This document shows positions 1 to 64,000 of a DNA stretch of 64,000 nucleotides, piece after piece (the stretch's first letter is position 1; each line of letters begins with the position of its first letter). The DNA lies in contig JBJHCF010000005.1 of assembly GCA_050506795.1 (NCBI GenBank), forward strand, positions 64,001 through 128,000, read 5' to 3'. The translations under genes were made by a program, and so were the position numbers. The notes below the pieces were generated by a model. It made no database searches, was not told where the DNA came from, and saw nothing but the letters and a program-made list of their open reading frames with translations. This stretch comes from Opitutia bacterium (lineage in GTDB: Bacteria > Verrucomicrobiota > Verrucomicrobiia > Opitutales > T3Sed10-336).

Positions 1-1
1 G

Positions 2-1180
2 CGCCTTAAGGAAGAAGCGGAGAAAGCCAAAATCGCGCTCTCCTCCGCCCAGTCCGTCGATATTAACCTGCCGTTTATCACGGCCGATGCCACCGGGCCG
101 AAGCACCTCAACGTCACGCTCACCCGCTCGAAATTCAATCAGATCTGCGACCATCTGTTCGATCGCACGGTGGCGCCCTTCAAACACTGTCTCAAGGATG
201 CCGGTTATTCCGCATCGGATATTGATGAACTCGTTCTGGTCGGTGGAATGACCCGTGCTCCCCGCACGGTGGAGATCGCCCACGAATTGGCCGGCAAGGA
301 ACCGCACAAAGGAGTCAACCCGGATGAAGTCGTTTCGGTGGGGGCGGCGATTCAAGGGGCGGTGCTTTCCGGTGACATGAAAGATGTGTTGTTGCTGGAT
401 GTGACCCCGTTGACGCTCGGCATCGAAACCGCCGGCGGAGTGTGCACGGCGATGATTCCCCGAAACACCACCATCCCGACCAAAAAGTCGCAGGTGTTTT
501 CCACTTACGGCGACAATCAGCCCTCGGTGGAAATCAAGGTGTTGCAGGGCGAACGGCCGATGGCCAACGACAACAAGGTGCTGGGAACCTTCCACCTCGA
601 CGGCATCCCACCGGCCCCTCGGGGAATTCCCCAGATCGAGGTGACGTTCGACATCGACGCCAACGGGATTCTCAACGTTTCCGCCAAGGACAAGGGAACG
701 GGTAAAGATCAGTCGATCACCATTACCGATGCCGGCGGCCTGAGCGAGGACGAAGTCGAGCGGATGCGCAAGGACGCCGAATCTCATGCCGAAGAAGACC
801 TCAAGCGCAAGGAGGCGGTGGAAGTGAAGAACCAGCTCGATTCGCTGGTTTATCAGACCGAAAAGCAACTCAAAGAGCTCGGTGAAAAGATCCCCGCGGA
901 AAAGAAGAAACCGTTGGAGGACGCAATCGCCGAGGCCAAATCGGCATTGGAATCCGCGGACCACGACAAGATGAAAAAAGCTCTGGAAGGGCTGAATGCG
1001 GCCATGTCCGCCGTAGCTACCGACCTTTACAGCCAAGCGGGGCAGGAAGGCGCGGCCGGCCCGCAGGCCGAAGATGCGGCTTCATCCGGCGCCGCCGCCG
1101 ACCAGGGTCAGGATGGCAAGGATGACGTGGTGGATGCCGATTTCGAAGTTGTTGACGACGAAGACAAGAAAAAGGGCTAA
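2..1180 (+). CDS. dnaK: Chaperone DnaK, C-terminal part (5' end outside window)
   Basis: Frame open from base 2 ([14 protein letters not shown]); motifs [66 protein letters not shown] tail. Confidence 0.98.
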
Positions 1181-1189
1181 CAGATTTCG

Positions 1190-1219
1190 AGGCGGTGGAG
1201 TTCCGGCTTTCGCCGCCTT
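1190..1219 (+). terminator. Intergenic stem-loop between dnaK and groES (weak terminator or mRNA stabiliser)
   Basis: aggcggtggag...ctttcgccgcct imperfect inverted repeat just after the dnaK stop; no U-tract. Confidence 0.35.
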
Positions 1220-1267
1220 CACTGATAAACCTTAACCTAAACCAATACAAAACGATAACCATCGAGT

Positions 1268-1582
1268 ATGAGTAAGACAAAAACAGTCAGTGTGAGCATC
1301 AAGCCGCTTGGGGACAGGGTTCTCATCAAGCACCTTGAAGCTGAGGACGAGCAGACCCAAGGGGGTATCATTATTCCCGATACCGCCAAGGAAAAGCCGC
1401 AAGAGGCCGAGGTGGTCGCTTTGGGCACAGGCAAAAAAGACGAGGACGGCAAGGCCCAATCCTTCGATGTGAAGGTGGGCGACAAGGTCATCGTCTCCAA
1501 ATACGGGGGTACCGAAGTCAAGCTTGACGGCGAAAAGTACCTGCTCGTTCGCGAGGACGACATTCTTGCGGTCATCTCCTGA
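1268..1582 (+). CDS. groES: Co-chaperonin GroES
   Basis: [35 protein letters not shown]; directly upstream of groEL. Confidence 0.98.
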
Positions 1583-1620
1583 ACGCACCAAACCTTAACC
1601 ACTTAGAGTAACAGAGCATT

Positions 1621-3270
<1,650 letters not shown>

Positions 3271-3310
3271 ATCGTCCGTTCGTATTCCAAGCGCACGAAT
3301 CGCTTACACC

Positions 3311-3346
3311 AAGGCGCTCCTTCCGACGAAGGAGCGCCTTTTGTTT
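3311..3346 (+). terminator. Rho-independent terminator of the chaperone operon
   Basis: Perfect 13-bp stem aaggcgctccttc-cgac-gaaggagcgcctt followed by ttgttt. Confidence 0.9.
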
Positions 3347-3396
3347 GCCGGCGAAAGCGGGCGGTACCGGAAACGGGGTTCCGCGGGGGGGCGGAT

Positions 3397-4224
3397 TCAC
3401 AACAGTCCGGCTTCTTTAAAGCTGTAAAACCCCTTTTGATGGGGGTCGTGGTGTTCGTCCCCGATGATGATGTGATCGAGCAATTCGATGGAAACGGTTT
3501 TCCCGGCTTCCCGCAATTGCCGGGTTACCTGGATATCGGCGCTGCTTGGCGAGGGGTCGCCGCTGGGGTGATTGTGCACTCCGATGAGCGACAGGGCGCC
3601 GCTTCGAATCGCTTCTCGAAAGACTTCCCTCGGATGCACCAGGCTGCTGCTGGCGGTGCCGGAGGTGACTTCGCATCGTTTGATCAGGCGGTTCTTCCGG
3701 TTGAGACAGAGCACCCAGAATTTCTCCACCTCCAAACCCGCGGTGAGGGGACGCAGGTACTGGAAGACCAGTTCCGGGCTGTTGAGCAGCGGCTGGAACC
3801 CGTTTTTCTGCACCAGCACCCGGCGGGCGATTTCCATCACGGTGATAAGTTGGAGTGCTTTTACCTTACCGATGCCCTTGAGTTGCATGAAATCGGACTC
3901 GGTCCACTTGATCAGGTCGGATATGGAACCCGCTTGCGAGATTATGTGGGAGGCCAACGACATCACGTCGAGATCGCGGCTGCCGCAGCGCAGCAGCATG
4001 GCAACGAGCTCACTGTCGCTCAGCGATGCCGGACCGTGTTTTTCCAGTCGCTCCTGAGGACGCTCGTTGACCGCGAGATCGCGCAGCCGCACGCAACGAT
4101 AGGTTTCATTGACGGCCGGTTCGTGACCGGAAGAAGGGGGTGTCTGCGGGGTAGGCACAAAAAGAGATATTTCGGGTTTCCGGCGGGGAGACGAGGAAAA
4201 AGTGCAAGAAGTCTGTGTGGGCAA
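3397..4224 (-). CDS. radC: RadC (JAB/MPN) family protein; true start probably ~110 nt inside the ORF
   Basis: ERPQERLEKHGPASLSDSELVAMLL, HhH KGIGKVKA, VHPREVF, HNHPSGDPSPSSAD, LLDHIIIG. Confidence 0.93.
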   Translation of the reverse strand: MPTQTSCTFSSSPRRKPEISLFVPTPQTPPSSGHEPAVNETYRCVRLRDLAVNERPQERLEKHGPASLSDSELVAMLLRCGSRDLDVMSLASHIISQAGSISDLIKWTESDFMQLKGIGKVKALQLITVMEIARRVLVQKNGFQPLLNSPELVFQYLRPLTAGLEVEKFWVLCLNRKNRLIKRCEVTSGTASSSLVHPREVFREAIRSGALSLIGVHNHPSGDPSPSSADIQVTRQLREAGKTVSIELLDHIIIGDEHHDPHQKGFYSFKEAGLL

Positions 4225-4417
4225 AAAACACCAATTTTGCCGGATAAGTGGACCGAACTGGCGATTGGCATGCGCGATGCGAAACGGATGTTATTCGTTT
4301 GTTTAACCGCAACACTGGAACGGAGGAGAAGAATTTGCAGGAAATTGGAGCAGTTGGCGTGTTAAATTTGCAACAAAAACGGAATCTTCCGGTGAATATA
4401 GGCTTGATTATTTAATC

Positions 4418-4433
4418 TGGCACGCTTTTAGCT
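4418..4433 (+). promoter_or_regulatory. Sigma-54 (-24/-12) promoter candidate
   Basis: TGGCACGcttttaGCT with exact GG-N10-GC spacing, ~40-70 nt upstream of the TorF-like gene start. Confidence 0.65.
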
Positions 4434-4471
4434 AAGGTATGACTTAATATTGGCTGGTTGAACTGTGGCCA

Positions 4472-5215
4472 ATGTTAAAAACCACTACAAACAAGAGCAC
4501 GATGATGAAAAAAACACTATTGAAAAGCCTGGCGGCTGCGACCGTTTTTGCCGGAAGCACAGTGGCCTATGGGCAGTTGACGCCGGAGGACATAACCGTT
4601 GATACCGAGTTTGCGTTCGAGTCCGAATATTCTTTTCGTGGCTCCAAGCTGGGTGGCCCCAGCATGCAGCCCGGGATGGAGATCGGGGTAAAGGACGCCT
4701 ACTTCGGCACCTGGATGTCCATGCCGTTGTCGCGTGGACCCGGGGCCGGCGATAATGAAGTCGATTTTTATGTCGGCTACGTTTTCACGCTGAATGAAAT
4801 GGTGGAGCTTGATATCGGTTACACCTATTACTGGTATCCGGAAGGCGGCAGCGACCGTGAGCCTTTTATCGGGGCGGCGTTTGATGTATTTCTCGATCCG
4901 GCGTTGTACCTTTTTTATGAGACCGAAAGTGAGACTTTCACTCTGGAACTCTCCGGCGGCTACGCCTTTGATCTGGAAGAGATGGGCCTTGCTGGATTTG
5001 AACTCGACCTGGGGGCCTACGTGGGTTTGATCGCCGATACCGATGAAGAAGAGGAATGGGTCTACTACGGCCTGTCCGCGGACATCGTTTATGCGCTGAA
5101 CGAGGTGACTTCCTTCTCGATCGGAGCTCGTTTTGCCGGCAACAGCGACGACGCCCTGGGTGGTGAGCCTCAGCATCAGCTCTGGTGGGGAACGGCGGTC
5201 AGCATGGCGTTCTAA
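4472..5215 (+). CDS. Outer-membrane beta-barrel, TorF/TIGR02001-like putative porin (start may be the MMKK at ~4502)
   Basis: Signal peptide MKKTLLKSLAAATVFAGS, SEYSFRG, EVDFYVGY, DIGYTYYWYP, alternating beta pattern, terminal Phe. Confidence 0.75.
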   Translation: MLKTTTNKSTMMKKTLLKSLAAATVFAGSTVAYGQLTPEDITVDTEFAFESEYSFRGSKLGGPSMQPGMEIGVKDAYFGTWMSMPLSRGPGAGDNEVDFYVGYVFTLNEMVELDIGYTYYWYPEGGSDREPFIGAAFDVFLDPALYLFYETESETFTLELSGGYAFDLEEMGLAGFELDLGAYVGLIADTDEEEEWVYYGLSADIVYALNEVTSFSIGARFAGNSDDALGGEPQHQLWWGTAVSMAF

Positions 5216-5267
5216 GTCGCCTTCTGACGCATAATTTCCAACCCGATTTTGGGATGGTTTGATGGTT

Positions 5268-5306
5268 GACGCCCGTTTCTCCGCAGGGGGGACGGGCGTC
5301 TCATTT
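5268..5306 (+). terminator. Probable terminator hairpin
   Basis: gacgcccgt...acgggcgtc inverted repeat followed by tcattt. Confidence 0.55.
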
Positions 5307-5349
5307 GTGATCGCTTGCCAGGGGGCGGGATAGAGTCACAATAAGGGTT

Positions 5350-6168
5350 ATGGACCAAAAAAGAGGAGATTACACGGAAAGGGAAGCCCATATCGATCCG
5401 CTCAAAGGAACCTACCACGATAACATTGTCGACAATCCTCTGGTGCTGAAGAGCCTGGAGGCCAAAGACACGGCGCTTCTCGTAATTGACATGCAGTATC
5501 TCGATGCGTCGGAAGGGCATGGGGTGTTTGCGGACGTGAACACGTCGGGAGTGCGTCCGGAGGATGCGCGGTATTATTTCGATCAGTTAAAGACCAAGGT
5601 TATTCCCAATATCGCCCGCCTGCAAAAGGCTTTTCGCAACCACGGGATGGAGGTTATTCATACCAGGATTCAGGCATTGACCCGTGATGGGCGTGATCGC
5701 AGTGCCGGCCATAAACGTTTGGGTTTGCTGGCCACGCCGGGATCGAAGGAGGCGGAATTTTTGCCGGAAGTCGCTCCTGTGGGTGATGAAATCGTCATCA
5801 ACAAGACCGCGAGCGGGGTCTTCCCGACGACCAATCTTTATTACGTTCTCAGAAACATGGGTATCAATGCCCTGTTTGTGACGGGGGTCTACAGCAATGA
5901 ATGCGTTTCCAGTACCATCCGGGGCGCCTGCGACATTGGGTTTCATGTGACAATGATCGATGACGGTTGTACCACCGTGACTCCCGAGTTGCACGAATTC
6001 ACGGTGGCCACTTTGCGGGACCGTTATTGCCGTGTGATCAATACGGATCAGGCCATCGAGGAGATCGGAAAGTACGTGCACGATCCTGCGAAGCGGAAGA
6101 TCGCCACTCTGGTTCCCGAGGACCGGATTTACGACGGTTTGACTTCAGAGGAGCGGAAAGAGGCATGA
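5350..6168 (+). CDS. Isochorismatase-family cysteine hydrolase
   Basis: ALLVIDMQ (Asp), INKTAS (Lys), TGVYSNECVSST (Cys) triad. Confidence 0.88.
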   Translation: MDQKRGDYTEREAHIDPLKGTYHDNIVDNPLVLKSLEAKDTALLVIDMQYLDASEGHGVFADVNTSGVRPEDARYYFDQLKTKVIPNIARLQKAFRNHGMEVIHTRIQALTRDGRDRSAGHKRLGLLATPGSKEAEFLPEVAPVGDEIVINKTASGVFPTTNLYYVLRNMGINALFVTGVYSNECVSSTIRGACDIGFHVTMIDDGCTTVTPELHEFTVATLRDRYCRVINTDQAIEEIGKYVHDPAKRKIATLVPEDRIYDGLTSEERKEA

Positions 6169-6237
6169 TGCTTTGGCGTGACGCGATTGTGAGCGATTCC
6201 GTAGCCGATTGCCTGTTGTTGACTGGGTGAGGAGCGC

Positions 6238-7044
6238 ATGGCCAGGCGTTTGCATAACCTTTTATTGATCGTGTTCACGGTTTGGTTCGCCGTGGGATTC
6301 TTTATCGTGGCGGGCAATCTGTCCACGCCGTTTGACCGTCTGGGAGACTTTGTTTTCATGCTCCTGGGCGCGATGCTGGTCTTTGTCTCCTGGGTGCGGT
6401 TTTATGGGCTCGGCCGAACCACGGTCGCTTTTCTAACCGTAAGCCTGCTCGCTTTTGCGACCGAGGCGTCCGGGATGACATGGGGTTTTCCTTTCGGTCA
6501 GTATTCTTATACGGAGAATTTCGGGCCGTTGCTGCCTCCGGGTGTTCCCGCGGCTATTCCATTGGCCTGGTGGGTGATCGTGGGCGGCCTGTTCCTCGCC
6601 TTTGATTATACTCTTTTCGGCCTGGGGACCAGCGATGCGTTCAATCGAATTATTCTGGTATTTCTTACGGCGTCGTTGGCGACCGGGATCGACTTTGTCC
6701 TCGAACCGGTCGCGGTCCATGTACGCGGGTATTGGTATTGGGAAAGCGGGGACTTTTACTACGGAGTTCCGCTCGGAAATTTTGCATCCTGGTTTGCCGT
6801 GGCCGCGATAATGGGGGTCCTCCTCGGATTTTTCACCCGACACAAGGGCCGCCGACAGGTGAGGGCGCGGCCCCGGGTATGGGTTTGCCCGGGGGTAATC
6901 CTGGCGATTCTCGTGATGTTTTCCTCGGCGAATGCGGTGGCCGGATTCCGCCTGGCCGCTGTAATCGGCGCCTGTGCGATCCTGCTGTGCGCGTTGCTGA
7001 TGATCGCGCTCTGGCGATTGGAGAGGCGGAATTTTCGTTTGTGA
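6238..7044 (+). CDS. CruF/DUF422-like carotenoid biosynthesis membrane protein
   Basis: Multi-TM; E..G...GFPFGQYSYT, GVP..IPLAW, DFVLEPVA, YWYW, YYGVPLGNFASWF. Confidence 0.75.
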   Translation: MARRLHNLLLIVFTVWFAVGFFIVAGNLSTPFDRLGDFVFMLLGAMLVFVSWVRFYGLGRTTVAFLTVSLLAFATEASGMTWGFPFGQYSYTENFGPLLPPGVPAAIPLAWWVIVGGLFLAFDYTLFGLGTSDAFNRIILVFLTASLATGIDFVLEPVAVHVRGYWYWESGDFYYGVPLGNFASWFAVAAIMGVLLGFFTRHKGRRQVRARPRVWVCPGVILAILVMFSSANAVAGFRLAAVIGACAILLCALLMIALWRLERRNFRL

Positions 7045-7053
7045 AAAAGGGGG

Positions 7054-7584
7054 CTAGGACGCGATCGATTCCAGCTTTTCGGGGTTGAAAAAGGAGTAGA
7101 AGATATAAAGGGCGACGCCTACGCAGATCGCGCTGTCGGCGACGTTGAATGCGGGCCAGGCGAAGGTCCCGAAGCGAAAATCGAGGAAATCGATCACATG
7201 GCCGTGTGCGATTCGGTCGATCAGGTTTCCCAGGATGCCGCCGCAGAGGAAGCCGAAGCTGATCTGCCCGATCCTTGAGCGCAGGCCGAGATGATGCCGA
7301 AGGCGATAGATGGCATACAGGGCAATCACTGCGAGAACGGCCAACCAGAAGCTTCTGCCCTGAAAGATTCCCCAGGCCGCGCCGGTATTTCCCCAGTGCA
7401 CGATGTAGAAAAACCCGTTGATCACCTCGATCCGTTCGGTCTCGAAAGCGACGGTGAAGTAGACCCAGAGTTTGGTGAACTGGTCCAGGACCAGCGTTGC
7501 CACCCCCAGCGCGAAAAGGGTGCGGTATTGGCCCATTCGATTCATTAGCCAACCCGCGCGAACGGGAAATAGATCTTGGCGCAC
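7054..7584 (-). CDS. lspA: Lipoprotein signal peptidase II
   Basis: LDQFTK, NTGAAWG, GNLIDR, VIDFL, FNVADSAI. Confidence 0.96.
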   Translation of the reverse strand: MRQDLFPVRAGWLMNRMGQYRTLFALGVATLVLDQFTKLWVYFTVAFETERIEVINGFFYIVHWGNTGAAWGIFQGRSFWLAVLAVIALYAIYRLRHHLGLRSRIGQISFGFLCGGILGNLIDRIAHGHVIDFLDFRFGTFAWPAFNVADSAICVGVALYIFYSFFNPEKLESIAS

Positions 7585-7600
7585 GTTCCGTGAATTGACG

Positions 7601-8692
7601 TTACTCGTCCGGGTCTTCGGTCAGAAACTCACCGCCGTCGCTTCCAGAATCGAGATAGGCGCCTCCACGCTGCGAAGGACGCCGTTGGGTTTTCTCGAAT
7701 TCCACCTGCCCCTCAATGGAGTAACGGGCGAAAGGAACAGCCATGAGACGCTCTTTGGCGATCGGCTTCCCGGTGATTTCGCAAACGCCGTAGGTGCCCT
7801 TGTGGATACGTTCGATGGCGGCTTCGATTTCCGAAAGCGCTTCCTGCTCGGTGGATACCAGGCTAAGCGCGAAATCACGGTCGAAGGAATCGGTTCCATC
7901 GTCGGCCATGTGCTGTCCATAGCCGGAGAGGTTGCCGCTATCTTCCTTGGTGGAACGTTTCAAGGTATCTTTCGTGTGCAGGTCCAGCTCGGACAGGACG
8001 TGTTCCCGGAGTTCCTGGAGCATGGAGAAATAGCGTTGATGCTTTTTCGGCACGTCCTTCTTTTGCTCCTCCAACGGGTTGGAGGAATCGTTGGGATTGC
8101 GTCCAAGGATGTCCGCCAGAGAGGCGGCGCCCAACACTCGAGCCGCCGGTTTCGGTTCATGCGAATCGGCGCTTTTCTTGGTTGCGGGCAGGGGCTCGGT
8201 GGCTGCTTGCTTGGAAACAGGTTCTCCGGCCGGACGCTTGGGTGGGGCTACGTCGGCGGTTTTTGAGCGGTTCTGAGCGATCTTCCGGGCTTCCTCCAGC
8301 GAGAATGCAATGGGCCGGGATTTTGTTGCGGGAACGCGTGGTGCCGAACCCTTCTCCCGGGAACTCCTTTTGGGAGGAGATGCCTTCGCCGGCGATTCGC
8401 CTTTTGCCTCTGAAGCGGCCTCCTTTTGTGTGGCGGCGCTGACGGTCTTTTTGCTCGCCGTAGCTTTTTTGTCCGTTGATGCGGATTTTTTCTTCGCACC
8501 GGCTTTCTTTTTGTTGGAGGACGTCGGTTTCTTCACAGAAGCTGTTTTCTTGGTTTTTGGTGCCTTCGCTGAAGACGGTTTTTTTGCGTTCCCCTGCCGG
8601 GATGACGCTGATTTTGGTTTGCTGGAAGTTGTCTTTTTGGCGGCCGCCTTTTTTCCGGTGGCGTCTTTTCGCGGTGTCTTTTTTGTAGTCAT
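7601..8692 (-). CDS. TraR/DksA family protein with long Lys/Ala/Ser-rich N-terminal extension
   Basis: HMADDGTDSFDRDF, EIEAAIERIHKGTYGVCEITGKPIAKERLMAVPFARY; start chosen at MTTKK (8692), just after the ileS stop. Confidence 0.85.
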   Translation of the reverse strand: MTTKKTPRKDATGKKAAAKKTTSSKPKSASSRQGNAKKPSSAKAPKTKKTASVKKPTSSNKKKAGAKKKSASTDKKATASKKTVSAATQKEAASEAKGESPAKASPPKRSSREKGSAPRVPATKSRPIAFSLEEARKIAQNRSKTADVAPPKRPAGEPVSKQAATEPLPATKKSADSHEPKPAARVLGAASLADILGRNPNDSSNPLEEQKKDVPKKHQRYFSMLQELREHVLSELDLHTKDTLKRSTKEDSGNLSGYGQHMADDGTDSFDRDFALSLVSTEQEALSEIEAAIERIHKGTYGVCEITGKPIAKERLMAVPFARYSIEGQVEFEKTQRRPSQRGGAYLDSGSDGGEFLTEDPDE

Positions 8693-8708
8693 CGCATTCA
8701 GAATTTGG

Positions 8709-11504
8709 TTACGGGGATGAATCGATTGCCTCGGAACAGCGGGGACAGAGGTCTCCGACTTCCGCTTTTGCACTCAATTCGGGAACCCATCGCCAGCAGC
8801 GTGGGCAGCGGAGGCCCTCGGCGTGGGAAACTTCGATTTTGAGTGAGTCGGCGGTATGCGAATCCAGTGAGACCGCGGAGACGATGAAAAGTTCAGGCAA
8901 AAATGTCTCGTATTGGCGCAGCAAGCGATGCTGTTCGGATTCGGAAGGCACGGTCAGCTTGACCGCGGCCTCGAGAGACTTGCCGATCTCTTTCTTCTGT
9001 CGCGCGACTTCCAGTTGCTCAAGAACCCCGGTCCGGATCGCAAAAAGGTTTTCCAGGTCGGAGACGATTTCCGGGTTGCGCCATTCCTCGGCTGCGACCG
9101 GCCAGTCTTCGAGGTGAATGGGCTTGTCGAGGAAATCCTGGTTCCCGAACGCGTGGGCCCAGGCCTCATCCGCGGTAAAGGTCAGGATGGGAGCCAGAAC
9201 GCGAGCCAGCGAGCGGAAAATCTCGTGCACCGCGGTTTGCGAGGACCGTCGAAGGGGATCGTTCGGGCCCAGGGTGTAGAGGCGATCCTTCAGAATGTCG
9301 TGGTAGGTCGCGGACAGCGTGGTGGTGCAGAATTGATTGCAGAGCTGGTAGACTCGCTGGAATTCGAAGGCGTCATAGGCGGCGGTAACCTGCCGGAGCA
9401 GGTCGGCCGTTTTCGCCAGCGCCCAGCGGTCCACCGCGTCGAGGGACGGGTAGGAAACCGCGTCGATCCGGGGATCGAAATCGAAAAGATTCGAAACCTG
9501 AAACCGCAGAGTGTTGCGCAAACCGCGGTAGGCGTCGCCCACATGCCCGAGGATTTCATCGGAGATGGGAGCGTCGTTTCGAAGGTCGATGGACGCCACC
9601 CAGAGCCGGATGATGTCGGCTCCGAACCGGTCGAGATAGGTTTGCGCGGTTTGCGGTTTCCCGTCGCTCTTACTCAGTTTACGGCCGTCCTGACCGACGA
9701 CGAAACCGTGGGTGAGCACTTTTTTGTACGGCGCGGTGCCTTCCGTTGCCACGGCTACCCAAAGCGAAGATTGGAACCAGCCGCGATGCTGGTCGCTGCC
9801 CTCCAGGTAGAGATCCGCCGGCCAGCTCAGTTCCGGGCGTTTCCGGAGGACCGCGAGGTGGCTGGCACCGGAATCGATCCAAACATCCAGGGTATCCGCT
9901 CCCTTTTGCAGCACTTTGCCCTGCCACTCGGGCGGGAACTCGATCCGACTGAGAATCTGCTCAGCGCTTTCCTCAAACCAGAACTGAGTGCCTTCCTTTT
10001 CCGTGCGGTCGGCGACCGCGCGGATAATCCCGGCGTCGAGCACCGGCATGTTGGAGACTTTATCGTAGAAGGCGGGTATCGGTACGCCCCAGGAGCGTTG
10101 GCGACTGATGCACCAATCGGGGCGGTTTTCCACCGCGGCGCGAATGCGGGCCTCACCCCAATCCGGAATCCAGTCAACGGTGGAGATCGCTTCGAGCGCC
10201 TCCTTGCGCAAATCGTTCTTGCCCAGCGCCACGAACCACTGGTCCATAGCGCGGAATACGACCGGGGTCTTGGATCGCCAGCAATGCGGGTAACTGTGTT
10301 GAATCGACTTCGCTTTGAGCAGAGCCCCCTGCGCTTTCAGCATTTCCAGGACGCCCTCATTGGCCGCGCTGCGGCCGTCCACCTCCAGCACACTCAAGCC
10401 GGCCAGAGCGGCGGGCATTTCATCGTCGGCCATGAATTTGCCGTCGTCATCCACCGGGCAATATGGCGGCAGACCGTGCTCGAGACCGGTGTAGTAGTCG
10501 TCGAGTCCGTGGCCTGGGGCGATGTGTACGCAGCCGGTGCCGGATTCCGTGGTCACGTATTCGGCGGTCACCACCGGGCTCGAACGATCGATTAACGGGT
10601 GCCGGGTGACGAGTCCGAGCAGATGCGATCCGTCGAACTCACGGACAATCTTCCATTCATCGAAGCCGCAATCCGCCGCGAACCGTTCCGCCAGGGAGGC
10701 GGCGACGATAAAAGCTTCCGTGCCGGCCTGAACCAGGGCGTATTCGACATGGGGGTGGACGGCGATGGCCAGATTGGCGGGAAGGGTCCACGGGGTGGTG
10801 GTCCAGATCACCACCGAAACCGGCAGATCCGTTTCCAGGCGGGGATCCTCCGCAGCCGCGAACTTGACCCAGATGGCCGGACTGACGTGGTCGCGGTACT
10901 CGATTTCCGCTTCGGCGAGGGCGGTGCGGCAGGGGATGGACCAATACACCGGCTTCTTGTCCCGGTAGACCAGACCCTTTTCCACGAAGCAGGCGAAGGC
11001 GCGCAGGATCTCCGCCTCGTAGGCCGGGTCCATGGTTCGATAAGCATTGTCCCAATCGGCCAGAACCCCCATTCGCTCGAACTGTTCACGCTGGATTCCG
11101 ATGTAATGCTCGGCGAAGCGGGCACAGGCGGAACGGATTTCGGCGGGTGTCAGTTCTTTCTTTTCCTTCTGCAGGTCGCGGGCCACCTTGTGCTCGATCG
11201 GCAGTCCATGGCAATCCCATCCAGGCACGTAGGGAGCCCGGTAACCGCGCATCGACAGGTAGCGGGTCACCATATCCTTGGGGATCTTGTTCAGGGCATG
11301 TCCCATGTGCAGGTCGCCGTTGGTGAAGGGCGGGCCATCGTGCAGAATGTAGGCGGGCTTGTCCGCGTTCTTTTTCTGAATGGCGCCGTAAAGATCGAGA
11401 GACCGCCAGTGGGCGATGCGTTCGGGTTCGCGTTGCACCAACCGCGCCCTCATGGGAAAATCGGTTTTGGGCAAGTTGAGCGTGTCCTTCAGGTCCTTCA
11501 CCAT
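8709..11504 (-). CDS. ileS: Isoleucine--tRNA ligase (type 1)
   Basis: LHDGPPFTNGDLHMGH, GWDCHGLP, WTTTPWT, DWCISRQR, EGSDQHRGWF, KLSKS, CPRC..CPRC. Confidence 0.98.
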   Translation of the reverse strand: MVKDLKDTLNLPKTDFPMRARLVQREPERIAHWRSLDLYGAIQKKNADKPAYILHDGPPFTNGDLHMGHALNKIPKDMVTRYLSMRGYRAPYVPGWDCHGLPIEHKVARDLQKEKKELTPAEIRSACARFAEHYIGIQREQFERMGVLADWDNAYRTMDPAYEAEILRAFACFVEKGLVYRDKKPVYWSIPCRTALAEAEIEYRDHVSPAIWVKFAAAEDPRLETDLPVSVVIWTTTPWTLPANLAIAVHPHVEYALVQAGTEAFIVAASLAERFAADCGFDEWKIVREFDGSHLLGLVTRHPLIDRSSPVVTAEYVTTESGTGCVHIAPGHGLDDYYTGLEHGLPPYCPVDDDGKFMADDEMPAALAGLSVLEVDGRSAANEGVLEMLKAQGALLKAKSIQHSYPHCWRSKTPVVFRAMDQWFVALGKNDLRKEALEAISTVDWIPDWGEARIRAAVENRPDWCISRQRSWGVPIPAFYDKVSNMPVLDAGIIRAVADRTEKEGTQFWFEESAEQILSRIEFPPEWQGKVLQKGADTLDVWIDSGASHLAVLRKRPELSWPADLYLEGSDQHRGWFQSSLWVAVATEGTAPYKKVLTHGFVVGQDGRKLSKSDGKPQTAQTYLDRFGADIIRLWVASIDLRNDAPISDEILGHVGDAYRGLRNTLRFQVSNLFDFDPRIDAVSYPSLDAVDRWALAKTADLLRQVTAAYDAFEFQRVYQLCNQFCTTTLSATYHDILKDRLYTLGPNDPLRRSSQTAVHEIFRSLARVLAPILTFTADEAWAHAFGNQDFLDKPIHLEDWPVAAEEWRNPEIVSDLENLFAIRTGVLEQLEVARQKKEIGKSLEAAVKLTVPSESEQHRLLRQYETFLPELFIVSAVSLDSHTADSLKIEVSHAEGLRCPRCWRWVPELSAKAEVGDLCPRCSEAIDSSP

Positions 11505-11705
11505 TAGAAAAATAGCAGATCTGGCGTCCGCGCTGAATCGGTGTGCGCGCGACGTCTCTCCGTTGTCATAAAAACGGGCAATCGTACAGGTGCGGCCGGT
11601 GGACGCAACTTAATTCAGCCTTTTGCCGAGGCGAATTTAGGTCGGCCCGGTCCTGGCCCGGCCGCTGTTTTTTCTGTCCATGACCGGGATCCAGGCGATC
11701 CCGTT

Positions 11706-12071
11706 TCAGGTGGCGAGCCAGCGCCCGCCGGCCAATCCACCGGTCACAAACGCGATCGCAAAAACGGCCCCGGCCAAGGTCAACAGGAGGATTACCGCGC
11801 CGATGATAACGAGACAGGTTTTCAGTTTGCGCAGCGAACGGATGAGGCTCTCCTGGTCGGCGTTTAAATGGGCGCGTCCCGCCGCCCCGGCGGCCTGGAA
11901 AAGCAGAATCCCAGTCCAAACGGGCAGCCAGGCGACGATAAGTCCATAAAAGGTGGCCGCCAACCAGGCCCCCTGTAGAATACAGAGTGCCCCGAGGAAG
12001 CGCATCCAGCCCCTGGCTTCAAAGAGCGGGGCGCTGGTTTCGCGAGTGCGGTTATCCAAGTCGGTGGTCAT
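11706..12071 (-). CDS. Small membrane protein (DUF5362-like)
   Basis: GWMRFLG followed by three hydrophobic segments. Confidence 0.6.
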   Translation of the reverse strand: MTTDLDNRTRETSAPLFEARGWMRFLGALCILQGAWLAATFYGLIVAWLPVWTGILLFQAAGAAGRAHLNADQESLIRSLRKLKTCLVIIGAVILLLTLAGAVFAIAFVTGGLAGGRWLAT

Positions 12072-12173
12072 AGTGCGTTTTAGACATTGCTTCCCGGTTT
12101 TTTAGCCTTTAGTCAAACCAGTGTGGCTGCGGATTCAGTTGATTCCAGGCCGAACTTTGCGGATTTCAGTGCC

Positions 12174-12650
12174 ATGCCTTGGTTAATCAATACTGTTCTT
12201 GCGCTACTCGGTGTCCTTTTTCTGGCCGGATGCGCCACCCGCCCTTCGGGTCCGTTCCGGAATTCCGAAGGGTATGAGACCCTTGCTCCGGTCTCGGTCG
12301 AAGTTATGGAGTATTTTATGGCGGTACAGCACGATACCGTTGCTTCGATTATCCGCGGTGTTGAGGAACGCCTCGAAAATGCGGAAGACCTCAGGGGTTT
12401 CCTGCGCGACACGCGGGAGATCAATGAGCGGACCCGTTTGGCGGCGGACCCGGACTGGATCGAATTCACCCGCCGGTTGCGTCCGGACGATCAGCTGTTC
12501 CTTTTCGAATACCGGGAGCGCTATTATCAGGATTTTGGTATCATGGTGGTGCGCGATAACGAAATCGTCTTTCGGACCGTATGGGAAAGCGCCGCTCCCG
12601 AAGGGGTTGCCCGGGAGTTGCTTCAAAATCCGGAGATCGACCGCCTCTAG
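12174..12650 (+). CDS. Hypothetical lipoprotein
   Basis: MPWLINTVLALLGVLFLAGC lipobox. Confidence 0.6.
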   Translation: MPWLINTVLALLGVLFLAGCATRPSGPFRNSEGYETLAPVSVEVMEYFMAVQHDTVASIIRGVEERLENAEDLRGFLRDTREINERTRLAADPDWIEFTRRLRPDDQLFLFEYRERYYQDFGIMVVRDNEIVFRTVWESAAPEGVARELLQNPEIDRL

Positions 12651-12674
12651 GATTCGGGTTTCGCCGACAGATTC

Positions 12675-13154
12675 CTAGGCGATATTGAGAATCCTGGCCG
12701 CCCCGCCATTGGCCAGCGTGAAGTCTTGTCCCGCCTTCATTCCCCACATCCGGGTGGCGAGCGGTGATTGTGGGGTCAGGACGGTGAGCGTTTCCTCGTT
12801 CACCTCCAGAACCTGCCCCCCGGCGACGGGTGCGACGAAAAAGCGCTCCTCTTCCCCCAGGATCTCACAATGGACCACCGCGCCCAACGCGATCTCGGAG
12901 TTTCCCCCCAAAAGTTCTTTGCGACTGCGCTCCAGGATTTCAATTAATTCCGCCCATTGCCGGGCCTGTTCCGCCTGGCCGGCCGCCAGGTAGGAGGCCT
13001 CCAACCCTTGGGTGTCCCATTGGGATTCCGCCCGGGCCTCCTCGTTGACCGCGTAATCAGCCGCATCCTGGGAAGCGGTAACCGCGTTATTGAGTTCCGC
13101 CTTTAAGGAATCGAGCAGAGCATCGACAACCGAATTCTTATCCATGAACTTCAT
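12675..13154 (-). CDS. GreA/GreB-family elongation-factor-like protein
   Basis: AESQWDTQGLEASYLAAGQA coiled coil; C-terminal VLTPQSPLATRMWGMKAG. Confidence 0.75.
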   Translation of the reverse strand: MKFMDKNSVVDALLDSLKAELNNAVTASQDAADYAVNEEARAESQWDTQGLEASYLAAGQAEQARQWAELIEILERSRKELLGGNSEIALGAVVHCEILGEEERFFVAPVAGGQVLEVNEETLTVLTPQSPLATRMWGMKAGQDFTLANGGAARILNIA

Positions 13155-13422
13155 TCTGGCGGAATTCTTTCTCGAGGCGAGCTCAGGCGGGCCTGGTAAC
13201 GCCGATTTTTGTAGTGGCCTGCTCGACACGCTCCGTCTATTGTTACGGGATCAGGCGCCGAAAGGAGAATCTCCCGCTCCCGATTCGGCCGGGCGGGCCG
13301 ATCCGCAGAAATTCATTTGCCCGGATTTTGATAAAAGATTTGACCCGGAAACGGATTATTTATCTTGATTATCGGTTTAAGGTGCGATTTACAGATCGTT
13401 TCGACTTATCAGATTGTGATTT

Positions 13423-13620
13423 ATGGCCATTGAGATTAAAGTTCGTAAAGGAGAACCCATGGAGCGCGCCATTCGGCGGCTCAAGAAGCGCTTGGATCGC
13501 GAGGGAATCATTAAGGACGCCCGCGCGAAACGTTATTTCGAAAAGCCCTGCGAAGTGAAGCGGCGCAAGAAGAAAGTCGCCGCTTTCAACGATATGTTGC
13601 GCAATCGGCGCAACAGTTGA
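13423..13620 (+). CDS. rpsU: 30S ribosomal protein S21
   Basis: IKVRKGEPMERAIRRLKK, RYFEKP, basic C-terminus. Confidence 0.95.
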   Translation: MAIEIKVRKGEPMERAIRRLKKRLDREGIIKDARAKRYFEKPCEVKRRKKKVAAFNDMLRNRRNS

Positions 13621-13710
13621 GTGCCGCGGGAGCGGTTCCAGGCGCCCGCCGTAACGCGGACCGGCCTGATAAACAACTTGCTGCCTCACCAATTTTAACC
13701 GGACTCAACC

Positions 13711-14652
13711 ATGCCCGTATCACTGTCAACGAGTTGGTGTTCCGGCCGCCACCGTGATGGTTATGAGATGATCAAAGAGATGGCGGATTTGGGTTTCGAG
13801 TACGTCGAGCTCAGCCACGGGATCCGCGTTTCACTGGTGCCCGGTATCCTGCAGGCGGTCCACGAGAAAATCGTCAAGATCTCTTCGGTCCATAATTTTT
13901 GCCCCCTTCCCAACGGGGTTCAGTATCCGGCCCCCAACCTGTTCAAACCATCCGCCCTGGGGAGCCAGGAAAGCCATTTGTGGTTGCGACACACCAGGCG
14001 CACCTTCGAATTCGCTGAGCGCATGAAAGCGCCTTTGGTGGTAACCCACCTCGGGTCGATTTCTTTCCCATTCTGGTCGCCCGCCGGCAAATTGGAGCGG
14101 ATGCGCGAGCGGGTTACCGACAGCATTCACGATGATCCCCGTTACCAGGCCGTTCTGGAGAAAACCCGGGCCAGGCTGAAAAAGCGTAAGCCCAAGTTTT
14201 GGGCCCAGGTGTTGCGCAATCTGGAACGCGTGCTTCCCTCCGCGGAGGAAAACCGGATCAAGATCGGGGTGGAGAACCGTGAGGCCATAACGGAACTGCC
14301 GCTCGACGACGACTTCAGCGAGTTGTTTAGCGAACTTTCCTCCACCGAACACGTGGGCTACTGGCACGATGCCGGCCACGCCCAGATCAAGGAGTGGTAT
14401 GGTCTGGCCGAACATGAAACCCTGTTGCTGGAAAACGGTCACCGGCTGTTGGGGTTTCATCTTCACGACGTTTCCACCGAGGGGAAAGACCACCAACCGC
14501 TGGGTAGCGGGGTGGTGGATTTTGACATGATCGCCAAGTATATCCGCCCGGAACACGCGGTGATCCTGGAGTTCAGTCCGGTGCTGCGGCCGGAGGAGGT
14601 TCTGGAGTCCAAGGCCTTCCTCGAATCCCTGTTGTCCCGCCGGACGGCGTGA
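13711..14652 (+). CDS. Xylose isomerase-like / AP endonuclease 2 TIM-barrel protein
   Basis: GFEYVEL, IGVEN, WHDAGH, FHLHD, DHQPLGSGVVDF, ILE metal-binding motifs. Confidence 0.8.
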   Translation: MPVSLSTSWCSGRHRDGYEMIKEMADLGFEYVELSHGIRVSLVPGILQAVHEKIVKISSVHNFCPLPNGVQYPAPNLFKPSALGSQESHLWLRHTRRTFEFAERMKAPLVVTHLGSISFPFWSPAGKLERMRERVTDSIHDDPRYQAVLEKTRARLKKRKPKFWAQVLRNLERVLPSAEENRIKIGVENREAITELPLDDDFSELFSELSSTEHVGYWHDAGHAQIKEWYGLAEHETLLLENGHRLLGFHLHDVSTEGKDHQPLGSGVVDFDMIAKYIRPEHAVILEFSPVLRPEEVLESKAFLESLLSRRTA

Positions 14653-14698
14653 ACAGATCGGGATTGTTTCCGCACCCCGGGTGTTTAGGCTGCGGTCC

Positions 14699-16504
14699 AT
14701 GAGTTCCATTCGCATACTCTCGGACCAGGTGGCCAATCAGATTGCCGCCGGCGAGGTTATCGAACGTCCGGCCGCCGTGGTCAAGGAGTTGGTGGAAAAC
14801 AGTATCGATGCCGGCGCCCGGCGTTTGGAGGTGGAATTTCGTCACGGCGGACGCTCCTACATGCGCGTTGAGGACGACGGTCGCGGGATGGTGCGGGACG
14901 ACGCCCTGCTTTCGCTGGAGCGGCACGCCACCAGTAAGATCCTGGAGGCGAGCGACCTGGATTTGATCACTTCCTTCGGTTTCCGTGGAGAAGCGCTTCC
15001 GTCCGTTGCCAGTGTCTCCCGCTTTCTGTTGCGGACCCGGTCGGCCCGGGAGTCCGTCGGAACCGAGGTGCTGGTCAACGGCGGGAAGATTCTGCATGTG
15101 CGCGATTGCGGCATGCCGCCGGGCACCCGCATCGAAGTGAGCCACCTCTTCAACTCGGTGCCGGCGCGCCGGAAGTTCCTGAAGACCGATCCGACCGAGG
15201 CGGGTCATATCATCAACTGCGTGCGGCTTTACGCCCTGGCCCACCCGGATAAGGCGTTCACACTCATCGACAATGGCCGGGTCCTGTTCCAATCCCCTCC
15301 CTGCAACGATCTCCGGGAGAGGATCGCCGAGATTTTCGGGCGCAAGCTTCTCGACGACTTGCTGGAAATCGACGAGTCCGGTGACGGGCTCCGGTTGCAC
15401 GGGTTCATCGGCCGGCCCGGGGTGGGGCGATCAACCCGGCACGAAACCGTGACCTTCGTCAATCGACGCCCGGTGGACAGTCGCACCCTGGTCTATGCGC
15501 TGCTCGAATCCTATCACGCCTCCCTGGGAAAAGGGCGCCATCCGGTGGCCTTTCTCTTTCTCGAAATGGATTCCCGCGGGGTCGATGTGAACGTCCACCC
15601 GGCGAAGCGCGAGGTCCGGTTTCGCGAGGAAGGCCGGGTGCGGCGCTTTGTGGTGCAGGCGGTCCTGCGACGCCTTCAGACCGCCGGCCGCGAGATGGGT
15701 GATCCTCGGTCGGCACCCGGCGCCCAGGCGTTGTCCACCTCATCGGCGCCCGCGGTGCGCTTGACGATGCCCGAATCCGGCAGGGCTTCGCGGATCGTTT
15801 CCCAGGCAACGGCTTCGCGGGAAAACGACGGACCGCAACGCCCGCCGCCGCAACATGAGGCCGTCCGCACGGTTGCCGGACCGGAGAGCGCCGGTCCGGC
15901 CGACGAGGATTTCCCGGCCAGGCCGCCCCTGGATTGGCGCTTCCTTGGGGTTATTCAGGGCCGGCTGGGGGTTTTCGAAAGGGAGAACGGGTTGATCCTG
16001 GTCGATCGGCGGGCCGCCCATGAGCGGGTGATGTACGAGGAGGTTCTCGCCCGTTTTGAAAAAGAAAGGCCGGTGGTCCAGGCATTGTTGTTTCCCGTGC
16101 CCCTGGAAGTTGACGCTATCGCGGCGGGCCTGCTGCAGGAGCATCGGGAGTTTCTCCTGACGAGCGGTTTTGAAATCGCGCCCTTCGGACGGAATTTCTT
16201 CCGGGTGGAAACGGCTCCCGACTGGATTGCCCCCGAGCAGGTTGAGCCGTTCTTGCGCGATCTGATCGGCTCAATGAAGGAGGAAAACCTGCCTTCCTCC
16301 CGGCCCGCCCTGGCCCGGGAACGATTCGCGCGGCTGGCTGCGGCGCGGGCCGTTCGCCTGGGAGACCAGTGCGGGGAAGCCGAACTGGTATCGCTCGTTC
16401 TGGATTTGCTCGCCTGTGAACAGCCGCTGACCAATCCGCAGGGGCGCCCCACCCTGATCGAGATCGATCAGGGGGAACTGGACAAGCGGTTTCAGCGGCG
16501 ATGA
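14699..16504 (+). CDS. mutL: DNA mismatch repair protein MutL
   Basis: NQIAAGEVIERPAAVVKELVENSIDAGA, HATSK, GFRGEAL, DVNVHPAKREVRF. Confidence 0.96.
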   Translation: MSSIRILSDQVANQIAAGEVIERPAAVVKELVENSIDAGARRLEVEFRHGGRSYMRVEDDGRGMVRDDALLSLERHATSKILEASDLDLITSFGFRGEALPSVASVSRFLLRTRSARESVGTEVLVNGGKILHVRDCGMPPGTRIEVSHLFNSVPARRKFLKTDPTEAGHIINCVRLYALAHPDKAFTLIDNGRVLFQSPPCNDLRERIAEIFGRKLLDDLLEIDESGDGLRLHGFIGRPGVGRSTRHETVTFVNRRPVDSRTLVYALLESYHASLGKGRHPVAFLFLEMDSRGVDVNVHPAKREVRFREEGRVRRFVVQAVLRRLQTAGREMGDPRSAPGAQALSTSSAPAVRLTMPESGRASRIVSQATASRENDGPQRPPPQHEAVRTVAGPESAGPADEDFPARPPLDWRFLGVIQGRLGVFERENGLILVDRRAAHERVMYEEVLARFEKERPVVQALLFPVPLEVDAIAAGLLQEHREFLLTSGFEIAPFGRNFFRVETAPDWIAPEQVEPFLRDLIGSMKEENLPSSRPALARERFARLAAARAVRLGDQCGEAELVSLVLDLLACEQPLTNPQGRPTLIEIDQGELDKRFQRR

Positions 16505-16538
16505 TTCGGACCCGCGTCGACGGAGGCGTTGGCTGGAA

Positions 16539-17120
16539 CTAGATCTTGGTGACGATTTCGTCGGCCAAACCGTATTCGATCGCTTCGTTGGCGTTCAGGT
16601 AGAAGTCCCGGTCCGTGTCCTTGGTGATCTTTTCCAGGGGTTGGCCGGAGGCTTCCGACAGGATCTTGTTCAGCTCGGCGCGGAGTTTTTCCATCTCCGT
16701 GGCCTGGATGTTGATATCCACCGCCGGAGCCACCATGCGGCCCGCCAGCAGCGGTTGATGGATAAGCACCCGGGAGTGGGGGAATACATAGCGGCGGCCT
16801 TTCGGGGCGGCGCAGAGGAGGATCGAACCCATACTGGCGGCCATTCCGGTCACCACCACACTGATCGGGGAGCTGATCAATTGGAGGGTGTCGTAAATCG
16901 CCATACCCGAAGTGATCGAACCTCCCGGCGTGTCGATGTAGAAAGTGATGTCCTTACCCGGATCCGTGGCTTCCAAGTACAAAAGCTTCTCCACGGTCTC
17001 CTTGCCGCTCTCGCCGTTGACCTCTCCCCAGAGGAATACCTTCCTCTGTTCGAGGAACTTCTTTTCCATGAGAATCTGAACCGAATCCCGTGGTGCGTTA
17101 TCTTCCTTTTTTTCAGGCAT
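16539..17120 (-). CDS. clpP: Clp protease proteolytic subunit
   Basis: DTPGGS, GMAASMGS (Ser), IHQP (His), TDRDFY (Asp). Confidence 0.95.
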   Translation of the reverse strand: MPEKKEDNAPRDSVQILMEKKFLEQRKVFLWGEVNGESGKETVEKLLYLEATDPGKDITFYIDTPGGSITSGMAIYDTLQLISSPISVVVTGMAASMGSILLCAAPKGRRYVFPHSRVLIHQPLLAGRMVAPAVDINIQATEMEKLRAELNKILSEASGQPLEKITKDTDRDFYLNANEAIEYGLADEIVTKI

Positions 17121-17232
17121 AATTGTGCCCAGTTAAATGGGGAACACACCCAAGCGCAAGTGTGATGCGAGAATTCAAATGAACATTGACGCGGCCCGCG
17201 ACTGCGCTGAAAATTATCTCCGGTTAACGCTT

Positions 17233-17307
17233 GTCCCCGTAGTTCAAAGGATAGAACCGCGGTTTCCTAAACCGTTAATCCCAGTTCGAGTCTGGGCGGG
17301 GGCACCA
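17233..17307 (+). tRNA. tRNA-Arg(CCT)
   Basis: Acceptor GTCCCCG/CGGGGGC, D-arm gttc..gaac, anticodon arm gcggt-TTCCTAA-accgt, T-arm cccag-TTCGAGT-ctggg, encoded CCA. Confidence 0.96.
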
Positions 17308-17500
17308 GAATTAACCCCGACTGATTGACCGTAAGGCTCCGTTTACAGAGGCGCACGGATCAATTAGCGGATGACTATCAAAACTTTACCTTGGTCGAGG
17401 CGTTGCCCGAAAACCCTTGCTCCTTCGATGCCCTTGACTTACGAATTTTCGTCGACACTCGTGCCCCGATTCCGGCCGAGCCCCTTTCCGATCTCGAACA

Positions 17501-20281
17501 ATGGTCAACCAGAATCCCGAACAAGTCGCCCGCGACAAGATCGACCGCCAGCTTGCCGAGGCCGGTTGGGTGGTTCAGGACAAGCGGTCGATCGACCTGA
17601 ACAAGGGCGTGGGACAGGCGGTGCGGGAGTACACCACAGACGTCGGGCCGGCGGATTACGTCTTGTTTGTGGGCGGGACGCCGGTGGGGGTGGTCGAGGC
17701 GAAAAAGGAAACGCTGGGGCAGAGCATCACGACCGCCGAGGATCAGACGGAGGAATACGCCCATGCCAAGCTAAAATGGGTCAACAACGACGATCCGCTC
17801 CCGTTCCTGTACGAGGCGACGGGAATCCTGACCCGCTTCACCGACGTCCGTGACCCGAAACCCCGCTCACGCGAAGTTTTCACTTTTCACCGTCCCGAAA
17901 TGCTCAAGATCTGGCTGGAGGCCGGAAGTTCTCTCCGCTCCCGAATTCACGAGATGCCTCCGCTCAATCCCGACGGCAAACCCGCCCGGGAACTCGGGCT
18001 GCGTGACTGCCAGGAGCGGGCCATCGTCAACCTGGAACAGTCCCTGAAGGAGAACCGTCCCCGCGCCCTGATCCAGATGGCCACCGGCGCGGGAAAGACG
18101 TTTACCGCGATCACCTCCATTTATCGGTTACTCAAGTTCGCCAAGGCCCGGCGGGTTCTCTTCCTGGTCGATACCCGAAACCTCGGGGAGCAGGCCGAAC
18201 AGGAGTTCATGGCTTACGTCCCCACCGACGACAACCGGAAGTTCACCGAGCTATACAACGTGCAGCGCCTCCGTTCCTCCGCCGTCGTCCCGGATCTGCA
18301 AGTCTGCATCAGCACGATTCAGCGCATGTACTCCATCCTCAAAGGCGAGGAGCTCGACGAGGCCCTGGAGGAAGATCACCCCGCCGAGCACCGGCCCGCG
18401 CGCAAGGAACCGTTTCCAGTGGTTTACAATCCCCGCCTGCCGATCGAGTTCTTCGATTTCATCATCATCGACGAATGCCACCGCTCCATCTACAACCTCT
18501 GGCAGCAGGTGCTCGACTACTTCGACGCCTTCCTGATTGGCCTGACCGCCACCCCCGACAAGCGCACCCACGCGTTCTTCAAGAAGAACCTGGTGAGCGA
18601 GTACGACCACGAGCAGGCGGTTGCCGACGGTGTCAACGTCGGCAACGAGGTGTACGTCATCGAAACCGAAGTCACTGCGGACGGCGGAACCATTCCCGCC
18701 CGGCAATGGGTCGAGAAACGCGAAAAACTCACCCGCGCGCGCCGCTGGGAGCTCCAGGATGAAGAGGAGGATTACGTCGCCTCTCAGCTCGACAGGAAAA
18801 TCGTCAATCCCGATCAGATTCGCACCGTCGTCCGCACCTTCCGTCAAAAACTACCGGAAATTTTCCCCGCACGCGAGGAGGTTCCCAAGACCCTTGTCTT
18901 CGCCAAAACCGACAGCCACGCCGACGACATTATCCAGATCATTCGGGAGGAGTTCGGCGAGGGAAACCAGTTCTGCAAAAAGGTCACCTATCGGAACGAA
19001 GAAGACCCGAAATCCGTGCTCGCCCAGTTCCGCAACGGCTACAACCCCCGGATCGCGGTCACCGTGGACATGATCGCCACCGGGACCGACGTCAAACCGA
19101 TCGAATGCGTCCTCTTCATGCGCGACGTCAAGAGCCGCAATTATTTCGAACAGATGAAAGGCCGCGGCACGCGGGTCCTCGACTTCGACGACCTGAAGAA
19201 AGTGACCCCCTCCGCCCGGAGCGCCAAGACCCACTACGTCATCGTCGATGCGGTCGGCGTCACCAAATCCCGCAAAACCGCCAGCCCACCGCTGATCACC
19301 CGGCCCAGTGTTCCCCTGAAGGACCTCGCCATGAGTGTGATGATGGGAACCCACGACCCCGACACCGTTTCGTCCCTGGCCGGACGCCTGGCGCGCCTCG
19401 AAAAACAACTCGATTCCGGCGAGCAGGCCGTGGTCGCCGAAAAGGCCGGCGGCAAACCTCTCGGCGGCCTGGTCAAGGACCTCTTCAACGCCATCGACCC
19501 CGACAATATCGAGGCCCGCGCCTGCGAACTCGCGAATCAGCCTCCCGGCACCAATCCCGGCGACGCCAACCGCGACAAGGCCCGGGCTGAGATGGTGAAA
19601 GAGGCCGCCAACGTCCTGACCGGAGATTTCATCAACACCATCGACGGAATCCGCCGCGAAAAGGAGCAGACCATCGACCACGACAACCTCGACCGCCTCC
19701 TCCGCGCCGAGTGGGACCAGGAAGCCCGGGAGAACGCCGAAAACATCGCCCGGGAATTCGCTGAATACCTCGAACGCAACAAAGACGGTTTCGCCGCCCT
19801 GACTCTCTTTTACGACCAGCCCTACCGCCGCCGGGAAGTGACCTACGAAATGGTCAACGAACTCCTCGAGAAGCTCAAAACCGACGCCCCGAAGCTCGCC
19901 CCGCTCCGCGTCTGGCAGGCGTACGGGCAGATTGAGAATACACGCAAAACGCCCCACAGCGAATTGACCGCCCTCGTCGCGCTTATCCGCCGCGTCTGCG
20001 GTATCGACGAAACCCTGACGCCCTTCGGCGACACCGTCCGCCGCAACTTCCAGGAATGGGTCCTCCAGCGCCACGCCGGCAACACCGAAAAATTCAACGA
20101 AGAACAAATGCACTGGCTCCAACTCATCCGCGACCACGTCAGCACCAGCCTGCACTTCGAACGCGACGACCTCGACTACGCCCCCTTCGACAGCAAAGGC
20201 GGCCTCGCCCGCATGCACGACCTCTTCGGCGATGAGATGGATGAGCTGATCGATGAATTGAATGGGGCTTTGGTGGGATGA
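17501..20281 (+). CDS. hsdR: Type I restriction enzyme R subunit (EcoEI/EcoAI-like)
   Basis: PADYVL...VVEAK nuclease motif, MATGAGKT, IIDECHRS, GLTATP, TGTDVK, QMKGRGTR, EcoEI_R-like C-terminus. Confidence 0.93.
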   Translation: MVNQNPEQVARDKIDRQLAEAGWVVQDKRSIDLNKGVGQAVREYTTDVGPADYVLFVGGTPVGVVEAKKETLGQSITTAEDQTEEYAHAKLKWVNNDDPLPFLYEATGILTRFTDVRDPKPRSREVFTFHRPEMLKIWLEAGSSLRSRIHEMPPLNPDGKPARELGLRDCQERAIVNLEQSLKENRPRALIQMATGAGKTFTAITSIYRLLKFAKARRVLFLVDTRNLGEQAEQEFMAYVPTDDNRKFTELYNVQRLRSSAVVPDLQVCISTIQRMYSILKGEELDEALEEDHPAEHRPARKEPFPVVYNPRLPIEFFDFIIIDECHRSIYNLWQQVLDYFDAFLIGLTATPDKRTHAFFKKNLVSEYDHEQAVADGVNVGNEVYVIETEVTADGGTIPARQWVEKREKLTRARRWELQDEEEDYVASQLDRKIVNPDQIRTVVRTFRQKLPEIFPAREEVPKTLVFAKTDSHADDIIQIIREEFGEGNQFCKKVTYRNEEDPKSVLAQFRNGYNPRIAVTVDMIATGTDVKPIECVLFMRDVKSRNYFEQMKGRGTRVLDFDDLKKVTPSARSAKTHYVIVDAVGVTKSRKTASPPLITRPSVPLKDLAMSVMMGTHDPDTVSSLAGRLARLEKQLDSGEQAVVAEKAGGKPLGGLVKDLFNAIDPDNIEARACELANQPPGTNPGDANRDKARAEMVKEAANVLTGDFINTIDGIRREKEQTIDHDNLDRLLRAEWDQEARENAENIAREFAEYLERNKDGFAALTLFYDQPYRRREVTYEMVNELLEKLKTDAPKLAPLRVWQAYGQIENTRKTPHSELTALVALIRRVCGIDETLTPFGDTVRRNFQEWVLQRHAGNTEKFNEEQMHWLQLIRDHVSTSLHFERDDLDYAPFDSKGGLARMHDLFGDEMDELIDELNGALVG

Positions 20282-21900
20282 GCGGGAAGGTAGAAGGAAG
20301 AAGGATGAAGGAAGAAGTGCCGGAGGGGTGGGTCTTATGCAAATTGTCGGATATCGGAGATATCGTAGCAGGAGGGACTCCATCTCGAAATGAACCATCC
20401 TTTTGGGGCGGCGATGTGCCATGGATATGCCCTTCGGACCTAACGGGCTATAAGTTCAAATACATCTCGAAAGGAAAGAGTTCATTGACAAATCATGGAC
20501 TTACCAAGAGTTCTGCAAAGTTGATGCCGAAAGGGAGCGTTCATTTTTCATCAAGAGCTCCTATTGGATATGTCGTAATTTCATCGGTAAACTTATCAAC
20601 GAACCAGGGGTTCAAGAGTTTGGTTCCCGCCAGGGGTGTCTTTAATGAGTATATTTATTATTATCTGAAAGGCTCAAAAGCCAAGGCCGAAGCACTTGCG
20701 ACTGGGACGACATTCAAAGAAATATCAGGGTCTGCTTTTAGCCGCTTTCCCTGTGCTCTCCCTCCCCTCAACGAACAACAGCGAATTGTCGCTAAAATCG
20801 AAGAGCTCTTCTCCGAACTGGATGCGGCGGCGGCGAGTTTCAAGCAGGCGCGGAAGCAACTCGGTGCTTACCGGCAGTCCCTGCTCAAACGGGCCTTCGA
20901 AGGCAAGCTGACCGAACAGTGGAGATCCGAAAACGCCGACAAGCTGGAGTCCGCCGAAGAACTCCTGGAACGCATCCGGAAGGAACGTGAAGCGCGGTAC
21001 CAACAACAACTCGCCGACTGGCAGGCTGCGGTCAAGGAGTGGGAGGCTTCCGGGAAGAAAGGGAAGAATCCCGCCAAACCCCGTGCGCTTAAATCATCTC
21101 AGCCGATCACGGCAGATGAGCTTGCCGAGTTGCCAAGATTACCGGAGGGGTGGGCTCAGGCAAGGCTGGGTGAAGTTATTGACGGTATCGATGCAGGAAA
21201 AAGTTTTGCGTGCGACGAGAGAATCCCCTCCGACGGAGAGGTTGGTGTAGCGAAAGTAAGTGCTGTGACTTGGGGCGAATACAACGAGCTGGAAAGCAAG
21301 ACATGCCTAGATAAAGCAAAGGAGAATTCTGAATACCTGATACGTGAGGGTGATTTTCTCCTCAGTCGCGCAAATACCATCGATCTCGTTGGGGCCTGTG
21401 TCATTGCTAAGAATGTGACTAAACGGATCATGCTTAGTGATAAAACACTGAGGATCCGATTTTCGGGAATTTGTCGTCAGTTTATTCTGCTATATCTACG
21501 CAGCCGGGTTGGCAGACTCGAAATCATGAAGCGTTCGACCGGAAATCAGGAGTCGATGCGTAATATTGGTCAGGACCGTGTTTCAGCGATCATATTCCCC
21601 CTCTGTTCCCTTTTCGAACAAAACGAAATCGTCCGCATCCTCGACGAGCAATTCGAAGCCATCGAACAGAACGAGAAGGAAATCGATTCCGCGCTGAAAA
21701 GGATAGAGGCGCTCCGGCAGTCCGTCCTTAAAAAGGCTTTTTCGGGAAAACTCGTTCCTCAGGATCCGAACGACGAGCCGGCGAGTGTTCTCCTGGAGCG
21801 GATTCGGGAGGAGCGGCGGTCCGCGGAGGGGGCGCGTGTTGGAAACCGGACGAAGCGGCGCGCGAAAGCCGCGTCCAAACCGGCGGGAGCGATGGGATGA
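20278..21900 (+). CDS. hsdS: Type I R-M specificity subunit
   Basis: Two AT-richer TRDs each starting PEGW; LPPLNEQQRIV and PLCSLFEQNEIV; RQSLLKRAFEG and RQSVLKKAFSG; ATGA overlap with hsdR. Confidence 0.93.
   Translation: MSGKVEGRRMKEEVPEGWVLCKLSDIGDIVAGGTPSRNEPSFWGGDVPWICPSDLTGYKFKYISKGKSSLTNHGLTKSSAKLMPKGSVHFSSRAPIGYVVISSVNLSTNQGFKSLVPARGVFNEYIYYYLKGSKAKAEALATGTTFKEISGSAFSRFPCALPPLNEQQRIVAKIEELFSELDAAAASFKQARKQLGAYRQSLLKRAFEGKLTEQWRSENADKLESAEELLERIRKEREARYQQQLADWQAAVKEWEASGKKGKNPAKPRALKSSQPITADELAELPRLPEGWAQARLGEVIDGIDAGKSFACDERIPSDGEVGVAKVSAVTWGEYNELESKTCLDKAKENSEYLIREGDFLLSRANTIDLVGACVIAKNVTKRIMLSDKTLRIRFSGICRQFILLYLRSRVGRLEIMKRSTGNQESMRNIGQDRVSAIIFPLCSLFEQNEIVRILDEQFEAIEQNEKEIDSALKRIEALRQSVLKKAFSGKLVPQDPNDEPASVLLERIREERRSAEGARVGNRTKRRAKAASKPAGAMG
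20286..20317 (+). repeat. Degenerate heptamer tandem repeat (GAAGGWW x4 + GAAG) at the 5' end of hsdS
   Basis: gaaggta gaaggaa gaaggat gaaggaa gaag. Confidence 0.7.
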
Positions 21901-22148
21901 GCGATTTGGTTTACACGGAACACGCCAAGGAGCGCATGGCCCGGCGGGGGATTGCCGAAGACTGGGTGGAGCGGACTGTGAGCGACCCGGTCCGCATCGA
22001 AGCCGATCCGGTGGATGAGGCTCTGGAGCACCGGCTAGCCGTGATCCCGGAATTCGACAATCGGGTTTTGCGCGTTATCCTTTCAAAGGAAACGCCGCAT
22101 CGCGTTATTACAGCCTATTTCGACCGCAAATGGAAAGGAAACGTATGA
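21897..22148 (+). CDS. DUF4258-family putative toxin
   Basis: YTEHAKERMARRGI, LRVI, VITAY; ATGA overlaps on both sides. Confidence 0.85.
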   Translation: MSDLVYTEHAKERMARRGIAEDWVERTVSDPVRIEADPVDEALEHRLAVIPEFDNRVLRVILSKETPHRVITAYFDRKWKGNV

Positions 22149-22351
22149 AAGTCACGATCGACCGCAAAGCGGACGCCCTCTACCTGAACCTCGAAGACGC
22201 ACCCGCTGCCAGGACCGAGGAAATCTCACCGGGAATTCTCCTGGACTACAACGAGGCCGGCCAGGTGGTCGGCATCGAAATGCTGCACCTTTCGAAACGG
22301 ACCAACCCCGCCGGTCTTGCCCGGATGCAATTGGAAAATCTTGAAGCGTAA
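22145..22351 (+). CDS. DUF2283-family putative antitoxin
   Basis: MKVTIDRKADALYL, ILLDYNEAGQVVGIEML. Confidence 0.88.
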   Translation: MKVTIDRKADALYLNLEDAPAARTEEISPGILLDYNEAGQVVGIEMLHLSKRTNPAGLARMQLENLEA

Positions 22352-22360
22352 GTTGAGTTG

Positions 22361-22477
22361 ATGCCTGTTCCATCTCCAGTCGCTCCCAATCCGGCGGTGC
22401 TCCTGTGGGCGCGGAGGGAAAGCGGTTATCCCGTCGAGACGGTGGCGAAGCGGCTCCGGGTGAAGCCCGAGAGCTGA
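22361..22477 (+). pseudogene. Truncated XRE helix-turn-helix gene (N-terminus resembling XRE-ImmA/IrrE fusions)
   Basis: Hand translation MPVPSPVAPNPAVLLWARRESGYPVETVAKRLRVKPES*; stops mid-HTH and is followed by AT-rich DNA. Confidence 0.6.
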
Positions 22478-22650
22478 AATCCTGATCATTATCCTATTTG
22501 ATTGGAGCCGGAAGAGAGTGAGCAAAAGTTTCATAAAGTATTATTCAACAGCGACATGCTTATTTGATGGTTATTTGATTCTGCCTTGATCCAGGATTTG
22601 AATCGCCTGGAGATGGGTCAAATCGCCCTGTTTTACAAAAGTTAACTAAA

Positions 22651-24153
22651 ATGACCACCGATTCCATCGTTTCCAAAGTCTGGAGCTTCTGCACGACCCT
22701 TCGGGATGACGGGGTGAGTTACGGGGATTATCTCGAACAGCTCACCTACCTGATCTTCCTCAAGATGGCCGACGAGTACAGCCGGGCGCCCTACAATCGG
22801 GAGGTCGGCATTCCGAAGAAGTATGGCTGGCCCGCCCTGCGGAACCTGAAGGGGGCGGAATTGGAGACGCGTTACGTCGAGACTCTCCGGGAGTTGGGAA
22901 CCCGGAAGGGGCTTCTCGGGCAGATTTTCACCAAGGCCCAGAACAAGATCCAGGACCCGGCCAAGCTGTCCCGGCTGATCGAGATGGTGGACAGCACCAA
23001 GTGGGTGGTCATGGGGGCCGACACCAAGGGAGACATTTACGAAGGGCTCCTCGAACGGAACGCCGAGGACACCAAGTCCGGCGCCGGACAGTACTTCACT
23101 CCGCGCGCCCTCATCCGGGCCATGGTTGAATGCGTCGCCCCCGAGCCCGGAAAAACCATCGCCGATCCGGCCTGCGGGACCGGCGGCTTTTTCCTGGCGG
23201 CTTACGACTACCTCGTCTCCCACCACAACCTCGACCGCAACCAGAAGAAGTTCCTGAAGCACAAATGTTTTTCCGGCAATGAGATCGTGGCTAATACCCG
23301 GCGTCTTTGCCTGATGAACCTCTTCCTTCACAATATCGGGGAGATCGACGGCGAAAGTCTGGTGTCACCCGCCGACGCCCTCGTCGCGGACACGGGCGCC
23401 CGTTTCGATTACGTGCTGGCCAATCCGCCCTTCGGGAAGAAGAGCAGCATGACCTTCACCAACGAAGAGGGGGAACAGGAGCGGGACGAACTCACCTACA
23501 ATCGTCAGGACTTCTGGGCGACCACTTCCAACAAACAGGTCAACTTCCTCCAGCACATCCGCACGATGCTCAAGACGACCGGCGAAGCCGCCGTTGTCAT
23601 GCCGGACAACGTCCTCTTCGAAGGCGGCGCGGGAGAAACCGTCCGGAAGAAACTGCTCGAAACCACCGACCTCCACACCATCCTCCGCCTCCCAACCGGG
23701 ATTTTTTACGCCAACGGCGTCAAGGCGAACGTCCTGTTCTTCGAAAACCATCCCGCCAGCAAAGACCCCTGGACCAGGGAAGTCTGGTACTACGACTACC
23801 GCACCAACGTCCACCACACCCTCAAGCGCAAAACCATGCGCTTCGAAGACCTCCAGGACTTCATCCGGTGTTTCAATCCAAACAACCGCCACAAACGCAA
23901 AGAAACCTGGCATCCCGAGAAAAACCCGGCCGGCCGCTGGCGCAAGTTCAGCTACGAAGAAATCATCTCCCGCGACAAAACCAGCCTCGACATCTTCTGG
24001 CTCAAAGACGACAGCCTCGCCGACCTCGACAACCTCCCCGACCCCGAAATCCTCGCCCAGGAAATCATCGACAACGTGGAATCGGGGTTGGAGAATTTGA
24101 GGACTGTGGCGGCGAGATTGAGTGGCTCCGGGCAAGCGGCGGCACCACTGTGA
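22651..24153 (+). CDS. hsdM: Type I R-M m6A methyltransferase subunit
   Basis: YLEQLTYLIFLKM, GQYFTPR, DPACGTGGF, ANPPFG, LRLPTGIFY. Confidence 0.95.
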   Translation: MTTDSIVSKVWSFCTTLRDDGVSYGDYLEQLTYLIFLKMADEYSRAPYNREVGIPKKYGWPALRNLKGAELETRYVETLRELGTRKGLLGQIFTKAQNKIQDPAKLSRLIEMVDSTKWVVMGADTKGDIYEGLLERNAEDTKSGAGQYFTPRALIRAMVECVAPEPGKTIADPACGTGGFFLAAYDYLVSHHNLDRNQKKFLKHKCFSGNEIVANTRRLCLMNLFLHNIGEIDGESLVSPADALVADTGARFDYVLANPPFGKKSSMTFTNEEGEQERDELTYNRQDFWATTSNKQVNFLQHIRTMLKTTGEAAVVMPDNVLFEGGAGETVRKKLLETTDLHTILRLPTGIFYANGVKANVLFFENHPASKDPWTREVWYYDYRTNVHHTLKRKTMRFEDLQDFIRCFNPNNRHKRKETWHPEKNPAGRWRKFSYEEIISRDKTSLDIFWLKDDSLADLDNLPDPEILAQEIIDNVESGLENLRTVAARLSGSGQAAAPL

Positions 24154-24283
24154 TCCCTGAGGCGACGAGAGAAATGAAATCGAAATCAAGCAGGAAGCCG
24201 AAGATCCGCAAGAAGATTGAATCTTCAGACGGCTTGCTTTTACAGTAAATTGAACTCAAAAATCAGCCAACAATGGAATCAAG

Positions 24284-25297
24284 ATGATTAAGAGCGTTGA
24301 GATCAAGAACTACAGATCGTTTCAAAACGCCACTGTAGAACTGGCCCCCTTTTCATTGCTCATCGGTCCAAACGGAGCCGGTAAGAGCAACTTCCTGAAG
24401 TTTATATCTGATGTAACTGATATTGATCTGCGTGCACGCCGGAACGTACAAGACAAACGCATTCTATTCAGGAAGTCATGGCCAAAGCACATCAATCTTC
24501 GCGATCAGTCCGCTTCGTTCCGAATCACCTGGGACGACGGGTCCGTTTATGAAGGCGATGAGAAGGGTATCGTTGAGGATTCGACGTTTTCCTTCACGCC
24601 TGGAACGATCCGGGTTTTCAATCTTGATCCGGCAGCCATAGCTGGCTCGGAGAAGATCGTGCCCAAAGCGGAAGTCCAAGCGAACGGAAGCGGTACCGCT
24701 CAAGTGCTGGATGTTCTCAAGGGCGGAGATCGCGAGGATCTGTTCAATGCGATCGAAACCAATCTAAAAGCCTGTGTCCCGGAGATCGAGAAACTCAGTT
24801 TGAACTCCACAAAGGAGGGGCAGAAACAAATTCAGGTTCGCGAACGTGGCATCGCCTTACCGGTACCCGCGCACCAGCTCTCCGAGGGGACGCGCTTGAT
24901 CCTTGCGGTCTTGACGATTATTCACCAAGAAAATCCTCCGCCTGTGATTCTATTGGAGGATGTGGATCGCGGTATGCACCCGAGGATCTTCGAAAGCATG
25001 GCGGAGCTGATGGAGAAGATTGCCAGAAAGAGCAATGTCACAATTGTCGCAACCACACACAACCCGTACCTTGTGGATTGTTTTGGCGAAAAACGTGATT
25101 CGGTGATTTTGGTTGAGAAGAAGGATGCCGCGACAGCGCTTTCGACCCTGGAGGAACGCCTTCGCACAATCGATTATACTAACGCCGATGCCGAGGATAT
25201 GCCCCTGGGAAATCTCTGGTTTACCGGATTGGTCGGAGGTGTTCCTGAGTTCCTGAAACCCCGAAAAAGAGATGAAAATCTTATACCTCCTGGCTGA
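24284..25297 (+). CDS. ABC-type ATPase (AAA_15/AAA_21 family)
   Basis: IKNYRSF, GPNGAGKS, LSEGT signature, ILLEDVDRGMHP, ATTHNP, LGNLWFTGLVGGVP tail. Confidence 0.88.
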   Translation: MIKSVEIKNYRSFQNATVELAPFSLLIGPNGAGKSNFLKFISDVTDIDLRARRNVQDKRILFRKSWPKHINLRDQSASFRITWDDGSVYEGDEKGIVEDSTFSFTPGTIRVFNLDPAAIAGSEKIVPKAEVQANGSGTAQVLDVLKGGDREDLFNAIETNLKACVPEIEKLSLNSTKEGQKQIQVRERGIALPVPAHQLSEGTRLILAVLTIIHQENPPPVILLEDVDRGMHPRIFESMAELMEKIARKSNVTIVATTHNPYLVDCFGEKRDSVILVEKKDAATALSTLEERLRTIDYTNADAEDMPLGNLWFTGLVGGVPEFLKPRKRDENLIPPG

Positions 25298-25952
25298 ATC
25301 AGACGCCGACGAACTTTTCTTTGAAGCTGTTGCCGAACGAATAACCGGCTTTTCATTTACTCTTGCGGAGTGCCGGGTTCGCAGGAATCAGGGATACGCT
25401 GCTGTCCGCGTAGCGGTTAAGCTGTTTCTTCAGACGATTCAACGCTCGACCGCGGATGGGAATACACACTTTATCATCAGTGTTGATAACGACCGTGCGC
25501 CTCATCGGTGGGAGGACGAGCAGTCCCGTCGCAATCTTTCCTCCAATGACCAGCGAAAGGAAGATAGGTATCAGCGATTTGAGGGTGAGATGCATCGTGT
25601 TCTCGGCGAGGACCGGAGCGCTTGGAATGCGAAAGGAGCCTTGGCCATACCGATTGAGATGGTGGAGGCATGGCTGCTTTTGGCGAATAATCCAGACGAG
25701 TTTGACGACCTACCGCGATTTGCTCGGTCAAGCGATCCGTCCGCACGTCAGTTTTATCGCTCTCATACCCCGCCGCCGCAACTCAAGGATCAGGTGAAGC
25801 TCCTTATGGCGGAGCGGAACTGCTCAAGTCGTCCGGAGTTTTTCGTTGATTGTGCCCATGAGTTGAATCCTGAACAACTCGCGGAGCGGTCACCCAGTTT
25901 CCGCTATTTTCACGACCAACTCAGAGGTTGGGTCGAACAAGATTACGATTGA
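25272..25952 (+). CDS. TOPRIM-like partner protein (DUF4276/DUF4435-like)
   Basis: LAESDAD, SVDND, EMVEAWLL, SPSF motifs; overlaps the ATPase gene. Confidence 0.6.
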   Translation: MKILYLLAESDADELFFEAVAERITGFSFTLAECRVRRNQGYAAVRVAVKLFLQTIQRSTADGNTHFIISVDNDRAPHRWEDEQSRRNLSSNDQRKEDRYQRFEGEMHRVLGEDRSAWNAKGALAIPIEMVEAWLLLANNPDEFDDLPRFARSSDPSARQFYRSHTPPPQLKDQVKLLMAERNCSSRPEFFVDCAHELNPEQLAERSPSFRYFHDQLRGWVEQDYD

Positions 25953-25955
25953 GCC

Positions 25956-27086
25956 ATGAGCGAGATTTTCCTGATCAACGAAGGCGAAACCCTGGTTCCT
26001 CTGAGACAGAAGGCGTACGACTCGGAGGATCTGCTTCAGACGCTATTGGAGAAGTATCCGAGTCTGCTGGCTGGGGACCAGGTTAATCTGAAGGCGCCGC
26101 GGAGGTGGTTGCTGGTGAAGCGTGAGGCGGCTGTGCCGGGGGAGGAGAAGGGGAGCGGTCGTTGGTCGTTGGACCATTTGTTCCTAGATCAAGAGGGCGT
26201 GCCGACGCTGGTGGAGGTGAAGCGTAGCACTGACACACGGATTCGCCGGGAGGTGGTCGGGCAGTTGCTCGATTACGCCGCCAACGGCGTCAAATACTGG
26301 CCGGTGGAATCGCTCAGGGCATTCTTTGAGCAAACCTGTGAGACGAATGGCACGGAGCCGGCGAGCGTCATTGCCGAGTTGACTGGAAACGATGATGAGG
26401 AGGAGTTTTGGAGGAGCGTGAAGACGAATCTTCAGGCTGGACGAATCCGCATGATTTTCGTCGCTGATGAAATCCCTGATGAGTTGCGCCGTGTGATCGA
26501 GTTTCTCAACGAGCAAATGGACCCGGCGGAAGTGCTCGGGGTTGAAATCAAACAGTTCGCGAACGACACGATTAAAACGCTCGTTCCCCGGCTGATCGGA
26601 TTAACCGCCAATGCGGAGGACCGGAAAACGAGTGGGGGCGGCCGGTCCAGACGGAAATGGGACGAAGACTCGTTTATCGCCTTTCTTGAAGAGATGGGTG
26701 CCGAGGCGGCGGTTCCCACAACAAAGGCGATTCTGGAGTGGGCGGCTGAGAGAGGGCTTCGAATCGCCTGGGGGAGCGGCCCCTCAAATGGATCCTTCTT
26801 CGTGATGTTCGACCGGAAGGGATTTAACTACTACACCTTTGCCGTTTTCACCGGCTACCGGAACCCCTACGTGCAGTTTCAGTTTCAGATGCAAGGTAAT
26901 CAGGTGTCACACGAGCAGCTTCTCGCATTGGTCGACCGGCTGAACCGAATTCCCGGAGTGACGATCACCGAGTCCGATCTCAACAAATACCCCTCCACCC
27001 ATCTGAGCCATCTTGGCGACGAAGAGAATAGGAAGCACTTCCTGGAAGCGTGGGAGTGGTATGTCTCCGAGATTGAGCGAGAGTGA
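25956..27086 (+). CDS. NucS/EndoMS-like PD-(D/E)XK endonuclease with extra C-terminal domain
   Basis: EDLLQ, LDHLFLD..G.PTLVEVK, RREVVGQLLDYA. Confidence 0.7.
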   Translation: MSEIFLINEGETLVPLRQKAYDSEDLLQTLLEKYPSLLAGDQVNLKAPRRWLLVKREAAVPGEEKGSGRWSLDHLFLDQEGVPTLVEVKRSTDTRIRREVVGQLLDYAANGVKYWPVESLRAFFEQTCETNGTEPASVIAELTGNDDEEEFWRSVKTNLQAGRIRMIFVADEIPDELRRVIEFLNEQMDPAEVLGVEIKQFANDTIKTLVPRLIGLTANAEDRKTSGGGRSRRKWDEDSFIAFLEEMGAEAAVPTTKAILEWAAERGLRIAWGSGPSNGSFFVMFDRKGFNYYTFAVFTGYRNPYVQFQFQMQGNQVSHEQLLALVDRLNRIPGVTITESDLNKYPSTHLSHLGDEENRKHFLEAWEWYVSEIERE

Positions 27087-27197
27087 AAACAAGGGCGATT
27101 TGGGGTCTTTGTTACCGGCTTGCTTGGCACACAAGTGGCCATGTTCGTGGGCTGTTTCGGCGGCGTCTTTCACTCGGCCAAGTGGTGACCGGTAAAA

Positions 27198-27677
27198 TTA
27201 CTTTTCCTGAAGCAAACACACCGCGTAGGCGGCGACGGCTTCGCGGCGGCCGGTGGCGTCGACTCCTTCGTTGGTGGTGGCTTTGACTCCCACCTGCTGT
27301 GGGGTGATTCCCATGGATTCCGCCAGGCGGGCGATCATCCGGTCGCGGAATTGGCCAATGCGGGGGGCTTCCGCCACGATGGTGGAGTCCACGTTGACGA
27401 TGGAGAATCCTTCCTCGGCGATCAATTTGGTCACGCGGCGCAGCAGATCCTGCGAGTCGATATCGCGAAAGGCCTCGTCGCTTGGGGGAAAATAATGGCC
27501 GATGTCGGGCAGGCCGGCCGCACCGAGCAGGGCGTCGCAAATGGCGTGCGTCAGGCAGTCCGCATCCGAGTGTCCGAGCAATCCCCGGTCGTGCGGGATT
27601 TCGACTCCGCCGAGGACGAATCGCCGGCCTTCAGCCAGGACGTGCAGATCGTAGCCATGTCCAACGCGCAGATTCAT
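27198..27677 (-). CDS. ispF: 2-C-methyl-D-erythritol 2,4-cyclodiphosphate synthase
   Basis: RVGHGYDLH, LGGVEIP, GHSDAD, DIGHYFP, VKATTNE. Confidence 0.97.
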   Translation of the reverse strand: MNLRVGHGYDLHVLAEGRRFVLGGVEIPHDRGLLGHSDADCLTHAICDALLGAAGLPDIGHYFPPSDEAFRDIDSQDLLRRVTKLIAEEGFSIVNVDSTIVAEAPRIGQFRDRMIARLAESMGITPQQVGVKATTNEGVDATGRREAVAAYAVCLLQEK

Positions 27678-27803
27678 AAAGGCCGCATCATGAGCGGTCC
27701 CCGGGATGGCGGCAAGCACTCGCTGTCAATATTGCCGGCCCGGTTCGAGTTAATAATTTGCCAGGCAAAATAGTGTTGACACTAGGAGTTAGGGCGAACC
27801 GCA

Positions 27804-27994
27804 CTCGGTTAAGGCGGTTTATCGATTGATTAAACCTAATCGAGACGGGATCACGCTTCCCTTTCCTGGAGGGCGGCGCTCCCGCGCCGCCGGTGTGCGG
27901 GCAAGATGCCCGCGCGGCCATGCGGGAGCATGTCCCTCCAGGGGAAGAGCCGATGCGATTCGGCTAAGCTTCTTCGATCAACTCCTTAACCGAG
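27804..27994. repeat. ~190-nt nested inverted-repeat element (6S-like RNA or REPIN/MITE)
   Basis: ctcggttaagg/ccttaaccgag, atcga/tcgat, cctggaggg/ccctccagg, gctcccgc/gcgggagc, gcgggca-aga-tgcccgc. Confidence 0.7.
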
Positions 27995-28042
27995 CTCCAT
28001 TCGGGTTAGGGCGTGGGTCGCGGCGGCGGACAAATGGGCTTA

Positions 28043-28780
28043 TCATCCTGGCGTTTCCAGCAGGAAGCGCAGGTAGGGAAGGTCGCGGGGGGTGGTGAGT
28101 TTGGGGTTGGGGTGGCGGTTTTCGAGCAGAGATATGGGGTGGCCGAGTGCGGTTACGGCGGCCAGGTCATCGGTGAGCGGCAGGTTTTTTTCCCGAGCTT
28201 GCTGGTAGGCATGGTTGATGAGGTCGCGTTGGAAAACCTGAGGGGTTTCCGTCGCCCAAAGCCGGTCGCGCTCGAGGTCCACGGGATGGAGGTGTTCGGG
28301 CTGTTTGACGGGTGTCTCGACTTGTTTGATGGTGTCGGTGACCCGGCGAGCGAGCCCGACGGCCCCGTCGCGCAGGGCCAGGCGAGTGAGTTTTTCCAGA
28401 TTATCCCGGTAGACCAATGGCCGCGCCAGGTCGTGGATAAACACCAGACGGGCCTTGCCGGGAACGGCCCGGAGTCCGTGCGCTACGGAATCGCGGCGGG
28501 TCTCGCCGCCAACGGCCCAGCGCAGGCGTCCGGTATCCTGGGTAAGGTCTTCGGGCAACGCTTCTTCGATCCTGGTTTTCTGGGCCTGGTCACGGTGGAC
28601 CAAAACAATCCATCGTACCGGGAGGTATCGGGCGAATACGTCGAGGGCGTAGCGAAATAGCGGGAGGCCGTGAATCGGTTCCAGGACCTTGTCGGAAAAG
28701 CTGTTTCCCATCCTGAGCCCCCGGCCTCCGGCGAGCAGGATGACCGCATCCCGGGCCGGCTCGATGGAAGGCGTCGTCAA
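28043..28780 (-). CDS. ispD: 2-C-methyl-D-erythritol 4-phosphate cytidylyltransferase
   Basis: LLAGGRGLRM, GGETRRDSV, IHDLARP, DTIK, ETPQVF, TDD, KLTTPRDL. Confidence 0.94.
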   Translation of the reverse strand: MTTPSIEPARDAVILLAGGRGLRMGNSFSDKVLEPIHGLPLFRYALDVFARYLPVRWIVLVHRDQAQKTRIEEALPEDLTQDTGRLRWAVGGETRRDSVAHGLRAVPGKARLVFIHDLARPLVYRDNLEKLTRLALRDGAVGLARRVTDTIKQVETPVKQPEHLHPVDLERDRLWATETPQVFQRDLINHAYQQAREKNLPLTDDLAAVTALGHPISLLENRHPNPKLTTPRDLPYLRFLLETPG

Positions 28781-29466
28781 CTGAGTTCCTCCTGGATGGC
28801 GGCCAGAACCTCAGCCGGGCGAGAGGCCCGCAAAAGGGGGCGGCCGACGACGATATAGTTTGCTCCCGCCCGACCGGCGTCCGCCGGAGAGGTGACTCGT
28901 TTCTGTTCGTCGGTTTCCGTCCCGCCGGGGCGAACGCCCGGAGTGACCAGAAGGGCTTCGTTGCCCAATTCCTGGCGAAGCATGGCCGTTTCCAGCGGTG
29001 AGCAGACGAATCCCTTGATGCCGTTTTCCGCGGCCATACGGGCGAGCCGGCGAACCTGTTCCCGCGGCGTACGGTCGAAGCCGATGGCGCGCATTTCGTG
29101 GTCGTCGAGCGAAGTCAGGACGGTTACCGCCAGCAGACGAAGGCCCGAAGTCTGTTCGCGACAGGCCTGTTCCGCCTGCCGTAGCATTTCGGGCCCGCCC
29201 GAAGCATGCACGGTCAGAAGCTGGATGGGGAGGTTGCCCAGCGATTGAATCGCCCTGGCCACGGTGTTGGGAATGTCGTGCAGTTTGAGATCGAGAAAAA
29301 CCGAGTAACCTTTGGCGGCCACCTCTTCCACCAGGGCGGGACCGTAGCGGGTGAAAAGCTGGAGGCCGATCTTGACCCACTTCAGATCCGGTCCGATACG
29401 GTCCAGAACGGAAAATGCTTCATCGCGGGAAGGGACATCAAGGGCCAGTATGACTTCAGTTTTCAT
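28777..29466 (-). CDS. pyrF: Orotidine-5'-phosphate decarboxylase
   Basis: ILALD, FLDLKLHDIPNTV, VTVLTS, VTPGVR, IVVGRP. Confidence 0.97.
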   Translation of the reverse strand: MKTEVILALDVPSRDEAFSVLDRIGPDLKWVKIGLQLFTRYGPALVEEVAAKGYSVFLDLKLHDIPNTVARAIQSLGNLPIQLLTVHASGGPEMLRQAEQACREQTSGLRLLAVTVLTSLDDHEMRAIGFDRTPREQVRRLARMAAENGIKGFVCSPLETAMLRQELGNEALLVTPGVRPGGTETDEQKRVTSPADAGRAGANYIVVGRPLLRASRPAEVLAAIQEELS

Positions 29467-29660
29467 TGTCTCAGGTGTTGGGCTCGGTTGCGCGGTAAAT
29501 GGTTCAAGCCATTATCCCATTCATATTCGGAGGCAGGTCAAGTGTGCGGGTCCGGGGAAGCGACCCGGTCCGGGGTCGAATTAATCCGGTCGCGAGATGT
29601 GTCGAAGCCGTGGCCCCGGAGGCGCGGTTCACGGCTTTGATCCGCGTTTCTCAGTGAGGA

Positions 29661-29690
29661 ATCTCAAATTTGAAATTCTAGATCTGAAAT
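29661..29690. repeat. Degenerate heptamer tandem repeat in the pyrF/purH divergent region
   Basis: atctcaa atttgaa attctag atctgaa at. Confidence 0.5.
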
Positions 29691-29798
29691 GCTTTTTCAT
29701 ACGGCCTTCAGAGGCCCAGTGAAAAAGCCGCGGGCGGGGATTGGATTTTGATGAGTTTGGTGGACTTGTCCGGTGCAAGGTTCTAAAAGAAGCGCGTT

Positions 29799-31343
29799 AT
29801 GGAAAAATACGCACTTCTCTCCGTCAGCGACAAACGCGGCCTGGTGGAATTCGCTTCCGCTTTGGTGGAAACGTTTGGCTACCGGCTGCTCTCCACCGGA
29901 GGAACCGCCCGTTTGCTGCGGGAAAAGGGCTTGCCGGTGCAGGAGGTGAGCGAGCATACCGGCGCCCCCGAGATCATGGACGGGCGGGTGAAAACCTTGC
30001 ATCCCAAGATTCACGGGGGCCTTTTGTGTCGGCGGAGCGACGAGCGTCACCGCAAAGAGGCGGAGGAAAACGGTATTTCCATGATCGACCTGGTGGTGGT
30101 GAACCTTTACCCGTTCGAGGAAACGGTGGCCCGGTCGGGCGTCACCTGGGACGAGGCCATCGAGAACATCGACATCGGAGGCCCGTCCATGCTGCGCAGC
30201 GCGGCGAAGAACCATGAAAGCGTGATGGTGCTCTGCGATCCCGAAGACTACCCGCGGGCTTTGGCGGCGTTCGAAGGGGGCGAGGATCTGGGCGCCTTGC
30301 GGCGGGATCTGGCCCGCAAGGTTTTTGAGCGAACGGCTTCCTATGACCGGGCGATCGCCGAGTATTTTTCCAGGGAGAACGGCACCCCGGATCTGGGCGA
30401 GGTGGCCGGCTTTCCGTCGCGATTGGAACTGGCTCTTCCCAAAGCGGCCGACCTGCGCTATGGCGAAAACCCGCATCAAAAGGCCGCCCTTTACGGCCGG
30501 TTTTTCGAGCATTTCGAGCAGCTTCAGGGCAAGGAGCTCAGCTATAACAACATCATCGATATCACGGCCGCGGTTCACCTTATCGGGGAGTTCCAGCCTC
30601 CGACCGTGGCGATTCTCAAGCACACCAATCCCTGCGGCGTAGCCAGCGCCGGATCGTTGGCCGAAGCCTGGGATCAGGCTTACGCGACCGACCGGCAGGC
30701 GCCGTTCGGCGGGATTATCGCGGTAAACCAGACCGTCGACGCCGCCCTGGCGGAAAAAATCAGCGAGATATTCTCGGAGGTGATCATCGCCCCGGGCTTT
30801 TCACCCGAGGCGAGGGAACGCTTCGGTAAAAAGAAGAACCTGCGCCTGATGGTGGCTCGCGGCGGGATTGGCGGCGAGGCTTTGTTCGAGATACGCAGCG
30901 TGATCGGCGGTGTATTGATGCAGGATGCCGACCTGCAGCCGATGGGAGGGGATTTCCAGGTGGTGACCCGGCGTCAGCCGACGGAAGAAGAGTGGAAGGC
31001 GCTGCATTTTGGCTGGAAGGTAGTCAAACACGTTAAATCCAACGCCATCGTGTACGCCGCGGCGGAACGCACCCTGGGGGTGGGCGCCGGGCAGATGTCG
31101 CGGGTGGACAGTTCCAAGATCGCGGTTTGGAAGGCGGGGGAAGCCGGGTTGTCCCTGGATGGGTCGGTGGTGGCCTCCGACGCCTTTTTCCCATTCCCGG
31201 ACGGCTTGATCGCGGCCGCCGAGGCCGGTTCCACCGCGGCCATTCAGCCCGGCGGGTCCAAGCGTGACAACGAAGTCATCGCGGCGGCGGACGAAAGAGG
31301 GGTGGCGATGGTGTTCACGGGGAAACGGCATTTCCGTCATTGA
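29799..31343 (+). CDS. purH: Bifunctional AICAR transformylase/IMP cyclohydrolase
   Basis: [43 protein letters not shown]. Confidence 0.98.
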
Positions 31344-31363
31344 GCCCGGCAATCGCAGCCGGG

Positions 31364-31843
31364 TCAGTAGTCGACCCGCTGCGGATTGTTGATCCAGGCA
31401 TGGAAGGCTCGCAGGCCCGACTCGCGACTGAGTTCGCTCCAGGCGATGTCGCGTTCGGGCCAGTCGAGTTTGATTTCCCGAAGGATCTTTGAGTCGTCGA
31501 ATCCCGCCTGTGAGGCATCCTCGGCGCGACAGGCAAAAACGACTCGATCCAAACGCGCCCAGTAAATCGCGGCCAGGCACATGGGGCAGGGCTCACAGCT
31601 GCTGTAGAGTGTGCAGCCCGACAACAGGTGAGTATCGAGTGTCCGGCAGGCGTCGCGGATGGCGCTGATTTCCGCGTGGGCGCTGGGATCCCGGCCGGCG
31701 ACCACTTGATTCCAGCCCTCGCTCACCACGGTTCCATCGCGCACGACGACCGCGCCAAAGGGACCGTGTACTCCGTCCGAGGAATGTTGAATCGCGAGGT
31801 TGATGGCGTGTTCGAGAAATCGTTGGTCAGGAGTTGATGGCAT
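31364..31843 (-). CDS. Nucleoside/guanine deaminase (cytidine deaminase fold, GuaD-like)
   Basis: GPFGAVVV, DPSAHAE, SCEPCPMC, AGFDD. Confidence 0.88.
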   Translation of the reverse strand: MPSTPDQRFLEHAINLAIQHSSDGVHGPFGAVVVRDGTVVSEGWNQVVAGRDPSAHAEISAIRDACRTLDTHLLSGCTLYSSCEPCPMCLAAIYWARLDRVVFACRAEDASQAGFDDSKILREIKLDWPERDIAWSELSRESGLRAFHAWINNPQRVDY

Positions 31844-31885
31844 AGGACGGTGATCGATCAGCTGCGTTGCCTGTCGGGGCGCGGA

Positions 31886-33607
31886 TTACTCCGCGTGTTC
31901 TTCGTGGACGAGAGGGAGTTGCAGGCGTATCGAGGTTCCGGAGGCGTCGGACCGGAGGACTTCGATGCTGCCATGGTGGCTGTCGACGATACGTTTGACG
32001 ATCGCCATTCCGAGGCCGGTGCCCTCATGGCGGCCAGTGAGAAAGGAGTCGAATATCCGTTCGCGGATTTCGTCGGGAATGCCGCACCCGGTATCAGTGA
32101 TCGTCAGTTCCGCCCAGGCGACTGCTTGACGGGTGACGGAAGTCAACTCAACGTGCAGATCGCCGCCCTGCGGCATAGCCTGTACCGCGTTGAAGATCAA
32201 ATTGAGCACCACCTGCTCGAGTTGTCCGGGACTACCGTCCACCGCCAGCGGTTGCTCGGGCTCCTGGTAGCTGAGTCGCACCCGGCATTGCTCCAGTTTG
32301 AGGCGCATCAGGAGCATTGTGTTTTGCACGATCTGACGCAGAGAACACCGCGTGTGGACATCGTCCGATGTTTTGGCGAAATTGAGCACCCGGCCGACGA
32401 TCGATTCCAGATGGTCCAGCTTTTCCTCGATGATGGCGTGATCGCGGCTGCGGGGGTCATCGGATGGAAACTCCAGGTCCAGGGACTGGAAAAGCAGTTT
32501 GATGACGGTGAGCGGATTGCGGATTTCGTGCGCTACTTCGGACGCCAGCAGACCGAGTGCATTCAGCCGCTCATTGAGACGAAGCTGTTCCTCGCTTTCG
32601 AACACCCGTTTGTACAGGCGCGCGTTCTGGATGGCGACGGCTCCCAGGCTGGCCAGGGTGGAGAAAAGGCGCTTTTCCTCGTTGTTGAAGCGATGCAGGT
32701 GATCGGTATAGGCGTTGAGGACCCCGATGACTTCACCTTCGAACACCATGGGGGAGGCGAGCAGGGAGACCAGTCCCTCGTTTTGTATGGCTTCCAGAAC
32801 CCCCAGGTTTTCCTCCGTTTTCACCAGTTCAAGGACTTCAATTTGTCTTGTCCGGCGCAAAGCGACGCCAACACTGCTTTCGTTAACCGGCAACGGCGGC
32901 AGTTGCCGGAAGGCGCCGGAGTCTCCATCCACCGAATACAAAGTCATGGTCTCCGCTTCGGGATTGGCCAGGAAAACGGCGCAAAGGCGACAACCGATGA
33001 TTTTTCGGGCTTCGACCGTGATGCTGTCGATAATCTCCTGAAGTTCCAGCTTGGAGACCAGCCGGCTGCCGATATTCAGGACCGATTCGAGCTGCGAGGC
33101 TTTGGTCTGGAGTTGTTGGATGAGCCACAGATTACGGGCCACTTTGCTGGCTTCGGAGGTCAGCAGGACGAGGAGCTTGAGGTCTTCTTCGCTGAAGGCC
33201 GCGGGCGAATCGCTGTCAATATTCACCACCCCGATCACCTGCCCGCGGTCCTCCATGGGGGCGGCCATTTCGGACCTCACCAAATCCCGTACCCGGAAAT
33301 AGCGCGCTTCGGTCAGCACGTCGTTGACCAAAAGCGGTTTGCCGTGCAGGGCAACCCAACCGGTGATGCCCTGTCCGGGTTTGAGTTCGATTTGGGTCGC
33401 ATCGAGCGGCAGGCCGTGAGCGACTTCGATCTCCAGTCGACCGTTGTCGGGATTGATCAGGGCGATCGAGCCGCTCCCGGCGTTGAAGGTTGCCACGATT
33501 TCGCCCAGGATTACTTGCAGCGCCTCCTTGGGTTTCCCGGTCTTACCGGCCAGACTGCTGATGCGATAAAGGGCGTCGACGGGAGAAGCGCGCGTGGTCT
33601 GGTCCAT
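31886..33607 (-). CDS. Cytoplasmic GAF-GAF sensor histidine kinase
   Basis: Two GAF domains (GITGWVALHGKP; VIGVLNAY), AHEIRNPL, NLIFNA, DTGCGI, GTGLGM. Confidence 0.9.
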   Translation of the reverse strand: MDQTTRASPVDALYRISSLAGKTGKPKEALQVILGEIVATFNAGSGSIALINPDNGRLEIEVAHGLPLDATQIELKPGQGITGWVALHGKPLLVNDVLTEARYFRVRDLVRSEMAAPMEDRGQVIGVVNIDSDSPAAFSEEDLKLLVLLTSEASKVARNLWLIQQLQTKASQLESVLNIGSRLVSKLELQEIIDSITVEARKIIGCRLCAVFLANPEAETMTLYSVDGDSGAFRQLPPLPVNESSVGVALRRTRQIEVLELVKTEENLGVLEAIQNEGLVSLLASPMVFEGEVIGVLNAYTDHLHRFNNEEKRLFSTLASLGAVAIQNARLYKRVFESEEQLRLNERLNALGLLASEVAHEIRNPLTVIKLLFQSLDLEFPSDDPRSRDHAIIEEKLDHLESIVGRVLNFAKTSDDVHTRCSLRQIVQNTMLLMRLKLEQCRVRLSYQEPEQPLAVDGSPGQLEQVVLNLIFNAVQAMPQGGDLHVELTSVTRQAVAWAELTITDTGCGIPDEIRERIFDSFLTGRHEGTGLGMAIVKRIVDSHHGSIEVLRSDASGTSIRLQLPLVHEEHAE

Positions 33608-33680
33608 GTTGGGGGCGGTCGTGAGTTTTTGTTTGTCGGCGGCTCGCTTTGGCGAAGGAACGATTTGCCTTCAGCGAGAG

Positions 33681-36470
33681 CTATTCCCGGGTGATGGCCT
33701 CGCTCAGAGCTTCCTGAAGCTTCAGGAGATTGCTTTGATCGTCTTCGTTGTCGGGGTCGATCTTTTCGATATAGAAGGTGTCGAGGGCCACGGAGCGTTC
33801 GGTGGCGATACGAGCGAATGTGATGTCGTAACCGTGCTCGAACAGGATGCGGGAGATCTCGTAGAGCAGGCCGATCGAGTCGTTGGCCTGGATTTCCACA
33901 ATCGTCCTGCGCAGGGAAAGCTCGTTGTAAACCTGCACGCTGGTGGGGATATTGGCGTGCAGACGGGTTTTCGGCTGGGGATAGAGCGGTTTTGCTTTTT
34001 TCTTTTTCTTGCGAATGTCGGACACGATTTTCGGCAGCACGTCCTCGGGGGAGGTGAGTGCTTTTTCCAGCGTTTTCCGGAACGTTTCCCGGGCTTCCGC
34101 GCTCTGCACCATACCGCGGCCGGGTTCGACGACGTAAAAGGTGTCGATCGCGATGTGGTCCTTGCGAGTGATGGCTTTTGCCGTGAGAATGTTCAGTCCG
34201 GCCGCGATGAAGGCGCCGGCCATTTTGCAGAAAAGGCCGGCGCGATCCCAGGTCACCACATCGACCGCGGTGATGCTCCGGTCGATATCGTCCTGCCAGT
34301 CGATGATCGGGATCAGGGCGCTTTCGGGATCTTTGTTCTCCGCGATGTTGGCCAGGAGTTGGTGGATCATCTTGAGGTGGAGGACGATTTCATCACCGGT
34401 GGTATTGATGAAGTAACGATCAGGCAGGAGGTTGAAATGGGCCTCAATCTCCTCTTTGTTCGCTTCGGGAAGCCTTTTGGCAATCAATTCCTCGGCAATC
34501 ATGGCTTTGCGTTCAGTTTGTTTCTGATCGGCTTTCGCGCCCAAAAGCAGCCGCTCCTCGGTGATCTGATAAAGCTGCGTGTGGAGGGTGTCCTTGAAAC
34601 TGTTCCACAAGTTTGAAGCCGTGCCGTGGGCATCGCAGTAGGTGTGGACGTAGAGGTAGCGGAGGTTCTCCACGCTCTCCACCTGTTCGGCGAAAGAAAC
34701 GGCGGTGCGGGGATCCTCCACGTCGAATTTCTGCCAGATACGGGTCATCATCAGGTGATGGCGAATAATGAAATCGATTAAATGGCATTGCTCGTTCTTG
34801 ACCTCCATTCTTGTAAGAACATTCCATGCCATTTTGGCTCCGGTGACGTCGTGACCGGAAACTCCGGCCGATTTTCCGATATCGTGCAGAAAAAGGATCA
34901 GATAGAGTAGTTTCGGGTCGGAGGTCTGGCGAAGCACCTCCCGGTATTTGACCGTTTCCGGCTCCTCGCCTGTATAAATTCTGTCCAGTTCCCGGATGGT
35001 ATTCAGCGTGTGAATATCGGCGGTGTAGCGGTGGTAGTACTCGTGCTGCACGAGGCAGGTCAGCTTGCCGAATTCGGGAACGAAACGTCCCAGCACCCCG
35101 TGTTCGTGCATTTGCAGCAGCGTCGGATGCACCTGACCGGGCTGTTCGAGGATGGTGCGGAAGCTCAGGTTGGCGCGGGGGGAGAGGATGACGGTGTTAT
35201 CGATCAGGTGGACGGATTCCTGGATCAGGCTGCTCAACTCGAAGTCCATGCGGCAGTTGAGTTGCTGGCAGTGCCGGAAAACCCGGATCAGGCGTTCCGG
35301 GTCCTGGCGAAAGACGTTGTGTGTTTCGCAAGTGAGCTCATCCCCGCGCAGGAGGAAGCCGTCGAATTGTTTCTGCCGATCGAGTTTGCGGGCCCGGATG
35401 ACCTCGCGGAAGGATACCCGATTTTGGGCGGCGTCGTCTTTGCGCAGGGCGAGGCGTTGTTCAAGGAGTTGGGAAATCCGGTAAATCGCCTGGGCGTGGG
35501 TGTAATAGTCACGCATGAAAACCTCCACCCGTTTGAAGATGTCTTCCTGAGTGTAGCCGAGGTTCAGCGCGACCACCGGTTGGTTCTCCAAATCGAGCAC
35601 GTCGGTCGGCCGGCGGCTGAGGAAATGAAGCTCGTTGCGGACGCGGGTGAGGAAATCGTAGGCCCGGACGAATTCCCTGTGTTCGCGACTGTTGAGGTAG
35701 TTGTGTTCGCACAGGTCACCCATGCGTTTGATATCCAGCTTGATGCGCGCCATCCACAGCGCGTTTTGATAGTCGCGCAGGCCGCCCACGCCGCTCTTGA
35801 TGTGCGGCTCCTGGAGAAAAATGGTGCCCTGGAATCGCTCGCGCCGCTCCGCCTGGTCGCCCAGGCGGGCTTGCAGGTATTTTTGCGGATCCTCCTTTTG
35901 GTAGAAATTGCGGTAGGCGTGATCGAAGACGTTGAAAAGCTCCTCCGAACCGGCGACCAGGCGCGCTTCCAGCAGCGAGGTCTTGGTTTGGATGTTTTTC
36001 CGCGCCTCCTCCATCACTTCGTTGATGGTGCGCGAGGAATGTCCGATTTTAAGGCCCAGATCCCACAGGGGATAAAGAATGCGATCCGAAAGGTATTCCT
36101 GAAAGGCTTTCAGGTCTTTGCTTCGGGTCTTCATCGGGAAGAGGAACATGATGTCGATGTCGCTCAACGGTGATAACTCACCCCGGCCGTAACCACCCAG
36201 CCCGAGCAGGCAAACCGGCGGATTGGGCCCTCCCTTTTCCCGGCTGAATTCCTCCGCGGCCTGGGCGAAGAGGTGTTGTAGCAGGACATCCACCACACAG
36301 GAGCGCGCCAGCGCGACCGTGAGCCCGGATTCGCCCGCCCTATGGCGCCGCAGGATCATCTCGTTTTCGAGCTGGAGGAACTGTTTGTAGACCGCGAGGC
36401 GTTCACTGCCGTCGAGGTCGCTGGCAAGATCGAGGCGGGAGGCGGCGTGTTTTTGAATTCGGTTGAGCAT
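33681..36470 (-). CDS. glnD: [Protein-PII] uridylyltransferase
   Basis: GGYGRGELSPLSDID, GGLRD, YHRYTADIHT, FLHDIGK, two ACT domains; start set at MLNRIQ because the longer ORF start (36686) lies only 24 nt from valS. Confidence 0.94.
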   Translation of the reverse strand: MLNRIQKHAASRLDLASDLDGSERLAVYKQFLQLENEMILRRHRAGESGLTVALARSCVVDVLLQHLFAQAAEEFSREKGGPNPPVCLLGLGGYGRGELSPLSDIDIMFLFPMKTRSKDLKAFQEYLSDRILYPLWDLGLKIGHSSRTINEVMEEARKNIQTKTSLLEARLVAGSEELFNVFDHAYRNFYQKEDPQKYLQARLGDQAERRERFQGTIFLQEPHIKSGVGGLRDYQNALWMARIKLDIKRMGDLCEHNYLNSREHREFVRAYDFLTRVRNELHFLSRRPTDVLDLENQPVVALNLGYTQEDIFKRVEVFMRDYYTHAQAIYRISQLLEQRLALRKDDAAQNRVSFREVIRARKLDRQKQFDGFLLRGDELTCETHNVFRQDPERLIRVFRHCQQLNCRMDFELSSLIQESVHLIDNTVILSPRANLSFRTILEQPGQVHPTLLQMHEHGVLGRFVPEFGKLTCLVQHEYYHRYTADIHTLNTIRELDRIYTGEEPETVKYREVLRQTSDPKLLYLILFLHDIGKSAGVSGHDVTGAKMAWNVLTRMEVKNEQCHLIDFIIRHHLMMTRIWQKFDVEDPRTAVSFAEQVESVENLRYLYVHTYCDAHGTASNLWNSFKDTLHTQLYQITEERLLLGAKADQKQTERKAMIAEELIAKRLPEANKEEIEAHFNLLPDRYFINTTGDEIVLHLKMIHQLLANIAENKDPESALIPIIDWQDDIDRSITAVDVVTWDRAGLFCKMAGAFIAAGLNILTAKAITRKDHIAIDTFYVVEPGRGMVQSAEARETFRKTLEKALTSPEDVLPKIVSDIRKKKKKAKPLYPQPKTRLHANIPTSVQVYNELSLRRTIVEIQANDSIGLLYEISRILFEHGYDITFARIATERSVALDTFYIEKIDPDNEDDQSNLLKLQEALSEAITRE

Positions 36471-36710
36471 CTCGGCGGCTTTATCGTCCGACCCCGGACT
36501 TAGCAGATTCCACGAAAGGTTCAAGACGGGAGCTTTGCTTTTCCCGCTTTGAATTTTGGTTTGATTCCGGGTCGATGCCCTGTCGGTGCTCTCTCGCCGG
36601 GGCGAAGAAGGGCCGGGTTTGACGAAACTTTGGTGCGAGCGCTTATCCTTCTTCATCCGGCGAAAGGGATTGAAATCGTCTGCCATTCGGCCTTACTCAA
36701 AGCTTTTTGC

Positions 36711-39419
36711 ATGCCAGAAATCAGCAAAGCTTACGATCCGAGCCAGGTGGAGGCTCAATGGTATAAGACCTGGGTTGAGCGCCGGTGTTTCCGCGGGGAG
36801 CCCAATCCGGACAAGGAACCCTATTGTATCGTCATTCCGCCCCCCAATGTGACGGGCGTTCTGACCATGGGTCACGTCTTGAACAACACCCTGCAGGATA
36901 TCCTGATCCGGCGCGCGCGGCAGCAGGGCAAAGAAGCCATGTGGCTGCCCGGGACCGATCACGCCGGGATCGCCACCCAGACCAGGGTGGAGCGGGAATT
37001 GCGGCAAACCGAGGGGGTGACCCGGCACGACCTCGGGCGGGACCGTTTTGTGCAAAAAGCCTGGGAATGGAAGGAAAAACACGGGGGCATCATCATCGAG
37101 CAGTTGAAGCGCCTGGGGTGCTCCTGTGATTGGGAGCGCGAGGTTTTCACCATGGACTCCGCCTACAGCGCCCGCGTGCAGGAGGCGTTTGTCCGTCTCT
37201 ATCATGACGGCCTGATTTATCGGGGGAAACGAATGGTGAACTGGTGCCCGGCCAGCCTCACGGCGTTGTCCGATGAGGAGGTCATCATGAAAAGCCAGCA
37301 GAGCACGCTTTACCGCATGCGATATGAGTTGGTGGACCGTCCCGGCGAGTACCTCGAAATCTCCACCACCCGTCCGGAGACCCTCATGGGGGACACCGCA
37401 GTGGCGGTGCATCCGGATGACGAGCGCTACCGCCATCTTCTTGGCGAGAAAGTCTGGCGCCCGTTTCCCCGGGAGGCGCTGCCGATCGTGGCCGACGCCC
37501 ACATCGATCCGGAGTTCGGCACGGGAGTGCTCAAGGTCACTCCGGCCCACGACAAGGCCGACTTTGAGATCGGGCAACGGCACAACCTGCCGATTATCGA
37601 CGTCTTTAATCCCGACGGCACCCTCAACGAGCGGGCCGGCGCGGAGTTCGCCGGCATGGACCGCTTCGAGGCCCGCAAAGTCGCCGCGCGCAAGCTCAAG
37701 GAGGCCGGATTACTGGTCGCCGAGGAGCCTTACGAAAACAATGTCGGTTACAGCGAACGTGCCGATGTGCCCATCGAGCCGCGTTTGTCGGAACAGTGGT
37801 TCCTCCGCTACCCAAAGGTGGAGGAAGCCAAGGCGGTGGTGCGCGATGGCCTGATCCGATTTGTTCCCGAACGCTGGTCGAAGATTTACCTGCACTGGCT
37901 GGAGAATATCCAGGACTGGTGCATCAGCCGCCAGTTGTGGTGGGGCCACCAGATACCGGTGTGGTACCGGAAGGGGGCCGACCGGTCGCTCCCGGAGAAC
38001 TGGCACGTCGCGACCGTCCCGCCCGCCGACCCGGAGAACTGGGAGCGGGAGGAGGATGTGCTCGACACCTGGGCTTCATCCTGGCTGTGGCCGTTCGCCA
38101 CCATGGGCTGGCCGGACCCGGAGGAGGAGAAGAACAAAGGGTTGAACTACTTCTATCCCACCAGCGCTCTGGTGACCGGGCCCGATATTATTTTCTTCTG
38201 GGTGGCGCGCATGATCATGGCCGGCTTGCAGTTTATGCGCCCCGGCGAACCGGTGGAGCGGCGCATTCCCTTTCGCGATGTCTACTACACCGGGATTATT
38301 CGCGATATTCAGGGGAGAAAGATGTCAAAATCGCTCGGCAACTCCCCGGACCCGTTGGACTTGATCGCCCGGTACGGGGCCGACGGGCTCCGTCTCGGTA
38401 TCATGCTGATCGCCCCCAAGGGACAGGATATTCGTTTCAGCGAGGACCGGGTGGAGACCGGGCGCCACTTCTGCAACAAACTGTGGAACGCCTGCCGCTA
38501 CCGGCAGATGTCGGGGGCGTTGCGGGACAATTCCACACTGCCCGCAGTGGCATCGCGGATACGGGCGGACCTGCTGGATACCGACGATCATTTTATCCTC
38601 GGACGCCTGCTGGGGACTGTCGAATCGGTGGATAGCGGTTTACGGGACTACGAATTCACCGGGGCGGCGCAGAAACTATTCGCCTTCTTCTGGACGGACT
38701 TCTGCGATTGGTACCTCGAGGTCAGTAAAAGCCGGCCGTCGGATTCGGAAGAGAAAGAGAACGGTCTGGCGGTCCAGGATTTTGTGCTGCGGCAGCTGCT
38801 GCTCATGCTGCACCCGTACATTCCGTTCATCACCGAGGAGTTGTGGCACAATCTGGGTTACGGCGCGGAGGACGAATTTCTTCAGGATGCCGGGTTGCCG
38901 GATGGCGCCGCGCTGCGGGAAGCTCTGGCCGAGGCGGGGGTTCGGGTTGATGGCGAGGCCGAGGCCAACACGGAGGATCTGCGGGAATTTGTCACCCGGG
39001 CCCGGGCGCTCAAGGCCGACTACAACCTGGCCAACCGCAAAGACCTGGCGTTTTTCGTCGAGGCCGCGGATTCCGCACGGGCTTTGATCGAAGCCAACCG
39101 CGTGAAGTTGACCCACCTGATCGGAGCCTCGTCACTGGGGTTTGACCCGGCCGGGGATACGGCTCCGGCGGCGGTCACCCGGCTCGGCACCGTCCGCCTG
39201 GACCTTTCCGGGGCGATCGATGTGACCGCGGAAAAGGAGCGCCTGAATAGAGAATTGGCCAAGCTGGAAAAACAGGTGGCCATCGGCGAGGGCAAACTCG
39301 GCAACAAAAAGTTCACCTCGAACGCTCCGCCGGAAATCGTCGACGGGGCGCGTCGACAGTTGAACGAACTGCGAGGCAAAAAGGAGGAAGTGGAAAAACT
39401 TCTCGGCGCCCTGGGTTAG
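36711..39419 (+). CDS. valS: Valine--tRNA ligase
   Basis: PPPNVTG, GTDHAGIATQ, DWCISRQLWWGH, KMSKS, C-terminal coiled coil. Confidence 0.98.
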   Translation: MPEISKAYDPSQVEAQWYKTWVERRCFRGEPNPDKEPYCIVIPPPNVTGVLTMGHVLNNTLQDILIRRARQQGKEAMWLPGTDHAGIATQTRVERELRQTEGVTRHDLGRDRFVQKAWEWKEKHGGIIIEQLKRLGCSCDWEREVFTMDSAYSARVQEAFVRLYHDGLIYRGKRMVNWCPASLTALSDEEVIMKSQQSTLYRMRYELVDRPGEYLEISTTRPETLMGDTAVAVHPDDERYRHLLGEKVWRPFPREALPIVADAHIDPEFGTGVLKVTPAHDKADFEIGQRHNLPIIDVFNPDGTLNERAGAEFAGMDRFEARKVAARKLKEAGLLVAEEPYENNVGYSERADVPIEPRLSEQWFLRYPKVEEAKAVVRDGLIRFVPERWSKIYLHWLENIQDWCISRQLWWGHQIPVWYRKGADRSLPENWHVATVPPADPENWEREEDVLDTWASSWLWPFATMGWPDPEEEKNKGLNYFYPTSALVTGPDIIFFWVARMIMAGLQFMRPGEPVERRIPFRDVYYTGIIRDIQGRKMSKSLGNSPDPLDLIARYGADGLRLGIMLIAPKGQDIRFSEDRVETGRHFCNKLWNACRYRQMSGALRDNSTLPAVASRIRADLLDTDDHFILGRLLGTVESVDSGLRDYEFTGAAQKLFAFFWTDFCDWYLEVSKSRPSDSEEKENGLAVQDFVLRQLLLMLHPYIPFITEELWHNLGYGAEDEFLQDAGLPDGAALREALAEAGVRVDGEAEANTEDLREFVTRARALKADYNLANRKDLAFFVEAADSARALIEANRVKLTHLIGASSLGFDPAGDTAPAAVTRLGTVRLDLSGAIDVTAEKERLNRELAKLEKQVAIGEGKLGNKKFTSNAPPEIVDGARRQLNELRGKKEEVEKLLGALG

Positions 39420-39530
39420 GATTCTGCTTTTCCCGGGACCGGCTACCGTGCTAGCGTCCCCGGGGGCGGGGGTTTATCTGACCCGGTTTCAGGGAGTCCG
39501 CTTCTCGACATTCGTATTTTCAGCGCATCC

Positions 39531-41243
39531 ATGATGAAAACATTCAAGTTTCCGGTCGGATTGGGGGTGGCGGTACTGTTTCTGAGCGCGGTTCTTCCGC
39601 TCGCCGGAAACGAGGCGGAGGGTGCCGGAAGGGACGCGGCCCCGGGGGTGGTTTCCATTCCGGAACTCAGAGTCCTCGCGATTCGCAGTGCCGATCTGGG
39701 AGCGGCGCCGCCCTTTCCCGATCAGGCGTCGGGGCTTTTGACCATCTCCGGGTTACCGCTTCTGGATGAACCCGCGTTTCGGCGTCAGGCCCGCGGTTAC
39801 CTCGGGAGGCCTTTCTCCGAGCGCGGCCTGGATCAACTGACCCGCGAAATCGAACGCGTTTACCGGCAACACCGTCGTCCCCTGGTGGAGGTCGACGTGG
39901 TGCGGATGGACCAGCAGAGGGGTCAGCTGGTGCTGGAGGTGCGGGAGCCGCGCATTCGTCAGGTGCGGGTGACGGGGAGCCGGTGGTTTCGACGCGCGAT
40001 CTTTACCGGAAAAACCAGGTTGCGATCCGGGGGCCGCATCGATTCGGGAATACTGAATGAGGATCTCGACTGGATGAATCGCAATCCTTTTCGCAACGTT
40101 GAGGCCCGCTTTGATCCGACCGGGGAACCGGGCGAGGTGGACTTGGTGTTCGAGGTCAACGACCGCTTTCCTTTCCGCCTCTACGGAGGATTCGAAAATA
40201 TGGGGAACCCCATAATCGGCGAGGAGCGTTTCATCGGCGGATTTAACTGGGGGCATCTCCTGGCGGTCGATCACGAACTCCACTACGAGTTTGGAGCCGG
40301 ACGCTATCTCGACCGCATCATGACCCACTCCGCCGCGTATGTGGCGCCGCTGCCGACCCGGCAGGAACTCGCCTTCTACGGTCATTATTCCGATGTCGAC
40401 CTGGAAATGGACGGCTTTCCGGACGGGATCGAGGGGGAGAATCTGGAAATCGGCGCCCGCTACACCTTTTTCTTGTTGGGATGGGAAAACCCGGAGCGGA
40501 GAATGCGCCTCTCGCAGGAACTCTTTTGGGGCGCCGATTTCAAACGCGCGGAAACCGCGGTTGAGTACGGTTTGGCCGAAGTGTTCTCGCCGGCTACGGA
40601 GATCATACACGGGGTTGGGGGATACCGGGGAACTCTGTACGACCCTCTCGGGCGGACCGAGTTGCAGGCCAGCGTCTTTTACGCTCCCGGGAATTTTCTC
40701 AGCGAGCGCAACCGCGACGCGGTGTTCAACGAGGCCCGGGAAGACGCGAAAACCCGTTATGCCTACACCAGGATCGGACTCGAGCGTGAGACCACGCTCG
40801 ACGACGGCTTTTCACTCGTCACTAGGGGGACTTATCAATACTCCACCCACCGGTTGCTTCGCAGCGAGCAATTGGGAGTCGGAGGTTACACGACTGTGCG
40901 CGGTTACGCGGAACGGGCGGCAGTGGGGGACAGTGGCTATACGTTGAGCGCGGAACTCAGGACGCCGGAATTCAACTGGAATCAACTGTTCGGCGTCGGG
41001 CGCCCGAGCCGGGATCGCTGGCAGTTGCTGGGATTTGTCGATTACGGTATGGCTCGAACCAAGGATCCGGTCGAGACCGAGTTCAAACGGGCGCACCTTA
41101 TGGGTGCCGGGCCGGGAATACGTGTCCGTGTTGATGACGTCTTCGCGCTGCGCCTGGATTACGGCTGGCAGCTCAGGAGCGACGCCGTGGAGGGCGATTC
41201 GCGCGATCACCGGGCGCACGCCGCCATCGTTTTGAGTTATTGA
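39531..41243 (+). CDS. ShlB/FhaC/HecB (TpsB) outer-membrane transporter
   Basis: Signal peptide, POTRA-like region, beta-barrel with TVRGY motif, LDYGWQL, terminal Tyr. Confidence 0.82.
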   Translation: MMKTFKFPVGLGVAVLFLSAVLPLAGNEAEGAGRDAAPGVVSIPELRVLAIRSADLGAAPPFPDQASGLLTISGLPLLDEPAFRRQARGYLGRPFSERGLDQLTREIERVYRQHRRPLVEVDVVRMDQQRGQLVLEVREPRIRQVRVTGSRWFRRAIFTGKTRLRSGGRIDSGILNEDLDWMNRNPFRNVEARFDPTGEPGEVDLVFEVNDRFPFRLYGGFENMGNPIIGEERFIGGFNWGHLLAVDHELHYEFGAGRYLDRIMTHSAAYVAPLPTRQELAFYGHYSDVDLEMDGFPDGIEGENLEIGARYTFFLLGWENPERRMRLSQELFWGADFKRAETAVEYGLAEVFSPATEIIHGVGGYRGTLYDPLGRTELQASVFYAPGNFLSERNRDAVFNEAREDAKTRYAYTRIGLERETTLDDGFSLVTRGTYQYSTHRLLRSEQLGVGGYTTVRGYAERAAVGDSGYTLSAELRTPEFNWNQLFGVGRPSRDRWQLLGFVDYGMARTKDPVETEFKRAHLMGAGPGIRVRVDDVFALRLDYGWQLRSDAVEGDSRDHRAHAAIVLSY

Positions 41244-41257
41244 GTCCCCGATCGGGA

Positions 41258-42253
41258 CTATTTCGCGTATCCCCGAGGGTGGTCCCGGTGCCAGCGCCAG
41301 GCGGTTTCGATGATCAGTTCGAGGTCCGGATACTGAAGTTCCCATCCCAGTTCGCGTTTTGCTTTGCTGGAATCGGCGTATAGGGCGGGAGGATCGCCGG
41401 CCCGGCGCCCTTCCTCCACCACGGGAACCTTCTTGCCGCATACTTTTTCCACTGTATCGATGACTTCGCGCACCGAAGCCGGTGTGCCGGTTCCGAGGTT
41501 GAAGAAGTAGGTGCTCCCGGGAGTTTCCAGTTTATCGAAGACGGCGATGTGGGCCCGGCTGAGGTCGTCGACGTGGATGTAGTCGCGCAGGCAGGTGCCG
41601 TCCGGGGTATCGTAGTCGGTGCCGAATATGCTGATGTGCTCGCGCTGACCCATTGCCGCCTGGAATACCAGCGGAATGAGGTGGGTCTCCGGGTTGTGGT
41701 CCTCGCCGAGACTCCCGTCCTCGGCCGCCCCTGCGGCGTTGAAATAACGAAACGAGGCCGAAGAAAGTCCGTGGGCGTGGGCGAGCGCTTTCAGCGCGTT
41801 TTCCACGTCCAGTTTGGTTTGCCCGTAGGGGTTGATCGGGTGTTGCGGCATGTCCTCGGTGATCGGAAGCGAAGCCGGCACTCCGTAGGTGGCGCAGGTG
41901 GACGAAAACACGAACTGCCGCACCCCGGTTTCCACCATCACCTTGAGCAGGTTGAGTGTGGCGACGAGGTTGTTGAAATAGTACTTCAACGGGTTTTCCA
42001 CCGATTCGCCGACATAGGCGAAGGCGGCGAAGTGCATGACCAGGTCGATTCGCTCGTTTTCCATGATGGCCCGCATGGCGTCGGCGTCACCGAGGTCGCA
42101 GGCGTGAAAGGGAACCTCCGCGGGAACCGCCTCGCGATGCCCAAAGGACAAATTATCCACGATTACCGGACGATGTCCGCTCAGGATGAGTTGACGCACA
42201 CAGTGACTGCCGATGTATCCGGCACCTCCAACGACGAGAACGCTTTTGGCCAT
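41258..42253 (-). CDS. galE: UDP-glucose 4-epimerase
   Basis: GGAGYIGSH, FSSTCATYG, YGQTK, RYFNAAGA, DGTCLRDYIHV. Confidence 0.95.
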   Translation of the reverse strand: MAKSVLVVGGAGYIGSHCVRQLILSGHRPVIVDNLSFGHREAVPAEVPFHACDLGDADAMRAIMENERIDLVMHFAAFAYVGESVENPLKYYFNNLVATLNLLKVMVETGVRQFVFSSTCATYGVPASLPITEDMPQHPINPYGQTKLDVENALKALAHAHGLSSASFRYFNAAGAAEDGSLGEDHNPETHLIPLVFQAAMGQREHISIFGTDYDTPDGTCLRDYIHVDDLSRAHIAVFDKLETPGSTYFFNLGTGTPASVREVIDTVEKVCGKKVPVVEEGRRAGDPPALYADSSKAKRELGWELQYPDLELIIETAWRWHRDHPRGYAK

Positions 42254-42448
42254 GCCTTTTTTTAGCGGGTGTTGAAATCGGGTGGCGAGTCATAAATCCC
42301 GGCTCGGCGATTGCAACCCGTTCCGGACGGCCGGTGGAAGGGTCGCTTTGCGGGTGAAGGAATGGTAGCGGGTACTGTCCTCGAATACCGCGGAGCGGCG
42401 AAAAAAGCTTTCGTTCCATGGTTTTCTGTTGGAAAGTGTGGTTTTGCC

Positions 42449-43411
42449 ATGGAAAGAATTCTCCTCACCACCACTTCGTTCCAGGATACTCCGGGACCTC
42501 ATCACGACCGGCTGAAGGAAGCCGGATATGAGATCGTTAGGGAGAGGGGGCCGCTTCCCGAAAGCCGTATGCTGGAGCTGGTCGGCGATGTTGACGCTTT
42601 CCTCTGCGGTGATGACGCCATCACCCGGGCGGTGCTGGAAAAGGCGCTTCCCCGCCTGAAGGTGATCAGTAAATACGGGATTGGCCTGGACAAGGTCGAT
42701 GTCGCTGCGGCCACTGAGCTCAAGGTGCCGGTGACCTTTTGTCCCGGGGTGAATCACACTACCGTGGCAGAGCACACCTTCGGGCTCCTGCTGGCCATCT
42801 ATCGTCAACTTGTCACCGAGTGCAATCACGTCAAGGCGGGCCGATGGAAACGGCTTACTGGGCACGAATTGATGGGCAAGACCATCGGAATCGTCGGATT
42901 GGGCCGTATTGGCCGCGAGGTGGCGCTGCGAGCCCGCGTGTTCGGCATGAAAGTCATGGCGTACGATTTGTATTGGGATGAAACCTTCGCCGCGGACAAC
43001 CAGATCGAGCGGGCGGCGTCCTTCGACGAAATCTTTCGCGCGGCCGACGTAATCAGCCTGCACACCAACCTCAACGATCAGACCCGGGGCATGGTCAACG
43101 CCGATTCTCTCGCCCTGATGAAGCCGCATGCCGTGCTCCTGAACTGCGCCCGAGGAGAACTCGTCGATACTGCGGCCCTGGTGGCAGCGCTAAAGGAGAA
43201 TCGCATAGCCGGATACGGCACCGACGTGCTGGATCAGGAGCCGCCGCCATCCGATCATCCATTGTTCGCCTGTGAGAACGCCGTGATCACACCACACATC
43301 GGTTCACGGACCTATGAAAGCGTGGTCCGCCAGGCGGGCATGGCGGTTGACAACCTTATCGCCGTGCTGCGGGGTGAGACTCCGCGGGCGCAGGCCAACA
43401 AGATCGACTGA
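42449..43411 (+). CDS. D-2-hydroxyacid / phosphoglycerate dehydrogenase family protein
   Basis: GIGLDKVD, GIVGLGRIG, NCARG, DVLDQEP, TPHIG. Confidence 0.88.
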   Translation: MERILLTTTSFQDTPGPHHDRLKEAGYEIVRERGPLPESRMLELVGDVDAFLCGDDAITRAVLEKALPRLKVISKYGIGLDKVDVAAATELKVPVTFCPGVNHTTVAEHTFGLLLAIYRQLVTECNHVKAGRWKRLTGHELMGKTIGIVGLGRIGREVALRARVFGMKVMAYDLYWDETFAADNQIERAASFDEIFRAADVISLHTNLNDQTRGMVNADSLALMKPHAVLLNCARGELVDTAALVAALKENRIAGYGTDVLDQEPPPSDHPLFACENAVITPHIGSRTYESVVRQAGMAVDNLIAVLRGETPRAQANKID

Positions 43412-43429
43412 CCTCCCGCCGTTGCCGTT

Positions 43430-44518
43430 ATGAGCGAAACCTATCACATTGTTCCCGAGGAAACCCACAACGCACTGGTGGTGGCCGCGTATCGACACCG
43501 CGGTTACACGGAAGACGAGGCGAATGACGCCGCCCGATTCTGTGTCGAAGCGGCGCGCCACGGTATCCGCACCCACAACGCCATCAAGGCGCTGCACCTC
43601 GACCACCTTTTCGGCAGCGGGGCCGCGGGCTGTGTGCCTGGCGCGGAAATCGAAGTGCTCTCCAGCCGATTTGCCGCGACCGCGGTGTGGAATGCCAATC
43701 GCAAGCTCGGCCAGTCGGTCGCTTACCGCGCTATGGAGGCCTGCATGGAAATGGCCGACAAATTCGGTGTGGGCGTAGTCAGCGTCGATAATGCTTTTCA
43801 CTATCTTTGGGGCGGGGGATACGTCATGGAGGCGGCCAAAAAGGGTTACATCGCCTACACCAATTGCACCGCCGCGCTGGCCGAGGTCGTGCCATTCGGA
43901 GGGAAACTCCCCACCCTGGGAACCAACCCCCACAGTTGGGGATTCCCCACCATGGAGGCGCTGGGATATCCGATCGTCATCGACTGGGCCACTTCGGTGG
44001 TGGCCATGGGAAGGGTGCAACAGTTTAAGCGCGAGGGTAAAACGTTGCCGCCTGACGCCGCGGTGGACGCCGACGGCAACCCCACCACCGATCCGGCGAA
44101 AGCCGTGGCCCTGTTGCCTTTCGGCGCGCACAAAGGTTACGGACTGAGCCTGATCAATGAGCTGACGGCCGCCTTCATTGGGGGTTCGCTCCCCACTCTG
44201 CGCAGTCGCTGGGCCGCCGATGGCGACAAGCACACCCCTAACTTTTTCTTTCAGGTGATCCATCCTGAGGCCCTGGATGGGCGAGATTTTGCCCGCGGAC
44301 GCACGCAGCAGGAAAATCTGAGAGCCGTTCTCGGCGATTTGTTACAGGACGGAAATGCGAACTGCATTCTTCCCGGTCAGATCGAGGCTGAAGCCGCCGC
44401 GCTTTCGGCTCGCCACCGCGGATTGCTCTTTTCGCGGGCGGAGATCGAAGCGTTTAATGAAATTGCGACCGAATGCGGACATCCCGCTTGGGATCCGCAG
44501 GCCTTTGCGACCACCTGA
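43430..44518 (+). CDS. Ldh_2 (type 2 malate/L-lactate dehydrogenase) family oxidoreductase
   Basis: GIRTH, LGTNP, IDWATS, GNPTTDP, PFGAHKGYGL. Confidence 0.85.
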   Translation: MSETYHIVPEETHNALVVAAYRHRGYTEDEANDAARFCVEAARHGIRTHNAIKALHLDHLFGSGAAGCVPGAEIEVLSSRFAATAVWNANRKLGQSVAYRAMEACMEMADKFGVGVVSVDNAFHYLWGGGYVMEAAKKGYIAYTNCTAALAEVVPFGGKLPTLGTNPHSWGFPTMEALGYPIVIDWATSVVAMGRVQQFKREGKTLPPDAAVDADGNPTTDPAKAVALLPFGAHKGYGLSLINELTAAFIGGSLPTLRSRWAADGDKHTPNFFFQVIHPEALDGRDFARGRTQQENLRAVLGDLLQDGNANCILPGQIEAEAAALSARHRGLLFSRAEIEAFNEIATECGHPAWDPQAFATT

Positions 44519-44609
44519 TCGCCGGCTGTGAACGTCGACATGCCTTTTGGCTGGGGTTGCGGGCCGCACCTTGGCCTTATCGAATTAGAATCCATTCTCT
44601 TTTTAGACC

Positions 44610-45710
44610 ATGAGCGATATGAAAATCAAACCCGCCGATGCCTGTGAATTCGATCTCCTTGCGCTGGGAGAAGTGATGCTGCGCCTCGATCCCGGCGAGG
44701 GTCGTGTGCGTACCGCGCGCTCGTTTCGCGCCTGGGAAGGCGGCGGCGAGTACAACGTGGCCCGCGGCTTGCGCCGCTGTTTCGGCCTGCGCACCAGCGT
44801 GGCGACCGCGTTCGCCGAAAACGACGTCGGGCGGCTGATCGAGGATTTTATCCTGCAGGGCGGCGTGGATACCTCGCTGATACGCTGGGTGCCGTACGAC
44901 GGCGTGGGGCGTGCCGTGCGGAACGGTTTGAACTTCACCGAGCGTGGTTTCGGTATTCGCGGGGCGGTTGGAGTGCCCGACCGCGGGCTCACGGCGGCGT
45001 CACAGCTCAAACCCGGTGATTTCGACTGGGAGGATATCTTCGGCCGGCGCGGAGTGCGCTGGTTTCACACCGGGGGGATTTACGCGGCGCTTTCCGAAAC
45101 CAGTGCCGCCGTGGTGGAGGAAGCCGTCACCGCGGCGCAAAAGCACGGTACCATCGTGTCCTACGACCTCAACTACCGCCCTTCACTGTGGAAATCCATC
45201 GGCGGTCATGCCAAGGCTCAGGAGGTGAACCGGCGTATCGCCCGAAAGGTCGATGTGATGATTGGGAACGAGGAGGACTTTACCGCCTGTCTCGGATTTG
45301 AGGTGGAAGGGGTTGACGAAAACATCTCCACTATCGAGGTCGACAAGTTCAAATCGATGATTTCCCGAGTGGTACGTGAGTTTGACAACTTCAAGGCCAC
45401 CGCGACAACTCTGCGCACCGTAAAGACCGCCACGATCAACGATTGGGGGGCGATTTGCTGGCATGACGGAAAGTTTTACGAGGCCACCCAGCGCGAGAAT
45501 CTCGAAATCCTGGATCGGGTCGGGGGAGGGGACAGCTTCGCTTCCGGCCTGATCTACGGTTTCCTCGCCACCGGTGATCCGCGGAAAGCGGTCGAATACG
45601 GGGCTGCCCACGGCGCCCTGGCCATGACCACCCCCGGTGACACCTCGATGGCCAACCTGGCCGAAGTCGAAAAAATTATGTCCGGCGGGGGGGCACGTGT
45701 GGTACGGTGA
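44610..45710 (+). CDS. kdgK: 2-dehydro-3-deoxygluconokinase (PfkB family)
   Basis: LGEVMLRL, GGGEYNVA, SYDLNYRPSLW, DRVGGGDSFASG. Confidence 0.85.
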   Translation: MSDMKIKPADACEFDLLALGEVMLRLDPGEGRVRTARSFRAWEGGGEYNVARGLRRCFGLRTSVATAFAENDVGRLIEDFILQGGVDTSLIRWVPYDGVGRAVRNGLNFTERGFGIRGAVGVPDRGLTAASQLKPGDFDWEDIFGRRGVRWFHTGGIYAALSETSAAVVEEAVTAAQKHGTIVSYDLNYRPSLWKSIGGHAKAQEVNRRIARKVDVMIGNEEDFTACLGFEVEGVDENISTIEVDKFKSMISRVVREFDNFKATATTLRTVKTATINDWGAICWHDGKFYEATQRENLEILDRVGGGDSFASGLIYGFLATGDPRKAVEYGAAHGALAMTTPGDTSMANLAEVEKIMSGGGARVVR

Positions 45711-45734
45711 TCGTTCGCTCAACCGGAAACTCGA

Positions 45735-46532
45735 ATGACTGAAGCCATGTCTCAAAATTATTTGTACGATCTCTTTTCTCTGCAAGGCAAGGTGGCCGTC
45801 GTCATCGGCGGGACCGGGGAACTCTGCGGCACCATGGCGGAGGGTCTCGCCGGCGCCGGCGCCGAGGTAATCCTGGTCGGTCGCAAGGAGGAGAAAGCCC
45901 GGAAACGGCTGGCGGCCATCGAGAAACTCGGAGGGAAAGCCACCTTTTTGGCTGCCGATATCACCACTCGCAGCAGCCTGGAGTCGTTGCTCAAGGAGTC
46001 GCTGGAAATCGCCGGAAAAGTCGACATCCTCGTCAATGGCGCCGGCGTCAATTCGGCCACCCCGTTTCTCGAGATCCCGGAGGACGAATTCGACACGATC
46101 ATCGCCACCAACCTCAAGGCGGTGTTCCTGGCCTGTCAGGTCTTCGGGAGCTACTTCGTCGATCGCGGACAACCGGCCTCGATCATCAACGTCGGTTCCA
46201 TGTCGGGAGTGACTCCTATTTCGCGGGTCTTCACCTACTCCGTGAGCAAGGCCGGGGTGCACAACCTTTCCAAAAATCTGGCCCGTGAGTGGGCGCAGAA
46301 AAACATTCGGGTGAACACGCTGGTCCCTGGATTTTTCCCGGCTGAACAGAATCGCAAGGTGCTGACTCCGGACCGGATTGATACCATCATGGGGCACACT
46401 CCCATGAATCGGTTTGGCCGGGCGGAGGAATTGATCGGAGCGACGCTTTTGCTGGCCTCCGACCGGGCCGGATCGTTCATCACCGGGGAGGAACTGCTGG
46501 TCGACGGCGGTTTCGCCGCCATGACCATCTGA
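45735..46532 (+). CDS. SDR oxidoreductase (D-mannonate oxidoreductase/UxuB-like or gluconate 5-dehydrogenase-like)
   Basis: [31 protein letters not shown]; next to uxaC. Confidence 0.8.
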
Positions 46533-46553
46533 GCCCAACCCGATTGCGTACCC

Positions 46554-47972
46554 ATGTCCGTTTTCATCACCGACGACTTCCTCCTGCACAGCGCCTCCGC
46601 CCGCGAACTCTATCACGATTACGCCGCCCGGGAGCCGATTTTCGATTACCATTGCCACCTTCCGCCGGCGGAGATCGCCGAAAACAAGTCGTTTCCCAAT
46701 CTGGGGAATATTTGGCTGGCCGGCGACCACTACAAATGGCGGGCCATGCGCGCGAACGGGGTCGAGGAGCGTTTCTGCGGGGGTGACGCCGGCGACAAGG
46801 AGAAGTTTCTCGCTTACGCCCGGACGGTGCCCCGGACCGTTCGGAATCCTTTGTATCACTGGACTCATCTCGAGTTGAAGCGGTTCTTCGGGATCGACAC
46901 CCTGCTCAATGAAGAGACGGCGGAGGAGATTTGGGAGGAAACCCGGGAGAAGCTGGCGCGGCCCGAAATGTCTGTGCACGGTATTCTGACCAATCACCGG
47001 GTATCCGTCATATGCACCACCGACGATCCGGTGGATACGCTGGAGTTTCATCGCCAAATCGGCGAAAACGGTACCCTGGCCACCCGGGTGTACCCGACGT
47101 TTCGGCCGGACAAGGCGCTCTCGGTCGATCAACCCGAGGCTTTCAATGCGTGGATCGACCGTCTGGCGGAAGTCAGCGGGGTGGATTGCGCCAGCCTGGA
47201 TTCTTTTTTGGAGGCCCTGAAGCAGCGTCACGACTTCTTTCACGAAATGGGCTGCCGGTTGTCCGATCACGGCATGACGCATTGTGACGACGCCGACTGC
47301 ACCGATGCCGAGGCGCGGGTGGCGTTTGACAAGGCGCGCGCCGGAAAAGCGGTTCCGGCAGATGAGGCGGTCAAATTCCGCAGTTACATGATGGTTTTTT
47401 TCGGTCGTCTCGACGCCGACCGCGGGTGGACCAAGCAGCTTCACCTCGGCGCCATGAGGAACAACAACACCCGCCGTTTCCGGGAACTCGGTCCCGACAC
47501 CGGATTCGACTCGATTGGAGACTACCCCCAGGCCCGCGGTTTGGCCGGGTACCTGGACCGCCTGGACCGTACCGGCCAGTTGCCCAAGACGATACTCTAC
47601 AACAACAACCCCACCGATAATTACATTTTCGCGACCATGATCGGCAACTTTCAGGACGGCAGCGTTCCCGGAAAGATGCAGTTCGGATCCGGCTGGTGGC
47701 ATCTTGATCAAATCGAGGGAATGGAATGGCAACTCAACGCGTTGTCCAATCTCGGTCTCCTCAGTCGCTTTGTCGGGATGCTTACCGATTCGCGCAGCTT
47801 TCTGTCGTATCCCCGTCACGAATACTTTCGCCGCATTCTCTGCAACCTGATCGGTCGTGACGTGGAGAACGGCGAGTTGCCCCGCGACATGAAACTGCTT
47901 GGCGGCATCGTGCGCGATATCTGCTTCCGCAACGCCGAGGCGTATTTCGGGCTCGAGACCGGAACGGTCTAA
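46554..47972 (+). CDS. uxaC: Uronate isomerase
   Basis: DYHCHL, DHYKWRAMR, NPLYHWTHLEL, CTTDDP, GMLTDSRSFLSYPRHEYFRR. Confidence 0.97.
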   Translation: MSVFITDDFLLHSASARELYHDYAAREPIFDYHCHLPPAEIAENKSFPNLGNIWLAGDHYKWRAMRANGVEERFCGGDAGDKEKFLAYARTVPRTVRNPLYHWTHLELKRFFGIDTLLNEETAEEIWEETREKLARPEMSVHGILTNHRVSVICTTDDPVDTLEFHRQIGENGTLATRVYPTFRPDKALSVDQPEAFNAWIDRLAEVSGVDCASLDSFLEALKQRHDFFHEMGCRLSDHGMTHCDDADCTDAEARVAFDKARAGKAVPADEAVKFRSYMMVFFGRLDADRGWTKQLHLGAMRNNNTRRFRELGPDTGFDSIGDYPQARGLAGYLDRLDRTGQLPKTILYNNNPTDNYIFATMIGNFQDGSVPGKMQFGSGWWHLDQIEGMEWQLNALSNLGLLSRFVGMLTDSRSFLSYPRHEYFRRILCNLIGRDVENGELPRDMKLLGGIVRDICFRNAEAYFGLETGTV

Positions 47973-48056
47973 ACGCCTTTTCCGTCCTGCGACGGCATTC
48001 GGCCGGCTTAAAAATACGGATTGAGCCCCGTTGCCGGGGCGCTAGGGTTTATCGGC

Positions 48057-49190
48057 ATGGCTGACGCAACAAAACAGGAGAATCCGTTCGACTCGGTGGA
48101 ATCGGCGATCGAGGTGATCGCGAGCGGCGGGTTGGTGGTGGTGGCCGATGACGAGAACCGCGAGAACGAGGGAGACCTCGTCATGGCCGCAGCCAAGGCC
48201 ACTCCGGAAAGCGTCAACACGATGATCCTGCACGCCCGCGGCCTTATTTGTGTTCCGACGACCAGCCATCAGCTAAAACGGCTGGGGATCAATCAAATGG
48301 TAGCGGAGAATCGCGACCCCTATCGGACCGATTTTTCGGTTTCGGTGGACGCCGCCGAGGGAATCACCACAGGAATCAGCGCCTATGACCGTTGCCGTAC
48401 GATTCGCCTGCTGGCGGACCCGGCAAGCCGCCCCGACGACCTTGTGCAGCCGGGGCATATTTTTCCCTTGCGGGCCAAGGCGGGCGGAGTCCTTCAGCGT
48501 GCCGGTCACACGGAGGCTGCGGTCGATTTGGCCGCCCTGGCCGGACTTCATCCCAGTGGGGTGATTTGTGAGATTCTCAACGAAGACGGTACCATGGCCC
48601 GCCTGCCGGAACTTATTGCCTTCAAGAAGCGTTTCGGATTCCCGATGATTTCCATCGCATCGCTCATCGAATACCGGCGGCGGCGCGAACGGCTGGTGGA
48701 GGAGACCCATCGGCGTCCCTTCGAGTCGGAGTTTGGGACTTTCGTCCTGCGCCTTTTTCACAGTCGCCTGGATGATCGATATCACCTCGCCTTCACTATG
48801 GGCGACCTCGATGGTTCTCCCACGTTGGTTCGGGTACACAGCGAAAACGTTTTGAGCGACGTCTTTCGCGCCAAAGCGTTCGGCAGTTACCATTCCCTGG
48901 TCGATTCGCTCAGCATGGTCGCTCGCGAAGGCAAGGGCGCCGTGATCTATATCGGGCAGCCGCACGATAGCGTTCACCAAATGCTGAACGATACGCCCGA
49001 CCATATCTCGGCCGATAAGGCTCGGGGCGTCGCCAAAGCGGCTCCGGAGTTTCGGGATTACGGTATCGGCGCTCAGATTCTGGTGGCTCTGGGTCTTCGA
49101 AGAATCCGGCTCCTGACCAGCCACAGCCGGCATGTGGTCGGCCTGGAGGGTTATGGTTTGGAGATTGTGGAGCAAGGTCCGCCCAAGTGA
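48057..49190 (+). CDS. ribB: DHBP synthase fused to a degenerate GTP cyclohydrolase II domain (RibBX-type)
   Basis: DDENRENEGD, GITTGISA, PGHIFPL, RAGHTEA; C-domain RVHSE and RDYGIGAQIL but no Zn-binding cysteines. Confidence 0.9.
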   Translation: MADATKQENPFDSVESAIEVIASGGLVVVADDENRENEGDLVMAAAKATPESVNTMILHARGLICVPTTSHQLKRLGINQMVAENRDPYRTDFSVSVDAAEGITTGISAYDRCRTIRLLADPASRPDDLVQPGHIFPLRAKAGGVLQRAGHTEAAVDLAALAGLHPSGVICEILNEDGTMARLPELIAFKKRFGFPMISIASLIEYRRRRERLVEETHRRPFESEFGTFVLRLFHSRLDDRYHLAFTMGDLDGSPTLVRVHSENVLSDVFRAKAFGSYHSLVDSLSMVAREGKGAVIYIGQPHDSVHQMLNDTPDHISADKARGVAKAAPEFRDYGIGAQILVALGLRRIRLLTSHSRHVVGLEGYGLEIVEQGPPK

Positions 49191-49339
49191 TTGCCTGATG
49201 GCGACCCTGTTGGCGGACGAATTCCGATGAGTGGAGTGAATGGTTCGCTATGTTTTCCGCCGGTCCGTCGCCGGGAGGCGGACGGGTCCGCACTGCAAGG
49301 CGTTTTGACTTTCCCCCGGGTCGGGCTTTGAGTTTTTCC

Positions 49340-49774
49340 GTGTCGCAGCCAGAATTCATTTATCGCACCCGGGTCCATTTTGATGAGTTTGACGCCTTGG
49401 GGATCCTTCATCACTCCCGCTACCTTCATCATTTGGAACGAGCGCAGCAGGCCCTGTTTCAGCACCTGCTCGGCGTTCCTGATTTTGATGCCGACCGGGA
49501 CGAGGATATCTACGTCGTGGTGCGCGGATTGGAGGCCCGCTTTCGCGAGCCGGTTCGCCGCCCGGGCGAGTACGCGGTTTTTTACCGTTCGCCCCGCGTC
49601 CGTGCCGCCGGCCTCGCGCTCGACTTCGACTTTGCCGGACTGGACGGAAACGTCGTTTATTGCAGCGGCAGGCGTACGGTCTGCAAGCTATCCGGGCAAA
49701 CCCATCGACCCGCCGAATGGAGCCCCCGGTTTCGGCGCGCGTTGGCGGGTTGGGCGGATGGAAGCGAGGAATGA
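49340..49774 (+). CDS. 4HBT/YbgC-like acyl-CoA thioesterase
   Basis: RVHFDEFDALGILHHSRYLHHLERA hotdog motif; GTG start inferred. Confidence 0.8.
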   Translation: MSQPEFIYRTRVHFDEFDALGILHHSRYLHHLERAQQALFQHLLGVPDFDADRDEDIYVVVRGLEARFREPVRRPGEYAVFYRSPRVRAAGLALDFDFAGLDGNVVYCSGRRTVCKLSGQTHRPAEWSPRFRRALAGWADGSEE

Positions 49775-49891
49775 GGCGTGTTTTTTTCCACCATGAACGG
49801 TGCAAGGCACTCCGCCAGGGGCTAAGCAATGAGAAGGATGGGTCAAAACGGCGCCAAACCGGTGACGTATGACTGTTTTGGAGGAAATTTT

Positions 49892-50359
49892 ATGAAACGA
49901 CTCACACTGCTTTTCTGCTCACTGCTGACGGCTTCCGTAATCCCGCTCTCCGCAGCCCACCAGTATAATCCGCTGGGGGCCGGGGTGATTCTGGGCGAAC
50001 CGACCGGGTTGACGGCCAAATATTGGGTGAGCGACACCAATGCCTTTGATGCGGCCCTGGGGTGGTCCTTTGAGGGAAGGACCTCGTTCCACCTGCACGG
50101 CAGTTATCTTTTTCATGATTTTGAGATGGTGGAGGTCGCCAAAGGGAGCCTCCCGCTTTATTTCGGTGTTGGTGGCCGGCTGAAGGCCCGCAGCGGCAAG
50201 AGCGACCGGCTGGGGGTTCGGGTTCCGGTCGGCGTTGCCTATCATTTCGAGGATGTCCCGGTCGAGGCCTTTGCCGAGATAGTTCCCATCATCGACATTG
50301 TCCCCAGCTCGCGCGCCAGCCTCAACGCGGCGATCGGTGCGCGCTTCTACTTTGAGTAA
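49892..50359 (+). CDS. Small outer-membrane beta-barrel protein (DUF3996-like)
   Basis: GGAGG RBS, signal peptide, GVILGEPTGLTAK, GVRVPVG, GARFYF. Confidence 0.75.
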   Translation: MKRLTLLFCSLLTASVIPLSAAHQYNPLGAGVILGEPTGLTAKYWVSDTNAFDAALGWSFEGRTSFHLHGSYLFHDFEMVEVAKGSLPLYFGVGGRLKARSGKSDRLGVRVPVGVAYHFEDVPVEAFAEIVPIIDIVPSSRASLNAAIGARFYFE

Positions 50360-50417
50360 GCCATCCCGGAATATGCCTGCGGCCAATCCGGGGTATTTTG
50401 GCCAACCTTAATCGGGA

Positions 50418-51137
50418 TCACCTGGCCAACTCCAGGCTGGTTAGCGCCTGAAGGTCATTGATTCTGTCTGCCGAGGATTGGTCCGTTTCAAATTGGCTGG
50501 AGAGCAGAACGCACTGCCAGCCGGCTGCAATTGCCGGTTTAAGATCATGTTCCAGACTGTCACCAACGTGCAGAATCCGGTTGGCTGGCGTATTCAACTG
50601 CTTTTCCGCGGCGGCGAAAATTTCAGGACTGGGCTTTTCCCATCCAATCTCCGAGGAGATGATTATGGCATCAAAGGAGTCCAGCATGTCGAATCGCGCC
50701 AGAAGAGTGCGGAGACGCCGGTCCCAGTTCGAGAGTATCGCGGTACGAAATCCACGTTGGCGAAGGATGGCAATGCTTTCGCGGGTGTTCTTTCGAATTC
50801 GCCAGCGTTCCGGGTGAGCGAACGTTTCCCAGAGATCTGAGAAGACAGCGTCGAATTTCCGGGTCGACTCCAACGGTGGAATGGTTCGTTTGACGATTCG
50901 TTTCCACTTGGCGATTTCCCGGGGTTCGTCGGTGGGCCCTCCCACCGGGGTCGAGTTCGTTTTGCAGGCGGTTGCGAAACTGCGGTTTAACTCTTCGGTA
51001 TCGCCCTTCAGTCCATGGACGGCGAGGATCTCCGCATAGACTGCGCCGACGCTGGGCCAGGGGTCGAGAAGCGTTCCGCCTGCATCGAACGTTACTGCGG
51101 TGATCGGAGGAATGGAATGTGGAAGCTGCGGCGGCAT
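50418..51137 (-). CDS. HAD-IA family hydrolase (REG-2-like)
   Basis: FDAGGTL, ILSNWD, EKPSPEIF, HVGDSLEHD. Confidence 0.9.
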   Translation of the reverse strand: MPPQLPHSIPPITAVTFDAGGTLLDPWPSVGAVYAEILAVHGLKGDTEELNRSFATACKTNSTPVGGPTDEPREIAKWKRIVKRTIPPLESTRKFDAVFSDLWETFAHPERWRIRKNTRESIAILRQRGFRTAILSNWDRRLRTLLARFDMLDSFDAIIISSEIGWEKPSPEIFAAAEKQLNTPANRILHVGDSLEHDLKPAIAAGWQCVLLSSQFETDQSSADRINDLQALTSLELAR

Positions 51138-51259
51138 ACCCGGCGTGTTAATGGTGACCGTTCGTCGATCCAGTTCAAGCACTGTCCGACCAAAGGGGGC
51201 ATTGGAGTGCAAGGAAAAAGCGATTGCATGATAAGAAAAATCCGGTAATGATCATAGGG

Positions 51260-51272
51260 TATCAACGGCTTG
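51260..51272 (+). promoter_or_regulatory. IHF-binding-site consensus match in an AT-rich divergent intergenic region
   Basis: TATCAACGGCTTG matches WATCAANNNNTTR. Confidence 0.35.
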
Positions 51273-51649
51273 GTTTTAAGGGATTTACCTATGTTCGAAC
51301 TTATCTTATTGAGAGTCAGGATTTTAACGTAATTCACAGGGGTTTCGCTTTATGGTGGAAAACTGTAAGTAATTGGAATACAAGACCTTTGATTTTTTGA
51401 CTTTTCGACATGATTAATTTTCCCGTTGATTAAACTAGATTCATTGAGGTGGGAGTAATGCTTTAATTTCGTAGAGAATCTTGATTCAAACCTCTAAAAT
51501 AAATTCCGGTGTGTGACGAAGCCCGCCGGGGCAAACCAAGTTCATGTGCGTCGCCTGTCCAACGAAGCCTTGCGTTTCCAAAACCAGATGCCTGCGAGTT
51601 CCAGATGACGATTTAGCTGGACACAAATGATTCAAAAGAAGCTACGAGA

Positions 51650-53344
51650 ATGGGTGTTCCTACCAAGAATATTACCGCACCGATAGAAAGCCAACGCCTG
51701 AGCTACCTCAATAAAACAGGCCGGAAAATCATAGCTTATTATGATAGTCTGGCGGGGACGGAGATCGAGCCGTACATCGTGGTTGTGCTTCCCAAGTACG
51801 GGGAAACAAAGAAAAACAACCTCCAACTCGCTTTCACGATGGCAGCTAACGGGCTGCATGTCTTGCGTTTTGACCACACCTGCCATGTTGGCGAGAGTGA
51901 GGGAGCCATGACAGATTTTACGCTCCCAGGTGCGGTTGATGACGTTCTAACCACCTTGGACTTTGTTCAGGAGCACTTTGGGGTCAAAAAGGTCGTTTTG
52001 GTTTCGAGCAGCCTTTCATCAAGGTCTGCGCTTCGGGCGGCGGCGTTGGATTCCCGAATCAGGAAACTCGTCTGTCTGGTTGGTGTTTTTAATGTCAGCT
52101 ACACGCTTCGCGAAGTTTATCGCGAGGATCTCGTGGCAAATCATATCGACGGTAAAACCTGGGGAGTCGCTGACATACTCGGTCATGAAATCGATTTCGA
52201 TAATTTCCTTCGTGAGCTGGTCAAGGCGAACATGCACGATCTCCAGGGAACGATCTATGATTTGAGTCGAACGTCGGCTTCCGCAGCGTATTTTGGAGCT
52301 GAGAATGACCCCTGGGTGGACCGTGAAGAGGTTGCGCTTGCGCTCGGGCGCAGGAGGGATTCGGAGGTCCACCTTGTTGCCGGAGCGATGCACGAGGTTC
52401 GTGAAAATCAGGAAAAAGGAGTCGAGGTTTACGATGACATCGTCCGGGCCTGCTTCCTGGAAGGGCGACCTGAGGACAGCGTAATTCTTCGTCCGGAAAA
52501 AAAGCCGTTGCTTCGTCAGAACAAAATTGAGCGGGATTATTTGCGAAAAGCCAAGGAAAAGGATTTCGAGCCCGAAACGGACTTCTGGGGATCCTATCTG
52601 GAGAAGTACAGTTTGTTGGACCGTGTTGACGACTACCGCCGGTATCTTGATACCGTCGGCGATTTGCTCGGGCGGATTGACGGTGGAGATATTGTGTTGG
52701 ATGCAGGTTGCGGGAACGGCTTGTTTGGAGTCTGGTTGATCCGGGACGTGTTGTCCAGAAATGGACAGGGGGCAGGTTATCAGGGGCCGCCGGTTTACGT
52801 TGGGCTGGACCTGACATGCAAGGGTTTGAGTGACGCAATGATGCAGCATTGCGACGCGCAAAAACCCTCCAATGGCCATGGTGCCCTCTTGCCGGACTTT
52901 ATTTACGGTTGCATGGACCTGGATGTTTTTTCGGATCCGGAAAATAAAGGCGAATTAGCCGTGGAGTTTGGTGAAAACACCTTTGATAAGGTCTGCTGCA
53001 GCCTGCTGATTTCATACCTGAAAGAGCCCCAGCGGCTGATCGACAAGTTGTACAAGATCCTCAAACCCGGAGGTACGCTTGTTGTTTCAAGCATGAAGCC
53101 ATTTTGCGACATGTCGATGATCTACCGTGACTTTATGGACCAAAAGGTCAGCGCCGGGGAACTGGAGATGGGCCGCGATTTGCTGCGAGCTGCCGGAAAG
53201 ATCAAGATTAAGGAGGAGCTTGGCTATTATGTGTTTTTCTCGGGGGAAGAGATGAGCGCTATGGCGGATGACGCTGGATTCCGAAGGATTGAGTTTCGCG
53301 AGTGCTTTGGCGGACAGGCTCATGTTGTGAAAGCGGAGAAGTGA
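51650..53344 (+). CDS. LuxD-like acyl-ACP thioesterase fused to a class I SAM-dependent methyltransferase
   Basis: N-domain NGLHVLRFDHTCHVGESEG, SSSLSSR, VGVFN, AENDPWVDREEV, GAMHEVREN; C-domain VLDAGCGNG, FDKVCCSLLISYL, LKPGGTLVV. Confidence 0.82.
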   Translation: MGVPTKNITAPIESQRLSYLNKTGRKIIAYYDSLAGTEIEPYIVVVLPKYGETKKNNLQLAFTMAANGLHVLRFDHTCHVGESEGAMTDFTLPGAVDDVLTTLDFVQEHFGVKKVVLVSSSLSSRSALRAAALDSRIRKLVCLVGVFNVSYTLREVYREDLVANHIDGKTWGVADILGHEIDFDNFLRELVKANMHDLQGTIYDLSRTSASAAYFGAENDPWVDREEVALALGRRRDSEVHLVAGAMHEVRENQEKGVEVYDDIVRACFLEGRPEDSVILRPEKKPLLRQNKIERDYLRKAKEKDFEPETDFWGSYLEKYSLLDRVDDYRRYLDTVGDLLGRIDGGDIVLDAGCGNGLFGVWLIRDVLSRNGQGAGYQGPPVYVGLDLTCKGLSDAMMQHCDAQKPSNGHGALLPDFIYGCMDLDVFSDPENKGELAVEFGENTFDKVCCSLLISYLKEPQRLIDKLYKILKPGGTLVVSSMKPFCDMSMIYRDFMDQKVSAGELEMGRDLLRAAGKIKIKEELGYYVFFSGEEMSAMADDAGFRRIEFRECFGGQAHVVKAEK

Positions 53345-55527
53345 CATTTTATTGTGCAGTCAGTTCGTTCATAAACGCCGTCACAAGCATTGTCCTGGCG
53401 ATCTCGGTTTACCGATATCGCAAGAGCACAATGGTTGAGCTTTCCTTTGTTTGCTTCGCTCTTTCGGTTGGATTGTGGTCCGTATTCTATTTTTTCTGGC
53501 AGATTGCCGGTTCCGAAGAAGATGCAATTTCGCTGACTCGTATCCTCATGGGTGCGGCAGCGTTCATCCCGATTAGTTTTTTTTATTTTACGACGACCTT
53601 CAGGGGGTATTCGCACAAGTACCAGATGGTCTCAGGCGTTGTGATCTCCTTTTGCTTTGCGATTGTTTCGATTTCCACCTCCGGAATTGTCGCGGGCGTT
53701 TCCCCTAAGATGGGGGTTGAATATTGGCCCGATGCGGGTCCATTGTTGAAATATTATTTGCTTTTTTGGTTCTATTACGTGGTTGGAAGCATAGTGGTCT
53801 TATCTCGGGATTTTCGGCGACAACACGAGAATAAAAAGAATCAGATTAAGTATATTCTCATTGGAACGGTCATTGGTTTTACCGGTGGTGCGACAAATTT
53901 TTTCCTATGGTATGATATTCCTATTCCACCGATCGGGAACGTGCTGGTTTCGTTCTATGTGTTTGGCGTTTCATATGCGACAGCCAGATACAGATTGATG
54001 GATGTTGACCTCGCCTTGGTTAAAGGCGCGGCATTTTTTTTCGTGGTTGCTCTTGTTGCCCTTGCATATCCAGTCTCCTGGATCCTGATCGATTCCGGTG
54101 GAGCAGGTGGAAGGCAAGCGGAAATTTTTGTAAAGCAATATCTCGTTTCTTTTGTCCTGGTCGGCTTTTTGTTTTTAGCCGCGCCACGCTTCATGAAGCG
54201 TTTGAATGCTTTCGTTGAAACACAACTAAAACAATCGCAGTACAATTATAGAAATCAGTTGCGTTGGCTGATTCGGAAAATCGATCAGTTGGAGCGAAGC
54301 GAGGAGATATTCTCGAAGACGGCCACTTTTCTGTGCGACCAATTGAGCGTCGAAGCGGTCGCGGTGTTTATCCGTGAAAAGACCGCCATGAGTTTTGTGT
54401 TGCGAGCAAGAGCCGGAGCGAAGGATTTTGAGATCAGGGCGTTGGACGAGCAGGACAGTCTCGTGGAGGTTATGAATAAAGTCGGAGGAGTGATATGTGT
54501 AGAGGAACTCCGTCAGCATATCGATGCCGGTGGGGACGGCAGTCTGCCGATTGAATCCGGTGTGAGAAAATTGAGCGAGTTGGGAGTGGAGATACTGATT
54601 CCTCTGCTGACTGAGGAGCGGCTGCACGGCTTCTTTTTGCTTGGAAAACGATGGCCGAGGAATTACTACTCGGAACCGGATTTGGCTTTATTTGAAGTCT
54701 TGGGTATGGAAATTGCAGCTAGCATCAGGATTCGTGAGCTGGAGCGCCGGTCGGCTGAGAATGAGAAGCTCATGGCGTTGGGCACGATGGCTGCCGGATT
54801 GGCCCATGAGCTCAGAAATCCGATGGTTTCCGTCCAGACTTATATTTCTATGCTTGAGGATGAATGTGCCGGGCCGGTGTTGATCAAGGATACGAAGATG
54901 CTTGGAATCATTCAACGGGACCTTCGGCGTATGAACGAAATCGTTCACAACGTAGGCGCGTTTGCTCAGAACGTGCCTCTTGAGATGAATCCTGTCGATC
55001 TGCGTTCGGTAGTTGATACGGCAATCGAAGTTGAGGCTGAAAACATACAACGCAGGGATGTTCGGACCACGGTTCATTGTCAGGTCACACACCCGGTAAG
55101 AGGCGACTTTAATCAGTTGGTGCAGGTTTTTCAGAATTTGATCATGAACGCGACCCAGGCATTCCAGGAGAATCACGAGAAATTGATCACGATTACGGCG
55201 GTCGAAAAACTGGAGAATAATGGTAGGGGAGTGGTGTTGGTGACCGTTGAGGACACCGGTCCCGGGATAGATATGGAGATTATAAGAAATCTTTTTGAGC
55301 CTTTTGTGACCACCAAAGCAACGGGTTCGGTCTCGGAGCATAGAGGGATGGGGCTTGGTCTTGCTATCGTGAAGCAAATAATTGAGTCGCATCAGGGAAT
55401 TGTTGAGGCGTTCAACCGCCCGAGCGGCGGAAGTTTATTTCGGATTTTATTGCCATTAATGCAGGGTGTCCAGGTTCACGGTCAGAACGGAAATGAGAGA
55501 TTATCAATCCACCAACAGCATGATTGA
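53341..55527 (+). CDS. Membrane sensor histidine kinase (HisKA_7TM-like + GAF + HisKA/HATPase)
   Basis: About 9 hydrophobic segments, KNQIKYILIG, YATARYRLMDV, GAF (IPL..EERLHGFFLLGKR...YSEPDL), AHELRNP, NLIMNA, DTGPGI, GMGLGL; GTGA overlap with the upstream stop. Confidence 0.9.
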   Translation: MTFYCAVSSFINAVTSIVLAISVYRYRKSTMVELSFVCFALSVGLWSVFYFFWQIAGSEEDAISLTRILMGAAAFIPISFFYFTTTFRGYSHKYQMVSGVVISFCFAIVSISTSGIVAGVSPKMGVEYWPDAGPLLKYYLLFWFYYVVGSIVVLSRDFRRQHENKKNQIKYILIGTVIGFTGGATNFFLWYDIPIPPIGNVLVSFYVFGVSYATARYRLMDVDLALVKGAAFFFVVALVALAYPVSWILIDSGGAGGRQAEIFVKQYLVSFVLVGFLFLAAPRFMKRLNAFVETQLKQSQYNYRNQLRWLIRKIDQLERSEEIFSKTATFLCDQLSVEAVAVFIREKTAMSFVLRARAGAKDFEIRALDEQDSLVEVMNKVGGVICVEELRQHIDAGGDGSLPIESGVRKLSELGVEILIPLLTEERLHGFFLLGKRWPRNYYSEPDLALFEVLGMEIAASIRIRELERRSAENEKLMALGTMAAGLAHELRNPMVSVQTYISMLEDECAGPVLIKDTKMLGIIQRDLRRMNEIVHNVGAFAQNVPLEMNPVDLRSVVDTAIEVEAENIQRRDVRTTVHCQVTHPVRGDFNQLVQVFQNLIMNATQAFQENHEKLITITAVEKLENNGRGVVLVTVEDTGPGIDMEIIRNLFEPFVTTKATGSVSEHRGMGLGLAIVKQIIESHQGIVEAFNRPSGGSLFRILLPLMQGVQVHGQNGNERLSIHQQHD

Positions 55528-56959
55528 CCATAGATCAAATGCGGTCGGATTCCGATCGGGGTCTGTCGAGCGGGCGTTGCGCCGTTTTGGAGCGGCCTTC
55601 GCCCATATAGGCAGTCTGGATCGATTCACAGACGCCTTGGAAAAGGCCATGAGTGAAGCGATGTTTCTGAGGGAAGCAGTGATTCATCTGGAGGCAGAAG
55701 ATCAATCCGGCACGGCCAGGGATTGTTTCGTGGCAGGGTCATTGGTGCTTCCACTCCAGGGGAAGCAAGCGGTACGTGGAACCGTGGAGGTGCGCAGTCC
55801 CGGCGCGCTGCGCCCGTACGGTCCCGATGAACTGCGGTTGCTGTCTTCCCTGACTTCGTTTTGCGCCTCATTGGTCGAACATGCGTTCAAACACGCGGAC
55901 CAAGGCCGGGATCTGGCTATTCTGCGGTATATTTTTGATCAGCTCCCGGTCCCGGTGCTGGCCTGTACCGAGAGCGGTCGGATCCTGATCCTGAACTCGC
56001 GCGGCGCTTCCTGCCTTCGGCTTTCAAAATCCGAACCGGGGCACCTCGGGTCGGAGATTCATTCCAGGATGCTTGCGGCCTGCGAGAAGAACGGAGCTTC
56101 CAGTTTCGGCTTTTTTGTCGCTCTACCGGGCCAATTGATGAAGGCAACGGTGTCGCCCTGTCCGGCACAGGGCACGATGGAGCGGGTCTATTGCATGACG
56201 ATCATGGACCTGACGCAGGAAAGGGAGCGTCTTCGCCAAGGGCTTTTCCGAGAAGCCTTTCGTTGTCGTTGGCTGAATAAACCGCTGACCCGGATCACTT
56301 TACGCAACACAGAGAATCCTATGGCCCTTATCGAAATGCTACCCCTTTTGCGGCGTCGCCTTGGCAGTGACGACCGGGCGGGTCCGTGGGAGGAGGATGC
56401 CTTGGCCCTGGCATTTCCCGAGATCACGAAGTGGCAGGCTTTGACGGAACTCCGCGAGTGGCTGCGGACTGACCAAAGTGGCGAAATGACCGTTGGGGTA
56501 GCCATGATGGAAGCGGGATCTGATCATCCGGAAGAGATCGGTGAAGCAGAGGGCGAGGAAATTTTCCGATTGGAGGAGATGCTTCGCCCGGCGATTCTCC
56601 TGCATGACGAGAGTCAGGAGGTGAATGACTCCCTGGAATACGCCTTGCGAGGGGATTATCAGGTGGTCAAGAGCCATTGCTCCGCCGCAACCCTCGGTAT
56701 CCTCGCCGACCGGCGATTCGATGGGTTAATTATCGAACGGTATCCGCGTGACGGTGGCAGCGGGGTCGATTTGGCTCGACGTGCCGCGGAGATGAATCCT
56801 GACATCCAGGTTTTTTTCACCGGGGCTTTTGCGGAAGGAACCTGCAGTGACCTGAAGGACTTCGCGCGACCTCCGGTCGCGGTACCCAAGCCGTTCCGGG
56901 TGGATCGGCTCCTGGCACTCGTTCGCGAGTGCCTGGATGCTCGGGGTTCTGTTTCCTGA
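55520..56959 (+). CDS. Multidomain signalling protein: GAF-like, PAS, degenerate GGDEF-like, atypical receiver
   Basis: PYGPDELRLL, IFDQLPVPVLACTESGRILILN, SDDRAGPWEEDALALAFPE, ILLHDES...FDGLIIE...SGVDLAR...PKPF; ATGATTGA overlap with the kinase. Confidence 0.7.
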   Translation: MIDHRSNAVGFRSGSVERALRRFGAAFAHIGSLDRFTDALEKAMSEAMFLREAVIHLEAEDQSGTARDCFVAGSLVLPLQGKQAVRGTVEVRSPGALRPYGPDELRLLSSLTSFCASLVEHAFKHADQGRDLAILRYIFDQLPVPVLACTESGRILILNSRGASCLRLSKSEPGHLGSEIHSRMLAACEKNGASSFGFFVALPGQLMKATVSPCPAQGTMERVYCMTIMDLTQERERLRQGLFREAFRCRWLNKPLTRITLRNTENPMALIEMLPLLRRRLGSDDRAGPWEEDALALAFPEITKWQALTELREWLRTDQSGEMTVGVAMMEAGSDHPEEIGEAEGEEIFRLEEMLRPAILLHDESQEVNDSLEYALRGDYQVVKSHCSAATLGILADRRFDGLIIERYPRDGGSGVDLARRAAEMNPDIQVFFTGAFAEGTCSDLKDFARPPVAVPKPFRVDRLLALVRECLDARGSVS

Positions 56960-56972
56960 TTCGGAGCCTTTC

Positions 56973-57878
56973 ATGGACGGCTTGGAGCAGGCACGGATGG
57001 AGTGCCCGGCGAAAATCAACCTTTCTCTTTCGGTTACGGGGCGCAACGCGGACGGTTTTCATAATCTGATTTCCCTGGTGGCGCCGGTCGATTTCGGGGA
57101 TTGCCTGGAAGTCCGTCGGGAGGCTGGATCCGGGGTGTCCCTGGAGGTTGACGGTGAATCGATTCCCTCGGGAGAGGACAACCTGGTCATAATGGCGGCC
57201 CGTCTTTTTCTGCGGAATTTCTCCGCTGGCGGACGGTTTGCGTTTTTCCTGAAAAAGAGAGTTCCTGTCGGTGCGGGTCTGGGGGGAGGGAGTTCCGACG
57301 CGGTTGGGGCTTTGCTGTTGCTGAATAGGGTTCTTGGGAATCCGGCATCCGAGCGGGATCTATACACGATGGCCGGGGCACTCGGTTCCGATTGTCCCTT
57401 CTTTGTCCGGGCTTCGCCCGCGATAATGCGCGGCCGCGGCGATAAACTTGAATGGTTGACCGATCCGGAGGCTGAGCGGTTGCTGGGACGGCGTGTCATC
57501 CTTTTTAAACCTTTGCCCGGGGTTTCCACGGTTTGGGCCTATCGGGAATTGGCCCGCTCTGCCCGTTATTCGGATCCGGATCACGCGGAAGCCGTCCTTG
57601 CGGACTGGCGCGGGGGAAAAGGGTCGCTTGAGTCTCTGCTGAGCAACGATTTCGAGATTGTGGTGAGGGCTAAGTATCCGGGGATTCCGGTCCTTTTACG
57701 CGAATTGCGAAGCGATTCGCGCGCTCTGGCCATGATGAGCGGCAGCGGCAGCGCCTGCTTTCTGCTGCCGGCTGAGGGCTGCGAAGAGGGTGCGATTGCC
57801 AGGATTCAAGAAGCGTGGGGGGCGGATACGTTTTGTGTCGAAACCTTGATTGGCAAAAGGACATTGACCACGCCTTGA
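56973..57878 (+). CDS. ispE: 4-diphosphocytidyl-2-C-methyl-D-erythritol kinase
   Basis: PAKINLSL, DGFHNL, PVGAGLGGGSSDA, LGSDCPFF, NDFE, MSGSGS. Confidence 0.96.
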   Translation: MDGLEQARMECPAKINLSLSVTGRNADGFHNLISLVAPVDFGDCLEVRREAGSGVSLEVDGESIPSGEDNLVIMAARLFLRNFSAGGRFAFFLKKRVPVGAGLGGGSSDAVGALLLLNRVLGNPASERDLYTMAGALGSDCPFFVRASPAIMRGRGDKLEWLTDPEAERLLGRRVILFKPLPGVSTVWAYRELARSARYSDPDHAEAVLADWRGGKGSLESLLSNDFEIVVRAKYPGIPVLLRELRSDSRALAMMSGSGSACFLLPAEGCEEGAIARIQEAWGADTFCVETLIGKRTLTTP

Positions 57879-57976
57879 GAAACGGCTGAAAATGTACTGC
57901 TTGCTGGATGGGAGAGATTGCGACGATTTTTGGGCGATGGTATTAAGCGCAAAACAGTCTAGCGGAAGTGTGTTGA

Positions 57977-59743
57977 ATGGGGTCTGAAGTCCAAACGGAA
58001 CGGATCCTGAAAGGGATTGCCGCATCGCCGGGGGTTGCCTGGGGTAAAGTGCATCTGTTCCTTCCGCAAGAAATAGAGATTCCCGATACCCCTGTGGCAG
58101 CTGGAGGGTCGAGTGTTGAAATCGAGCGGTTCGAGGAGTCTCTGATGGTGACCCGGCAGCAAGTGGTGAAATTGCAGCGCGAGGTGGCGCAGCGCCTCGG
58201 TGACGATGAAGCAAGAATTTTTGATGCTCACCTTCTTGTCCTGGAGGACCGGGCGCTCATCGAGGAAACGATTCGCGAGATTCAGAGTACGGGAAGAAAC
58301 GTCGCGTTCTCCTTTAATCGTGTGGTCCAGCGCTACATCGATGCCTTTGCCAATATCGACGACGAATATTTGCGGGAGCGGTCGAACGATATCCGTGATG
58401 TTTCCCGGCGCATGCTGCACAATCTGATGGGCAAGGCGCAATACGGCCTGGGTCGGCTGGCCGAAGAACGGGTGATCGTTGCCCGCGATATTTCCCCCTC
58501 CGACACCGCCAATATCGAAAAGGGAAAAGTATTGGCCTTCGTTACCGATGCGGGCAGCAAGACAAGCCATGCGGTCATTATGGCCCGGTCCATTCAGGTT
58601 CCAGCAGTCGTGGGCATGCGAAACTGCACTCGGCTGCTAAGACCCGGGGATCAGGTATTGGTTGACGGATACGACGGGCTGGTTGTCATCAACCCCAGCG
58701 AAGAAACCCTTTTTCGCTACGGCAAATTCCAGGAGGAAAAACGTTCCCTCGAGAAGAAGATCCTGGCGCAAATCGGGCGCTCCACCACCACCAGGGATGG
58801 GATCAACCTCGACTTGATGGCAAACATCGAAGGACCGTCGGAGGTTGACCGCCTGCACCGTTTCGGGGCTGAGGGAGTCGGCTTGTTCCGAACGGAGTAT
58901 CTTTTCATGAACGCGGCGGAATTTCCGTCCGAAGACGAACAATTCGAAGCCTACCGCAAAGTCGCCGAGGCGATTGCTCCGGCACCGGTGACTATTCGGA
59001 CGCTTGACCTGGGCGGGGACAAATTCCCCAACAGTGTTTACCGGGCCGACTCGGAAACCAATCCATTCCTCGGGTTGCGGGCCATCCGCTTCTGCCTGGA
59101 AGACACGGGTTTGTTCAAGACACAATTGCGCGCGATTCTCCGGTCGTCCGTTTTCGGAAACGTGCGTCTAATGTATCCGATGATCAGTGGCGTCGGGGAG
59201 TTGGATCGGGCCAATGGCCTCTTGAAAGATGCCATGAAGGAGTTGGATAGCGAAGGGGTGGAATACGATAAAGCGATCAGAATCGGAGCGATGATCGAGA
59301 TCCCCAGTGCGGCTTTGACGGCGGATATTCTGGCGCGTAAATGTGATTTTTTCAGTATCGGGAGCAACGACCTGATTCAGTACCTCCTGGCGATCGACCG
59401 GGTGAACGAACGAATCGCCCACCTCTATGAGCCGACCCATCCGGCGGTGTTACGGATGATTGGATCCGTGATCGAGGCCGGTCACCGGCACAATATTCGG
59501 GTCAGCCTTTGCGGCGAAATAGCCGGGGATCCCGTCCTGGTTCCTCTGTTCGTGGGTCTGGGGATCGATGAGCTCAGTATTTCGGTTTCGGGTCTGCCCG
59601 GCATTAAATACCTTTTGCGAAACCTGAATCACGCGGATATGAAACAACTGACGGGGGAGGTGCTTGAGCTTGAGGATCCGAAGGAGATCTTCGCCCGGGC
59701 GGAAGCCTTTTACCAGCAACACCTTTCCAGCCTGATCTCCTGA
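57977..59743 (+). CDS. ptsI: PTS enzyme I (PEP-protein phosphotransferase)
   Basis: GIAASPG, TSHAVIMAR, GVGLFRTE, RTLDLGGDK, NPFLGLRAIR, SIGSNDLIQY, CGEIAGDP; no N-terminal GAF. Confidence 0.95.
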   Translation: MGSEVQTERILKGIAASPGVAWGKVHLFLPQEIEIPDTPVAAGGSSVEIERFEESLMVTRQQVVKLQREVAQRLGDDEARIFDAHLLVLEDRALIEETIREIQSTGRNVAFSFNRVVQRYIDAFANIDDEYLRERSNDIRDVSRRMLHNLMGKAQYGLGRLAEERVIVARDISPSDTANIEKGKVLAFVTDAGSKTSHAVIMARSIQVPAVVGMRNCTRLLRPGDQVLVDGYDGLVVINPSEETLFRYGKFQEEKRSLEKKILAQIGRSTTTRDGINLDLMANIEGPSEVDRLHRFGAEGVGLFRTEYLFMNAAEFPSEDEQFEAYRKVAEAIAPAPVTIRTLDLGGDKFPNSVYRADSETNPFLGLRAIRFCLEDTGLFKTQLRAILRSSVFGNVRLMYPMISGVGELDRANGLLKDAMKELDSEGVEYDKAIRIGAMIEIPSAALTADILARKCDFFSIGSNDLIQYLLAIDRVNERIAHLYEPTHPAVLRMIGSVIEAGHRHNIRVSLCGEIAGDPVLVPLFVGLGIDELSISVSGLPGIKYLLRNLNHADMKQLTGEVLELEDPKEIFARAEAFYQQHLSSLIS

Positions 59744-59752
59744 TGGCGCCGG

Positions 59753-61045
59753 TCAGAGTGCCTTGATTCCCCGGCAGAGGACTTCACCGGCCTGGTCGAT
59801 GGTGGGGTCATCGTGGGCGGTGCTGATAAAACAGGTTTCGAACGGCGATGGAGGAAGGTAAACGCCGCGCTCGAGGGCGAAATGAAAGAGTTTGGCGAAA
59901 TGGTCGCGATTGGCGGCGGTGGCGGAGGGGTAATTCGTAACCGGGTCCTCGGCAAAGAAGAAACTGAACATGGAGCCCGTGCGGGGGACCTGCAGGGCGA
60001 TTCCTTTTTCCCTTGCGGCTTCCTCCACGGCGGTCGCCAAACGCAGGCCCAAGGCCTCGAGCTTCGCGTACGGGGGATGTTCCGATAGCAGGGCGAGTGA
60101 CGCCAGGCCCGCAGCCATGGCCAGAGGGTTACCGCTGAGGGTTCCTGCCTGATAGACCGGTCCGACCGGCGCCAGCTGGTTCATAATCTCGGCCTTACCT
60201 CCGAAAGCGCCCACCGGCAGGCCGCCGCCGATGATTTTGCCCATGGCGGTGAGGTCCGGTTTAACGGCCTCCTTTTCCTGAACCCCTCCGTAAGCGACTC
60301 GAAAGCCGGTCATGACTTCGTCGAAAATCAGGAGAGCTCCGTTCTCCGAACACAAACGACGTACCTCCTGGAGGTAACCCTGTCGTGGGAGGATGAGTCC
60401 GACATTGGCGGGGTAGGGCTCAATGATTACGGCGGCGATTTGCTCCGGATTCGCGGCAAAAACCTCGCGCAGAGCATCCGGGTCGTTGTAGTCGATAACC
60501 ACCGTTTCGCGGGCAAAGCTCGCGGGAACCCCCGCGCTGTCCGGACTACCGTGGGTCAGGGCGCCGGATCCGGCCGAAATCAGCAGAGAATCCACGTGCC
60601 CGTGGTAACAGCCGGCGAATTTGACGATCTTGTCGCGGCCGGTGAAACCCCGCGCCAGGCGGATGCAAGACATGGTGGCTTCCGTTCCGCTGTTGACCAT
60701 CCGGACTTTCTCGACGGACGGAACTCCGGCCACAATGCGCTCGGCCATATCCACTTCTGACGGCGAAGGAGTGCCGAAACTGGTGCCATTCTTGAGAGCC
60801 TTTTCGAGGGAGGCGCGGATCGCCGGGGGGTTGTGTCCGTGGATAGCCGGTCCCCAAGTACAAACGAAGTCTATAAGCCGCCGGCCGTCCGCGGTAAATA
60901 GAAACGGGCCGTCCGCGCTTTTGGTGAAAAAGGGCGTGCCACCGACGGAGCGAAAGGCGCGCACCGGAGAGTTTACTCCCCCGGGAATGGTCTTTTGGGC
61001 CCTTTCGAAAAGGCTTTCCGAGATGCGTGAATCAGAATCGGCCAT
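59753..61045 (-). CDS. hemL: Glutamate-1-semialdehyde 2,1-aminomutase
   Basis: [52 protein letters not shown]. Confidence 0.97.
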
Positions 61046-61136
61046 GGGGCAACAGTGTGAGGCACCCCCGGCTGCGGAATCAAGTCTGAAGGAGAATACG
61101 TATCGGTGCTTTCAGGACGATTCCACCGCGGCGGCC

Positions 61137-62402
61137 TCAGTCGTAGCGCAGGGCCACAATCGGGTCCAGTTTTGCCGCCCGCATCGCCGGATAGATACCG
61201 AAGATCACGCCTACCGCCACACTGATTCCAAGCGAGAGCACGATGGCGTACATGGGTACGATCGTGGGCATTCCCGCGAAATATTCGATGACTTGCGGGA
61301 TGGTGACTCCCACCGCGATTCCGATTAATCCTCCGATGCTCGAAAGCACAATGGTTTCGATCAGGAATTGGCCTATGATCTGGGAGCGGCGGGCGCCGAT
61401 GGCTCGTCTGATTCCGATTTCCCTGGTGCGCTCGGTAACCGAGGCGAGCATGATATTCATGATGCCGATGCCTCCGACCAGAAGACTGATCCCGGCAATG
61501 GACCCCAGTACGATATTGAAGGTACGTTGGGTCGCTTCGGCCTGGCGCAGGAGAGCCAGCGGGACGCTGACCCGGTAATCCTCGCGGCTGTGAAACCGCT
61601 GCAACATGTGTTCGATGGCGGTGGCGGCGGATTGGACGTTTTCAATGTCGTCAATTTCGACCACCAGCTGGTGCAACTCCACCATGGAGCGCTCTTGAGA
61701 GCCCTCGCGTCGTCGGATCACGATGTCGCCGAAACGTTCGCGGGCGGTGGTCATGGGAATGTAGGCGTCGACCTCCTGGTCCGGAGTCTGGACTCCTCCG
61801 GCGGCCCCACCGGTTTCACTGCGAATAATTCCGACAACCTGGTAGTAGTTCTGGCCGACCCGGATGCTGCTGCCAATGGCTTCCTCGGTGGCAAGGAGTC
61901 TACGCGCGGAGCGTTCGGTCAACACGCACACATTGGCATTGCGAACCATGTCCGATTCCTGGAGTCGGCGTCCGGCCAAAAGTTCCCGCTCGACCAGATC
62001 GAACCAGTCGGGGGTGGTCCCGACAATCCGCAACTCCATATTGCGGCCGCGTACGCGTGCCTCATAAGGTATCAGTTTTGCGGGCACGGTTCGGGTGACC
62101 GAGGAAATGGTTTCCTTGATGCGGGTTTCATCATCGTAGGTCAGACCGTAAATGCTCATGCGTACCCGTTCGCTGGCTTGATCCTCCTGCGGCTGGACCG
62201 AGTTGATGATGATATTCTGGCTGCCCAAACGGCGAATCTGTTCCTGCGCCTCCTCGCTCGCGCCCGTACCCACGGCCAACATGGCAATCACGCTCCCAAC
62301 GCCAAAAACCACTCCGAGCATGGTCAGCATCGAACGCAGCTTGTGCAGCAGCAGGGTTTTTATTCCCAGTTGAATCAGGAGAAGATAGCGATGGAAGTTC
62401 AT
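61137..62402 (-). CDS. MacB/FtsX-like ABC transporter permease
   Basis: RSMLTMLGVVFGV, SLLVGGIGIMNIMLASVTERTREIGIRRAIGA, LDPIVALR. Confidence 0.93.
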   Translation of the reverse strand: MNFHRYLLLIQLGIKTLLLHKLRSMLTMLGVVFGVGSVIAMLAVGTGASEEAQEQIRRLGSQNIIINSVQPQEDQASERVRMSIYGLTYDDETRIKETISSVTRTVPAKLIPYEARVRGRNMELRIVGTTPDWFDLVERELLAGRRLQESDMVRNANVCVLTERSARRLLATEEAIGSSIRVGQNYYQVVGIIRSETGGAAGGVQTPDQEVDAYIPMTTARERFGDIVIRRREGSQERSMVELHQLVVEIDDIENVQSAATAIEHMLQRFHSREDYRVSVPLALLRQAEATQRTFNIVLGSIAGISLLVGGIGIMNIMLASVTERTREIGIRRAIGARRSQIIGQFLIETIVLSSIGGLIGIAVGVTIPQVIEYFAGMPTIVPMYAIVLSLGISVAVGVIFGIYPAMRAAKLDPIVALRYD

Positions 62403-62404
62403 GA

Positions 62405-63172
62405 TCAGTCGATGCGATCAATCAGGCCGTCTTTCATGTGCAGGCGATGATCGGCCCAGGCCGCGATGTCCGGCTCGTGGGTCACAATGATGATGGTCTT
62501 GCCTTGTTTATTCAGATCCCGGAGCAGTTCCATAATGTTTTCACCCGTGGCCGAATCCAGGTTTCCCGTCGGTTCGTCGGCCAGGATGACGTGCGGATCG
62601 TTGGCAAGAGCCCGGGCGATGGCGACACGTTGCTGCTGACCGCCCGAGAGTTCGGCGGGCCGGTGGCCGAGACGCTGATCCAGGTCGACACTGCGGGCCA
62701 GTTCCGCCGCTCTTGCCGCACTTTCGTGCGGCTCCCAGCCCAGATAAAAGAGGGGGAGTTCGATATTCTCCCTGACTGTGAGCTGGGCGATGAGATTGAA
62801 ACTCTGGAACACGAATCCGAGATAGGTAAGGCGAATCTGACTTAAATCGTCGTCTTCCAGTTGGCTGACATCGGTGTCGGCCAGAATATATTTTCCGGAG
62901 GTTGGCCGATCCAGGCACCCAAGAAGATTGAGCATGGTGCTCTTTCCGGAACCGGATGGTCCCATGATGGCCCAGAAGCTGCCGGGTTTGAAACTGACGG
63001 TTACCCCGGCCAGCGCATGGACCTTTTCCGAACCCATCTGATAAATCTTGCGAACGTCCTCCAGGCGCACAATGGCGTCGAGCTCGCTCTCTTTCTTTAC
63101 CTGCGGTTCAGTGCTGGTGGCATCCATTGGTTGGTCGGCGATTCGAAGATTGTCATCCCCCACGGGTTCCAT
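62405..63172 (-). CDS. MacB/LolD-like ABC transporter ATP-binding protein
   Basis: [30 protein letters not shown]. Confidence 0.95.
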
Positions 63173-63186
63173 TCCGTTCGGCCTTT

Positions 63187-63999
63187 TCAGCTCGCCTCCT
63201 GGTCCCGTTCCGAGGCCTCGGCGCTACCGATCAACTCTTCCATCTGAGTCTCGGTTTCCTCGTCGCCATGGTCGATTCGATCATGCAGCGGCGGAGCGAG
63301 CAAAACGACTTCGCCTTCTTCAACTCCACTGCGAATGTGTACCACGCGATTGTTGTCCAGCCCGATCTCCACCCGCCGGGGCTGAGGACCGCCGGGGGTT
63401 TGTACGTAGACGAAATGCTGTCCCGCGTAGCGAATCACCGACTGGATCGGCACATAGAGCACATCGGAGAGTTCCTCGACGATGATTTCGGCGCGGCAGC
63501 TCATACCGGTGCGAAGGTCTCTGGCATCGACCTCAATTTGGGTGCTGTAAACTGTTAAATCAGGATTCAGCCAGATGCTTTGGGCATCGGGCATGGGGGC
63601 TATGCGGCGCACCACGCCCTCGTACACTCGGCCTGGTCGGGCATCGACAGTAATGCGGGCGGGCATGCCGACGTCGATCCTGTCCAGGGCCGACTCGTGC
63701 ACCCGGATTTCGGCGATCATGCCCTCCGAAGCTGGCAGGTAAATGAGTTCCTGACGTTCGCGCACCTCCTGTCCGGCTTCGAGGGGCTCCTGGTTCGCCC
63801 GCCGACCTGTGTTGGCGCTGGTTTCGTAAACGACCATTCCGGCCGAGGGGGCCACGATGGTGCACATTTCGATCTGGTTTTCCAGCCGGGCTAATTGCTG
63901 CCGCTGACGCTGCAGTTCCTGCGAACGCGCGTTGAAATTGGCGCGCGCTTGAACCATATCGGCTTCCGCTCTCATGCGGGTCCGTTCCAGGCTCTCGTG
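63187..63999 (-). CDS. MacA-like periplasmic adaptor (membrane fusion protein), 5' end outside window
   Basis: Coiled coil, IVAPSAGMV, LRTGMS, VLYVP, VEIGL; frame open to the window edge. Confidence 0.88.
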   Translation of the reverse strand, partial: HESLERTRMRAEADMVQARANFNARSQELQRQRQQLARLENQIEMCTIVAPSAGMVVYETSANTGRRANQEPLEAGQEVRERQELIYLPASEGMIAEIRVHESALDRIDVGMPARITVDARPGRVYEGVVRRIAPMPDAQSIWLNPDLTVYSTQIEVDARDLRTGMSCRAEIIVEELSDVLYVPIQSVIRYAGQHFVYVQTPGGPQPRRVEIGLDNNRVVHIRSGVEEGEVVLLAPPLHDRIDHGDEETETQMEELIGSAEASERDQEAS

Positions 64000-64000
64000 T

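Follow-up and report, generated by a model that had tools for sequence, protein, structure and literature searches.

The window, a 64,000-nt stretch of the genome of an Opitutia bacterium (Verrucomicrobiota; GenBank assembly GCA_050506795.1, contig JBJHCF010000005.1), contains three consecutive genes for which a reading of the sequence alone had proposed a quorum-sensing-like role. Gene 1 would release and methylate an acyl chain, gene 2 would sense the product in the membrane, and gene 3 would relay the information. This raises the question whether the three genes form a dedicated synthase-receptor system, and which of them belong to it. The features of the locus are as follows.

Gene 1, 51650..53344, forward strand: 564 aa, soluble
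Gene 2, 53341..55527, forward strand: 728 aa counted from the GTG start, in an ORF open from 53302
Gene 3, 55520..56959, forward strand: 479 aa, soluble, in an ORF open from 55466
AT-rich spacer 5' of gene 1, 51213..51649, forward strand: 437 nt, GC 0.400, presumed promoter/regulatory region
Low-GC block swapped between same-genus genomes, 50859..55502, no strand: identified by blastn and GC profile

Three overlapping genes and a block of low GC content

As originally described, the three genes have overlapping stop and start codons. At 53341-53344, the GTG start of gene 2 overlaps the TGA stop of gene 1 (GTGA), and at 55520-55527 (ATGATTGA) gene 3 starts with an ATG 8 nt short of the end of gene 2. 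In the 33 homologous loci examined, i.e. those in which the gene 2 match passed the coverage filter, the codon corresponding to the 53341 start is without exception ATG or GTG. The AT-rich upstream region, claimed to span ~500 nt, corresponds to the 437-nt spacer. Genes 1 and 2 are indeed lower in GC (0.519 and 0.479) than the rest of the window (0.586), gene 3 has a GC of 0.584, and gene 1 is lower in GC than the remainder of its own locus in 28 of 32 loci. Besides the spacer and gene 1, the block at 50859..55502 takes in a 5' portion of a HAD hydrolase gene and almost the whole of gene 2. Scans with sigma-70 promoter and terminator consensus sequences returned sites no more common than in shuffled sequence. 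The neighboring genes ispE and ptsI adjoin in none of 43 related loci and are therefore outside the system.

Gene 1 encodes a LuxD-like hydrolase fused to a methyltransferase

The product of gene 1 has the following parts.

Residues ~10-275: LuxD-like alpha/beta hydrolase, with triad Ser121, Asp220, and His248
Residues ~284-340: helical part
Residues ~345-564: class I SAM methyltransferase, with motif I VLDAGCGNG at 349-357

The protein is soluble and joins a LuxD-like hydrolase, whose Ser-Asp-His triad is intact, to a class I SAM methyltransferase, a fusion that the sequence-only reading had recognized. Pfam identifies Acyl_transf_2/LuxD at residues 60-267 (E 2e-22, 80.3 bits against a gathering score of 20.3) and a class I methyltransferase at residues 330-545, with Methyltransf_23, _31, _11, _12, and _25 each above their own cut-off. 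The AlphaFold model (pLDDT 92.1, pTM 0.90) has LuxD (1THT) as its top structural match (Z 31.1, runner-up 27.3; rmsd 2.8 over 280 residues), and 1THT is also the best sequence match for the hydrolase part (E 3.7e-20). Ser114, Asp211, and His241 of LuxD align with Ser121, Asp220, and His248. Both catalytic centers are conserved, the triad and SAM motif I being invariant or at least 90% conserved among 56 sequences. Asp387, the acidic residue after strand 2 of the methyltransferase, is conserved as well. A hydrophobicity scan found no hydrophobic segment.

Gene 1 does not reach the NCBIfam equivalog cut-offs for LuxD (NF052253, 78.1 bits against 420; NF010127, 78.6 against 529). The exosortase-associated hydrolase TIGR03100 (25.1 bits against 168.45) was rejected as an identity, as were BioC and UbiE, which are considered below. 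The absence of luxC, luxE, luxA, and luxB was borne out for the 18 ORFs scanned at 39.5-64 kb of the window, and none of these genes was found in the Pfam-scanned flanking ORFs of related loci.

The chemistry can be specified less closely. The methyltransferase matches only generic class I enzymes, namely LahSB (E 1e-9) and phosphatidylethanolamine and phosphoethanolamine N-methyltransferases, so that O-methylation of a fatty acid is a guess. The triad is lost in a subset of the long REC-PAS-PilZ forms of the enzyme; in many long forms the hydrolase nucleophile is gone and the SAM motif kept, and hydrolysis is therefore dispensable in some members.

Gene 2 encodes a polytopic sensor kinase

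Gene 2 is a polytopic HisKA_7TM-GAF histidine kinase, in keeping with its description as a membrane kinase. It is organized as follows.

Residues 1 to ~285: membrane region
Residues ~321-462: GAF (Pfam GAF_3)
Residues ~480-540: HisKA (Pfam, 44.5 bits), with His489
Residues ~588-706: HATPase_c (Pfam, 80.9 bits)

The match to HisKA_7TM (PF16927) scores 50.3 bits against a cut-off of 28.6, and the protein has at least seven hydrophobic segments. Among homologues, His489 is conserved, as are Trp46, Trp53, Trp129, Pro130, Gly182, Asn186, Pro197, and Tyr206 in the membrane region. The PrsK model TIGR02916 scores 128.8 bits against a cut-off of 300, which is below equivalog level. Prediction of a complex between gene 1 and residues 295-728 of gene 2 scored 0.00 in both runs, which is evidence neither way.

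Gene 3 encodes a pseudo-receiver protein outside the conserved core

Four regions are apparent in the AlphaFold model of gene 3 (pLDDT 84.5).

Residues ~13-100: GAF-like, followed by a long helix
Residues ~146-230: PAS-like
Residues 256-355: small alpha/beta domain, maybe a degenerate GGDEF
Residues 355-479: receiver fold, in which Glu406 replaces the phospho-acceptor Asp

Sequence matches to GAF and receiver models are weak (Pfam, NCBIfam), and the receiver fold itself is clear (CheY-like, Z 18.4, rmsd 2.0, 123 residues aligned). It keeps the acidic pair, the Thr, and the Lys. In two of the three alignments inspected, Glu406 falls on the acceptor position, in one of them opposite the Glu that the HupR D55E mutant has there. 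In the acceptor column of 30 homologous sequences, read by eye rather than by a scripted tally, Glu is the commonest residue, with Asp in two and Asn in one. The designation of gene 3 as a pseudo-receiver protein thus stands. With regard to the small alpha/beta domain, the top Foldseek matches for the whole protein are PAS-GGDEF-EAL proteins, and a profile of residues 232-358 finds GGDEF chains at weak E values (0.32 and 0.5), with GPYDA replacing GGEEF. Pfam gave no GGDEF match.

The relay role that had been assigned to gene 3 fared less well. It is a guess, because the usual Asp is missing and there would be no phosphorylation at that site, and gene 3 lies outside the conserved and swapped core of the locus. 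Of 30 metagenome clusters long enough to hold gene 3, 17 have it, and both annotated genome loci of other phyla (L062 and L063) lack it. Gene 3 is probably an accessory adaptor, possibly with a link to c-di-GMP.

The enzyme is always followed by the kinase

The sequence-only reading had named missing linkage between homologues of the fusion and HisKA_7TM kinases as a ground for refutation, and no examined homologue with room for the kinase lacked it. Of 43 genome loci, 40 have the kinase after the enzyme, and the remaining three are cut off before that point (40/40 with room). The same is true of all 69 metagenome loci with room, which represent 49 of 49 clusters dereplicated at 90% identity. 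Among 401 sampled Verrucomicrobiota genomes, the enzyme is found in 15, each with the sensor domain at adjacent coordinates; the sensor without the enzyme occurs in only one further genome. The kinase also follows the enzyme in a Nitrospirales locus (L062) and an Omnitrophota locus (L063), so that named records with the pair come from Verrucomicrobiota, Nitrospirota, and Omnitrophota. Most of the 79 distinct loci retrieved by an alignment-profile scan of genomes were unrelated methyltransferases; two Opitutaceae loci were re-found, and only two other loci that span the whole module were new.

In some relatives, PilZ or REC-PAS-PilZ(-PilZ) is fused to the enzyme. These domains indicate that the enzyme is, by its architecture, also a regulated output, which had not been foreseen and could by itself explain the linkage of enzyme and kinase. 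No regulatory domain is present on the enzyme in 40 of 57 clusters, in the window, or in the Omnitrophota locus, and the kinase is still adjacent. In distant relatives, REC-HD-GYP and sigma-54 regulators are found beside the kinase. A GGDEF protein is encoded upstream in locus L215.

Other neighbors were less constant. Of 16 long genome loci, 8 have a gene for a FadL/TodX channel upstream, as do 23 of the 29 clusters that extend far enough. A protein of PhcR architecture (~420-430 aa) occurs within the extended locus in relatives and, in this genome, on contig 17, where there is also a REC-GAF kinase with a ketoacyl synthase beside it. A ketoacyl synthase also lies beside the enzyme in the Omnitrophota locus; it was rejected as a general feature, with 0 of 80 metagenome loci having one.

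Joint replacement of genes 1 and 2 between congeners

A same-genus genome has a different version of the 4.6-kb low-GC block with genes 1 and 2, next to a gene 3 and flanks that share ~87-91% DNA identity with the window. As assessed by blastn against a same-genus locus (L234), the window is 89-91% identical over 41577-49756 and 74% over 49888-50858, has no match over 50859-55502 except for one piece of 64.6% at 51866-52242, and is again 87.2% identical over 55503-56972. Against the same-genus genome G009, identity is 96.6% for ribBA, 88.7% for 4HBT, and 91.4% for gene 3, but only 47-51% for gene 1 and 39% for gene 2 (38-51% protein identity across the pair). Three different gene 1 alleles, with mutual identities of 49-53%, occur in three congeners. 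The G009 pair is closer to the allele of a different genus (72% for gene 1, 68% for gene 2, and only 51% for gene 3) than to that of the window. It is the whole kinase that is swapped, not the sensor part alone. These comparisons (G000 with G009, and G009 with G006) draw on two same-genus contigs, one long and one short, and on a single comparison across genera. In these few genomes, candidate synthase and receptor vary together next to conserved flanks and a conserved downstream partner, as expected of pherotypes.

A candidate lipid signal system and its alternatives

The joint replacement of genes 1 and 2 favors a synthase-receptor pair. Together with the strict linkage, it sustains this part of the original proposal, from which gene 3 drops out as lying outside the core. 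We tentatively regard genes 1 and 2 as a dedicated unit, a Phc/Rpf-like synthase and receptor of a self-made lipid signal with strain-specific variants, and would give this slightly less than an even chance. Alternatively, the enzyme could be the output of a kinase that senses an external or membrane cue by its 7TM or GAF domain. The kinase would then control a lipid-remodeling enzyme via phosphotransfer, c-di-GMP, or gene 3, in a cell-autonomous loop resembling DesK/Des homeostasis. The PilZ and REC-PAS-PilZ-PilZ fusions, the adjacent sigma-54 response and REC-HD-GYP regulators, and the GGDEF protein upstream in L215 are consistent with such control, as are the phosphatidylethanolamine and phosphoethanolamine N-methyltransferases among the nearest solved methyltransferase sequences and the potential degenerate GGDEF-like domain of gene 3. 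However, most enzymes have the kinase next to them without carrying any regulatory domain, and homeostasis offers no reason for a joint allele swap beside a gene 3 and flanks that are 87-97% identical. We consider this alternative rather unlikely.

An esterase-type fold joined to a methyltransferase, always beside a receptor kinase and in some forms preceded by an N-terminal REC as in CheB, would also suit an adaptation module in which the fusion reversibly methylates the kinase or a partner protein in CheR/CheB fashion, with REC and PilZ as feedback. The best solved methyltransferase match, LahSB, whose entry names it only as a SAM-dependent methyltransferase, is one that we take to methylate a peptide carboxylate. 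Nevertheless, the hydrolase is closest by both sequence and structure to the acyl-ACP thioesterase LuxD and not to protein methylesterases, and neither Pfam nor NCBIfam finds a CheR/CheB family match in gene 1, which makes this role improbable. Least probable is an ordinary metabolic enzyme, handling methyl-ester acyl-ACP in the manner of BioC/BioH or acting as a detoxifying esterase, with a kinase that only regulates the operon. Automatic names of homologues ('pimeloyl-ACP methyl ester carboxylesterase', 'UbiE') and a weak BioC match point that way, but the NCBIfam cut-offs are missed, with 21.8 bits against 184.95 for BioC and by a wide margin for the UbiE models. Moreover, no biotin or quinone genes were found near the enzyme in the window, in 16 clustered genome loci, or in a dozen further Pfam-annotated loci, linkage to one type of sensor is strict in both directions, and the cassette is swapped and patchily distributed (15/401 genomes).

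Under the synthase-receptor reading, gene 1 would be a bifunctional enzyme of the cytoplasm. Its LuxD-type domain would most likely free an acyl chain from a thioester carrier such as acyl-ACP, as LuxD does, and the fused methyltransferase would most likely methylate the freed acid to a hydrophobic product resembling a fatty-acid methyl ester. This product would enter membranes and be detected by the HisKA_7TM domain of gene 2, changing kinase activity. In relatives, passage of the product through the outer membrane may be aided by the FadL-type channel encoded next to the pair. Output could pass to partners elsewhere in the genome, for which the REC-GAF kinase and the PhcR-like REC-kinase of contig 17 are candidates, and gene 3 would evolve with the host lineage and not with the cassette. 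Because the alleles of enzyme and kinase at this position differ strongly between close relatives, the system probably comes in "dialects" specific to strains, like agr or comQXP pherotypes. In other phyla, gating of the enzyme by c-di-GMP (PilZ) or phosphorylation (REC) would create an Rpf-like feedback loop. More doubtful is the broader view of a widespread signaling class, in which fusions make methyl-ester signals sensed by 7TM-GAF kinases, with c-di-GMP gating in some lineages and co-swapped dialects, across Verrucomicrobiota, Nitrospirota, Omnitrophota, and possibly Myxococcota.

Verrucomicrobiota, Nitrospirota, and Omnitrophota are abundant in soils, waters, and engineered systems, and to our knowledge chemical communication is almost unknown in them. 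A literature search found no paper on this enzyme fusion or on its pairing with the kinase. Strict pairing, conserved catalytic centers, and pherotype-like replacement make the locus a concrete candidate that is open to test. If it is a signal system, PilZ-fused synthases would tie lipid signals to c-di-GMP, a control point that we do not know to have been described for autoinducer synthases. If the enzyme is instead an output, it would still be a new enzyme class under two-component and c-di-GMP control.

Comparison with known systems

Two papers on the Ralstonia solanacearum species complex (PMC8578825; PMC11960443) describe the quorum-sensing operon phcBSRQ. Its methyltransferase makes a 3-hydroxy fatty-acid methyl ester, this signal is detected by the sensor kinase PhcS, and PhcR is a soluble protein that combines a receiver with a histidine kinase. 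The present locus resembles it in that one operon begins with a SAM methyltransferase gene and continues with the gene for a membrane sensor kinase. In contrast, gene 1 includes a complete LuxD-like hydrolase domain, gene 2 is distinguished by its HisKA_7TM region and its GAF, and gene 3 has no Phc counterpart. In searches for PhcB relatives, tblastn against plasmids gave no match, and an Atlas search with the methyltransferase part returned generic methyltransferase clusters only. The methyltransferase profile found 51 of 301 sampled Burkholderiales genomes with generic partial matches (28-40 bits) that all lie within profile positions 98-257, and the ORF layout of the three matching loci inspected was not phc-like.

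LuxD, the myristoyl-ACP thioesterase/acyltransferase encoded in bacterial luciferase operons, is the best sequence and structural match over residues 12-303 with its triad conserved. Gene 1 differs in its ~21% identity over the structural alignment and its 78 bits against the NCBIfam cut-off of 420, in its fusion to a methyltransferase, and in having no lux genes nearby. PrsK, the XrtA/PEP-CTERM kinase, shares with gene 2 a polytopic N terminus, GAF, HisKA, and HATPase, and its model aligns with residues 148-718. The partner of PrsK is PrsR, a sigma-54 regulator, and in distant relatives of the locus a sigma-54 regulator also lies beside the kinase. On the other hand, gene 2 reaches less than half of the PrsK cut-off, and no exosortase/PEP-CTERM genes were found in the annotated loci.

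In Xanthomonas, RpfF frees a fatty-acid signal from acyl-ACP, RpfC is a polytopic kinase, RpfG is a REC-HD-GYP protein that lowers c-di-GMP, and the synthase is under post-translational control. The sequence-only reading had called the cassette unlike RpfF/C. This holds for the domains, none of which corresponds, the enzyme being no crotonase and the kinase not of the hybrid RpfC type, and the window itself has neither HD-GYP nor PilZ. It is too strong for the logic, since distant members combine REC-HD-GYP and sigma-54 regulators with PilZ on the enzyme, in a manner recalling rpfF/rpfC/rpfG. In agrBDCA and comQXPA, whose signals are peptides, signal gene and receptor diverge together among close relatives, the downstream partner and flanks are conserved, and alleles are shared across species boundaries. 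Although the proteins are unrelated, the whole kinase and not its sensor half is replaced here, and few genomes were compared, genes 1 and 2 likewise diverge together next to a conserved gene 3 and conserved flanks, with alleles that cross species boundaries.

Organization of the locus

The locus consists of three overlapping genes on the + strand, preceded by a spacer:

51213-51649, spacer upstream of gene 1, GC 0.400
51650-53344 (+), gene 1, ORF with stop TGA, a LuxD-like alpha/beta hydrolase fused to a class I SAM methyltransferase (the enzyme)
53341-55527 (+), gene 2, ORF with a GTG start, a HisKA_7TM-GAF histidine kinase
55520-56959 (+), gene 3, last ORF of the three, with an ATG start, a GAF-PAS-pseudo-receiver protein

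The TGA stop of gene 1 overlaps the GTG start of gene 2 (GTGA at 53341), and gene 3 begins with the ATG at 55520, so that its first 8 nt are also the last 8 nt of gene 2 (ATGATTGA). An ATG or GTG is aligned to the 53341 start in 33/33 homologous loci with a gene 2 match passing the coverage filter. GC content is 0.519 in gene 1, 0.479 in gene 2, 0.584 in gene 3, and 0.586 in the remaining window. These ORFs and values bear out the sequence-only reading, which had described three genes with overlapping stop and start codons, an AT-rich upstream region, and GC-poor genes 1 and 2. Among related loci, GC falls below that of the rest of the locus for gene 1 in 28/32, gene 2 in 24/32, and gene 3 in only 4/32.

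Several neighboring features were also noted:

39531-41243 (+), ShlB/FhaC-type two-partner-secretion outer-membrane transporter, with POTRA and ShlB domains
45183-47819 (-), 878-aa ORF
56937-57878 (+), ispE
57977-59743 (+), ptsI

Pfam assigns no family to the 878-aa ORF (E ≤ 0.001), which is probably a real gene, because 79.6% identity over 431 aa is kept in a same-genus genome. Downstream of gene 3 come ispE and ptsI, in the same orientation; they are cassette neighbors in 0/43 related loci. The longest ispE ORF shares 23 nt with the end of gene 3. Because family models align only from residue 18-21 onward, its true start may be a later ATG, at 56973 or 56997.

Gene 1 encodes a two-domain enzyme with conserved catalytic centers

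Pfam identifies in gene 1 an Acyl_transf_2 domain (LuxD family; residues 60-267, E 2e-22, 80.3 bits), followed by matches to several class I methyltransferase models (residues 330-545). The protein is not a LuxD orthologue, because it scores ~78 bits with the NCBIfam LuxD equivalogs, far under their cut-offs of 420 and 529. Alignment with Vibrio harveyi LuxD (1THT; E 3.7e-20) places the Ser114, Asp211, and His241 residues of the latter at S121, D220, and H248. Across 56 family members, D220 never varies, and conservation is complete or no lower than 90% for S121, H248, and SAM motif I (L350, D351, G353, C354, G355, G357). Both catalytic centers are thus conserved. No hydrophobic segment was found in gene 1.

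The AlphaFold model of gene 1 is confident (pLDDT 92.1, pTM 0.90), and the best match of its N-terminal domain is 1THT, as assessed by Foldseek (E 1.2e-18, TM 0.85) and VIA (Z 31.1, rmsd 2.8, 280/293 residues aligned); the runner-up structural group, feruloyl esterases and lipases, reaches 27.3 in VIA. When compared with solved structures, the profile of the methyltransferase part matches generic class I enzymes only, i.e. LahSB (E 1.2e-9), a phosphatidylethanolamine N-methyltransferase, MitM, and PMTs. The substrate can therefore not be read from homology.

Gene 2 is a polytopic kinase and gene 3 a pseudo-receiver protein

Gene 2 contains HisKA_7TM (50.3 bits), GAF_3, HisKA, and HATPase_c domains as identified by Pfam, with at least seven strongly hydrophobic segments within residues 1-280. 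Its sensor is polytopic, and its phospho-acceptor is His489. It resembles PrsK in layout, yet its 128.8 bits fall short of the cut-off of 300. In 32 distant-lineage sequences, the membrane region keeps W46, W53, W129, P130, G133, G182, N186, P197, and Y206, together with a GGATNF.LWYDIP.PP.GN-like motif.

For gene 3, sequence models give only weak GAF and receiver signals. Its AlphaFold model (pLDDT 84.5) displays, from the N to the C terminus, a GAF-like domain, a long helix, a PAS-like domain, a small alpha/beta domain (256-355), and a receiver fold (355-479; Z 18.4). The phospho-acceptor position is occupied by Glu406, and Glu is the commonest residue in this column of a 30-homologue alignment read by eye (Asp in two, Asn in one); the acidic pair, Thr, and Lys of the receiver are retained. 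Among solved structures, the closest in sequence is the HupR D55E mutant. "Pseudo-receiver" is a fair name for this protein. The small alpha/beta domain in the middle may be a degenerate GGDEF. With the whole chain, Foldseek matches PAS-GGDEF-EAL proteins, but in a profile search GGDEF chains come up only at E 0.32 and 0.5.

The enzyme and the kinase form a dedicated pair

A search of named genomes identified 43 loci (43-63% identity), all from Opitutaceae or other Verrucomicrobiota; here and in the other loci, neighbor genes were called by our own simple ORF caller and blast clusters. The kinase follows the enzyme in 40/43 and gene 3 comes next in 34/43, the remaining three and nine loci, respectively, stopping short; as in the other tallies over relatives, loci share kinship and counts are not independent. 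A metagenome scan by LuxD-domain alignment yielded 80 loci, without taxonomy. In 69 of these, the enzyme gene is complete and followed by 400 nt or more of sequence; every one of the 69 has a downstream kinase, at a distance of up to 259 nt in 68 and of 2 kb in the other, as do 49/49 clusters after dereplication at 90% identity.

In a sample of 401 Verrucomicrobiota genomes, the enzyme is present in 15 and the gene 2 membrane region (E ≤ 1e-10) in 16, i.e. the same 15 and one other; in all 15, the two lie at adjacent coordinates. Considering the genome, metagenome, and phylum-sample counts, the linkage is two-way, positional, and phyletic, and the enzyme-kinase pair is dedicated. Within the GTDB family of the genome studied here, 5/12 genomes have the enzyme. 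The sole genome with a 7TM sensor region and without the enzyme (G224) has it on contig 2, at 249850-250572, in an open frame of 1300 aa.

An exhaustive representative search for the enzyme returned 1179 relatives at E ≤ 1e-3, 169 of them at E ≤ 1e-30, many being longer with the whole hydrolase-methyltransferase module at the C terminus. A Nitrospirales chromosome and an Omnitrophota contig (L063) also hold the enzyme and HisKA_7TM-GAF kinase pair.

Genes 1 and 2 are exchanged together between congeners

A locus (L234) of a same-genus genome, G009, is syntenic with the window.

Identity between the window and the G009 locus
Protein
ribBA: 96.6%
4HBT thioesterase: 88.7%
176-aa ORF: 82.4%
HAD hydrolase: 49%
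Gene 1: 47-51%
Gene 2, membrane part: 38.6%
Gene 2, kinase core: 39.2%
Gene 3: 91.4%
DNA (window coordinates)
41577-49756: 89-91%
49888-50858: 74%
50859-55502: none, except a 64.6% piece at 51866-52242
55503-56972: 87.2%

The block replaced between the two genomes is the low-GC block singled out by the sequence-only reading. Three genomes of the genus harbor three gene 1 alleles, pairwise 49-53% identical. Between G009 and a genome of another genus (G006), gene 1 is 72% and gene 2 68% identical, whereas gene 3 is only 51% identical, and genes 1 and 2 therefore move jointly, uncoupled from both gene 3 and the genome. As seen in one long and one short same-genus contig and one cross-genus comparison, replacement between congeners affects the pair as a whole. 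The HAD hydrolase gene, at 50418-51212 (-), has a mosaic look, its 3' part showing 74% DNA identity to G009 and its 5' part lying inside the replaced block.

Regulated forms and accessory genes

Most of 30 longer or more distant relatives that were scanned have regulatory domains ahead of the module (PilZ, PilZ-PilZ, PilZ and START-like, or REC-PAS-PilZ-PilZ). The enzyme thus has PilZ- or REC-regulated forms. In many long forms, the hydrolase nucleophile is gone, with Gly, Asp, or Asn at position 121, while the SAM motif is retained. In distant Nitrospirota-like loci, the gene order is (REC-PAS-)PilZ-enzyme, kinase, sigma-54 response regulator, and REC-HD-GYP. Two Nitrospiraceae REC-PAS-PilZ-PilZ forms (L045, 8959-13266; L048, 560-3739) are among the forms without the nucleophile, with Gly or Asp for the hydrolase Ser, and L045 has lost the Asp and His as well. 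In both, the adjacent 7TM kinase is missing, but the SAM motif is preserved and sigma-54 and REC-HD-GYP regulators are still neighbors; these proteins are possibly pseudo-enzymes or methyltransferase-only variants. In the Omnitrophota locus L063, two ketoacyl synthases and an FAD amine-oxidase/desaturase-like gene lie upstream of the enzyme on the same strand (3464-8072, +), which suggests that this lineage has a dedicated supply of acyl chains.

All of the 16 long Opitutaceae loci have a divergent GAF kinase immediately upstream, eight have a FadL/TodX outer-membrane channel, and a REC-HisKA-HATPase protein of ~420 aa is common. Dereplicated metagenome clusters with room have the upstream kinase in 29/37, FadL in 23/29, and gene 3 in 17/30. 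The upstream GAF kinase, FadL channel, and REC-kinase are absent beside the cassette in the window. Orthologues of the GAF kinase (REC-GAF-HisKA-HATPase in this genome, 40% identical) and of the REC-kinase, the latter PhcR-like, are encoded on contig 17 of the same genome (6420-11047, -), directly downstream of a ketoacyl synthase gene; in other Opitutaceae, both are found beside the cassette.

Candidate function and comparison with known systems

The reading that we rank first, tentatively and at somewhat less than even odds, is that genes 1 and 2 are a signal synthase and its receptor. The LuxD-like domain would free an acyl chain from a thioester, the methyltransferase would esterify the freed acid, and the hydrophobic product would be the ligand of the 7TM domain. 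Ranked second, and rather unlikely, is that the enzyme is an output of the kinase instead of a signal synthase. The replacement pattern of genes 1 and 2 is the same as that of pherotype loci and is not predicted by a pure output or homeostasis model, which is why the synthase-receptor reading comes first. By analogy with Rpf, in which the sensor controls the synthase too, the two readings are not mutually exclusive.

A literature search found no paper on the LuxD-methyltransferase fusion, its PilZ forms, or its pairing with HisKA_7TM kinases, and for HisKA_7TM it returned two census papers only. By logic, the closest systems are phcBSRQ and Rpf. In Phc, the methyltransferase PhcB makes methyl 3-hydroxymyristate, which is sensed by PhcS, and PhcR is a receiver-kinase protein (PMC8578825, PMC11960443).

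What the first reader, a model, noticed from the sequence alone, without database searches (positions are those of the whole stretch)
51650..53344. LuxD-type thioesterase with an intact triad fused to a SAM methyltransferase, outside any lux operon
The N-terminal ~275 aa track Vibrio LuxD motif by motif, as I recall that sequence: RFDHTCHVGESEG vs RYDSLHHVGLSSG; nucleophile elbow SSSLSSR vs ASSLSAR; AENDPWVDREEV vs ANNDDWVKQEEV; GAMHEVREN vs GSSHDLGEN. Ser, Asp and His all appear retained. The C-terminal domain has SAM motif I (VLDAGCGNG) and LKPGG. A single-chain acyl-ACP to methyl-ester enzyme would also be of biotechnological interest.
Basis: partly seen in the sequence, partly recalled or inferred. 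Interest (0 to 1): 0.75.

Follow-up and report, generated by a model that had tools for sequence, protein, structure and literature searches.

The report
Lipid methyl-ester enzyme paired with membrane kinase
A gene fusing a LuxD-like acyl-chain hydrolase to a methyltransferase is real, and it nearly always sits directly in front of a membrane sensor kinase gene in five bacterial phyla, so it looks like part of an undescribed lipid-based signalling module and not a stray metabolic enzyme.

Summary
ORF 51650-53344 (+) encodes 564 aa. The N-terminal half is closer to Vibrio LuxD than to any other characterised hydrolase: Pfam 80 bits versus 26 for Hydrolase_4, and 1THT is the best PDB hit by both sequence and fold. 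Ser121/Asp220/His248 are invariant in 40 aligned relatives. The C-terminal half is a class I SAM methyltransferase. The genome has no LuxC or LuxE.

The gene overlaps by 4 nt (GTGA) a 7TM-GAF histidine kinase gene, which is followed by a PAS/GGDEF-like/receiver gene. A kinase of this type directly follows the enzyme gene in 58 of 61 assessable loci from Verrucomicrobiota, Planctomycetia, Omnitrophota, Elusimicrobia and Nitrospirota. Longer relatives carry PilZ (24 of 32 scanned), REC-PAS (10) or START-like lipid-binding domains (5) in front of the same core. Some loci add HD-GYP response regulators or dedicated ketoacyl synthases.

Best reading (about 0.4): it makes a fatty-acid methyl-ester-type lipid that the kinase perceives, analogous to Ralstonia Phc or Xanthomonas DSF signalling. 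Main rival (about 0.3): the enzyme is a regulated output of the kinase and c-di-GMP. The chemistry is inferred. Homology to PhcB could not be tested. Seven literature searches found no description of this family.

The parts
51213..51649 (+). 437-nt AT-rich (40% GC) intergenic region upstream of the operon; presumed promoter and leader
   Evidence: GC 0.40 against 0.58 for the window. One weak sigma-70-like match at 51472-51500, but promoter-like sites are not above shuffles. No Rfam match.
51650..53344 (+). LuxD-like acyl hydrolase / class I SAM methyltransferase fusion gene (564 aa, P0001)
51683..52459 (+). LuxD-like alpha/beta-hydrolase domain (about aa 12-270). Ser121 is codon 52010-52012, Asp220 is 52307-52309, His248 is 52391-52393. 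The LuxD-type loop R73-x-D75...H79-x-G81-x-S83-x-G85 lies at 51866-51904.
   Evidence: Pfam Acyl_transf_2 80.3 bits. 1THT alignment. Foldseek 1THT E 8.5e-19. Invariant columns in A1. Codons.
52499..53341 (+). Methyltransferase domain with a conserved N-terminal helical cap (about aa 284-564). SAM motif I D351-A-G353-C-G355 lies at 52700-52714.
   Evidence: Pfam Methyltransf_23/31/11/12/25. Invariants D351, G353, G355, F312, W313, Y316. Profile against PDB, best hit LahSB 6UAK E 1.7e-10.
53341..55527 (+). 7TM (HisKA_7TM)-GAF-HisKA-HATPase sensor histidine kinase. The GTG start overlaps the enzyme's TGA stop (GTGA).
   Evidence: Pfam. Resembles NCBIfam PrsK, E 2.6e-37, below cut-off. The start is inferred from relatives whose proteins begin at residue 14 of ORF 53302 and from the sequence. 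Seven to eight hydrophobic segments in the first ~290 aa.
55520..56959 (+). PAS / GGDEF-like (no GGDEF motif) / receiver-domain protein. The start is uncertain (55466, 55493 or 55520). ATG 55520 overlaps the kinase stop at 55525-55527.
   Evidence: No Pfam hit. NCBIfam CpdR-type receiver, aa 376-491 of ORF 55466, E 5.6e-7. AF2 pLDDT 75.5. Foldseek best hits are PAS-GGDEF-EAL proteins 5XGB and DosP, plus receiver domains. The phospho-site column is Glu here and in 17 of 28 homologues, Asp in 10.

Best explanation
The gene encodes the synthase half of a conserved synthase/sensor-kinase signalling module.

Proposed mechanism:
1. The LuxD-like domain takes an acyl chain from a thioester, most likely acyl-ACP, onto Ser121 and releases the free acid.
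2. The rigidly attached methyltransferase domain converts the carboxylate to a methyl ester using SAM. The product is a hydrophobic, membrane-permeant fatty-acid methyl-ester-type molecule.
3. The co-translated 7TM-GAF histidine kinase, which has no sizeable extracytoplasmic domain, perceives that lipid or its effect within the membrane.
4. The kinase signals onward through the PAS/GGDEF-like/receiver protein. In other lineages the same role falls to HD-GYP response regulators and c-di-GMP, which feed back on the enzyme through fused PilZ or REC domains.

In logic this resembles Ralstonia PhcB-PhcS (methyl 3-hydroxy-fatty-acid signal) and Xanthomonas RpfF-RpfC-RpfG (DSF).

Shown here: the domain identities, the conserved triad and SAM motif, the operon structure, the conservation of the enzyme-kinase pair across phyla, and the signalling-domain fusions.

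Inferred: the substrate, the methyl-ester product, that the kinase senses the product, and any cell-to-cell role.

The weaker claim, that enzyme and kinase work together in one pathway, I hold at about 0.85.
For: Domain identity:
- The N-domain is closest to LuxD by HMM, by PDB sequence search and by fold.
- The triad is invariant in 40 of 40 aligned relatives.
- A pTM of 0.88 for the two-domain model indicates a fixed inter-domain arrangement.
- The methyltransferase profile's best solved relative is LahSB, a carboxylate O-methyltransferase (PMC11285071, passages read).

Operon in the window:
- GTGA start/stop overlap between enzyme and kinase.
- ATG 55520, the inferred start of the third gene, overlaps the kinase stop.

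Conservation of the pair:
- Among 71 family loci from species-representative genomes, a full-length homologue of this kinase, including its 7TM part, directly follows the enzyme gene on the same strand in 55.
- It is present but split in 2 more, and present behind a frameshift in 1. That makes 58 of 61 assessable loci.
- 3 loci carry a soluble kinase instead. 9 end at a contig edge and 1 is incomplete.
- The 55 split as Verrucomicrobiota 34, Planctomycetia 1, Omnitrophota 3, Elusimicrobia 2, Nitrospirota 15.
- Between the window and Nitrospira kinases the 7TM segment is the best-conserved part: 33-36% identity over residues 19-262, against about 25% over the rest.

Signalling and lipid context in relatives:
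- HD-GYP-type (HD_5) proteins lie downstream in three loci: REC-HD_5 in L087 and L095, GAF-HD_5 after two stand-alone receivers in L069. L087 also has an NtrC-type regulator.
- KAS-FabG-KAS-FAD oxidase in L069, KAS...KAS-FAD oxidase in L072, and FabD in L095 lie upstream of the enzyme.
- START-like lipid-binding domains are fused to the core in 5 of 32 long relatives.

Distribution is patchy and accessory: 15 of 401 Verrucomicrobiota genomes and 49 of 301 Nitrospirota genomes.
Against: - No product, substrate or ligand is shown for any family member.
- The enzyme core is fused to PilZ in 24 of 32 long relatives and to REC-PAS in 10 of 32. The ~1400-aa REC-bearing Nitrospira paralogues are followed by a soluble kinase. 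This is what one expects of a regulated output enzyme. To my knowledge (recalled) it is not seen in known autoinducer synthases.
- The kinase also has a cytoplasmic GAF domain that could be the real sensor.
- The window's cassette has no DNA-binding regulator. The receiver of the third protein carries Glu at the phospho-acceptor position.
- Homology to PhcB was not tested, because no PhcB sequence could be obtained. No PhcB-named protein appeared.
- The methyltransferase matches are generic class I hits and do not fix the acceptor atom.
Confidence: 0.4

Rival explanations
1. The enzyme is an effector output, not a signal maker. The 7TM-GAF kinase senses some membrane or environmental cue. Through phosphotransfer, c-di-GMP or a partner protein it switches on a lipid-modifying enzyme that remodels membrane or envelope lipids, for example by releasing and methyl-esterifying acyl chains. 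The kinase does not sense the product.
For: PilZ is fused to the core in 24 of 32 long relatives and REC-PAS in 10 of 32. A crude regex finds the RxxxR...[DN]xSxxG pattern in 17 of the 24 PilZ-bearing relatives. The ~1400-aa REC-PAS-PilZ-enzyme paralogues in three Nitrospira genomes are followed by a soluble kinase, i.e. a two-component pair whose output domain is this enzyme. HD-GYP and GGDEF genes lie in several loci. START-like fusions occur.
Against: In Opitutales, Planctomycetia, and some Omnitrophota and Elusimicrobia, the enzyme has no regulatory domain, yet it keeps the tight enzyme-first coupling to the 7TM kinase. The 7TM part, the likely ligand site, is the most conserved part of the kinase across phyla. 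That fits a shared ligand better than a variable environmental cue. This rival is not exclusive of the best explanation, since feedback would combine the two.
Confidence: 0.3
2. The pair is a protein-directed modification system. The methyltransferase methylates carboxylates on the kinase or another signalling protein, and the hydrolase domain removes the methyl esters. This would be an adaptation device like CheR/CheB.
For: An esterase-type fold and a methyltransferase lie in one chain next to a sensor kinase. The closest solved methyltransferase by profile, LahSB, methylates peptide carboxylates (PMC11285071).
Against: The hydrolase is specifically LuxD-like (acyl-ACP thioesterase) and not CheB-like. 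No CheR-type model matched. Fatty-acid synthesis genes and START-like lipid-binding fusions point to a lipid substrate.
Confidence: 0.07
3. A BioC/BioH-like masking device. The methyltransferase methyl-esterifies a carboxy-acyl-ACP starter so that ketoacyl synthases can elongate it. The hydrolase domain later removes the methyl ester or releases the chain, giving a dicarboxylic or otherwise unusual lipid.
For: Weak BioC hit, TIGR02072 E 1.4e-4. KAS, ketoreductase and FabD genes lie next to relatives in Planctomycetia and Omnitrophota.
Against: The BioC score (21.8 bits against a cut-off of 185) is no better than other generic methyltransferase hits. The window and the Opitutales loci have no KAS genes beside the cassette. 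This reading does not explain the kinase pairing.
Confidence: 0.06
4. A stand-alone metabolic fatty-acid methyl-ester enzyme, whose neighbours are coincidental.
For: The domain chemistry alone.
Against: The kinase follows in 58 of 61 assessable loci in five phyla, usually with overlapping start and stop codons. Signalling-domain fusions are recurrent.
Confidence: 0.04

Closest known systems
LuxD, myristoyl-ACP thioesterase/acyltransferase of the lux operon (Vibrio harveyi, PDB 1THT; Pfam PF02273)
   Same: It is the best match of the N-domain by HMM, by sequence and by fold. The Ser/Asp/His positions and the R-x-D...H-x-G-x-S-x-G loop are shared.
   Different: Identity is only about 20-22% by Foldseek. 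The score is far below the LuxD equivalog cut-off, 78 against 420 bits. The genome has no LuxC or LuxE. The domain is fused to a methyltransferase and paired with a kinase.
Ralstonia solanacearum Phc quorum sensing (phcBSRQ): PhcB methyltransferase makes methyl 3-hydroxymyristate or methyl 3-hydroxypalmitate, and PhcS is the sensor kinase
   Same: A SAM methyltransferase-containing synthase gene is followed by a sensor histidine kinase gene and receiver-domain proteins without DNA-binding domains. The predicted product class is a fatty-acid methyl ester. (For PMC8578825 and PMC10576176 I saw only the abstract starts in search listings; for PMC11298618 and PMC6989110 I read passages.) Opitutales relatives also carry a REC-HisKA-HATPase protein, the architecture I recall for PhcR.
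   Different: Homology to PhcB and PhcS is untested, because no sequence was obtained (one search found nothing). The papers describe only a methyltransferase domain as known in PhcB (PMC6989110, passages read), not a LuxD-like domain. The phyla differ. The PilZ, REC and START fusions and the c-di-GMP links are not part of Phc as I know it (recalled).
Xanthomonas DSF system RpfF-RpfC-RpfG
   Same: A synthase that acts on acyl-ACP with thioesterase activity, a multi-pass membrane sensor kinase, and a REC-HD-GYP response regulator that degrades c-di-GMP. REC-HD_5 genes lie downstream of the kinase in L087 and L095.
   Different: RpfF has a crotonase fold, not an alpha/beta hydrolase fold, and there is no methylation step. 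The window's own cassette has no HD-GYP gene.
PrsK, the PEP-CTERM/exosortase-associated histidine kinase (TIGR02916)
   Same: The downstream kinase aligns over residues 148-718 at E 2.6e-37 and has the same multi-TM plus GAF plus kinase layout. NtrC-type regulators, as for PrsR (recalled), follow in L087.
   Different: The score of 128.8 bits is below the cut-off of 300. No exosortase genes were seen in the stretch examined (42-64 kb).
LahSB, lanthipeptide C-terminal carboxyl O-methyltransferase (PDB 6UAK)
   Same: It is the best solved relative of the methyltransferase-domain profile, E 1.7e-10, including the N-terminal W-x-x-Y helix. It makes methyl esters (PMC11285071, passages read).
   Different: The alignment consists of two short stretches. 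The substrate is a peptide. Similarity is at the level of generic class I methyltransferases.

Membership tests
Pfam Acyl_transf_2 (PF02273, LuxD-like) | Score above the gathering threshold of the family HMM | tested here: met
   80.3 bits against a cut-off of 20.3, residues 60-267.
LuxD proper (NCBIfam NF052253 equivalog; lux fatty acid reductase transferase subunit) | Score above the equivalog cut-off | tested here: not met
   78.1 bits against a cut-off of 420; PRK13604 78.6 against 529.
LuxD proper | Ser/Asp/His catalytic triad at the LuxD positions | tested here: met
   S121/D220/H248 align to 1THT positions 114/211/241 and are invariant in 40 sequences. That these are the LuxD triad residues is recalled.
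LuxD proper | Genomic association with luxC and luxE (fatty acid reductase) and luciferase | tested here: not met
   No PF05893 or PF04443 match in the 97.8%-complete genome. The neighbours are a kinase and a receiver protein.
LuxD proper | Acyl-ACP (C14) thioesterase or acyl-transfer activity | not testable with these tools
   Needs an enzyme assay.
Class I SAM-dependent methyltransferase | Rossmann-type fold with glycine-rich motif I, and matching family HMMs | tested here: met
   Methyltransf_23, _31, _11, _12 and _25 are all above cut-off. D351/G353/G355 are invariant. The AF2 model shows alternating strands and helices.
PhcB-type autoinducer synthase (Ralstonia) | Sequence homology to PhcB | not tested
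   No PhcB sequence was obtained. The primer scan found nothing. No PhcB- or Ralstonia-named protein appeared, or in the plasmid search.
PhcB-type autoinducer synthase (Ralstonia) | Synthase gene followed by a sensor kinase gene and receiver proteins in one operon | tested here: met
   The arrangement is conserved in 58 of 61 assessable loci.
PhcB-type autoinducer synthase (Ralstonia) | Produces a diffusible 3-hydroxy fatty-acid methyl ester that the kinase senses | not testable with these tools
   Needs chemistry and genetics.
PrsK (TIGR02916) histidine kinase, for the downstream gene | Score above the equivalog cut-off | tested here: not met
   128.8 bits against a cut-off of 300.
Diguanylate cyclase (GGDEF), for the third gene | GG[DE]EF active-site motif and a Pfam GGDEF match | tested here: not met
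   No Pfam match. The corresponding loop reads GPWEED here and GPYDA in the family consensus. Only the fold resembles PAS-GGDEF proteins.

The most novel reading that the evidence does not exclude
The LuxD-methyltransferase fusion and its 7TM-GAF kinase form a previously undescribed, phylum-spanning lipid autoinducer system. It would be a fatty-acid methyl-ester-type signal with its membrane receptor, wired into c-di-GMP through PilZ and HD-GYP partners. It would operate in Verrucomicrobiota, Nitrospirota, Omnitrophota, Elusimicrobia and Planctomycetia, phyla for which I recall no well-characterised signal/receptor pair; I ran no search on this point.
Probability: 0.35. Interest if true: 0.85.

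Novelty: new variant of a known kind. Interest (0 to 1): 0.62.

Why it matters
If the reading is right, this is a new chemical-communication or lipid-signalling module in environmentally important but poorly studied bacteria. They include nitrite-oxidising Nitrospira, where 49 of 301 sampled genomes carry it, often twice.

It offers a defined two-gene handle, enzyme plus receptor, that can be tested in E. coli and in at least one genome whose record carries no MAG label (IMCC26134).

It also links c-di-GMP (PilZ, HD-GYP) to production of a lipid methyl ester. That connection did not turn up in the papers searched.

Tried and rejected
1. PhcB homology. A scan of genome contigs with a Ralstonia-specific PCR primer recalled from memory found no match, so no Ralstonia genome handle and no PhcB sequence were obtained. 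A tblastn of P0001 against plasmids found nothing. A methyltransferase-domain-only search gave 47 hits, mostly short proteins on contigs of about 1-4 kb and so probably fragments of the two-domain family, none with a PhcB or Ralstonia name. An Atlas search of the methyltransferase part gave only generic methyltransferase clusters.

2. Apparent natural fusion of enzyme and kinase in L090 (one 1641-aa ORF). Rejected: the conserved C-terminal motif of the enzyme lies in the +1 frame, so this is a frameshift or sequencing error, not Rosetta-stone evidence.

3. Complex prediction of the enzyme with residues 140-497 of the third protein: no support (score 0.00). This is not evidence either way.

4. 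RNA evidence: no RNA holder was listed.

5. Rfam and promoter/terminator scans of the locus gave nothing above chance.

6. First attempt at search for related loci with the 40-row alignment failed for lack of conserved stretches. It was repeated with 12 rows.

7. Horizontal transfer. The enzyme (GC 0.519) and kinase (0.479) are below the window mean (0.58), but the third gene (0.584) is not. This is suggestive only. The membrane-protein composition of the kinase may contribute.

8. Literature searches found no paper describing a LuxD-methyltransferase fusion, its PilZ-fused forms or its kinase pairing. For the two PilZ census preprints (10.1101/2020.02.11.943704, 10.1101/814665) I read only the passages returned for the terms methyltransferase, Nitrospira and hydrolase, and they do not mention this architecture. 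bioRxiv supplements could not be seen and may list it.
Full report
**1. What is there**

ORF 51650-53344 on the + strand encodes 564 aa. Pfam places residues 60-267 in Acyl_transf_2, the LuxD family, at E 2e-22 and 80.3 bits. The generic Hydrolase_4 model reaches only 26.4 bits, below its cut-off. Five class I methyltransferase models cover residues 330-545.

A search of all PDB sequences puts the V. harveyi myristoyl-ACP thioesterase LuxD (1THT) first at E 3.7e-20; the next hit is at 9.2e-6. An AlphaFold2 model built on a 40-row alignment is confident (pLDDT 90.5, pTM 0.88). Foldseek again ranks 1THT first (E 8.5e-19, TM 0.84 normalised to the target).

Counting along the printed 1THT alignment, Ser121, Asp220 and His248 fall on chain positions 114, 211 and 241. 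I recall these as the LuxD triad. All three are invariant in the 40 sequences, as are the LuxD-like loop R73/D75/G81/S83/G85 and SAM motif I D351/G353/G355.

Its recalled LuxD strings match the chain printed except for one letter.

The protein is not a LuxD orthologue. The NCBIfam LuxD equivalog scores 78 bits against a cut-off of 420. The 97.8%-complete genome has no LuxC or LuxE match and only this one PF02273 gene.

**2. The immediate context**

- The enzyme's TGA stop (53342-53344) overlaps a GTG (53341-53343) at the position where homologous kinases start.
- That gene (to 55527) encodes a HisKA_7TM-GAF-HisKA-HATPase kinase. It has 7-8 hydrophobic segments in the first ~290 residues. It resembles the PEP-CTERM-associated kinase PrsK without reaching its cut-off.
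- Its stop is overlapped by the ATG at 55520 of a third gene.
- The third product has no Pfam hit. It folds (pLDDT 75.5; the first ~120 residues are poorly predicted) into a PAS domain, a GGDEF-like domain and a receiver domain. The best structural matches are PAS-GGDEF-EAL proteins and receiver domains.
- The GGDEF motif is absent: the loop reads GPWEED here and GPYDA in the family consensus. The phospho-acceptor column is Glu in the window and in 17 of 28 homologues, Asp in 10 and Asn in 1.
- Upstream lie a 437-nt, 40%-GC spacer and a divergently oriented HAD hydrolase gene. Downstream is ispE.

**3. The family and its partners**

The two-domain architecture is common in metagenomes. One search gave 462 hits, and the 120 listed all carry both domain types, with only generic names. 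Among 50%-identity representatives there were 1179 hits at E<=1e-3 and 169 at E<=1e-30.

Among species-representative genomes the family is patchy:
- 15 of 401 Verrucomicrobiota, counting the window's genome; 13 of the other 14 are in the window's order.
- 49 of 301 Nitrospirota, several with two copies.

A scan of named genome records returned 71 full-length family loci (L031-L101) from Opitutales and other Verrucomicrobiota, one Planctomycetia MAG, Omnitrophota, Elusimicrobia and Nitrospirota. It also returned 8 loci that match the methyltransferase part only.

In those 71 loci I asked whether a homologue of the window's kinase, covering both its 7TM region and its catalytic core, starts within -150 to +400 nt of the enzyme's stop on the same strand:
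- Yes in 55.
- Kinase present but broken into two ORFs in 2 (L048, L051).
- Enzyme and kinase read as one ORF in 1 (L090). This is a frameshift, because the enzyme's conserved C-terminus is in the +1 frame.
- A soluble kinase follows instead in 3 Nitrospirota loci.
- The contig ends too soon in 9, and the enzyme ORF is incomplete in 1.

That makes 58 of 61 assessable loci. A separately fetched set of 14 Verrucomicrobiota loci shows the kinase in 14 of 14, mostly with a 4-nt overlap, and the third protein in 11 of 14.

The third gene was detected by BLAST only in Verrucomicrobiota.

**4. Fusions and further neighbours**

Of 32 longer relatives scanned:
- 24 carry PilZ domains in front of the core.
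- 10 also carry REC and nearly always PAS.
- 5 carry a START-like Polyketide_cyc domain.
- 5 have no recognisable extension.

A crude regular expression finds the RxxxR...[DN]xSxxG pattern in 17 of the 24 PilZ-bearing proteins.

Locus by locus:
- In Nitrospira, the ~750-1000-aa PilZ forms are followed by a ~1000-aa kinase with two tandem 7TM modules.
- The ~1400-aa REC-PAS-PilZ forms, checked in three genomes, are followed by a soluble ~427-aa kinase and two further genes.
- L087: an NtrC-type regulator and a REC-HD_5 (HD-GYP-type) protein lie downstream of the kinase.
- L095: a second 7TM kinase and a REC-HD_5 protein lie downstream; FabD and a GGDEF protein lie upstream.
- L069: two stand-alone receivers and a GAF-HD_5 protein lie downstream. 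Upstream, and ending at the enzyme's start, is the run ketoacyl synthase, FabG-type reductase, ketoacyl synthase, nitroreductase, FAD amine-oxidase-like enzyme.
- L072: two ketoacyl synthases and the FAD enzyme lie upstream.

In most Opitutales relatives a divergent GAF-PAS kinase and a REC-HisKA-HATPase protein flank the cassette. In the window's genome these two sit together on another contig.

**5. How it most likely works**

Shown:
- A LuxD-type catalytic apparatus is rigidly joined (pTM 0.88) to a SAM-binding methyltransferase.
- Enzyme, kinase and receiver protein form an operon with overlapping stop and start codons.
- The enzyme-kinase pair is conserved in five phyla.
- The core is recurrently fused to c-di-GMP-binding, phospho-receiver and lipid-binding domains.
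- Fatty-acid synthesis genes sit beside it in some lineages.

Inferred:
- The acyl donor is a thioester such as acyl-ACP.
- The released carboxylate is the methyl acceptor.

The second inference has weak support. The methyltransferase profile's best solved relative, LahSB (E 1.7e-10), is a carboxylate O-methyltransferase (PMC11285071, passages read). All such hits are, however, at the generic class I level.

A methyl-esterified fatty acid is the signal class of the Ralstonia Phc system, where the methyltransferase PhcB and the kinase PhcS are encoded in one operon (abstract starts of PMC8578825 and PMC10576176 seen in search listings; passages of PMC11298618 and PMC6989110 read). Multi-pass kinases without large external domains are the usual receptors of lipid-like autoinducers (recalled: PhcS, CqsS, RpfC).

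The 7TM segment is the best-conserved part of the kinase between the window and Nitrospira: 33-36% identity against about 25% elsewhere. This fits a shared ligand.

I therefore favour a synthase/receptor circuit with feedback through c-di-GMP or phosphorylation, at confidence about 0.4.

The main rival, at about 0.3, is that the enzyme is simply the regulated output of the kinase and c-di-GMP. The REC- and PilZ-fused forms speak for it. The two readings can both be true.

Three further readings are less likely, for the reasons given under the rivals:
- a CheR/CheB-like protein-modifying role;
- a BioC/BioH-like masking role;
- a context-free metabolic role.

**6. Comparison with known systems, and novelty**

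The N-domain is a member of Pfam Acyl_transf_2 but fails the tests for LuxD proper, namely the equivalog score and the lux context.

The module works like Phc and, in the loci with HD-GYP regulators, like DSF/Rpf. Membership in the PhcB family could not be tested. I obtained no PhcB sequence. No PhcB-named protein surfaced. The papers read describe only a methyltransferase domain as known in PhcB (PMC6989110).

Seven full-text searches found no description of the fusion, its PilZ forms or the kinase pairing. Supplements of the two PilZ preprints could not be seen.

Two earlier notes of this scan describe methyltransferase-plus-multi-pass-kinase pairs in Patescibacteria with the same Phc analogy. 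They concern other DNA and other enzyme architectures. I did not test them.

I rate this a new variant of a known kind: a lipid-derived signal enzyme coupled to a membrane sensor kinase.

**7. Limits**

- No substrate, product, ligand or expression data exist. No RNA run holds the locus.
- Gene starts in the related loci are from my own longest-ORF calls.
- The related genomes are mostly MAGs and phylogenetically clustered, so the locus counts overstate the number of independent observations.
- The complex prediction between the enzyme and the third protein gave no support and is not evidence either way.

Noticed in passing
G000 contig C17, locus L118 5420-8724 (- strand): Orthologues (46% and 40% identity) of the REC-HisKA-HATPase and GAF-PAS kinases that flank the cassette in most Opitutales relatives sit together, overlapping by 4 nt, on a different contig. 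In this genome the three-gene cassette is separated from its usual kinase neighbours.
   Followed up: partly
L069 429-5981 and L072 1326-5934: In a Planctomycetia MAG and an Omnitrophota MAG the enzyme gene is preceded, without a gap, by an FAD amine-oxidase/desaturase-like gene, with two ketoacyl synthases further upstream. L069 also has a FabG-type reductase and a nitroreductase. This looks like a dedicated pathway for an unusual acyl chain.
   Followed up: partly
L076 7771-10779 and equivalents in L073, L078, L080, L082, L084, L086, L089: The Nitrospira partner kinases (~1002 aa) contain two tandem copies of the 7TM module before GAF-HisKA-HATPase.
   Followed up: partly
L090 4975-9900: An apparent 1641-aa PilZ-enzyme-kinase fusion ORF in a Nitrospira MAG is caused by a frameshift near the end of the enzyme gene. 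The conserved C-terminal motif is in the +1 frame.
   Followed up: yes
L119-L121 (three Nitrospira genomes): A second, ~1400-aa REC-PAS-PilZ-enzyme paralogue per genome is followed by a soluble ~427-aa kinase and by ~480-aa and ~390-aa genes that I did not annotate.
   Followed up: partly
window 45183-47819 (- strand): An 878-aa open frame lies antisense to three well-supported genes: pfkB-type kinase, SDR and glucuronate isomerase UxaC (44610-47972, + strand). It is most likely a spurious ORF of GC-rich DNA.
   Followed up: no
window 49829-50359 (+ strand): A 176-aa ORF with no Pfam or NCBIfam match lies between a YbgC-like 4HBT thioesterase gene and the HAD hydrolase gene.
   Followed up: no
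window 56937-56959: The longest ispE (GHMP kinase) ORF starts 23 nt before the stop of the third cassette gene, so the cassette may be co-transcribed with ispE, or the ispE start lies further downstream.
   Followed up: no
control genomes: Pfam Acyl_transf_2 also matches above cut-off in Bacteroides thetaiotaomicron, another LuxD-like protein outside any lux context.
   Followed up: no
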